From NCBI GenBank assembly GCA_030649345.1, contig JAUSKK010000018.1, positions 1 to 32,000 of the forward strand: a stretch of DNA of 32,000 nt, given 5' to 3'. A program made the translations under genes and the position numbers. This DNA comes from Candidatus Iainarchaeum sp. GTDB taxonomy: Archaea; Iainarchaeota; Iainarchaeia; Iainarchaeales; 0-14-0-20-34-12. The notes beneath the pieces are model-generated. The model was not told the origin of the DNA, ran no database searches, and saw nothing but the letters and a program-made list of their open reading frames with translations. Positions 1-32,000 of this stretch are shown one piece after another (position 1 is the first letter of the stretch; each line of letters begins with the position of its first letter).

Positions 1-2
1 CG

Positions 3-473
3 GAAGCTTTACTTTGGGAATATGAAAATAATCAGAATGCAAAAATACGAATTGCACGAATCTTTAATACGTACGGCCCTAAATTGGATCCCTTGGATGG
101 CCGAGTAGTTCCAACGCAGCTGGAACAAGCTTTGAATAATAAACCCATTACTGTTTTTGGAACTGGGTTGCAGACCCGGTCTTTTTGTTATGTAAGTGAC
201 TTAGTTCGCGGACTGCATTTGTTAATGAATTCCAATTATTCAAAGCCAGTAAATCTAGGAAATCCAAACGAAACAACCATCGTGGAGTTAGCTAAATTAA
301 TAAAAGATTTGACTCATTCCAATTCAAAAATTGTGTTTACTGCACTGCCGGATGATGATCCGCAAAAAAGACTGCCGGATATTTCGACTGCGAAAAAAGA
401 ATTAAACTGGAGTTCAGTAGTTCATCTAAAAGCAGGTTTGGAAAAAACAATCTCTTGGTTTAAAAGAAATTAA
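3..473 (+). CDS. UDP-glucuronate decarboxylase-like extended SDR (UXS type), C-terminal part; the 5' end lies upstream of the window
   Basis: The frame is open from the window edge (EALLWEYENNQNAKIRIARIFNTYGPKLDPLDGRVV...), so the TTG at 84 in the ORF track is internal. RIARIFNTYGP, DGRVV, QTRSFCYVSDLV, NLGNPNE and DDPQKRLPDIS are hallmark C-terminal motifs of UDP-xylose synthase family enzymes. Confidence 0.85.
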   Translation, partial: EALLWEYENNQNAKIRIARIFNTYGPKLDPLDGRVVPTQLEQALNNKPITVFGTGLQTRSFCYVSDLVRGLHLLMNSNYSKPVNLGNPNETTIVELAKLIKDLTHSNSKIVFTALPDDDPQKRLPDISTAKKELNWSSVVHLKAGLEKTISWFKRN

Positions 474-558
474 TTTTTATTTTTAAAAATTCAGTTATTT
501 TAATTTTTTTGGAGTCATGTAATAAACGAATGTGAAGTAATTGTTTTCAATTTTGCGT

Positions 559-2151
559 TTATTCTTTTTGGTATACTTTGAATTTTTTGAATTCAAAAAC
601 CAAAGGGTATGGCATATTTAAATCTATAAAGTCTGTGTTAACCGCAATATACCGAACGGAAATAGTGTTAATACATTCAATGCATTGTTCTTCAACGATT
701 TTTTTCCAAGTTTCTTCTTCTTCGTTGATCTGCTCGTACGCTAGACTGCTTTGATTTTGATGAACTCCGTAAGGCAAATACCATTTGGATTTGATGTTGT
801 ACGGTATTTTGTTAGCCAACTCTGCAATTTTGGCATTGGATTGGCTAAGGATTAATGCTTTTTCTAAATAAGGGTCAAATGTTTTGAATGCAAAAGCAAA
901 TTCTGCTTCTTCTGGAGTTATTCTCGGGCCGTTTCTTAAATGGGTTAAGGTTGTAGATGTAAAAAATAAAATAAGTCCTAGAAACAAAATTAACAATACG
1001 AGCGGCTTAAAAAATTGAGTTTGAAGTTTGGGTATGTGAATGAAAACACTCAGGGTTACGAAAACAGCGCTGAAAAATACAAATTCAATTAAACGTCCTG
1101 CAAGCAATGAAGTGCTTCCGCTATTTATTAATCCAAGAATTACAAATAATAAAAGAGATGATATAAAACAAGTAATCCAAAAAAGAATTTCTTGCGAATA
1201 TTTTTTTGTTTTAACAACCCACACGCATGTAAGTACTGCTGTTAGAAAACTTAAGCCAACCCAAGGCGGAATGGCTGCTAAATAAGCAGGTATATTGGCG
1301 GTGTTGCTGGTTAAAGCTGCTGAACTAAGTGTATTTTCAATCAATGGTTTGTAACTTATAAAAAATGCAGGTAAGGCAAATAAACTTGCTGGTATTACTT
1401 TTAAAATTCCAGCTCTGGTGTGTTTGAAAAAAATTGCTGCCAATACAATAAAGAGAATGGTGTACGCCGCAGGGCCTGGGTGTGCTAAAAAAATAGCTGG
1501 AAAAAATAACCCCGCCAGCCAATGTTGTTCAAAGAAAAAGAACACAAAACTTAGAAAGAAAACAGTAGCCATCATGAAAGGAAACTGGCCCCAATACATA
1601 TTTTGATAAACTATTTTTGAAACTGAAAATAATGCAATTCCAATTAAGCCGGCTTTTTCTGAATCAAACATTTTTTTGCCAATAAAATAAACAAATATTG
1701 CCTGCAAAAATGCAAATACAAGTCCCAAAAACCAAGTAATTCCGTAAGCTGGAATGGTTGGAATAAAATCAATAAATATTTTTGCAATCAATGGAAATCC
1801 GAGTTCGTATGTAAATGGCAAGTTTGAATATGGGGCGTAGGTTGCAGGAATTTTTTCCTGGATGGTTAAACTTACGATGCTTGCTGCTGGATCGGCGCTG
1901 GCATCGTAAAATGGGTGAATAATTAGAAACGGATGTCCTGCTAAAATCAAAGTTAAAATTGCAAAAAGAAACGCGTTTTTAGATGGATTTTCAGGAAGTT
2001 TAATTTTGGAAAGAACCAGAAGGGTGAATCCAAAACTGATAACAAATATAAAAACAGAGTTTCTCCAGATTAACCCCAGCCAAGCCGACGCAAGACTGGC
2101 ACTAGCTAAAAAGATTGCAATTCCAAAAATAAGTTTAGTTAGGTGATTCAT
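559..2151 (-). CDS. Polytopic integral membrane protein with a hydrophilic C-terminal domain; candidate GT-C-fold glycosyltransferase or glycan polymerase
   Basis: 530-aa ORF with many hydrophobic segments by eye and a hydrophilic tail of roughly 110 aa. It is co-oriented with, and 9 nt downstream of, a DPM1-like GT2. I recognised no named catalytic motif (no WWDYG). Confidence 0.6.
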   Translation of the reverse strand: MNHLTKLIFGIAIFLASASLASAWLGLIWRNSVFIFVISFGFTLLVLSKIKLPENPSKNAFLFAILTLILAGHPFLIIHPFYDASADPAASIVSLTIQEKIPATYAPYSNLPFTYELGFPLIAKIFIDFIPTIPAYGITWFLGLVFAFLQAIFVYFIGKKMFDSEKAGLIGIALFSVSKIVYQNMYWGQFPFMMATVFFLSFVFFFFEQHWLAGLFFPAIFLAHPGPAAYTILFIVLAAIFFKHTRAGILKVIPASLFALPAFFISYKPLIENTLSSAALTSNTANIPAYLAAIPPWVGLSFLTAVLTCVWVVKTKKYSQEILFWITCFISSLLLFVILGLINSGSTSLLAGRLIEFVFFSAVFVTLSVFIHIPKLQTQFFKPLVLLILFLGLILFFTSTTLTHLRNGPRITPEEAEFAFAFKTFDPYLEKALILSQSNAKIAELANKIPYNIKSKWYLPYGVHQNQSSLAYEQINEEEETWKKIVEEQCIECINTISVRYIAVNTDFIDLNMPYPLVFEFKKFKVYQKE

Positions 2152-2160
2152 GTTATCTGT

Positions 2161-2883
2161 TTATTGTTTTAATTGATTTATAATTTTTCGAAATTCCATT
2201 GTTTTTTTGATAAAATACCATGTGTCACTCATTTTTTTAACAGTACTTTTTTTGTGAGAATTCGGAATATACAATGCTGGTAATTCCTTTAACTTCAGGT
2301 TGTGAAAATATGACCGAATCAATATTTCAGTATCCCAAAACCAATGTGTTTCTTTACATTCGTTTAAAATTGGAAGAATTTTTTCTCTATTGAAAAATTT
2401 GCAGCCTGCATTGGTGTCATTGAATTTTGTTTGGAGTAAAAATTTTTGTAAACCAATGTATATTGAATGCATGATGTGTCTGTGAATATTGTGCCATTCG
2501 AATTTGGTTATCCGGTTAGCATAAGTGATTTCATAACCGTTTTCAATTGCCAATGCATGGCTTAAAATATTTTCTACCGGAACTTCTAAATCAATATCAA
2601 TGTAACCTGCAATCTTGCCCCGTGCTATTTTGAGTCCTTCCATTACAACTCCTCCGCGTCCTGCGTTTTTTGTGTGTAACCTGTACTCAATGTTTGGGTT
2701 TATTTTTGCAATTTCTTTAATTAGGTTAGGCGTGTTATCTTTACTTTGGTCATCAATTAAAATAATTTCATAATTGTACTTGGTTTTGTTTAAAAGTTGA
2801 GTAATTGTTTGCATGGAATCTTTAAAGATAGATTCTTCATTGTAGCAGGGCAAAATTAGACTTAAATCAATAATTTTTTCCAT
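2161..2883 (-). CDS. GT2 family glycosyltransferase, polyprenyl-phosphate sugar synthase (DPM1/GtrB)-like
   Basis: N-terminal LSLILPCYNEE, then IILIDDQSKDNT (the DxD-type region of GT-A folds), GRGGVVMEGL and YIDIDLEVP. The length of 240 aa is typical of this family. Confidence 0.85.
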   Translation of the reverse strand: MEKIIDLSLILPCYNEESIFKDSMQTITQLLNKTKYNYEIILIDDQSKDNTPNLIKEIAKINPNIEYRLHTKNAGRGGVVMEGLKIARGKIAGYIDIDLEVPVENILSHALAIENGYEITYANRITKFEWHNIHRHIMHSIYIGLQKFLLQTKFNDTNAGCKFFNREKILPILNECKETHWFWDTEILIRSYFHNLKLKELPALYIPNSHKKSTVKKMSDTWYFIKKTMEFRKIINQLKQ

Positions 2884-2936
2884 TTATATAGCTAAAGTTG
2901 GTACGTATTAAAAACACATTTATTGAGAATTCTGAA

Positions 2937-3917
2937 ATGGCATTTAAAAGGTATTTAATTCTTATAGGGCTTATCCTGTTTGCACTTATTTTAGGAAGTG
3001 TAAATTTAACCAGCGTTTTTTTTATATTGAAGGAAGCTAATTTTATTTTTTTATTATTTTCTTTTAGCATTCTTTTTTTTATGCTAACCATTAAAGCAAA
3101 AAAATGGCAGATTCTTTTGAATGTGTATGGCTCTTCACTTTCTTTGTTTTCTTGCTTAAAATTTTGGTGCATTGGATTTTTTTTAAGTATTTTAACTCCA
3201 GGCCGGGTGGGGGACTTTAGCAGGGCTGTGTATGTTCGAAACACAATTTCTTTGCCTACTGGTATTTTGACAGTTTTTGTAGATCGTGTAATGGATATTT
3301 TATTATTGCTTATTTGGTCTGCTTTGGCGGTGGTTTTATTTTCAGTACTGTTTGGCAAAACAATTGTTTCACTGGGCTTGCTTTTGTTTTTGCTGTTTTT
3401 GTTTATTTTCTTTCTCTGGTTTTTTTCAAACCCTGCGAATGTTAAAAAGGTATTTAAGCCTTTTTTTAATTTTTTTGTACCTGAAAATTTAAAAGAACAA
3501 ATTAAACTGAACTTTGGAACTTTTTTCCAGTCATTAGAAAAGTTAAAAATGCATAAGCGTCAATTGTTTTTTTCCTTTTGCTTAGGAGTCATTTCTTGGG
3601 TTGGGTCTATTGTATATTTTTATTTGATTGTACTTGCTTTGCATATTCCAGTTCCGTTTCATTTTGTTTTGGTTATAGTTCCTTTGATTGCTTTGAGTGA
3701 CTTGCTCCCTGTTTCTGTTTCTGGTTTGGGCACCCGTGAAGCTTTAATGATTTTTTTGTTTAGTTTTTATTCGCTTTCTCCGGAGCAAGCTATTGCAGTT
3801 TCTCTAACTTATTTGTTTATTGGCTATGTGTTTCCTGCTTTTTTGGGATTTATTTTTATGCTGCAAAATCCATTGGATTTGAAAAAACAGCTAAAGATTG
3901 AACCCATAAAGCTTTAA
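2937..3917 (+). CDS. UPF0104 / lysyl-phosphatidylglycerol-synthase-TM-like 'flippase-like' membrane protein
   Basis: Multi-pass hydrophobic protein with the family-typical LTPGRVGDFSRAVYV loop after TM3. I prefer the ATG at 2937 (MAFKRYLILIG) over the alternative start at 2898 in the ORF track. Confidence 0.75.
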   Translation: MAFKRYLILIGLILFALILGSVNLTSVFFILKEANFIFLLFSFSILFFMLTIKAKKWQILLNVYGSSLSLFSCLKFWCIGFFLSILTPGRVGDFSRAVYVRNTISLPTGILTVFVDRVMDILLLLIWSALAVVLFSVLFGKTIVSLGLLLFLLFLFIFFLWFFSNPANVKKVFKPFFNFFVPENLKEQIKLNFGTFFQSLEKLKMHKRQLFFSFCLGVISWVGSIVYFYLIVLALHIPVPFHFVLVIVPLIALSDLLPVSVSGLGTREALMIFLFSFYSLSPEQAIAVSLTYLFIGYVFPAFLGFIFMLQNPLDLKKQLKIEPIKL

Positions 3918-3939
3918 AGAAAAATAGAGTGTATTGATT

Positions 3940-4896
3940 ATGTCTAAAAAAATTGTTGTAACTGGAGGTGCTGGTTTTATCGGCTCTCATTTGGTTGAAA
4001 CATTGGTTCAAAAAAATTTTGACGTAACCGTAATTGACAATTTGTTTACTGGGAAAAAAGAAAATCTGTCTAATATTTGGGGTGAAATTAACTTTGTAAA
4101 TGGTAGTGTTTTAGACTCAGCTATTTTGACTAAAAATTTTGCAGATGCGGACTGTGTGTTTCATTTGGGCGGTGTTCGTTCAATGCTTAAATCTGTTGAA
4201 GATCCGCTTTTGTACAATCATGTGAATATTGATGGAACATTGAATGTTTTAGCTGCTGCACGAACAAAAAATGTTCGTCGTGTAATTTTTGCCAGTTCTT
4301 CTTCAATATATGGGAATCCAGTGCGCTTTCCAATTCAGGAAAATTGTTTTCCAAATCCTCGAAATCCGTATGCCTTAAGCAAGTTGGCTGCAGAATATTA
4401 TTGCAAAATGTATTTTGAATTATTTGGTTTGGAAACCATTTCTTTAAGGTATTTTAATGTTTATGGTCCGCGGCAAGATTTTTCTTCTCAGTACGGTATG
4501 GTGGTCCCAGTGTTTGTTTCCAATGTTTTGCAGAATAAAACTCCTGTTATTTGGGGTACTGGCAGTCAGTCTCGTGACTTTGTGTATGTTTCAGATATTG
4601 TTTCTGCAAATTTGAATGCCTTAACTGCTGGAAAAAAAGCAATAGGTCAATCTATTAATGTTTGTCAAGGAAAATCTGTTTCTGTAAACCAAATATTGGA
4701 AACTGTAAATCATTTGCTGCATAAAGACATTCAAGCAAAATACACTCCTGTAAAAAAAGGAGATGTACTAAAAACATTGGGAAGCCCTGCTTTAGCCAAA
4801 AGACTTTTATCTTTTTCCTGCAAAGTTTCTTTTGCAGAAGGTATGCGCAAAACTATTGCTTGGATGAAAGATCAAGAATATGAGGTTACATTATGA
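3940..4896 (+). CDS. NAD-dependent nucleotide-sugar epimerase/dehydratase (extended SDR, UDP-hexose 4-epimerase-like)
   Basis: VVTGGAGFIGSH Rossmann motif, ASSSSIYG, and YALSKLAAEYY (YxxxK catalytic motif). I prefer the ATG at 3940 over the TTG at 3934. Confidence 0.85.
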   Translation: MSKKIVVTGGAGFIGSHLVETLVQKNFDVTVIDNLFTGKKENLSNIWGEINFVNGSVLDSAILTKNFADADCVFHLGGVRSMLKSVEDPLLYNHVNIDGTLNVLAAARTKNVRRVIFASSSSIYGNPVRFPIQENCFPNPRNPYALSKLAAEYYCKMYFELFGLETISLRYFNVYGPRQDFSSQYGMVVPVFVSNVLQNKTPVIWGTGSQSRDFVYVSDIVSANLNALTAGKKAIGQSINVCQGKSVSVNQILETVNHLLHKDIQAKYTPVKKGDVLKTLGSPALAKRLLSFSCKVSFAEGMRKTIAWMKDQEYEVTL

Positions 4897-5834
4897 AATT
4901 GGTAATTACTATTCCGGCTTTTAATGAAGAGAAAACTTTGCCTAAAGTTTTATCTGAATTGCCTCAAAAAATTCAAGGGATTGATGAAATTCAGATTGTG
5001 ATTGTAGATGACGGGAGTATGGATGCAACCAGTGAAATTGCTTTAAAGAACAATACTGTTTTGGTTAGGCACACTCAGAATATGGGTTTGGCTCAGACAT
5101 TTAAGCGTGCTTTAAATGAAGCTTTGTTGTTGAATGCAGACATTATTGTGAATATTGATGCAGATGCTCAATACGATGGTGCTGAAATTCAGAAACTAAT
5201 TCAGCCAATTTTGGAAAAGAAAGCAGATATTGTTTTGGGTTCTCGTTTTTTAGGAAAAATTGAGTATATGCCTTTTGGAAATCGTTTCGGAAATCAAATT
5301 GCAACAGCTGTGGTTCGCTGGTTGACGGGTTTGAAGATTACAGATTCGCAAACTGGCTTTCGTGTTTTTTCCAGAGAAGCTGCGGCAAGAATGAATATTT
5401 TATCCAAGTATACTTATACTCAGGAAACTTTGCTGCAAGCTGCAGAATATCGGCTGGCGGTAGTTGAAGTTCCAGTTACTTTTAGAAAACGTTCTGGAAA
5501 ATCCAGATTAATTTCTAGTTTGTGGAACTATACTAGAAATGCAGGTCTGACTGTTTTGATGGGTTATATTAATTACAGGCCTTTAAGATTTTTTTTGAGC
5601 TTAGGTGCCTTGTCTATTTTAATCAGCAGTGTATTGGGTTTGCGGGTTTTGTTACACTATTTAAATACTGGTTTAGTAAGTCCTTTTTTGCCCAGTGCAT
5701 TTTTAGCCGGTGTTCTATTGGTGGTTGGTTTGCAATTGCTTTTTATTGGGTTAATTGCTGAAATGGTGAAGTTTTCCAGAAAAACAAGTGAAGATGTTTT
5801 ATATCAACTTAAAAAAAATAAGTTCAATGAATAA
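4893..5834 (+). CDS. GT2 glycosyltransferase of the GtrB/ArnC/DPM-synthase type with two C-terminal TM helices
   Basis: ITIPAFNEEKTL, IVIVDDGSMDAT, NIDADAQYD and DSQTGFRVFSREA, plus two C-terminal hydrophobic helices (FFLSLGALSILISSVLGL, FLAGVLLVVGLQLLFIGLIAEMV). The start overlaps the upstream stop (ATGA at 4893-4896). Confidence 0.85.
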   Translation: MKLVITIPAFNEEKTLPKVLSELPQKIQGIDEIQIVIVDDGSMDATSEIALKNNTVLVRHTQNMGLAQTFKRALNEALLLNADIIVNIDADAQYDGAEIQKLIQPILEKKADIVLGSRFLGKIEYMPFGNRFGNQIATAVVRWLTGLKITDSQTGFRVFSREAAARMNILSKYTYTQETLLQAAEYRLAVVEVPVTFRKRSGKSRLISSLWNYTRNAGLTVLMGYINYRPLRFFLSLGALSILISSVLGLRVLLHYLNTGLVSPFLPSAFLAGVLLVVGLQLLFIGLIAEMVKFSRKTSEDVLYQLKKNKFNE

Positions 5835-6023
5835 ATGTTATGCATTTATTTTTGTATGGCGTTTACAAATTCTTTTGATTGTTTGATTTGAACTTAGAAT
5901 TGTTTTAGTTTTTCCTGAATTGCAATATGGTGAACTACGATTGTACTATTCAAGATTGAGTTTTCATAATCCTTTATAAGCACTTGGTAATATTCATTTA
6001 AATGGTCGGTTGATTGATTTAAT

Positions 6024-7049
6024 ATGGTTGCAGATGTTAGACAAATGTTTGAAGGTAAGCGAGTATTGGTTACAGGTGGCTTGGGCAGTATTGGAAGTGA
6101 AATCGTAAAGAAGCTTGTCCAGTACGGTGTACAACGGATTACAGTTATCGATAATCGTGAAACTGAATTGCATTTTGGCCAATTGCAGAATAAAGATGAA
6201 CGTGTATTTTTCGAATTTGCAGATGTTAGAGATTTTTCTAAAATCAATGAGCTTATGAAAGCAGCTGATATTGTCTTTCATGCTGCAGCTATGAAACATG
6301 TAATTATCTGCGAACAACACCCATACGATGCTATTCAAACAAATATCATTGGGACAAAAAATATCATTGAAGCAGCCATATCAAATGACATCCAGAAAGT
6401 TATTTTGATTAGTACTGATAAGGCAGTAAATCCAACAAATGTTATGGGTGCCACAAAACTTTTGGCCGAAAAACTGATTGCTGCTCTTGTGATGGCAAAT
6501 CGCCCTAGCAAAACCGCTTTTGGTGTAGTGCGTTTTGGTAATGTTCTTAATTCACGCGGATCTGTCCTAGAAATATGGGGTCAGCAATTGGCTCGAGGCG
6601 AACCCATAACAGTTACTGATCCGGAGATGACGCGTTTTTTCATGAGTGTATCCCAATCTGTGGATCTCATTTTTTCAGCAAGCCGTTATGCAAAACAAGG
6701 AGAAACATTTGTTTTAAAGATGTCTTCTGTTAAGCTTAAAGATTTGGCTAAGGCATTCCTAAAAGCTAAGAACTTGGATCCTGAAACTGTGAAAATAGTT
6801 GGGCGCCAAAAAGGTGAGAAAATGCATGAAGAACTTATTTTGGAAACAGAGGATGATCATATTTATGAAAATAAAGAAATGTTTGTAAGTCTTCCGGCAT
6901 TCATTTCAAATGAACGCATCAGCGAACTAAAAAAGGATGGATTTCAGGAGTCCTCAATTACACAGTTTAAATCAAATAATGTCTCATTTCTTCTCAAGAG
7001 TGCAGAGATTGATGCTCTTCTCAGTGTTGAACTTGCGAAACAAAATTAA
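6024..7049 (+). CDS. CapD/PseB/FlaA1-family nucleotide-sugar 4,6-dehydratase (soluble short form)
   Basis: VLVTGGLGSIGSE, FHAAAMKHV, ISTDKAVNPTNVMGATKLLAEKL, VVRFGNVLNSRGSV and ITVTDPEMTRFFMS match the Polysacc_synt_2 family pattern. The true start could instead be the internal Met at MFEGKRVLVTGG. Confidence 0.8.
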   Translation: MVADVRQMFEGKRVLVTGGLGSIGSEIVKKLVQYGVQRITVIDNRETELHFGQLQNKDERVFFEFADVRDFSKINELMKAADIVFHAAAMKHVIICEQHPYDAIQTNIIGTKNIIEAAISNDIQKVILISTDKAVNPTNVMGATKLLAEKLIAALVMANRPSKTAFGVVRFGNVLNSRGSVLEIWGQQLARGEPITVTDPEMTRFFMSVSQSVDLIFSASRYAKQGETFVLKMSSVKLKDLAKAFLKAKNLDPETVKIVGRQKGEKMHEELILETEDDHIYENKEMFVSLPAFISNERISELKKDGFQESSITQFKSNNVSFLLKSAEIDALLSVELAKQN

Positions 7050-7212
7050 TAAACTGCATACTTTTTTTGGGATTGTCTGAAAGAAAAAGAAAGCTATATT
7101 GTTGCATGAAATTAATTCTGTAAATCAGAAAACAAAAAATAGCCAATAAATACACTAAAAATTCAATAAAATAATTACAACTTAAAAAATGAAAGGATAA
7201 TCAAAGTTCTTT

Positions 7213-8301
7213 ATGGTGCATATACGTCGAAAGAAAGTCGGAATTTTCACTTGGGATTTTGAACCTATTGAGGGTGGAATGGGCGTGCAGGCTCTTGAAC
7301 TTTACAATGCACTCCTTCATGACAGTGAATTTGAGCCGGTAGTTTTCTCTCCAAGAAAAAACTCATTGCTGAATCATTTTCAGCTGCGTAAAATTTCATC
7401 AGGAAAAGTCGGACAACTTCTTTTTTCTTTTCAATGTGCCTTTCAGCTTGAAAGCTTAATTAAAAAACATTCATTGGACATTGTTCATTTTATAGGCAGC
7501 TCTGGAGGAGTTCAGCTTTTGAAGAAACCTTCTGTGCCGTGTGTGTTTACCTTGAACAATACTTACTTTTATCTTGCTAGAAAATTTAATTCTTCGATAT
7601 TTCGGTTCATGCGTTTTTTGGAAAAGATTTCACTTAAAAATGCAGACAAAAAAACAGCAATATCTGAAGGAATAGTTTCTGAAATAAATACTGTGCAAAA
7701 TGAAGACATATCGGTTGTGTATATGGGAATTGATGCAGAGATATTCAAGCCTTTGTCAATTAAACAAGAACGAATAATTCTTTATGTTGGCAGGCTGGTC
7801 GAAAGAAAAGGTGTGTTTGATTTATTGCATGCATTTGCAAAGCTCAAAAATAATGGATTCTCTCTTTTGTTTATTGGTGACGGGTCTGCAAAACAGGAGC
7901 TTATTCAAACTGCTCAAAATCTTAGTGTGGATAAAAATGTTAAGATTATTTCCAAGATTGACAGGGCACAGCTGCCGGAGTTTTATTCCAAAGCTGCATT
8001 GGTTGTCTTGCCTTCATGGAGTGAAGGTTTTGGGCTTACAATTGCCGAGGCAATGGCTTGCGGTGCCGTTGTTTTGGGCTCGGATATTGTTGGAATCCGT
8101 GACCAAATTAATGACTCTGAAAATGGTTTTCTTTTTGAGGTACAGAATCAGGCTGATCTTGCTGAAAAAATTGATCACATACTATTACTCGGATCTGTTG
8201 CTGAAAAAATACGGAAAGCAGCAATTGAAAAAGCTGCAATATTTTCATCTCAAAAAATGCTTGCTGATTATAAGAAGCTGTATACGGGGTTGTTGAGATG
8301 A
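7213..8301 (+). CDS. GT4 (GT-B fold, group 1) glycosyltransferase
   Basis: ILYVGRLVERKG plus SEGFGLTIAEAMACGAVVLGSD (the E-x7-E region typical of GT4). Confidence 0.85.
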   Translation: MVHIRRKKVGIFTWDFEPIEGGMGVQALELYNALLHDSEFEPVVFSPRKNSLLNHFQLRKISSGKVGQLLFSFQCAFQLESLIKKHSLDIVHFIGSSGGVQLLKKPSVPCVFTLNNTYFYLARKFNSSIFRFMRFLEKISLKNADKKTAISEGIVSEINTVQNEDISVVYMGIDAEIFKPLSIKQERIILYVGRLVERKGVFDLLHAFAKLKNNGFSLLFIGDGSAKQELIQTAQNLSVDKNVKIISKIDRAQLPEFYSKAALVVLPSWSEGFGLTIAEAMACGAVVLGSDIVGIRDQINDSENGFLFEVQNQADLAEKIDHILLLGSVAEKIRKAAIEKAAIFSSQKMLADYKKLYTGLLR

Positions 8302-9251
8302 GTATTTTATTCAAAAAATCTATTGCAAGTTTTATTGCAAACGTCCTTTTTGCATTAAAAATATCTCCTTTGCTTATGCGGCAAGGCAAAATGCAAACCT
8401 TTTTGTTATACCATAACCCTGATCCAATTGTATTTGAGAAACATATTTTGTTTTTGAAAAAACATTATGTAATTACTCCTGTTTCGGAAGCCTTGTCTTT
8501 GAATTCAGTTCCAAGTAAACCTGCAGTTTCCATTACTTTTGACGATGCTTATCGAAATAATTATTTGAATATTTTTCCTCTGCTGCAAAAACACAGCATA
8601 TCCGCAATGGTTTTTGTTCCGACAGGTTTTATTGGGTCAATTTTTTTGCCAGCGGCTTTAAAAGAAGCCTTTTTGAAAACAAAGAAAAAAAATATTATAC
8701 TTTCGGGTTATGGCAAACTTGTTTTGGGTACTCCTCAAAATGCTTTTGATGCTTGGCATAAGCTAATCTGGAATATTATTCAGTTGCCTTCTGCTGAAAG
8801 AGATTTGAAAATAAGGGAAATTCTTTACTTGCTGCAAGTGTCAGAAGATTCCTGTACATCGTCCAAAGTCATGAGTGCAGAAGAACTATCTTCTCTTAAA
8901 AAAGTGATTGAGATTGGCAATCATACTGTGACACACCCAGATATGCTTAATCTTTCTTTGGAGGAAACACGTTTTGAATTAGAAGTATCTAAAAAAGAAA
9001 TTGAAAAACTAACTGGACAGTCCTGCATGCACTTTGCTTATCCTTATGGAAAAAAAGAAAATTACTCTAAACAAACTGTACTGCAAGTTGAAAAAGCAGG
9101 GTTCAAGTTTGCATTTACTGCAATTCCCATTCAAAGTGCAAAACAGAAACCGTTTGAGCTTGCTCGTATAGGTATAGGTGACAAGGATTCTGTGGCGTTA
9201 TTGTGCCTGAAACTGACTCCAGTGTGGCCGATTTTTTGGAGATTTTCGTAA
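8298..9251 (+). CDS. Polysaccharide deacetylase (CE4 / NodB homology domain)
   Basis: SITFDDAYRNNY (TFDD motif) and GNHTVTHPDM (H-x-x-x-H motif). ATGA overlap with the upstream GT4 stop. Confidence 0.8.
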   Translation: MSILFKKSIASFIANVLFALKISPLLMRQGKMQTFLLYHNPDPIVFEKHILFLKKHYVITPVSEALSLNSVPSKPAVSITFDDAYRNNYLNIFPLLQKHSISAMVFVPTGFIGSIFLPAALKEAFLKTKKKNIILSGYGKLVLGTPQNAFDAWHKLIWNIIQLPSAERDLKIREILYLLQVSEDSCTSSKVMSAEELSSLKKVIEIGNHTVTHPDMLNLSLEETRFELEVSKKEIEKLTGQSCMHFAYPYGKKENYSKQTVLQVEKAGFKFAFTAIPIQSAKQKPFELARIGIGDKDSVALLCLKLTPVWPIFWRFS

Positions 9252-9312
9252 TGTTTGTCATGTTTTATAAATTTATTGAGGTTTAAATATTAAACTATAT
9301 TTTTTTGATTTT

Positions 9313-9822
9313 ATGAAGAAATTGCATTTGTGTTGTGGTTTTGATTACAAACAAGGGTTTGTTAATGTAGATAATATTTCTGGCGGGCCGCAAGATATGA
9401 CGGCTGATTTAAACAAGAAATGGGCGTTTACAGAAAACAACTCAGTGGATTATATATTTATAAAAGATGGTCTTGAACATATGGATTCCTTGAACCATTT
9501 TTTCGAGGAATGTTCGCGTGTTCTTAGCTATGGCGGAAAAGTAGAAATTTGGGTGCCTCATTATAAGGCGCCGTGTGCTTATAGGATCACGCATAAATTC
9601 TTTTTTTCTTGGAGTATGTTTGACTGCTTTCCAGAACCGCATGATGTTATTCAAGATCTTAAGGTAGTTTCCAATAAGCTGGTTGTTGAACCGAAAGTAT
9701 TTCCATTCACTTTGATTAATCCAATTGCAAATATTTTTCCAAAATATTGGGAACGAATGTTTTATGTTGCTGGTTTAAAAGTCATTCTTGAAAAACAGAC
9801 AGTACCAAAAAATAAAAAGTGA
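9313..9822 (+). CDS. Small class I SAM-dependent methyltransferase (Methyltransf_11/23-like)
   Basis: KLHLCCGFDYKQGFVNVD (the LNLGCG-type motif I context), SVDYIFIKDGLEHM and SRVLSYGGKVEIWVP. Confidence 0.65.
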   Translation: MKKLHLCCGFDYKQGFVNVDNISGGPQDMTADLNKKWAFTENNSVDYIFIKDGLEHMDSLNHFFEECSRVLSYGGKVEIWVPHYKAPCAYRITHKFFFSWSMFDCFPEPHDVIQDLKVVSNKLVVEPKVFPFTLINPIANIFPKYWERMFYVAGLKVILEKQTVPKNKK

Positions 9823-9834
9823 GATTTGCGCAAA

Positions 9835-10524
9835 ATGAAGCAACAACTTAAAATTCAAGACACTTTTAGAAGATCTGATTCAGAAGATTCTATAGGTGCA
9901 ATTGAAGCAGCAATCTTGCTTAAACCATATCTTCCTGAAAATCAATCAGTTCTTGAAGTTGGCTGCGGGTACGGTTATTTCATAGACAAATTGTTTCAAA
10001 AACATAATCAAGTTACTGCGATTGACATTTCAGATAATGCGATAGCGCATTGCCAAAAATTTTTTTCAGGAAAAGCAAAATTTACCAAAACGGATATAAA
10101 TAATTTTAATTCAGATACCCTATTTGATTGTGCTCTTTTGGTAAATGTGTTGGATCAGATCCCGGATGATCTGGCAGCTCTTCGGAAAATAAATAGTCTC
10201 TTGTGTTCAGATGGAATTTTGCTTTTGGTCACACCCATTACTGAGAAAAGGTATATTCAAGCATCGATTCACAGGTACGCTGAAGAAAAGTTAATTGAAA
10301 AAGTGTCAGCAGCTGGTTTTCGGATTAAAAAAAAAGTAATTCAGGGCGGGGTGCTGAGTTTTTTTGCTGGTCGGCTGTCTAAAAGGATTTATTTTTCCAA
10401 GAAAATCTTGGCGCTTGTACGGAAGCTGCCTTTTTATCGTGCTATTGTCCGGCTTGATGCAAAAGTAGGATTAAAAAAAGACATTATTTTGCTTGTTTGT
10501 GAAAAAAAAGCCAAAACCCTATAA
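9835..10524 (+). CDS. Class I SAM-dependent methyltransferase
   Basis: VLEVGCGYGYF (motif I), AIDISDNAI, DCALLVNVLDQIPDD and DGILLLVTP. I prefer the ATG at 9835 over the TTG at 9826. Confidence 0.8.
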   Translation: MKQQLKIQDTFRRSDSEDSIGAIEAAILLKPYLPENQSVLEVGCGYGYFIDKLFQKHNQVTAIDISDNAIAHCQKFFSGKAKFTKTDINNFNSDTLFDCALLVNVLDQIPDDLAALRKINSLLCSDGILLLVTPITEKRYIQASIHRYAEEKLIEKVSAAGFRIKKKVIQGGVLSFFAGRLSKRIYFSKKILALVRKLPFYRAIVRLDAKVGLKKDIILLVCEKKAKTL

Positions 10525-11425
10525 TAATTACTGCCCAAGAATAATTCAAAGCTAAGGTCAGTAATTCGGTTGCAAGTGCTGTTTCTGGTTGAATAGAAAC
10601 TAGTAATGCAAGGTAAATATAGGTTGCTTCAACAATTCCTAAGCCGGAAAGGGTTACTGGTGCAAGTGCAACTATTGCAGCAATTGCAATTATGAATCCC
10701 ATGTACAGTGGATTAATGCTGTTGTTCAGTGCCAAAAAAAGTATTGATCCATTTATGGACATTACGATGAGTTTTAGAATGGTGATGGCTCCATTTTTTG
10801 CAAGTAAATTCTTATGGGCTGAAAAATAATCCATGAATGTATTGCGGAATTCCACAAAATGAGCTTCATTTTTTGTAATGAAATTTTTCACAAAACGTAT
10901 TTTTCCAACCAATGGAACTTGTGTAAGAGTTACCGTCCTAAAAAATATCAAAAAGATGCAGGCTCCAAAAAATAGTGCTGTGCAGAAAAAAAGAAGCGGT
11001 ATATTATTGAAGCCAAAAAACCAGAGAGTGCCAACTATGGACACAACTGAGAAAAGCACTAGAGTGATGAACTTATCCAGGAAAATCACTGCAACTGTTT
11101 TTGTGTAAGGCAAACCGTCTTTTTTCAGATAGTATGCTGTTGAGAATTCCCCTATTTTTCCAATGGATGTAAGTCCTGCGACCCATCCGAAACAATAATA
11201 CTTCAATAGTTTTCTGAAGCTGATGGATGGCCTATTTTCCATAAGGATCCATATATTTAATGCACTTAATGTGATTTGGATTGTAATCAATAGCATGGAG
11301 ATAAATAAAAAGAACGGATTTGCAGTTAAAACCAAAGAGATTGTTTTTTCGATGTTCACAAATTGGAGCAAAGTCCAAATTATAAGCAAGCTTAGAATTC
11401 CTTTTGCAAGCAATTTGTAGTTCAT
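10484..11425 (-). CDS. Second UPF0104 / LPG-synthase-TM-like 'flippase-like' membrane protein
   Basis: Multi-pass hydrophobic protein with GLTSIGKIGEFSTAYYLKK, equivalent to the PGRVGDFSRAVY loop of the 2937-3917 paralog. Its 3' end overlaps the convergent methyltransferase by 41 nt. Confidence 0.7.
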   Translation of the reverse strand: MNYKLLAKGILSLLIIWTLLQFVNIEKTISLVLTANPFFLFISMLLITIQITLSALNIWILMENRPSISFRKLLKYYCFGWVAGLTSIGKIGEFSTAYYLKKDGLPYTKTVAVIFLDKFITLVLFSVVSIVGTLWFFGFNNIPLLFFCTALFFGACIFLIFFRTVTLTQVPLVGKIRFVKNFITKNEAHFVEFRNTFMDYFSAHKNLLAKNGAITILKLIVMSINGSILFLALNNSINPLYMGFIIAIAAIVALAPVTLSGLGIVEATYIYLALLVSIQPETALATELLTLALNYSWAVIIIGFWLFFHKQAK

Positions 11426-11623
11426 TTTTATCTTTCCTATTATTGCTCTAAGTTTTAATGTGGATGTGCTCCAGTTTTATTGTTGTACTATTTTGAAGCA
11501 CAAGCAATTGCAGTACTATATTGAGTACAGCCCTGCATCATGCTAAAAACATATTGCATAATTTCTAAATGTTACTAGCTAATTTAATTTTGCTGGAAAC
11601 AGCATCATTGCATAGGTTGTTTT

Positions 11624-14542
11624 ATGAATTTCAGTGCATTAAAAGAAATTTTTAAACAAAAATTGAAGTGGCCTGGGCTTATTGAATCAGGGCTGGTTTT
11701 CTTTGTTATTGTATGGGTCTTATTTTTTCTGCTGCAAGATAGTTTTATTTCCTTGTTTGCAAAATTCTTTGACCAGGCCAAACTTGAGTTTGTATTTTCA
11801 ATGACTTTCATTAATCTGCTGATTGTTATTTTTTTGTTTTTAATTATTTTGATTGTCAAACATAAACTAAACTGGCTTAGATTTGAACCGGAGACACGCA
11901 AGTTTGTTTTAATTTTGTTCTTGATTTTGTTTGCTTTTTTTGGTATTGTTTTCTATTCTGATTTTGCTTTTAAACTTCAGATAATAGAACGGAGTCAGGA
12001 TATCAAATGGCATACTTATTTGATGCTGCCGTTAAGTATGGAACATGATCTGTTGACAGTTTTAGAAAATAGTTTATCGGCTTCAGAACTCAGTAAGGTT
12101 CATTCAACATTGCCAGTTTATAATTTTTATATAAAAGATAAATATATTGCAGAATTAAATGCAGATCTTCCGTTTTCAGGAGCTAAAAATGTGAATGGCT
12201 TTTTTCAAGTAAATGACAACAATTATTTTGCAGCAGAATTCAGATATCGCGGGGATAATTATTATCATTGGGGCTCTGTAAACAAGTCTTGGCGTATTAA
12301 ACTAGAAAATCATCAGCTTTTAGATGGTGTAAATAAATTTAATCTAATTAACCCTAAGCATACAAGTCATATGATACTTCCCTTTACATCGTACATCCAA
12401 GAAGCCTTGGGTGTGCTGGGCGCGCGATCGTACTTGAGTGCACTGTACATTAACAATAATTATGCAGGAGTGTATGAATATGTTGATCAGCTGGATGAGT
12501 CATTTCTTCGCTTAAAAAATTTGCTCCCATGTGATATTTATTCAGGAGACAAACCAAGAGACGATCAGGAATGGATTACCCGTGAACAGCAAGGATGGCT
12601 TGTTTTTGATGATTCAGGTCGATGGGAACTGACCGCCACTTTTGACGGAGATGAAAATAGAGCAATGAAAAATATTGATTTTTTTCTTGAAAATGTAAAT
12701 ACTCAAGATGTCAACAGATTTTACGAATTTTTTCAGCAATATCTGGGTGAACCTTACTTGAATTTTTTGGCAGAAAAAACAATCATCAATGATTTTCATA
12801 CGGATGACCGGCATAATCACAAGTTTTATTTTGATCCATCTTCTGGGCAATTTATTCCAATTGCCTGGGATCAAGTTGTGGAAAAAATATCTAATGATTG
12901 GCCTGTGGATATGATGGCCAACCGGATTGACCGGCAAATTTTGCAATTTCCAGAACTTATATTTCGGAAGAACAAACTTATATTTGCGCATTTAAATTCT
13001 TTTACTCTGGCAAATGCATTGGATATTATTGATGGAATGGAACAAAATCTGGTTGAACCCATAAAGTCTGATATTTACAAGGATGTAATGAATTGGCCGT
13101 TAAGCAGGAACATTACTTTTGATGAATGGAAAATTGGTGTTAATGATCTTCGGGAAACAATAAAGTTCAACTATGAATATATCCGTAAAAAATTTGACGA
13201 AGTTGACTTGCAAGTTAGCTTGGTTAATTTAGGCAATAATTTAGGACAGCTTATTGTGGATGTAAATGGAGTAAGTGCAATTCGGATTAAAGATCCATCC
13301 GAAAATTGCCTGCAAGTTCGCCGTAGTTTTATTCCGGAAAGTGAAAAAATCTGTTTAGGGCAAGGTTCTGCCAGTGATCTGTTTTATTCCGGACGTAAGA
13401 TTTCAACTGAAAAAATTATTTTAAACAACCTAGAACGTGACGTAAATGCCATTGGGGTTGTGCCTATGCGGTATGTGTTTGATATTGATTATAAAACTGC
13501 AAAAAGTCAAGTACAGAATCTCAAGTTTTACAATGCCATTACAGATGCCGAGGTGTTTCCGAATTTTGATTTGACAGGTACTGCACAAGAATCTGCGCAA
13601 TATCTTGTATCTGGATTTTCCAAACATCCATGGTTATATGATGATTTTTCAGAGAAAACAGTGGTTTGGACTGGTGAAGTTGTTGTGGAAACAAAACAAG
13701 TGTTCAAAAAAAATGAAGTGCTGAAAATTCAACCAGGCACAAAGATATTGTTGAAAAATGGTGCAGCCATTGTTTCTTTTGGTAAAATAATTGCTTTAGG
13801 AACTCCTGAAGCACCCATTGTGTTTAATGCATTGGATGAAAATTCAGTATGGGGTGCTGTAGCTCTTCAAGGAATGAATTCAAGTTTAGACTTCAACTGG
13901 GTTCATATGTCTGGTGGAAGCGGTATAAGTCATAACTCAGTTAACTATACTGGAATGTTGTCAGTTTACAATGGTTCTGCTCAAATTACCAACAGTTATT
14001 TTGCTGACAACAAAATTACTGATGATATGTTTAATGCGAAAAATGCTGTTATTTCTATAAAAGATTCTGAGTTCAGAAATGCCTTAAGTGATGCTATTGA
14101 TTTGGATATTTCTGACGGTGAAATTATTCGAGTGACTGTCAGCAATACAGGCGGTGATGCAATTGATTTGATGACTAGTTCAGTTCACATTGACGGTGTG
14201 TCTATTATGAATGCTGGAGACAAAGGAATTTCCATTGGAGAAAAAAGCAATCCTATTATTCAAAATACGCTTATTCAAGATTCAAATACTGGCATTGCAA
14301 TTAAGGACAGATCTAATCCCAAAATATCCTCTCTTAGTTTGCGTTCGAATAATAGTGCTATTGCTGCTTATCCGAAAAACTGGCGGTATGGCGGAGGCGG
14401 GCTAGGCGAAATATCTGACAGTGACTTTTGCGAAAATAAATCTGTGTTGTTTATAGAGCCGGATTCTCAGATAATATTTTTAAAGAATGACACCCGAATA
14501 GTATGTATGGACTCTAACTGCAATATTGGGTGTGGTTTATGA
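11624..14542 (+). CDS. Membrane-anchored CotH-family kinase-like protein fused to a right-handed parallel beta-helix domain
   Basis: Three N-terminal hydrophobic segments (aa 19-37, 56-78, 94-111). CotH-like core with NKFNLINPKHTSHM, LYINNNYAGVYEYVDQLDESFL and DDRHNHKFYFDPSSGQFIPIAWDQ. C-terminal PbH1-like repeats (SDAIDL, GGDAIDL, GDKGISIGEKSNP, NTGIAIKDRSNP) and a Cys-rich tail. Confidence 0.8.
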   Translation: MNFSALKEIFKQKLKWPGLIESGLVFFVIVWVLFFLLQDSFISLFAKFFDQAKLEFVFSMTFINLLIVIFLFLIILIVKHKLNWLRFEPETRKFVLILFLILFAFFGIVFYSDFAFKLQIIERSQDIKWHTYLMLPLSMEHDLLTVLENSLSASELSKVHSTLPVYNFYIKDKYIAELNADLPFSGAKNVNGFFQVNDNNYFAAEFRYRGDNYYHWGSVNKSWRIKLENHQLLDGVNKFNLINPKHTSHMILPFTSYIQEALGVLGARSYLSALYINNNYAGVYEYVDQLDESFLRLKNLLPCDIYSGDKPRDDQEWITREQQGWLVFDDSGRWELTATFDGDENRAMKNIDFFLENVNTQDVNRFYEFFQQYLGEPYLNFLAEKTIINDFHTDDRHNHKFYFDPSSGQFIPIAWDQVVEKISNDWPVDMMANRIDRQILQFPELIFRKNKLIFAHLNSFTLANALDIIDGMEQNLVEPIKSDIYKDVMNWPLSRNITFDEWKIGVNDLRETIKFNYEYIRKKFDEVDLQVSLVNLGNNLGQLIVDVNGVSAIRIKDPSENCLQVRRSFIPESEKICLGQGSASDLFYSGRKISTEKIILNNLERDVNAIGVVPMRYVFDIDYKTAKSQVQNLKFYNAITDAEVFPNFDLTGTAQESAQYLVSGFSKHPWLYDDFSEKTVVWTGEVVVETKQVFKKNEVLKIQPGTKILLKNGAAIVSFGKIIALGTPEAPIVFNALDENSVWGAVALQGMNSSLDFNWVHMSGGSGISHNSVNYTGMLSVYNGSAQITNSYFADNKITDDMFNAKNAVISIKDSEFRNALSDAIDLDISDGEIIRVTVSNTGGDAIDLMTSSVHIDGVSIMNAGDKGISIGEKSNPIIQNTLIQDSNTGIAIKDRSNPKISSLSLRSNNSAIAAYPKNWRYGGGGLGEISDSDFCENKSVLFIEPDSQIIFLKNDTRIVCMDSNCNIGCGL

Positions 14543-15267
14543 CTTATACTGACCGTTTAGAAAAAAAATTCTTAATTGATTATGCGTTATATTCCAAAAT
14601 TCTTGCATTTATTGAGCCTTTCATAGAACCAGATCGCTTTGTTGGGGAACAAGGCACTTATCTGGTAAATAGTCTTTATTTTGACACAGTGGATGACAAA
14701 TTTTATTGGGAAAAACTGGATGGTGAACGAGTACGGAAAAAAGTAAGGATTCGTTCTTATCATGACACAAAAACTCTTAAACCTACGCAGACTATTCTTG
14801 AAATTAAAAAAAAGGTTGACTCAAATGTATTTAAAGAAAAAATTTCCATGCCTTTTGACGATGCCTTTAATTTGATAAAGAATCCGCATACTCAGTCCAT
14901 TGCAGCAAAAGTTTCTGCTAAAGAAAAACAAGCAATTGATGACGTACTTTACTTGAATTATAAATATGATATTCGCCCAAGAGTAATGGTCAGTTATGAG
15001 CGAAAGGCTTTTCATGATAAGTATAATTCAAGTACTCGGATAACCTTTGACTTTAATATTAAATACCGCACTGCAGATTTGGAAATCGAAAGCATTGACA
15101 TGGAAAACTATGTGCTTGCACCAAATTTGATAGTTATGGAATTAAAATACAAAAAATTTGTGCCTATTTGGGCTGTATGGATGATTCGAAAATTTAATCT
15201 TTCTCTGACTACTATTTCAAAATATTGTATGGCTGTAAACAAACTTAAGCACCCAGCGGATTTTTGA
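14539..15267 (+). CDS. Stand-alone VTC domain protein (polyphosphate polymerase-like triphosphate tunnel / CYTH-like fold)
   Basis: RLEKKF, YLVNSLYFDT, KVRIRSY, ILEIKKK, VMVSYERKAF, TRITFD, VMELKY and terminal ISKY fit the bacterial VTC-domain pattern. The ATG at 14539 overlaps the CotH TGA (ATGA), so I prefer it over the GTG at 14530. Confidence 0.75.
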   Translation: MTYTDRLEKKFLIDYALYSKILAFIEPFIEPDRFVGEQGTYLVNSLYFDTVDDKFYWEKLDGERVRKKVRIRSYHDTKTLKPTQTILEIKKKVDSNVFKEKISMPFDDAFNLIKNPHTQSIAAKVSAKEKQAIDDVLYLNYKYDIRPRVMVSYERKAFHDKYNSSTRITFDFNIKYRTADLEIESIDMENYVLAPNLIVMELKYKKFVPIWAVWMIRKFNLSLTTISKYCMAVNKLKHPADF

Positions 15268-15427
15268 ATAATTCAAAAGGAATTTTTGGCATTTACGATT
15301 GATTCGCTCAGATTTTTTCTCTGGTAACTAAAAGTGATGTTGTAAAAAATATGCTTTTTTGGTATGAATCAGCGCGTTATTGGAAGGCTTACGTAAGTTT
15401 ATTAATCTTTTGTAGGTAATTTTGGTT

Positions 15428-16117
15428 ATGGCATGGTTTGAGGATCCGATTTCCATTTTTGGATTAACCGATAATGTTTTTACCACTCTGGATATTTTAG
15501 TTGTTTTGGTTTTGACAACCCTGCTGGCCTTAATTGTTGCAAAAACATATCAGCTTACTCATGAAAATGTTTCCTATTCCAAAAGCTTTGTTCAGATCAT
15601 GGTTGTATTTGGTGTTGTGGTCTCTGTTATTATGCTCATTATTGGCAGTAATATTGCAAGGGCATTCACTTTAGTGGGTGCACTTTCCATTGTCCGCTTT
15701 AGAAATGCAATAAAAGAAACAAGGGACGTTGGTTTTATTTTTTTTATGATGGCTGTAGGCATGGCTGTTGGAACAAGATTTTATACATTGGCTGTTATTA
15801 TGACTGTATTCATATCTCTGCTTATCATTGCACTGCAGAAAATGAATTTTGGAAGCTCGATGAAGAATGAGGAAGTACTTAAAGTAGTGATTGCGGCAAA
15901 TTTTTCAGTTGAAGACAAACTTTCAGCGATTTTTTCCACGTATCTATTGAATCACCAGTTTATCAGTACTGAATCTACTGGGAAAAAGGACCTGAATCAA
16001 GTTGTTTTTCTTGTGAAACTTAAAGATAAAAAGAAAAGAAGTGAATTTATTGAAAAAATTCGGGCTATAACAGAACAATCTGTTTACCTTACGGAAACAG
16101 ACTATATGGTGTACTGA
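15428..16117 (+). CDS. DUF4956-family multi-pass membrane protein with a soluble C-terminal domain
   Basis: At least four hydrophobic segments and the family-typical LVGALSIVRFRNAIKETRDVGFIFFMMAVGMAVG block. I prefer the ATG at 15428 over the TTG at 15422. Confidence 0.7.
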   Translation: MAWFEDPISIFGLTDNVFTTLDILVVLVLTTLLALIVAKTYQLTHENVSYSKSFVQIMVVFGVVVSVIMLIIGSNIARAFTLVGALSIVRFRNAIKETRDVGFIFFMMAVGMAVGTRFYTLAVIMTVFISLLIIALQKMNFGSSMKNEEVLKVVIAANFSVEDKLSAIFSTYLLNHQFISTESTGKKDLNQVVFLVKLKDKKKRSEFIEKIRAITEQSVYLTETDYMVY

Positions 16118-16229
16118 TTTTTCAGCTTTTCTTTTTGTTTCATTTGATGAGGGCTATAATTTTTCCTAAGAAATTTTTTGTATCTGCACTGAATACTAAA
16201 ACTAAAATAGGCTGGTTATTTAGAAACAA

Positions 16230-17165
16230 TCAGCTTACTTTAATGGTAATCCAGTAATAAAAAAAATAGAAAGGGAATAACAGATCCCGTATAACTGTTG
16301 TAAAGTTGAAAATTAAAAATTCCTGAATTGAAAACCTTTTGCCCTGCATACTTATAATAAACCGAAAAATAAAAAGTAATATAATCGCAGTAAAAACTCC
16401 AATTATAAAATTTAAAATTAATGCATATGTTATTAAAAATAAAATAGTCCAGGAAAAAAATGATTGTTTCCAAGAACTTTTGCAAAGAAAACCTAAATAG
16501 TGCGAATACAATTTTGGGAATTTTTTATACAAACGTACATCTCCTTTGATCAAAATTATCTCATTCAAAATATTTTTCCACGAAATTTTTCTGGGAGGAT
16601 GATAAACAATTACTGAAGGATCAAATAAAATTTTTCCATTGGCTGAAATTATTTTAAATGCCAGATCCGTATCTTCGCGAAAGAAATGATAGGATTCATC
16701 GAAGCCGTGGATTTTTTCTAGCCATTCTTTTTTTACGGCAAAATTGCATGCTGGAAATTTTCTACCGGTTAAATTCTCCGTTGCATGAAAAAACAATTTC
16801 TGATTGTCTTGGGTTGTCTTTCCTTCAATGCCGGCTATATCTGGATTTTGATTAAATGCGTGAACTAAGTTAGTTAGCCAGTCTTTTTGAGGAATGCAAT
16901 CATCATCTGTAAAAGCAACTATGTTTGTATTGGCGTTTTTCCAGCCAACATTTCTTTTTTGATCCGGCCAAGGTGAATCTATTTCAAAATATTTAATTTG
17001 AGAAGAATTTAGATCTTGAATTACTTTTTTTGTAGTATTTTTATAATAACCAACTACGATGATTTCATACTCTTGTTTTGGAAAATTCTGGTTCAAGAGA
17101 GCCTGCAATGTTTCTTTTAATAAAGTATCCCGATTGTGTGCTGGAATAACAACACTAATTTTCAT
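16230..17165 (-). CDS. GT2 glycosyltransferase with a C-terminal membrane tail
   Basis: ISVVIPAHNRDTLLKETLQALLNQNFPKQEYEIIVV and FTDDDCIPQKDWL, followed by hydrophobic C-terminal segments. The start overlaps the upstream GT-C-like gene by 11 nt. Confidence 0.85.
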   Translation of the reverse strand: MKISVVIPAHNRDTLLKETLQALLNQNFPKQEYEIIVVGYYKNTTKKVIQDLNSSQIKYFEIDSPWPDQKRNVGWKNANTNIVAFTDDDCIPQKDWLTNLVHAFNQNPDIAGIEGKTTQDNQKLFFHATENLTGRKFPACNFAVKKEWLEKIHGFDESYHFFREDTDLAFKIISANGKILFDPSVIVYHPPRKISWKNILNEIILIKGDVRLYKKFPKLYSHYLGFLCKSSWKQSFFSWTILFLITYALILNFIIGVFTAIILLFIFRFIISMQGKRFSIQEFLIFNFTTVIRDLLFPFYFFYYWITIKVS

Positions 17166-18654
17166 CTTGAAAACCTTCCTTAAACCGATAAATTTTCAGT
17201 GAATGTGGATTTTTAGTTTCATAAACTAAAGATAATTCAGAAGAATGTATTTCAATGAACTCCTTAAGCTTACTGCGTTCATGATCAATTACTGTTTGAC
17301 GAGTTGATGTATTTTTGGAAAGATTTGAATACGTTAAATCTAGGACATATAATTGTCTGCCTTGGGCGTATTCTAAAATATTAAAATCAGAATACGTTGT
17401 GCCTAAATCTGATTTGGGTACAACGTTAAAATATCCTTGATTTCCTAAAAAGTTTTTTAAAAAATAACTGCAGTCATCACTGCTTCCAATTACCCAGGCA
17501 GAATCTGGAATAACTGACTGGATTTGGTTCAATACTGTTTTACGCGAGTCCAAAAAGCGGTCATGAATAAATGAAGCATAAATTATGCCTAAAAAAAGTA
17601 CAAGTAAGACCAGCAAAAAAATTGGTTTTTCCCATTTTATTAAACGAAGTTTTTCCAATAGTTTTGGAAAAAAACCAGCATATGCAATCAGTAAAATTGC
17701 AATCAAGGGAACCAAATAACGTAGGCGGGCTGTAAAAATTGTTTCCAATGAAAAATCAAATGCAACGAATTCAGTAAACATTGCATTGAAGGCAAAATAA
17801 GAAATAGTCAATAAAAAGAATTCGATTTTTAATTCAAATTGTTTTTGCAAATAAGGTGACAAAATCAGCAAAGGAAATACTGCCAAAAGCAGTAGAAAAT
17901 AAATTGGTAAATCAAATAAGAAGTTTGAAATTGAAAAATAGGAAGAAACTTTTGCCAATGTTGTCTCACTTCGGCTTGAAACTTCACCCAAAAGTGCGTT
18001 GTTAAATACAAAAAATAAGATAACTGCAATAAGTCCTCCAATGGCAAAAGGAATTATTTTTTTGTCTTTTTTTAATAAAAGTGCTGCGCAAAAAACGCCC
18101 CAAAATTGAATGGCGTCTTCGCGGATGAAAACAGCCAAACCAAACAAAAAACCGCTAAATAAAGCAAAGAAAAAGCGTTCGCGGGAAAGATAAAAATACA
18201 AGCCGGTCAAAGCTAAGGTGGCCACAAAAAGTTCGGCATTTAAAGTTCTGGATTCCCAAACTAAAGTTGGAAATAAAAGATAAAATATTGAGTATATTGA
18301 ATTAAAGTTTAACTTTTTTAGAATCTGGAAAAAAATGAAAAAATTCAGCAAGTGAATAATTAGCCCATAAAAAAATACCGTACTAAGTCCTCCTCCAATA
18401 AATGGAATCAACGGAAAAGAACGCCCTACTGGATAAACTGAAACAAAGCCTTGCGAAGTTAAAACACTTCGGCAGGCAAAAAAAGGTTCATCTTCCAATA
18501 CACTTATTTGGCCTTGACTCAATAACATTGCATTTCGAAGAGATGCATTTTCATCAATTGAGCCATAAAAAGAAGGAAAAAAGAAAAGATAGATCAAAGA
18601 ATAAACAACAATTGCAAAAATTAAAGTTTTGTTTCCAAAAAGATGCATATACAT
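17155..18654 (-). CDS. GT-C-like polytopic membrane protein (PMT_2/ArnT-like candidate)
   Basis: 499 aa with many TM segments. An acidic DE pair sits in the first predicted external loop (FYGSIDENASLRNA), as in GT-C enzymes. C-terminal soluble domain of roughly 130 aa. Confidence 0.6.
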   Translation of the reverse strand: MYMHLFGNKTLIFAIVVYSLIYLFFFPSFYGSIDENASLRNAMLLSQGQISVLEDEPFFACRSVLTSQGFVSVYPVGRSFPLIPFIGGGLSTVFFYGLIIHLLNFFIFFQILKKLNFNSIYSIFYLLFPTLVWESRTLNAELFVATLALTGLYFYLSRERFFFALFSGFLFGLAVFIREDAIQFWGVFCAALLLKKDKKIIPFAIGGLIAVILFFVFNNALLGEVSSRSETTLAKVSSYFSISNFLFDLPIYFLLLLAVFPLLILSPYLQKQFELKIEFFLLTISYFAFNAMFTEFVAFDFSLETIFTARLRYLVPLIAILLIAYAGFFPKLLEKLRLIKWEKPIFLLVLLVLFLGIIYASFIHDRFLDSRKTVLNQIQSVIPDSAWVIGSSDDCSYFLKNFLGNQGYFNVVPKSDLGTTYSDFNILEYAQGRQLYVLDLTYSNLSKNTSTRQTVIDHERSKLKEFIEIHSSELSLVYETKNPHSLKIYRFKEGFQDEN

Positions 18655-18923
18655 AATGAAACCTAAACCTATAAAAAAGTACGATACTGCGAAGTTGAAA
18701 TTTAGATCTGTTAAGTCAAATTGTTATGGTCTGCAAGTTGGTTGGATTAATTCACTGGTGGCAGGTATTCTTCTTGGTTGTAATGGTTGCAGGCTGAATT
18801 TTAAGATAAAATCCGTAAACTGTTTTGAGTACTTATTTTGCTGGATTGTAGAATAATGCGTAGTTACCATTCAACTGTAGAATTAAGATATTTTTGAATT
18901 ATTTTTTTGATGAACTTTAATTC

Positions 18924-20216
18924 TTATTCTTTTTTTGCCTGTTTAAAATGGTTTATTAAAAATGTCCAATCACTTTTTGCTGGAACAATCTTTAGTTTGA
19001 ATTTCATTTTTTTCACATTCCAATATAAAAATCCAAAGAATAGTGCGTTACTCAGTGCGCTAATTCCCAATATTCCTGCCAATCCGTACATTATTCCGGC
19101 AATGCTTCCTCCGATAAGGGTGAATAATATTGTTATTGTGTATCCTTGTGTAAGCACCTGTACTTGGTTGGTGCTTTTGAATATAATGGTCAAAGGCCTA
19201 AATGCGGTTGTAAGATTAATTAGAATAAAAAATGGAATCAGCACAATGCCTCCTGCAAAGGCTGGGAACAGAACTGTGATCAAAATAGGTCCAAGCAAAC
19301 CCAATGAAATTGAAAATAAAACTGCAACGCCTAAGGAAAGCTTGAGTAAAAATGAAATATAATTTTCCAATACTTTTGTGTCTGTTCCTTTTTCACTTGC
19401 GAATGTTAGCATTACTTCGTTTAATGCATTGAGCGGCATTTCAATGAAATTTGTGCTGATTTTTTCCACCAAGTAATAAAAACCAAGTGAAGTTGTTTGA
19501 ACAAAAATACCGAATAACAAAACATTAATTTGAGTTTGTCCTTTTTTCAAAAAATTGAATTTTATTGAATTTATTAAATATTTTTTTATTTCCTGGGTGT
19601 CAATGGGAATTTCTTGAACTGTTGTCTTCTTGAAATAGGCCCAAGCAGCCCAGGTGAATATCGTAAGTGATCCAATTTTTGCCAGAATAATTCCTAACAG
19701 TCCCAAAGGCCATAGAAATACAAAAGCAATTGCAAGCAATAAATTGATTAAGCTTTCTAAAAAGGAGAGTTTTAGTACCTTGCCGAATTGTTTTAATCCG
19801 CCGAATAATGCCGGAAATAAAAAGGATGCTGGGCTAAGTAAGACTATTCCACTGGCCCACAAAGTTAATTCTACTGAAGCTTTTTCAGTGGCTCCAATGA
19901 ATAACGGGCCCAATACTAAGAATAACAAAAAACTAGCTATGGCCAATGCTATTTGCACTTTGAGCAGGGTTGTAAACACCTTGGTTGATTTCGTTTTTGC
20001 AGTAAACACATTGATGGTTTCAGAAATTGCTTCATTTCCGACTAAAAGTGCAATTAATCCAGCTAAGTTTAAAAGATAGGAGACACTGCCGTATTGTTCT
20101 GGTCCAAAATAATTGGCAATCAAGTAAACATAAATTATTCCAAATAATAAACGTGCAATTTTGCCGGCATAAGAGAAAAAACTACTTTTGATAAAAAGAT
20201 GAAGTGCATTGCTCAT
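18924..20216 (-). CDS. Polysaccharide biosynthesis flippase (MOP superfamily, Wzx-like)
   Basis: 430 aa, about 12 hydrophobic segments, with a Polysacc_synt-like N-terminus (FGIIYVYLIANYFGPEQYGSVSY). ATGA overlap with the upstream GT4 stop. Confidence 0.75.
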   Translation of the reverse strand: MSNALHLFIKSSFFSYAGKIARLLFGIIYVYLIANYFGPEQYGSVSYLLNLAGLIALLVGNEAISETINVFTAKTKSTKVFTTLLKVQIALAIASFLLFLVLGPLFIGATEKASVELTLWASGIVLLSPASFLFPALFGGLKQFGKVLKLSFLESLINLLLAIAFVFLWPLGLLGIILAKIGSLTIFTWAAWAYFKKTTVQEIPIDTQEIKKYLINSIKFNFLKKGQTQINVLLFGIFVQTTSLGFYYLVEKISTNFIEMPLNALNEVMLTFASEKGTDTKVLENYISFLLKLSLGVAVLFSISLGLLGPILITVLFPAFAGGIVLIPFFILINLTTAFRPLTIIFKSTNQVQVLTQGYTITILFTLIGGSIAGIMYGLAGILGISALSNALFFGFLYWNVKKMKFKLKIVPAKSDWTFLINHFKQAKKE

Positions 20217-21301
20217 AAGACTGCCTGTGCATAAATTTCGTTTAATTTTTTGATTTCTTTTTGAATAGAATAATCCGCACTGCGTTCTTTCACTTTGAAT
20301 TGTGCATGGTTTTGTTTTGTAAACTCTGCAATTACTTGACTGCTATTTTTTTGTGTGAAGTCCACTAAAAGTCCGTTTTTTCCATTTTCTAAAATGTCTT
20401 CAAATGCCGAAATTTTATTCAATATTGGAATGCAGCCTGCAGCCATTCCTTCAATTACACTGACTCCAAATCCTTCGTATTCTGAAGCACTCATAAAAAA
20501 TTCAGCTTTTGTGTATATTTCAACAAGCTGTGAATCGTTTATGTTTTCCAAAATTTGAACCGATGTTCCTAAATTAAATTTCCGGATTTGTTGAACTAAG
20601 CTTGTTTTGATTCCATCAAAATCTTTTCCAACAATCCAAAGCTGTGCATTTTTGATTTGTTTTTGCATTTCCGCAAATGTTTGAATTAACAAATCAATCC
20701 GTTTGTTTTTGGAAAAACGGCCTACGAACAAAAAAGTATTCGGCTGTTTTTCTTGTTTTCTGGTTTGAAATTTTTCAATATCCACTGGATTGGGAATTAT
20801 TTTTATTTTTGATTCCGGAACTATTTGTGAAAAGATTTTGAAATCGTTTTCACTGTCTGCAATAATTAAAGACGCTTTTTTTAGCAAAAATTTTTGCAGT
20901 CCAAAAAAATAAATGCGTTTGTGCCATTTTTTGGGGTTGGTGTGAAATATTCCGCCATGCGTGTTTAGGATAATGGGTTTTTTGTGAATGAACCGGGTGA
21001 ATAGTAAAAAATCGGAAAAAAAACTCAAACCATGAATATGCAATAAGTCGTAGGGTTTAATTTCAGAAAGTATTCCAAATGCCGGAAAATAATTTTTTAA
21101 ATTAATGAAAGTCAATCTGCGAATCGCTAGTCCTTGATAGTTTTCTTTAATTGAAATGCATGCATTTTGTTTAGCGCATTTGTTTAAGCAAATTATAGTT
21201 ACTTCGTGTTTTTTTATTAATTCTTTGCTGAGTGTTTCAACCACTTGTTCTATGCCTCCAATACACGGCCAAAAGTGATTGGTTATTTGTGCGATTTTCA
21301 T
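20213..21301 (-). CDS. GT4 (GT-B fold) glycosyltransferase
   Basis: FLFVGRFSKNKR and SEYEGFGVSVIEGMAAGCIPI. Confidence 0.85.
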   Translation of the reverse strand: MKIAQITNHFWPCIGGIEQVVETLSKELIKKHEVTIICLNKCAKQNACISIKENYQGLAIRRLTFINLKNYFPAFGILSEIKPYDLLHIHGLSFFSDFLLFTRFIHKKPIILNTHGGIFHTNPKKWHKRIYFFGLQKFLLKKASLIIADSENDFKIFSQIVPESKIKIIPNPVDIEKFQTRKQEKQPNTFLFVGRFSKNKRIDLLIQTFAEMQKQIKNAQLWIVGKDFDGIKTSLVQQIRKFNLGTSVQILENINDSQLVEIYTKAEFFMSASEYEGFGVSVIEGMAAGCIPILNKISAFEDILENGKNGLLVDFTQKNSSQVIAEFTKQNHAQFKVKERSADYSIQKEIKKLNEIYAQAVL

Positions 21302-21302
21302 T

Positions 21303-22286
21303 TTATCCCTTTCTTGAGTTTTGTACTAAGATTCCTTTTGCCAAACCAGCTAAGAAGGCTATAGTTCGCAGAAATAAAATGCATGGGGCAAGCACTGATA
21401 GTAAAATATTTCTGCGAGCTGCAAATAAAACAAACGGGGTCATGGTTATCAATAAGAAAATGATTGCCCAGATCGCTATAATTGCATAGATTTTTGCAAA
21501 AACAAATAATACTAATGAAATTCCTAGTACAATTGTAAAAATGAGCTGGAGTTTAAGTGTTCCTGGAGTATATGAATCATGCGAAATTTTTTTTGGGTGT
21601 TTTTTGTACAACAATACCCGCCAGTATGCATGTTGAAATTTTTTTTCCAAATATTGAGTTAACGAAGTTGGGTGCTTGTGATAAACAATTGCATTTGGAT
21701 TGAATATTAACTTGAATCCTTTTTCTTGCAAGCGATACGATAAATCCGAATCTTCGCCAGATGCTTTGGAGAATTGTTCATCAAATCCTTTTTCTTGCAA
21801 ATAAATACTTTTCCGATATCCTGCGGAATATGTGCCAATCCAATCCAATTGTTTTGATTTTTTCATTCTTTCATATCTTTCTTCTATTTCAAGTTGTACA
21901 AATTGCGCCATCCATTCTTTCTGATGGGTTTTATAGGCTCCTTGAACTCCTGAAATACTTTGATCTTCAAATGGCTGCAGCATTTCATTTAGCCAATTTT
22001 TTTCAGGAACACAATCAGAATCTGTAAAAATAAGTACTTCTCCTGAAGCTAGTTTAGCTCCAGTGTTTCTGGCCAATGCAGGCCCGGAATTTTTTTGCTG
22101 AATTAGTTTCGTTGTTTTGAATTTGTTTACAATGCCTGTTGTTTGATCTGTGCTGCCATCGTCTACAACAATTACTTCAAATTGTTCTTTTGGAAAGTTT
22201 TGATTTTGCAAAGCCATTAAAGTAGTGTCAATTGTTTTTTCAGCATTGTAGGCAGGAATAATTATGCTGGCTTTGATTCCAGCCAA
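21303..22286 (-). CDS. GT2 glycosyltransferase with a C-terminal membrane tail; apparent TTG start
   Basis: SIIIPAYNAEKTIDTTLMALQNQNFPKEQFEVIVVDDGSTDQT and FTDSDCVPEKNWL, plus C-terminal TM segments. It is a paralog of 16230-17165. The only start upstream of the conserved N-terminus is the TTG at 22286, directly preceded by an in-frame TAA. Confidence 0.8.
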   Translation of the reverse strand: MAGIKASIIIPAYNAEKTIDTTLMALQNQNFPKEQFEVIVVDDGSTDQTTGIVNKFKTTKLIQQKNSGPALARNTGAKLASGEVLIFTDSDCVPEKNWLNEMLQPFEDQSISGVQGAYKTHQKEWMAQFVQLEIEERYERMKKSKQLDWIGTYSAGYRKSIYLQEKGFDEQFSKASGEDSDLSYRLQEKGFKLIFNPNAIVYHKHPTSLTQYLEKKFQHAYWRVLLYKKHPKKISHDSYTPGTLKLQLIFTIVLGISLVLFVFAKIYAIIAIWAIIFLLITMTPFVLFAARRNILLSVLAPCILFLRTIAFLAGLAKGILVQNSRKG

Positions 22287-22418
22287 TTAATTCACCTTTT
22301 CAGCTAAAATAATCATTTCTTCCGAACCGCGGGGCAAACCAAGGTTTTCCCCCCAGTTTGAGGTTCGTCCTAACCCCCTTTCCTGTTTTAAAGGATTTAT
22401 TTTATTTACAGTTTTCAT
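22287..22418 (-). CDS. Hypothetical 43-aa micro-ORF (MKTVNKINPLKQERGLGRTSNWGENLGLPRGSEEMIILAEKVN); it may instead be a recombination scar
   Basis: Hand-translated and below the ORF-track cutoff. Its ATG overlaps the methyltransferase TGA (ATGA at 22418-22415), and its TAA abuts the TTG start of the next gene. The last 10 residues before the final Asn duplicate the methyltransferase C-terminus. Confidence 0.25.
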   Translation of the reverse strand: MKTVNKINPLKQERGLGRTSNWGENLGLPRGSEEMIILAEKVN

Positions 22419-22453
22419 TCTTTGACCTTTTCAGCTAAAATAATCATTTCTTC
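22294..22453. repeat. Perfect 29-nt direct repeat (ACCTTTTCAGCTAAAATAATCATTTCTTC) at 22294-22322 and 22425-22453, flanking a 102-nt GC-rich insert
   Basis: Read directly from the sequence. The copies are 131 nt apart, and one copy forms the 3' end of the 22415-22999 CDS. Confidence 0.95.
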
Positions 22454-22999
22454 TTGCAACGAATTGGGAAGAAAATGATGCATAATTTTCCGAATGGGAA
22501 ACAGCCATTTTTTTTGTGAACCATCGCAGCTTTCTTCAGTGTAAGGCTGGCAGTAAAATTTTTGAATTTTTAATCCGTGTTTTTGCAATAATTCTGTAAG
22601 TTCTTGTTTTGTGAATAACGTAAAATGCAAAGGGGCGTGATAGGATTTAAACATTCGGTTAATTAAGCTGTTGCGGTTGGGTGTAGTGATTATTATTTGT
22701 CCATTTTGTTTCAGAATTCGAGAACATTCTTTTACAAAATTTTCAGGAATATGCAAATGTTCTATTACTTCTCCGGCAACAATGCAGTCAAAAAAATTAT
22801 TTTCAAAAGGAATGTGTTTTTCTGCATCGGCAATTTTGTAGTGTTCATTTTCTTGTTCTTTTTTTAATTCAGTGTCAATTCCATATAACTCTTTTTCTTC
22901 AATTTTGGCGCGAATGCTTTCATTTAATGTTCCAGACAAACAACCTACGTCTAATACTTTGCCTTGGATTGTACTTAAAATAAATTGAACTCGATTCAT
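22415..22999 (-). CDS. Class I SAM-dependent methyltransferase
   Basis: VLDVGCLSGTL (motif I), YGIDT, DCIVAGEVIEHL and LKQNGQIIITTPN. Confidence 0.8.
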   Translation of the reverse strand: MNRVQFILSTIQGKVLDVGCLSGTLNESIRAKIEEKELYGIDTELKKEQENEHYKIADAEKHIPFENNFFDCIVAGEVIEHLHIPENFVKECSRILKQNGQIIITTPNRNSLINRMFKSYHAPLHFTLFTKQELTELLQKHGLKIQKFYCQPYTEESCDGSQKKWLFPIRKIMHHFLPNSLQEEMIILAEKVKE

Positions 23000-23036
23000 A
23001 GTATTACTTTGCCATAAAATAGAAATAAAAACCTAG

Positions 23037-24557
23037 TTATTGTGCTTGGGTTGTACAGCAAGCATCTGTGCCAGCAACTATTTTTTCTTCTGGTAATTTG
23101 GTTCCTTGCAGTAAATATTTGAAGAATACTTTGGCAGACAATGCCAAGCGGGGAATTTCTTTGGGGTGCAATAAACCTTGCTTTATTTTGCTGGCTACAA
23201 AACTGGGTCTTAAATAAAATTCTTTTCTGGCTTGATCGCATAATTCAACCAGTTCTTTGTTGCTTAAACCAGGTCTGGACACAATGGTATTGTGTTGTCC
23301 TTCAGGTGTTAACCATTCATCAAATTTGTGAGTAGTCATATATCCAGCTTCACTAAATTGCCGAAATGCTTCTGTGCCCGGATAAACCATGATGGGAAAA
23401 AATTGTGCTGTGTCTGGATCAATTTCTTTGGCAAACTGAATGGTTTCTTTGATAGTTTCTTTGGTTTCTCCATAATTGCCTAACATAAAACAGCCATGGA
23501 CTAAAATTCCGGTTTGTTTGATGTCTTTCATGAATTTTCGAATTCCTTGGACTGTGGTTCCTTTTTTGACATTGTTTAAAATTTGCTGATTTCCAGATTC
23601 TACTCCAACACATACTTCGCGAGCTCCAGCTTTTTTCATTATTTTCAAAGTATCCAAATCTACGTCTGCGCGTGCATTGGAAGTAAATGTAACATCTAAA
23701 TCTCGGTCAATAATTTCTTGACAAATGTCTCTAGTTCTTTTGCGGTCAGCAGTAAAAGTATCATCTTCTAACATAATGTCTTTTACGTAAGGTAAGTTTT
23801 CTGAAATCCATTGAAATTCGTCTACTACATTTTGTACACTGCGCGCCCTATACTCGTGTCCGTTCATGACTTGAGGAATAAAACAAAAAGTACATCTAAA
23901 CGGACAACCTCTTCCTGTAACCACTGTAATTTCCGGCCATAAAACAGATGGATAAAAATAATCTTTAATATTCAAAAATTTGGCATATACTTGACTGACA
24001 AAAGGAAATTCTTCGTCCAATTCTTTTCCAGTAATTTCTCTTCGAGGCGCATTGTGCACAATTTTGTTTTGTTTTCTGTCTCGGAAAGTTAATCCATTGA
24101 CTTGCTTTAAATCTTTTCCTTGTTCGATAACTTCTGCCAATTCTCGGATGGTGAAATCATATTCTGCTCTGGCAACGGAATCAATTTGTTCACTGATTTG
24201 CATGGTTTGATCTGGGGTTGCAGTAACATGAGATCCTACCAGCGTAGTAAAGCAATCTGGAAATTCTTTTTTAATTTCTTCCAAGACATGGACATCATTG
24301 TATATACTGGCTGTACTGGTATCAATGACTGCAAGTTCTGGCTTGAATTTTTTTACAATTTCCATGGTTTGTTCTAAATTTTGAGAAGCTGCGGGTGCAT
24401 CGTGCAATAAACAAGTATGGCCTGCGTTCATTACTGCGCCCGTAGTATATCCTAAATAAATTGGATAATAAACACAGCCGCCTTTGCTGACTGCAGGACT
24501 TCTGGATTGTCGTGTGTATCGATTTAAAAACGGTGGATTTAATGTTAAAACTCTCAT
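23037..24557 (-). CDS. Cobalamin-binding-domain radical SAM enzyme (class B rSAM; HpnJ/BchE/Fom3-like architecture)
   Basis: N-terminal LNPPF...YYPIYLGY...LLHDAP region followed by a Rossmann-like segment, as in B12-rSAM proteins. The VVTGRGCPFRCTFCFIP CX3CX2C cluster is encoded at 23883-23906 (minus strand). Confidence 0.8.
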   Translation of the reverse strand: MRVLTLNPPFLNRYTRQSRSPAVSKGGCVYYPIYLGYTTGAVMNAGHTCLLHDAPAASQNLEQTMEIVKKFKPELAVIDTSTASIYNDVHVLEEIKKEFPDCFTTLVGSHVTATPDQTMQISEQIDSVARAEYDFTIRELAEVIEQGKDLKQVNGLTFRDRKQNKIVHNAPRREITGKELDEEFPFVSQVYAKFLNIKDYFYPSVLWPEITVVTGRGCPFRCTFCFIPQVMNGHEYRARSVQNVVDEFQWISENLPYVKDIMLEDDTFTADRKRTRDICQEIIDRDLDVTFTSNARADVDLDTLKIMKKAGAREVCVGVESGNQQILNNVKKGTTVQGIRKFMKDIKQTGILVHGCFMLGNYGETKETIKETIQFAKEIDPDTAQFFPIMVYPGTEAFRQFSEAGYMTTHKFDEWLTPEGQHNTIVSRPGLSNKELVELCDQARKEFYLRPSFVASKIKQGLLHPKEIPRLALSAKVFFKYLLQGTKLPEEKIVAGTDACCTTQAQ

Positions 24558-24624
24558 CTCAGTCCCCTTGTATGTATTATACTATATAAAATCGAGTTTA
24601 TTTAAAGCCTATAGTACAAACTTG

Positions 24625-25359
24625 TTATTTTTGCACCTGTTTTTCCCAAACTTTTTGACTGGCTTCCCATAATTCATTGGTAGTGCCTGCATCCATCCAT
24701 GCTTTGGATAATTTACTGGCTTTTAATTGTCCTTTTTCAATATAGTGATTGTGAATGTCAGTAACTTCTAATTCTCCGCGTGCGCTTGGTTTTAAGTTTT
24801 GAATAACTTTGAATACATCCGGGGTATACATATAAACTCCAATTGAAATCCAATGAGTTAATGGTTCTTTGGGTTTTTCTACAACCTTGATTATGGTTTC
24901 TCCATCTAAAATTGCAACTCCGCTTTTTTGTGCTTGTTCTCGGGTTCCTTCATAAATTAAAATTCGAGATAATTCAGTTTCTTTTTCAAATGTTTTAACA
25001 AAAGGCTGAATATTGTCAAATAAAATATTATCTCCATTGATGGATACAAATTTACTGTTTCCTATAAAATTTTCAGCCAAACCAATGGCTTGAGGAATTC
25101 CTCCAGCTTCATCTTGTATTCGGAAAGTAAATTTAACTCCAAAATCTTTTCCACTGCCCAGTAAACTAAAAACATCTCCTGCATGTTCTTTTCCAGTGAT
25201 TACTAAAATTTCAGTTATGCCTGCTTGTTTGAGTGTTTCAATTGGATAAAAAATCATAGGCTTATTGTAGACTGGCAATAAGTGTTTGTTGGTAACCGCT
25301 GTTAACGGACGCAATCTAGAACCTGTTCCACCTGCTAAAATAATTCCTTTAAGTGCCAT
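24625..25359 (-). CDS. rmlA: Sugar-1-phosphate nucleotidylyltransferase, short-form glucose-1-phosphate thymidylyltransferase-like
   Basis: KGIILAGGTGSRLRPLT signature, NKHLLPVYNKPMIFYPI, and a length of 244 aa. It lies in the same locus as rmlB, rmlC and rmlD. I cannot fix the nucleotide specificity from sequence. Confidence 0.7.
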   Translation of the reverse strand: MALKGIILAGGTGSRLRPLTAVTNKHLLPVYNKPMIFYPIETLKQAGITEILVITGKEHAGDVFSLLGSGKDFGVKFTFRIQDEAGGIPQAIGLAENFIGNSKFVSINGDNILFDNIQPFVKTFEKETELSRILIYEGTREQAQKSGVAILDGETIIKVVEKPKEPLTHWISIGVYMYTPDVFKVIQNLKPSARGELEVTDIHNHYIEKGQLKASKLSKAWMDAGTTNELWEASQKVWEKQVQK

Positions 25360-25497
25360 ACTGAATTCCCACTAATGTAATATGAAAGGGAATGATTTTA
25401 ATTTATTGGTATGCTGTTCATGGCCTTGAATATTGGTAACTGCTGTGAAGTATTAATCAAAGATAGCTTTTTATTTGTTCAATCCATTGATTTCAAT

Positions 25498-26535
25498 ATG
25501 GTTAAGGTTCTGTTGACGCACGAAAGCTTTTCTGCAGTTAAAGCAGGTCAGGAAGTTTATTCAGAACAATTAAAAAAAGCATTTCCTGATCTCGAAATCC
25601 TAAATTTTCAGAATTCCAAAACTTTTTCACAATTGGAATGGCTTTCTGTTTTGCGCGAGCCATTGCATGCCAAAGCCGTGCAGGATCATTTTGTAAAAGA
25701 ATTGAATTCTTTGAATCCTGAATTGGTTTTTGTAAACGGAATGTTCGGTTGGAATTTAAATAATTTAAAAAAACAAATTCCAATTATTGGTATTAATCAT
25801 GGGACATTTTCGGCTTTAGCGGATTGTTCATTTCAGCGAAACCTAAACTATTTTCGCACCCGTTATCTGTACAGCTGGTTCGAGAAAAAAAGTTTTCAAA
25901 ACTGCTCCAAGATTGTTTCAAATTCCAGTTTTTCAGATTTTAACTTGAAAAAATATTATCATCTGAACAGTACTGTAATTGGCAATGCGATTGATGCCCA
26001 TATGTTTAATTCTTTGAATAAAGAAAAAATGCGCATGGAATTAAATTTGCCTTTGGATAAAAAAATTATTTTGTTTGTTGGCCGCGCTGATTATTCGAAA
26101 GGATTTGATGTGGTGAAGCAATTAATGGATTTGCATAAAGATTGCTTGTTTGTCTGCATTACTTTTCCAAAAATATTTGTTCATAAATCCAATGTTTTAT
26201 GCGTAAATCCGATGGAACAGTCTCAATTGGCTAAATACTATTCTGCCAGTGATGTGGTTGTATTTCCTTCGCGCTTTGAAGGTTTTGGATATGTTTCCAT
26301 TGAAGCTTTAGCCTGTAATATTCCGGTAGTTGCATATTTTACTGGAATTGTTCAAGACTTGAATCATCCTTTGCTTTATAAAGTCCAACATTTTTCCGTT
26401 GCAAACTTTTCCAAAGGTTTAAACTATGCTTTAGCTCATTTTCCGGAAAAAGATTATTCGGAAATCATTCGAACGCAGTTTGGTTTGCCAAAATTTATTC
26501 AAAAGTTTCAAAATCTTGCAAAAACAATTATTTAA
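25498..26535 (+). CDS. GT4 (GT-B fold) glycosyltransferase
   Basis: ILFVGRADYSKG and SRFEGFGYVSIEALACNIPVV. I prefer the ATG at 25498 (MVKVLLTHE) over the upstream extension from 25411. Confidence 0.8.
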   Translation: MVKVLLTHESFSAVKAGQEVYSEQLKKAFPDLEILNFQNSKTFSQLEWLSVLREPLHAKAVQDHFVKELNSLNPELVFVNGMFGWNLNNLKKQIPIIGINHGTFSALADCSFQRNLNYFRTRYLYSWFEKKSFQNCSKIVSNSSFSDFNLKKYYHLNSTVIGNAIDAHMFNSLNKEKMRMELNLPLDKKIILFVGRADYSKGFDVVKQLMDLHKDCLFVCITFPKIFVHKSNVLCVNPMEQSQLAKYYSASDVVVFPSRFEGFGYVSIEALACNIPVVAYFTGIVQDLNHPLLYKVQHFSVANFSKGLNYALAHFPEKDYSEIIRTQFGLPKFIQKFQNLAKTII

Positions 26536-27508
26536 CTGAATTTTTCCACCAATGAGAATTATTTTTATACCATTCAATGGTTGAATGCAATGCTCTCGCA
26601 AATTCATGTTTGGGTTTCCAGCCCAATTCTTTTTGAATTTTAGTACAATCCAAGGAATATCTGAAATCGTGCCCAAGTCTATCCTGTACAAATTGGATCA
26701 TCTCTTTTCCTTGGCCCAATTCTTCTAAGATCATTTGGGTTAATTCAATATTTTCAATTTCATTTCCGCCGCCAATGTTGTAAACTTCTCCATTTCTTCC
26801 TTGATGCAAGCAAAGCTCAAGTGCTTCACAATTGTCTAGAACATACAGCCAATCTCGAATTTGTTTTCCTTGCCCATATACTGGAACTTTTTTTCCTTGC
26901 AGTAAGTTGGTTACAAATAAAGGAATAACTTTTTCAGGATATTGATAAGGCCCAAATTGATTGCTGGATCTAGTAATAATTACAGGTAGATCGTAGGTTG
27001 CAAAAAAACTATAGGCTAACCGGTCAGCTCCGGCTTTGCTGGCACTGTATGGATTTCGAGGCATTAGCAAACTTTCTTCTGTGAAACTCCCTTCTTTAAT
27101 CTGCCCATAGACTTCATCTGTGCTAATTTGCAAAAATTTTTTCACATTTTGTTTTCGTGCTTGTTCCAATAACACAAATGTTCCAAAAACATCTGTTTGG
27201 ATAAATTGGGTTGGATCCTGAATGCTCCGATCCACATGAGATTCTGCTGCAAAATTGATTACTGCGTCACAATTGTGCATTGCTTGTTCAACTATTTTTT
27301 TGTTGCAAATATCTCCTTTTATGAAAGTGTACCTATTTTTTGTTTCCGGATTGTTTTCAATATCTTGAAGACTTTCTTTTCGTCCGCAGTAAGTTAGTTT
27401 GTCCAAATTCACAATTTGGGTTTCTGCGTGTTTTTCCAGGTACTGTCGGATAAAATTGGAGCCAATAAATCCTGCTCCGCCGGTTACTAGAATTTTTTCA
27501 AAATTCAT
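26528..27508 (-). CDS. rmlB: dTDP-glucose 4,6-dehydratase
   Basis: ILVTGGAGFIGSNF, AAESHVDRSI, ISTDEVYG, YSASKAGADRLAYSF, FGPYQYPEKVIPLF and QIRDWLYVLD. I prefer the ATG at 27508 (MNFEKILVTGG), which lies 1 nt after the gmd stop. Confidence 0.9.
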   Translation of the reverse strand: MNFEKILVTGGAGFIGSNFIRQYLEKHAETQIVNLDKLTYCGRKESLQDIENNPETKNRYTFIKGDICNKKIVEQAMHNCDAVINFAAESHVDRSIQDPTQFIQTDVFGTFVLLEQARKQNVKKFLQISTDEVYGQIKEGSFTEESLLMPRNPYSASKAGADRLAYSFFATYDLPVIITRSSNQFGPYQYPEKVIPLFVTNLLQGKKVPVYGQGKQIRDWLYVLDNCEALELCLHQGRNGEVYNIGGGNEIENIELTQMILEELGQGKEMIQFVQDRLGHDFRYSLDCTKIQKELGWKPKHEFARALHSTIEWYKNNSHWWKNSVK

Positions 27509-27509
27509 A

Positions 27510-28484
27510 TTATTGTCTCTTTTTTTCAAATTCTAAATCTGCGTCCACCATTAATTCTACTAATTCTTTGAATGAAATTTTAGGTTTCCATCCCAGCTCT
27601 TTTTTTGCTTTGCTGGAATCTGCCAACAATGTGTCAACCTCTGCAGGTCTTTTATTGGCTGGATCAATTTTTACGTGTTTTGTGTAGTCCAGTCCAACAT
27701 AGTCAAAAGCAAGCTGGCAAAATTCCTGAACACTGTGTTGTTCGCCTGTGCCGATTACAAAATCGTCTGCTTTTTTGTGCTGCATAATTTTCCACATGGT
27801 TTCTACATATTCTTTGGCATAACCCCAATCGCGTTTGGATTCCAAGTTTCCGAGTTTGATTTCTTTTTGTTTGCCTAGTTTTATTTTAGCAACCCCATTG
27901 GAGATTTTTCGAGTTACAAATTCCAATCCGCGTCTTGGACTTTCATGGTTGAACAAAATTCCATTGCATGCAAACATATTGTAGCTTTCGCGGTAATTGA
28001 TCGTAGCCCAATAACCGTACATTTTGGCTACGCCGTACGGACTTCGAGGATAAAAAGGAGTTGTTTCTTTTTGAGGAATTTCATTTACTTTTCCAAACAT
28101 TTCTGAACTAGAGGCTTGGTAAAATTTTATTTTTGGATTAATTTTTCGAATAGCTTCTAACATTCTTATCACGCCCAATCCTGTAATATTTCCAGTAATG
28201 ATTGGGTTGTCAAAAGATGCTTTTACAAAAGTTTGCGCACCTAAATTATAAACTTCATCTGGATGTGCTGTTTGAATAACTTGATAAACTGAAGAATAAT
28301 CCTGCAAGTCTCCATAAACAAATTCAATTTGATCTTCAAGATGGGCAATTCTCCAATGGTGTTCTTTTCCAGTTTCTCGAACCATTCCAACAACACGGTA
28401 TCCTTTTTTCAATAACAATTCTGCTAAATACGATCCATCTTGTCCTGTTATTCCAGTAATTAAGGCAGTCTTATCTTTTTCCAT
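27510..28484 (-). CDS. gmd: GDP-mannose 4,6-dehydratase
   Basis: ALITGITGQDGSYLAELLLKKGY, YQASSSEMFG, SPYGVAKMYGYWATINYRESY and NGILFNHESPRRGLEFVTRKI. A GGAG lies about 12 nt upstream of the ATG. Confidence 0.9.
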   Translation of the reverse strand: MEKDKTALITGITGQDGSYLAELLLKKGYRVVGMVRETGKEHHWRIAHLEDQIEFVYGDLQDYSSVYQVIQTAHPDEVYNLGAQTFVKASFDNPIITGNITGLGVIRMLEAIRKINPKIKFYQASSSEMFGKVNEIPQKETTPFYPRSPYGVAKMYGYWATINYRESYNMFACNGILFNHESPRRGLEFVTRKISNGVAKIKLGKQKEIKLGNLESKRDWGYAKEYVETMWKIMQHKKADDFVIGTGEQHSVQEFCQLAFDYVGLDYTKHVKIDPANKRPAEVDTLLADSSKAKKELGWKPKISFKELVELMVDADLEFEKKRQ

Positions 28485-28523
28485 AATAAGTTCGTTCTCC
28501 TAAACTTTAAAAACAGTATGTAT

Positions 28524-29465
28524 TCAATTATTTTCAGACAGTTTTTTGCCTGTTTTTTTAAGCCATTCAATTGTTTGCCGTAGTCCTTCTTTAAAAGGCG
28601 TTTTGGCTTTCCAGCCAAATACTTGAAATGCTTTTTTTACACTGTAGCACTCAATATAACTTTCAGCAGCTTCTTTTATGAAACTAGGTTTTTGCTTGAT
28701 TTTGAGTAAATTTAAAATAGTAATAACCACTTCTTTTATGGTTCTGCTTTTGCCAGTGCCTACATTTACTACAATAGCTGAGCTTGGCCATTTTTTAAGT
28801 AGAAATACTTTTTCATAAAATTCCATTAAATCATAAACATAAATGAAATCTTTTTCTGTTGATCCATCTCCTTGCACATCAATATTTCCGCGGATTGCTT
28901 TGTCGGTGATGCTGGGAATTATTCGAATGCCTGGCAAATCATTTGGGCCGAAGGCATTGGTTTGTCTTGCAATTGCAATATGTAAACCGGTTTTTTTAGA
29001 AAATGTTTCGCATAATTCTTCTGCTTCTTTTTTTGTTTGTCCATAAATAGATTCTGGTTTTGTTTCAGTTTCTTCAGACACTATTTTGGATTGTTTCCCG
29101 TATACTTGTCCACTGGACGCAAAAACCATTCTTTGAACTCCCATTGCTTTGCAGGTTTTTAGTGTGTTTTCAGTTCCATGAACATTTACCATCCAAGCTA
29201 GATTGGGGTCGTTTTCTGCAAATACTTTATGCGAAATTGCACCTAAATGAATGCAATAATCTGCTTTGAATGAATGCAATTTTTTTGTTTGATTTTCATC
29301 GGCAATATCTAAACAAAAAAATTTTAATTTTGGGTCTTGAATGGCTGTTTCAATTTTATCCACTGCAATTATGTTTGCATTTTTTTTAAGAAAAAATTCG
29401 CAGGCTGTTTTTCCCAAAAATCCAGAGCTTCCGGTTATTAAAATTGTTTTCTTATTCCAATTCAT
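28524..29465 (-). CDS. NAD(P)-dependent SDR epimerase/reductase; candidate GDP-4-keto-6-deoxymannose reductase or epimerase-reductase
   Basis: ILITGSSGFLGKT, ASSGQVYG and YGQTKKEAEELC (YxxxK). It lies directly upstream of gmd on the same strand. I prefer the ATG at 29465 over the TTG at 29474. Confidence 0.7.
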   Translation of the reverse strand: MNWNKKTILITGSSGFLGKTACEFFLKKNANIIAVDKIETAIQDPKLKFFCLDIADENQTKKLHSFKADYCIHLGAISHKVFAENDPNLAWMVNVHGTENTLKTCKAMGVQRMVFASSGQVYGKQSKIVSEETETKPESIYGQTKKEAEELCETFSKKTGLHIAIARQTNAFGPNDLPGIRIIPSITDKAIRGNIDVQGDGSTEKDFIYVYDLMEFYEKVFLLKKWPSSAIVVNVGTGKSRTIKEVVITILNLLKIKQKPSFIKEAAESYIECYSVKKAFQVFGWKAKTPFKEGLRQTIEWLKKTGKKLSENN

Positions 29466-29523
29466 TTTTTTCAACCAGCTTAGACATTGATGTTAAATTA
29501 CAAATTTATGTGCTTTATAGAGG

Positions 29524-30783
29524 CTATTCCATTATGCGGACTTTGGGAATGGGAATAATATATTTTCCATTTTTTTGAGTGAATTTTGTTTTTTCGCCTA
29601 TTTTTTTAATTATTTCAGCAGAGAAATTCCAGGGAAAAATAACAATATAATTTGGGCTGTATTTATCAATGGCATCAAAACTATAAATAGGTATATTTGT
29701 CCCAGCGTACAGTAGTCCTTGTTTTTCGGGTGTTTCATCTACAATAAATTGTATTTGATTTTGGGTCATACCGCAATAGTTTAGGAGTGTATTTCCTTTT
29801 GCTGCTGCGCCAAATCCTGCAATTAATTTGCCTTCGGCTTTCAACTTTTTCAATACCGTGACAAAATCTTCCCTTATTTGTTTGACATTGTTTTTGAATT
29901 GCAGATACGTTTCCAAATCATACATTTTGTTTTGTGTTTCCCATTCTAGTAATTCAGTTACCGATGGATCTGTTTGAAATTCGCTTTGACTGTGGGCTGC
30001 ATATAAACGGAGTGCTCCGCCGTGGATTGGAACTAGTTTTACTTTAAAAATTCGCAAGCCATATTTTTCAAAAAGTAACATTAATGGTTTCAGCAAAAAA
30101 TAGGATACGTGTTCATGATAGATTGTGTCAAATGCGTTTTCCATAATTAAACTGCCCATGTAGTGAAATTCAATAACTGTAATTCCCTTGGGGGCCAGCG
30201 ATTTTTTTATTGCTGCAACAAATCCTTTTACATCATGCGTGTGGGCAAACACATTGGTGGCTGTAATAATTTCCGGTTGTTCTTTTTGCATAACTTGTTC
30301 TGCAGTTTGATTGTCCCAAAATGCGCATATTGTGGGAAGTCCAAGTTCATTGGCTTTTTTTGCTAGATTTTCAGCAGGGTCAACTCCAAGTACTTTAAAT
30401 CCTTGGTCTTTGAATTCTTTTAAAAGACATCCATCATTGCTTGCAATATCTAGTGTCAATGTATTTTTTGGTTCAGGAAAGTATGTTTTGAGTTCTTGTC
30501 CTAGTTTGGCACAGTGTTCACGAAATGTTGCTGAAATTGAAGACTTGTACAAATAATGTGAAAATAGAAATTCTGGATCCACCACTACACTTAACTGAGA
30601 AAGACTGCAATTATTGCAATAAAGAACTGTCAATGGAAATCGGGGGCAAAAATCAGTTTCATTTTTCAGAAAACGATTGGCTAAAGGTAGATTGCCTAAT
30701 TCCAAATATGCTGTAAGGTTGGTGGAATCACAAATACGGCAGACTGTAAGTGGTTTATACAATTCTGTGATTGGTTGGTTCAT
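29524..30783 (-). CDS. NDP-hexose C-methyltransferase-like enzyme (Zn-ribbon + class I MT + C-methyltransferase C-terminal domain; TylC3-like)
   Basis: The N-terminal four-Cys arrangement (CRIC ... CNNC), LPLANRF, LDIASNDGCLL (motif I-like) and a length of 419 aa fit the Methyltransf_13/14 architecture. Confidence 0.7.
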   Translation of the reverse strand: MNQPITELYKPLTVCRICDSTNLTAYLELGNLPLANRFLKNETDFCPRFPLTVLYCNNCSLSQLSVVVDPEFLFSHYLYKSSISATFREHCAKLGQELKTYFPEPKNTLTLDIASNDGCLLKEFKDQGFKVLGVDPAENLAKKANELGLPTICAFWDNQTAEQVMQKEQPEIITATNVFAHTHDVKGFVAAIKKSLAPKGITVIEFHYMGSLIMENAFDTIYHEHVSYFLLKPLMLLFEKYGLRIFKVKLVPIHGGALRLYAAHSQSEFQTDPSVTELLEWETQNKMYDLETYLQFKNNVKQIREDFVTVLKKLKAEGKLIAGFGAAAKGNTLLNYCGMTQNQIQFIVDETPEKQGLLYAGTNIPIYSFDAIDKYSPNYIVIFPWNFSAEIIKKIGEKTKFTQKNGKYIIPIPKVRIME

Positions 30784-30883
30784 ATAGTTTACATTTTACA
30801 ATAATGTTTTAAATATTCCTGATGTTTAAATTTATGAATTATGTGCAGTGAATATTGTGCTAATTTAGGTTGGTATAAATCAA

Positions 30884-31345
30884 ATGAGTGAAGGATTGCC
30901 GGAAGGAGTTGTTTTGAAATCTCTTGTCCGTCATAAAGATGCGCGTGGCTATTTTCAAGAACTGTACCGCGAAAGCTGGTTTAATATGTCGGCAAAACAG
31001 GTTTCTGTTTCAGTTACGCATCCTGGAATCATTAAAGCATTTCATTGGCATAAATATCAGACCGATATTTTTTGCTTGATTTCTGGAAAAGTACTGATTG
31101 GTTTGTATGATCTGCGAAAAGAATCTCCTACTTTTGGAGTCAAAAAAGCATTGGTGGTAGATGCTGATGCAGAACCGGTTATTGTTTCTATCCCCTGCAA
31201 AGTTGTTCATGGATATAAAGTTTTAGGCCAAAAAGATGCAGTGATGCTGTATATTATGGATAACGAATACAATCCAGACAAGCCAGATGAAGAACGCATT
31301 CCATTTGATGATTCAAAAATTGGTTTTGATTGGAGCCAAGCTTAA
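30884..31345 (+). CDS. rmlC: dTDP-4-dehydrorhamnose 3,5-epimerase-like cupin (short form)
   Basis: KDARGYFQELY, FHWHKYQTDIF, YDLRKESPTFG, IPCKVVHGY, YNPDKPDEERIPFDD. Confidence 0.7.
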   Translation: MSEGLPEGVVLKSLVRHKDARGYFQELYRESWFNMSAKQVSVSVTHPGIIKAFHWHKYQTDIFCLISGKVLIGLYDLRKESPTFGVKKALVVDADAEPVIVSIPCKVVHGYKVLGQKDAVMLYIMDNEYNPDKPDEERIPFDDSKIGFDWSQA

Positions 31346-31369
31346 TTTAGTGCACTGAATTGTGTGACA

Positions 31370-32000
31370 CTAATTAGTCATTTGTTTTTTGAGTTTAATT
31401 AATCCTTCTTTGAATGTACAAAATTTTAAGCCATTTTTTTTCGCTAAACTATTATTCAAACTTGTATCGTATGGGCGAACAGCGTCCAGTTGTAAATCTG
31501 TGCTTTTACTTTTATGAATTAAGTTTTTTTCACATCCAAAAACTTCAGCAATCTCTAAAGCAGCATCGTACATGGATAACTTGGAACTTCCCACGCAATG
31601 TATAATTCCAGAAAAATCTGATTCAATTAGAGTATGGACAGCCTGGGTTAAGTCACTCATTTCTGTTGGCGATCTAATCATATCTGTAAATGCTGTAACT
31701 AGCTGTTTGTTTTTTAATTTTTCAATAGTTCCATTAATGAACTTGCCATTGCTTTCAATGCCAAATGGCATAGAGGTTCGCAGAATAATTGCATTTTTTA
31801 ATTTTTGAACTTCTTGTTCTCCAGCCAGTTTTGTTTTTCCATAAACATTGATTGGATTGGGTATATCTTTTTCATTATAATTTCCTTTTTTTCCATCAAA
31901 TACATTGTCTGTGGAAAAATAAACAAACTTAATTGATTTATTCTGACAGGTATTCACTAAATTTTGTGTGCCCAAAACATGGGTGTCTGTTGCCAGTTTT
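31370..32000 (-). CDS. rmlD: dTDP-4-dehydrorhamnose reductase, C-terminal about 210 aa; the 5' end lies beyond the window
   Basis: The frame stays open to the window edge (..KLATDTHVLGTQNLVNTC), so the TTG at 31975 is internal. FVYFSTDNVFDG and PINVYGKTKLAGE are RmlD signatures. Confidence 0.8.
   Translation of the reverse strand, partial: KLATDTHVLGTQNLVNTCQNKSIKFVYFSTDNVFDGKKGNYNEKDIPNPINVYGKTKLAGEQEVQKLKNAIILRTSMPFGIESNGKFINGTIEKLKNKQLVTAFTDMIRSPTEMSDLTQAVHTLIESDFSGIIHCVGSSKLSMYDAALEIAEVFGCEKNLIHKSKSTDLQLDAVRPYDTSLNNSLAKKNGLKFCTFKEGLIKLKKQMTN

Follow-up and report, generated by a model that had tools for sequence, protein, structure and literature searches.

Described systems related to the CotH-VTC-DUF4956 triad

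Genes for a CotH-family protein, a VTC-domain protein and a DUF4956 membrane protein have already been noted beside Gram-positive Pel loci, for instance in S. intermedius (SIR_1594-1592), where the same three families are contiguous with an exopolysaccharide locus (Whitfield 2020; mBio 2025). In these loci, the CotH protein is predicted to be secreted, and the DUF4956 protein has been described as an MgtC-like transmembrane plus ACT protein. Deletions of the CotH and DUF4956 genes of S. intermedius alter the Pel level and aggregation, with the amount of Pel shifting in opposite directions, while deletion of the VTC gene causes no aggregation phenotype. Whitfield et al. proposed that Pel synthesis is regulated through protein phosphorylation, and the authors of the Pel-locus studies reported that they did not find the synteny of the triad outside Pel loci. 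Hence, the neighbourhood itself is not new, and the view taken in an earlier sequence-only reading of the locus studied here, namely that no experimentally defined function is known for the prokaryotic triad, needs to be updated, as the triad has been described as an accessory module of Pel loci, and first genetic data exist for S. intermedius. What is new here is an archaeal, non-Pel context, the breadth of the triad, and the evidence for an exporter.

Each member of the triad also has a described relative of its own. The tunnel catalytic domain of the eukaryotic VTC complex (yeast Vtc4/Vtc3/Vtc1; 7ytj, 8i6v) is homologous to the VTC protein, and both systems combine a cytoplasmic catalytic domain with an obligate membrane partner, an arrangement that fits coupled synthesis and translocation. 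The spore-coat protein kinase CotH of Bacillus (5jd9/5jda) shares its fold and Pfam family with the CotH protein. Proteins of the MgtC/SapB/YhiD family are built like DUF4956, with several membrane passes in the N-terminal domain and an ACT-like domain in the cytoplasm behind it; MgtC, however, is known as a regulator with other membrane proteins as binding partners, and not as a channel.

The triad of a DPANN archaeon

The 32,000-nucleotide stretch analyzed here (the window) stems from a Candidatus Diapherotrites (DPANN) archaeon and carries the triad as three co-directional plus-strand genes (11624-16117) within a glycan-assembly locus. Open reading frames and Pfam matches agree with the earlier delineation of their products: a 972-amino-acid CotH-family protein (11624-14542), a stand-alone VTC protein of 242 residues (14539-15267), and a DUF4956 membrane protein of 229 residues (15428-16117). 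All three family assignments are borne out by matches above the curated cut-offs (CotH, E 3.6e-11, residues 207-519; VTC, E 2e-40 over the full length; DUF4956, E 8.3e-14). The overlap of the VTC start codon with the CotH stop codon as ATGA (14539-14542) can be read directly from the sequence. For the DUF4956 gene, open reading frames beginning at either 15422 or 15428 and ending at 16117 come into consideration; we chose the ATG at 15428, since homologues begin there with MAWF or MTWF, and a conserved TTTATTAA box (15398-15405, plus strand) precedes it. This box lies about 22-25 nt upstream of the ATG at a position conserved in the window and in two further DPANN loci (L082, L083), and is a candidate archaeal TATA box that may serve as an internal promoter for a leaderless-type mRNA.

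The flanks of the triad encode four GT2 and three GT4 glycosyltransferases, at least eight SDR-fold sugar epimerases, dehydratases or reductases (two of these genes extend beyond the window), a nucleotidyltransferase, a deacetylase, methyltransferases, a Wzx-like flippase, two LPG_synthase_TM proteins and a B12/radical-SAM enzyme. Given this mixed content, the former description of a pure glycosyltransferase and nucleotide-sugar locus is fair but slightly simplified. A GT4 glycosyltransferase and polysaccharide deacetylase pair (7213-9251, plus strand) also adjoins the triad in the related DPANN loci L082, L083 and L084, and the family of the flippase-like LPG_synthase_TM protein encoded divergently from CotH (10484-11425, minus strand) likewise recurs in related loci. 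Location of the triad within glycan loci is thus found among the DPANN relatives; in the Bacillota, it adjoins a processive GT2 synthase, and 40 of 81 loci have a GT2 gene at a distance of at most 10 kb. In contrast to the Pel loci, the window possesses no Pel-specific genes and no DUF4832 hydrolase gene, but a locus rich in epimerases with a Wzx-like protein and GT2/GT4 enzymes, and its CotH protein carries a three-helix membrane anchor and a β-helix where the Pel-locus CotH carries FN3.

Linkage of the three families and their export-type context

The recurrence of the three families as neighbours, put forward in the earlier reading, has now been measured. Of 80 loci collected around VTC genes in GTDB species representatives, 77 contain DUF4956 and 62 contain CotH; when at least 5 kb of sequence is available on both flanks, these counts become 49/49 and 38/49. 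In the reverse direction, DUF4956-anchored metagenome loci with the same minimal flanks contain VTC in 12/12 and CotH in 10/12 cases. CotH is therefore found in about 78-83% of the well-flanked loci, while some 20% of the VTC-DUF4956 pairs have no CotH gene nearby. The median gap between the VTC and DUF4956 genes is 15 bp, and within the VTC-anchored loci both are always on the same strand, with a single CotH gene in opposite orientation. This linkage goes far beyond chance, and the module spans bacteria and archaea; its synteny is widespread outside Pel loci, contrary to the report by the Pel-locus authors.

An HlyD-like adaptor is encoded together with DUF4956 and VTC in 14 diderm loci, most of which lack CotH; four of the 14 additionally contain a TolC/OEP-like protein. 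These co-operonic genes have the predicted layout of a tripartite exporter (HlyBD-TolC or MacAB-TolC type) in which DUF4956 is the sole candidate for the inner-membrane component; instead of an ABC, RND or MFS transporter, the proposed inner-membrane engine would consist of a polymerase and an MgtC-like protein. The window lacks this variant because the archaeon has a single membrane. Furthermore, a natural fusion protein (P0331) joins a signal sequence, CotH, one transmembrane segment, a K/R-rich linker and VTC in one polypeptide. The near-obligate mutual pairing, the HlyD/TolC-like context and this fusion are three independent comparative observations that favour the view of DUF4956 and VTC as an export unit.

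A putative polyphosphate synthase-exporter

We suggest that the triad is a prokaryotic polyphosphate (polyP) synthase-exporter to which an outward-facing enzyme of the CotH fold is coupled, a reading to which we assign a probability of roughly 45%. Invariant Vtc4 residues, the export signals of CotH proteins, the CotH-TM-VTC fusion and the HlyD/TolC-like context together support such a function. The triad as an observation is real and partly known, the mechanism is plausible but unproven, and the earlier phosphoryl-delivery interpretation is partly supported. Topology, residue conservation and gene linkage form the established part of the model; its enzymatic steps are predicted.

As the first step, the soluble VTC protein would polymerize polyP from ATP in the cytoplasm in the manner of the Vtc4 tunnel domain. 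The cytoplasmic location expected for it is supported by hydropathy analysis, which reveals zero transmembrane segments, and the profile of the VTC protein matches yeast Vtc4 (3g3q) with an E-value of 1.2e-21. Its tunnel residues are likewise characteristic of hydrolases of the triphosphate-tunnel type. Nine Vtc4 residues are required for polyP synthesis, one of which, K458, separates active Vtc4 from the inactive Vtc2/3 proteins. All nine map to invariant columns of the prokaryotic VTC family, in whose alignment K10, R70, R72, K90, Y153, R155, E201, S227 and K228 are invariant. Literature searches retrieved no assay of any prokaryotic VTC-domain protein. The missing aggregation phenotype of the S. 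intermedius VTC deletion, the opposite Pel shifts of the other two deletions and the VTC-DUF4956 pairs that do without CotH speak against the synthase-exporter model.

The VTC protein might instead be a triphosphate-tunnel hydrolase or another nucleotide- or triphosphate-processing enzyme, with the pair serving, for example, to handle phosphate or cations at the membrane rather than to export polyP. According to PMC9582702, triphosphatases belong to the superfamily, whose members have several triphosphorylated compounds as substrates. In addition, an invariant Glu (E8 of an RxExK motif) occupies the position of Thr198 of yeast Vtc4, which lacks the hydrolase motif ExExK, and thereby brings back one half of this motif, and neither an SPX domain nor a DUF202 channel was found with the triad. 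We nevertheless regard this explanation as quite improbable: the prokaryotic family shares with Vtc4 a derived Arg in place of the first Glu of ExExK (R6 = R196) and the Vtc4-specific Lys458 equivalent, the closest solved structures in the profile search are Vtc4 chains only, and a soluble hydrolase would need neither an obligate membrane partner nor periplasmic adaptor and outer-membrane genes. Compared with the eukaryotic complex, the proposed synthase-exporter would have its catalytic domain in a separate 242-residue protein without an SPX sensor, an MgtC-like partner in place of the unrelated 3-TM DUF202 subunits, the cell exterior rather than the vacuole as its target, and an extracytoplasmic CotH protein as third partner.

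In the second step, the chain would exit through an oligomer of DUF4956, as suggested by comparative genomics. The multi-pass nature of this protein, anticipated earlier, is supported by hydropathy; five predicted helices are followed by a C-terminal ACT-like β-α-β-β-α-β domain. It is the best conserved member of the triad, archaeal and bacterial sequences being 45-55% identical, and has invariant Arg and Lys residues and an invariant core motif at residues 69-119 (R78, R90, R92, N93, K96, D100). This basic TM3-loop-TM4 motif and the cytoplasmic ACT-like domain may provide the site of polyP entry and docking; together with the obligate VTC partner, the motif sets DUF4956 apart from the MgtC/SapB/YhiD family. 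Similarity to that family is weak: all 43 DUF4956 members match the MgtC Pfam model weakly (best 1.3e-5), the window protein scores 15.5 bits against a cut-off of 31.4, and the fold search returned weak ACT matches, among them the MgtC C-terminal domain (2lqj). The idea of DUF4956 as a membrane conduit stands in part: comparative data favour export, but the protein is MgtC-like and does not resemble the channel of eukaryotic VTC, and the AF2 monomer model of moderate confidence (pLDDT 71.7) shows no pore.

MgtC relatives regulate ATP synthase and PhoR, and ACT domains are ligand sensors. The triad may be a regulator of glycan or exopolysaccharide production, as suggested for Pel loci, and not a modification machine; the MgtC-like DUF4956 with its ACT domain would act as a sensor for the energy state or for a metabolite in the cytoplasm, VTC would make or consume a phosphate-rich signal, and CotH would phosphorylate a protein of the biosynthetic apparatus. 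The opposite Pel phenotypes of the two deletions and the GGDEF/EAL genes at the end of Bacillota operons fit this explanation, as does the phosphorylation proposal of Whitfield et al. However, the CotH protein resides outside in 61 of 63 cases, while the enzymes of glycosyl transfer and nucleotide-sugar metabolism work in the cytoplasm; transport rather than signalling is indicated by the HlyD/TolC-like context and by the CotH-TM-VTC fusion, and the β-helix and other carbohydrate-type domains point to a glycan rather than a protein partner. We consider regulation improbable, if slightly less so than a hydrolase.

The outward-facing CotH protein

The CotH protein of the window consists of three N-terminal transmembrane helices (residues 19-37, 60-78 and 94-112; 11678-11959), a kinase-fold domain (residues ~161-524; 12104-13195), a β-sandwich and a right-handed β-helix (residues ~678-961; 13655-14506). 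Its AF2 model (pLDDT 82.9, pTM 0.79) places helices at residues 17-45, 51-86 and 89-125, and matches B. cereus CotH (5jda) in Foldseek (E 6e-17, TM 0.82 on target); the profile alignment to 5jd9 has an E-value of 1.4e-24. The K/R bias of the membrane region predicts an inward N-terminus and an outward-facing catalytic part, in line with the exposure inferred earlier. All 63 linked CotH proteins pass the Pfam CotH model, and 61 carry an N-terminal signal or anchor; their added domains (LTD, β-helix, Fn3_assoc, PKD, dockerin, T9SS tail) are all of extracellular types. Bacillus CotH, in contrast, is made in the mother-cell cytoplasm and is not fused to a glycan-type β-helix. Among the neighbours of the archaeal triad, a gene for a Ser-rich substrate of the CotB/CotG type was not noticed.

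Kinase-fold enzymes of the secretory pathway, such as Fam20C, the xylose kinase Fam20B and POMK, work outside the cytosol with ATP that is brought into the lumen of the Golgi or ER, and some of them have glycans as substrates. Outside an archaeal cell there is no such ATP source, which makes a dedicated donor supply for CotH attractive; no kinase-fold enzyme is known to use polyP as donor. In the third and weakest step of the synthase-exporter model, the anchored CotH protein would attach with its β-helix to the glycan that the neighbouring genes produce, and would use the exported polyP either as phosphoryl donor or as the group to be transferred, so that a surface glycan or envelope protein becomes anionic. 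The β-helix (Pfam Beta_helix, residues 807-919, E 8.3e-10, above the curated cut-off) resembles polysaccharide lyase, epimerase and tailspike folds, with Foldseek matches to PL6 alginate lyases, GH87, K1 capsule lyase, AlgE4 and the P22 tailspike (E 3e-5 to 1e-2).

Alternatively, polyP itself may be the exported product, a surface or matrix polyanion secreted by VTC and DUF4956, with the CotH/β-helix protein as a glycan-bound scaffold, polyP tether or pseudokinase; polyP could, for example, form ionic cross-links in the glycan of the adjacent GT4-deacetylase genes, which would be cationic through partial de-N-acetylation, an idea based on general chemistry only. Deacetylase genes accompany the triad in DPANN and Pel loci, an SLH-deacetylase is present in some Bacillota triad loci, the VTC-DUF4956 pairs without CotH have HlyD/TolC-like partners instead, several linked CotH proteins have lost a catalytic Asp, and the catalytic loop of the window CotH protein is non-canonical. 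We judge this explanation unlikely, although it is the least unlikely of the alternatives.

The catalytic residues of the window CotH protein bear on both this explanation and the synthase-exporter. Alignment with hmmalign locates RYRG (207-210), K221-S222, D291-E292, the loop H392-T-D394-D-R-H-N398 and W415-D416; the N-lobe motifs, the catalytic-loop Asn and the metal-binding Asp (B. subtilis D251 = D416) are conserved with Bacillus CotH, but His392 occupies the position of the catalytic Asp228, with Asp394 two residues later. Strong purifying selection acts on the RYRG, K-S, DE, HxDxxHN and WD motifs within the subfamily of the window protein, as judged from columns of close homologues. Moreover, the Asp251 equivalent is kept in 58 of the 63 linked CotH proteins, which would be unexpected for a mere scaffold; in the five proteins without it, the gene linkage persists.

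Layout of the three genes

The three co-directional genes that the sequence-only reading had placed at positions 11624-16117 of the window are borne out by open reading frames and Pfam searches, and all three of its family assignments lie above the respective Pfam cut-offs. In its encoded proteins the window matches, with 100% identity, a contig of 50.6 kb from a MAG labelled 'Candidatus Diapherotrites archaeon', a member of the DPANN archaea. The first gene (from 11624, plus strand) encodes a CotH protein of 972 amino acids (PF08757, residues 207-519, E 3.6e-11; 43.6 bits, cut-off 23.8) with a Beta_helix match at residues 807-919. The VTC gene follows on the same strand, its start codon sharing an ATGA with the stop codon of CotH, and specifies a protein of 242 amino acids (PF09359, E 2e-40; 139.3 bits, cut-off 23; profile positions 2-234 of 235). 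After a gap of 160 bp, the third plus-strand gene (15428-16117) encodes a DUF4956 protein of 229 amino acids (PF16316, E 8.3e-14; 52.1 bits, cut-off 30.6). No NCBIfam model was found for the CotH, VTC or DUF4956 protein.

The start of the DUF4956 gene at ATG 15428 is indicated by an alignment in which the homologues begin with MAWF or MTWF at the same point. About 22 nt upstream of this codon lies the sequence TTTATTAA (15398-15405, plus strand), which is kept at an equal distance from the ATG in two related DPANN loci, L082 and L083, while the rest of the VTC-DUF4956 spacer (110-200 bp in these three DPANN loci, against a median gap of only 15 bp in bacterial pairs) is not conserved among them. 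This suggests that the box is an archaeal TATA box, and hence part of a putative internal promoter for DUF4956 with a leaderless-type mRNA. A scan for sigma-70 promoters and terminators gave counts equal to those of shuffled sequences, with models that are bacterial and a host that is an archaeon; Rfam yielded no matches within the window.

Linkage, breadth and gene order

A survey anchored on VTC, with one genome per GTDB species, found at least 567 loci with a relative, the best 80 of which were kept, and partner genes were detected with HMMs built from alignments made in this analysis. Among these best 80 of at least 567 loci are bacteria from the Bacillota, Planctomycetota, Myxococcota, Gammaproteobacteria, Acidobacteriota, Bacteroidota, Ignavibacteria, Spirochaetota, Fibrobacterota, Bdellovibrionota, Chloroflexota, KSB1 and CPR phyla, and archaea that include Nanoarchaeota, Methanosarcinales and Asgard archaea. 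DUF4956 accompanies VTC in 77 of the 80 loci and in 49/49 of those with at least 5 kb on both flanks; for CotH the corresponding figures are 62/80 and 38/49. When metagenome loci were anchored on DUF4956 instead, VTC was found in 12/12 and CotH in 10/12 of the loci with both flanks of at least 5 kb. Every DUF4956 and VTC partner lies on the same strand, and in the well-flanked genome set a single CotH gene is opposite; the median gap between VTC and DUF4956 is 15 bp, and all 63 CotH neighbours independently pass the Pfam CotH model. These counts make VTC and DUF4956 near-obligate partners of each other, often joined by CotH as a third gene. They bear out the recurrence of the three families as neighbours that the sequence-only reading had put forward.

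The gene order varies with lineage. CotH-VTC-DUF4956 with a long CotH protein is found in archaea, Planctomycetota, Gammaproteobacteria and CPR, VTC-DUF4956-CotH with a CotH protein of ~490 amino acids in Bacillota, and DUF4956-VTC-CotH in Acidobacteriota and Cytophagia. In related DPANN contigs an epimerase-CotH-VTC-DUF4956 block is intact, and the glycan genes around it are rearranged. Of 81 loci, 40 have a GT2 gene within 10 kb, and the common theme of the loci is a surface or matrix polysaccharide, which is often deacetylated. Apparent overlaps of VTC and DUF4956 in two high-GC loci (L012, L029) were considered as fusions and rejected, the genes being in different frames.

CotH-VTC-DUF4956 is also present in three Asgard loci, L002, L003 and L006, the last from the cultured Promethearchaeum syntrophicum MK-D1 (chromosome 3541235-3561939). 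These triads may help to explain how the eukaryotic VTC polymerase arose, and that of P. syntrophicum provides a prokaryotic reference point for this question.

The VTC protein

By every sequence test, the VTC protein of the window belongs to the VTC family. Among solved structures, a profile built from 42 homologues matches Vtc chains and nothing else (Vtc4, 3g3q, E 1.2e-21), a relationship that a search with the single sequence did not reach, and the closed tunnel fold, a beta-barrel of eight strands, is predicted from this homology to solved Vtc4. Mutagenesis has established that polyphosphate (polyP) synthesis by Vtc4 needs the triphosphate- and metal-binding residues K200, R264, R266, K281, Y359, R361, E426, S457 and K458; these align to K10, R70, R72, K90, Y153, R155, E201, S227 and K228 of the window protein, and all nine positions are invariant in the 42 homologues. 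K458, retained here as K228, is no longer present in Vtc2 and Vtc3, the inactive paralogues. It should be noted that the prokaryotic family carries an invariant glutamate (E8) at the yeast Thr198 position of the degenerate ExExK motif, as might be expected if the protein were a hydrolase with an unrelated role; however, the equivalent of K458, and an arginine at the first position of the same motif that is common to the prokaryotic family and Vtc4, speak against such an enzyme, and we regard it as very doubtful.

The protein contains neither transmembrane segments nor a second Pfam domain. Stand-alone VTC proteins form a family of 18,206 representatives at 50% identity (E <= 1e-3, all domains of life pooled), and almost all of its best 150 members are 225-265 amino acids long and stand alone. 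Five proteins from the sampled loci (P0323, P0391, P0393, P0395, P0339) carry N-terminal extensions of 80-300 amino acids that are of low complexity and rich in Pro, Arg, Lys and Glu, and in which no transmembrane segments or Pfam domains were found.

The DUF4956 membrane protein

DUF4956 is by far the best-conserved member of the triad, with 45-55% identity between the archaeon and bacteria as compared with ~30% for VTC and CotH, and it shares 45-72% identity with thousands of DUF4956 proteins. In the alignment, an invariant core (MLIIGSNIARAFTLVGALSIIRFRNAIKETRDVGFIFF.MAIGMAVGTRFY) contains R78, R90, R92, N93, K96 and D100. The AF2 model (pLDDT 71.7) consists of five helices followed by a beta-alpha-beta-beta-alpha-beta domain. 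Fold searches with this model found no match for the membrane part among solved structures, and only weak, ACT-type matches for the C-terminal domain, one of them the C-terminal domain of MgtC; a single-sequence search against solved structures likewise found no match. The MgtC family has a similar architecture, although the window protein scores below the threshold of its Pfam model (PF02308; 15.5 bits, cut-off 31.4, E 0.023), and such sub-threshold matches occur in all 43 aligned DUF4956 members. The charge distribution suggests an N-out, C-in topology, in which the RFRNAIKETRD loop and the ACT-like domain would face the cytoplasm, the compartment of VTC.

The CotH protein

The CotH protein fits its family by fold as well as by Pfam model. 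Its profile matches the Bacillus CotH structure 5jd9 (E 1.4e-24), and its AF2 model (pLDDT 82.9, pTM 0.79) resembles the B. cereus CotH kinase 5jda (Foldseek E 6e-17, TM 0.82 on target); in the same model, the beta-helix at the C-terminus is similar to polysaccharide lyases, C5-epimerases and phage tailspike depolymerases. Three N-terminal transmembrane helices with an N-in charge bias indicate that the entire catalytic part lies outside the membrane. Of the 63 linked CotH proteins, 61 carry a signal or an anchor at the N-terminus, and their additional domains are of extracellular types (LTD, beta-helix, Fn3-associated, PKD, dockerin, T9SS sorting tail).

B. subtilis CotH requires D228 and D251. 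The corresponding columns were taken from an hmmalign alignment of the 63 linked proteins to the B. cereus CotH reference, a MAFFT alignment being too gappy. The metal-binding D251 equivalent is an aspartate in 58/63 proteins (D416 in the window) and is missing in five (from L001, L022, L031 and L010, and one L070 paralogue). The D228 equivalent is an aspartate in 50/63 and a histidine in nine proteins of the subclass to which the window protein belongs; here, His392 occupies the position of the canonical catalytic Asp, five residues before the loop Asn, and a conserved Asp394 follows two residues later within a loop H-x-D-x-x-H-N. Among the 12 closest homologues, the histidine is found in 10, Asp394 in 11 and Asn398 in all 12, and RYRG, K221-S222, D291-E292 and W415-D416 are invariant. 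The residues thus speak clearly for an active site under selection, yet a non-canonical one. As to the sequence-only reading's expectation that CotH has catalytic residues when properly aligned, D416 and the N-lobe motifs are kept, and His392 replaces the catalytic Asp.

The Bacillota-type proteins (34/63) keep both catalytic aspartates and have a serine for the catalytic-loop Asn. No gene for a CotB- or CotG-like substrate was noticed among the annotated genes of the locus. A Zetaproteobacteria stalk cluster with a mention of CotH was rejected as a relative; its SH3-CotH protein is unrelated.

Related loci with a bearing on function

In 14 diderm loci, mostly without CotH, a HlyD-like periplasmic adaptor of ~385-900 amino acids is co-operonic with DUF4956 and VTC (L035, L042, L055, L060, L065, L073, L012, L029, L020, L051, L058, L070, L135, L158), and the first four of these additionally encode a TolC/OEP-like protein. 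Typical orders are DUF4956-HlyD-like-OEP-like-VTC and VTC-DUF4956-HlyD-like. By analogy, this layout is of the tripartite envelope exporter type, with DUF4956 as the sole inner-membrane candidate. A separate LTD-repeat protein follows VTC in L035 and L042.

One metagenomic protein, P0331 (L165:2438-4809), consists of a signal-like N-terminus, CotH, one hydrophobic span (SFWVLIIILGMVITPLILIVIYG), a K/R-rich segment and VTC. As predicted from its sequence, this fusion has CotH on one side of a single membrane helix and VTC on the other; its weight is limited, since it was met only once, on a scaffold whose gap breaks the CotH part. A short open reading frame 3' of P0331 resembles the start of a DUF4956 gene and is broken near the contig end.

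In ~30-34 Bacillota loci (for example L053:9953-20666, L041 and L076) a conserved operon reads VTC-DUF4956-CotH, a protein of ~720 amino acids without a Pfam match, a HEAT-repeat protein, a processive, chitin-synthase-like GT2 synthase, and GGDEF/EAL. This is the layout tabulated for the C. perfringens locus NELoc-2, in whose gene table the DUF4956 genes are annotated as 'tubulin/FtsZ GTPase'. The same three genes adjoin the loci for the biofilm polysaccharide Pel in streptococci, clostridia and bifidobacteria; a 2020 study described them as accessory genes of Pel loci in Gram-positive bacteria, and genetics followed in 2025. The Pel-locus authors reported no such synteny outside Pel loci; contrary to this, our data show that the triad is widespread in bacteria and archaea, also in non-Pel contexts.

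Proposed function and its alternatives

We propose that VTC and DUF4956 would together act as a polyP synthase-exporter, and that this would feed an outward-facing, glycan-binding CotH-fold enzyme. For this whole chain we estimate a probability of about 0.45, that is, somewhat less than an even chance. The synthase-exporter part by itself is probably correct, and the use of polyP by CotH is given about one chance in four. The phosphoryl-delivery interpretation of the sequence-only reading hence stands in part: the linkage, the family assignments, the topology and the Vtc4 residues favour it, and the non-canonical CotH residue and the deletion of VTC in S. intermedius count against it.

In S. 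intermedius, deletion of VTC left aggregation unchanged, deletion of DUF4956 gave more Pel and less aggregation, and deletion of CotH gave less of both. These genetics are the strongest evidence against the mechanism that we favour. A regulatory role of the module, as put forward for Pel, is an alternative that we consider distinctly unlikely. PolyP could also be the product itself, for instance an ionic cross-linker of a de-N-acetylated glycan, with CotH as a scaffold or an independent enzyme; we hold this to be unlikely.

Within the preferred reading, the most far-reaching version is a trans-membrane phosphoryl relay in which ATP-derived polyP would be threaded through DUF4956 and would serve as donor for the CotH-fold enzyme, so that the glycan becomes phosphorylated or polyP-attached; in the archaeal subclass this enzyme may work through the histidine in place of the catalytic Asp. 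We judge the relay to be rather unlikely. If true, it would provide the first case of a kinase-fold enzyme driven by polyP and, among prokaryotes, of a dedicated polyP exporter, and its occurrence in Asgard and DPANN archaea would have implications for how the eukaryotic VTC system arose. An anti-phage defence system was also considered and rejected, because none of the three proteins has a PADLOC match and the glycan context is consistent.

Relation to known systems

The eukaryotic VTC complex contains DUF202 channel subunits with three transmembrane segments and SPX domains. The system of the window possesses neither and has a different membrane partner, DUF4956; hence, it is not of the eukaryotic VTC complex type. 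It also differs from the Pel accessory module (pelDEADAFG with cotH, the polyP polymerase gene and DUF4956), which is contiguous with the pelD, pelE, pelA-deacetylase, pelF and pelG genes, in that the Pfam scan of the window gave no PelD, PelE or PelG family. We rate it as a putative prokaryotic counterpart of coupled polyP synthesis and translocation that is directed to the cell exterior and has gained an extracytoplasmic partner.

The prevailing account still assigns polyP polymerisation to VTC in eukaryotes and to PPK in prokaryotes, and literature searches found neither a characterised prokaryotic VTC nor a polyP exporter. The stand-alone VTC proteins are a very large prokaryotic family with an obligate membrane partner in the sampled loci. 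Were the pair a synthase-exporter, it would answer how polyP gets to the prokaryotic cell surface and how a kinase-fold enzyme outside the membrane is supplied with phosphoryl groups, and it would explain the conserved accessory module of pathogen biofilm polysaccharide loci (S. intermedius Pel, C. perfringens NELoc-2). Where there had been a loose association, the assembled evidence yields a specific proposed mechanism for these two questions, one that is directly testable, since cultured, genetically tractable carriers exist.

The surrounding glycan locus

Outside the triad, the window is occupied by a glycan-assembly locus. A Pfam scan identified GT2 and GT4 transferases, many SDR-type sugar epimerases and dehydratases, a nucleotidyltransferase, a deacetylase, methyltransferases, a B12/radical-SAM enzyme, a Wzx-like flippase and two LPG_synthase_TM proteins. 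Among the 32 window open reading frames of at least 100 amino acids, the scan detected GT4 and deacetylase families and none of PelD, PelE and PelG; in place of the Pel-specific families there is the Wzx-like Polysacc_synt flippase.

The two polytopic LPG_synthase_TM proteins (MprF-flippase-like; 2898-3917, plus strand, and 10484-11425, minus strand) are encoded beside GT2 and epimerase genes, belong to a family that recurs in related DPANN loci, and may be lipid-linked glycan flippases. Two large minus-strand open reading frames without a Pfam match, at 559-2151 (11 TM-like segments) and 17155-18654 (7 TM-like segments), are candidates for a glycan polymerase, a ligase or oligosaccharyltransferase-like proteins. 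A B12-binding radical-SAM enzyme gene adjoins a methyltransferase gene at 22415-24557 (minus strand), and a C-methyltransferase gene (Methyltransf_13/14; 29524-30783, minus strand) adjoins dTDP-sugar genes; these genes suggest that unusual C-methylated deoxysugars are present in this archaeal glycan.
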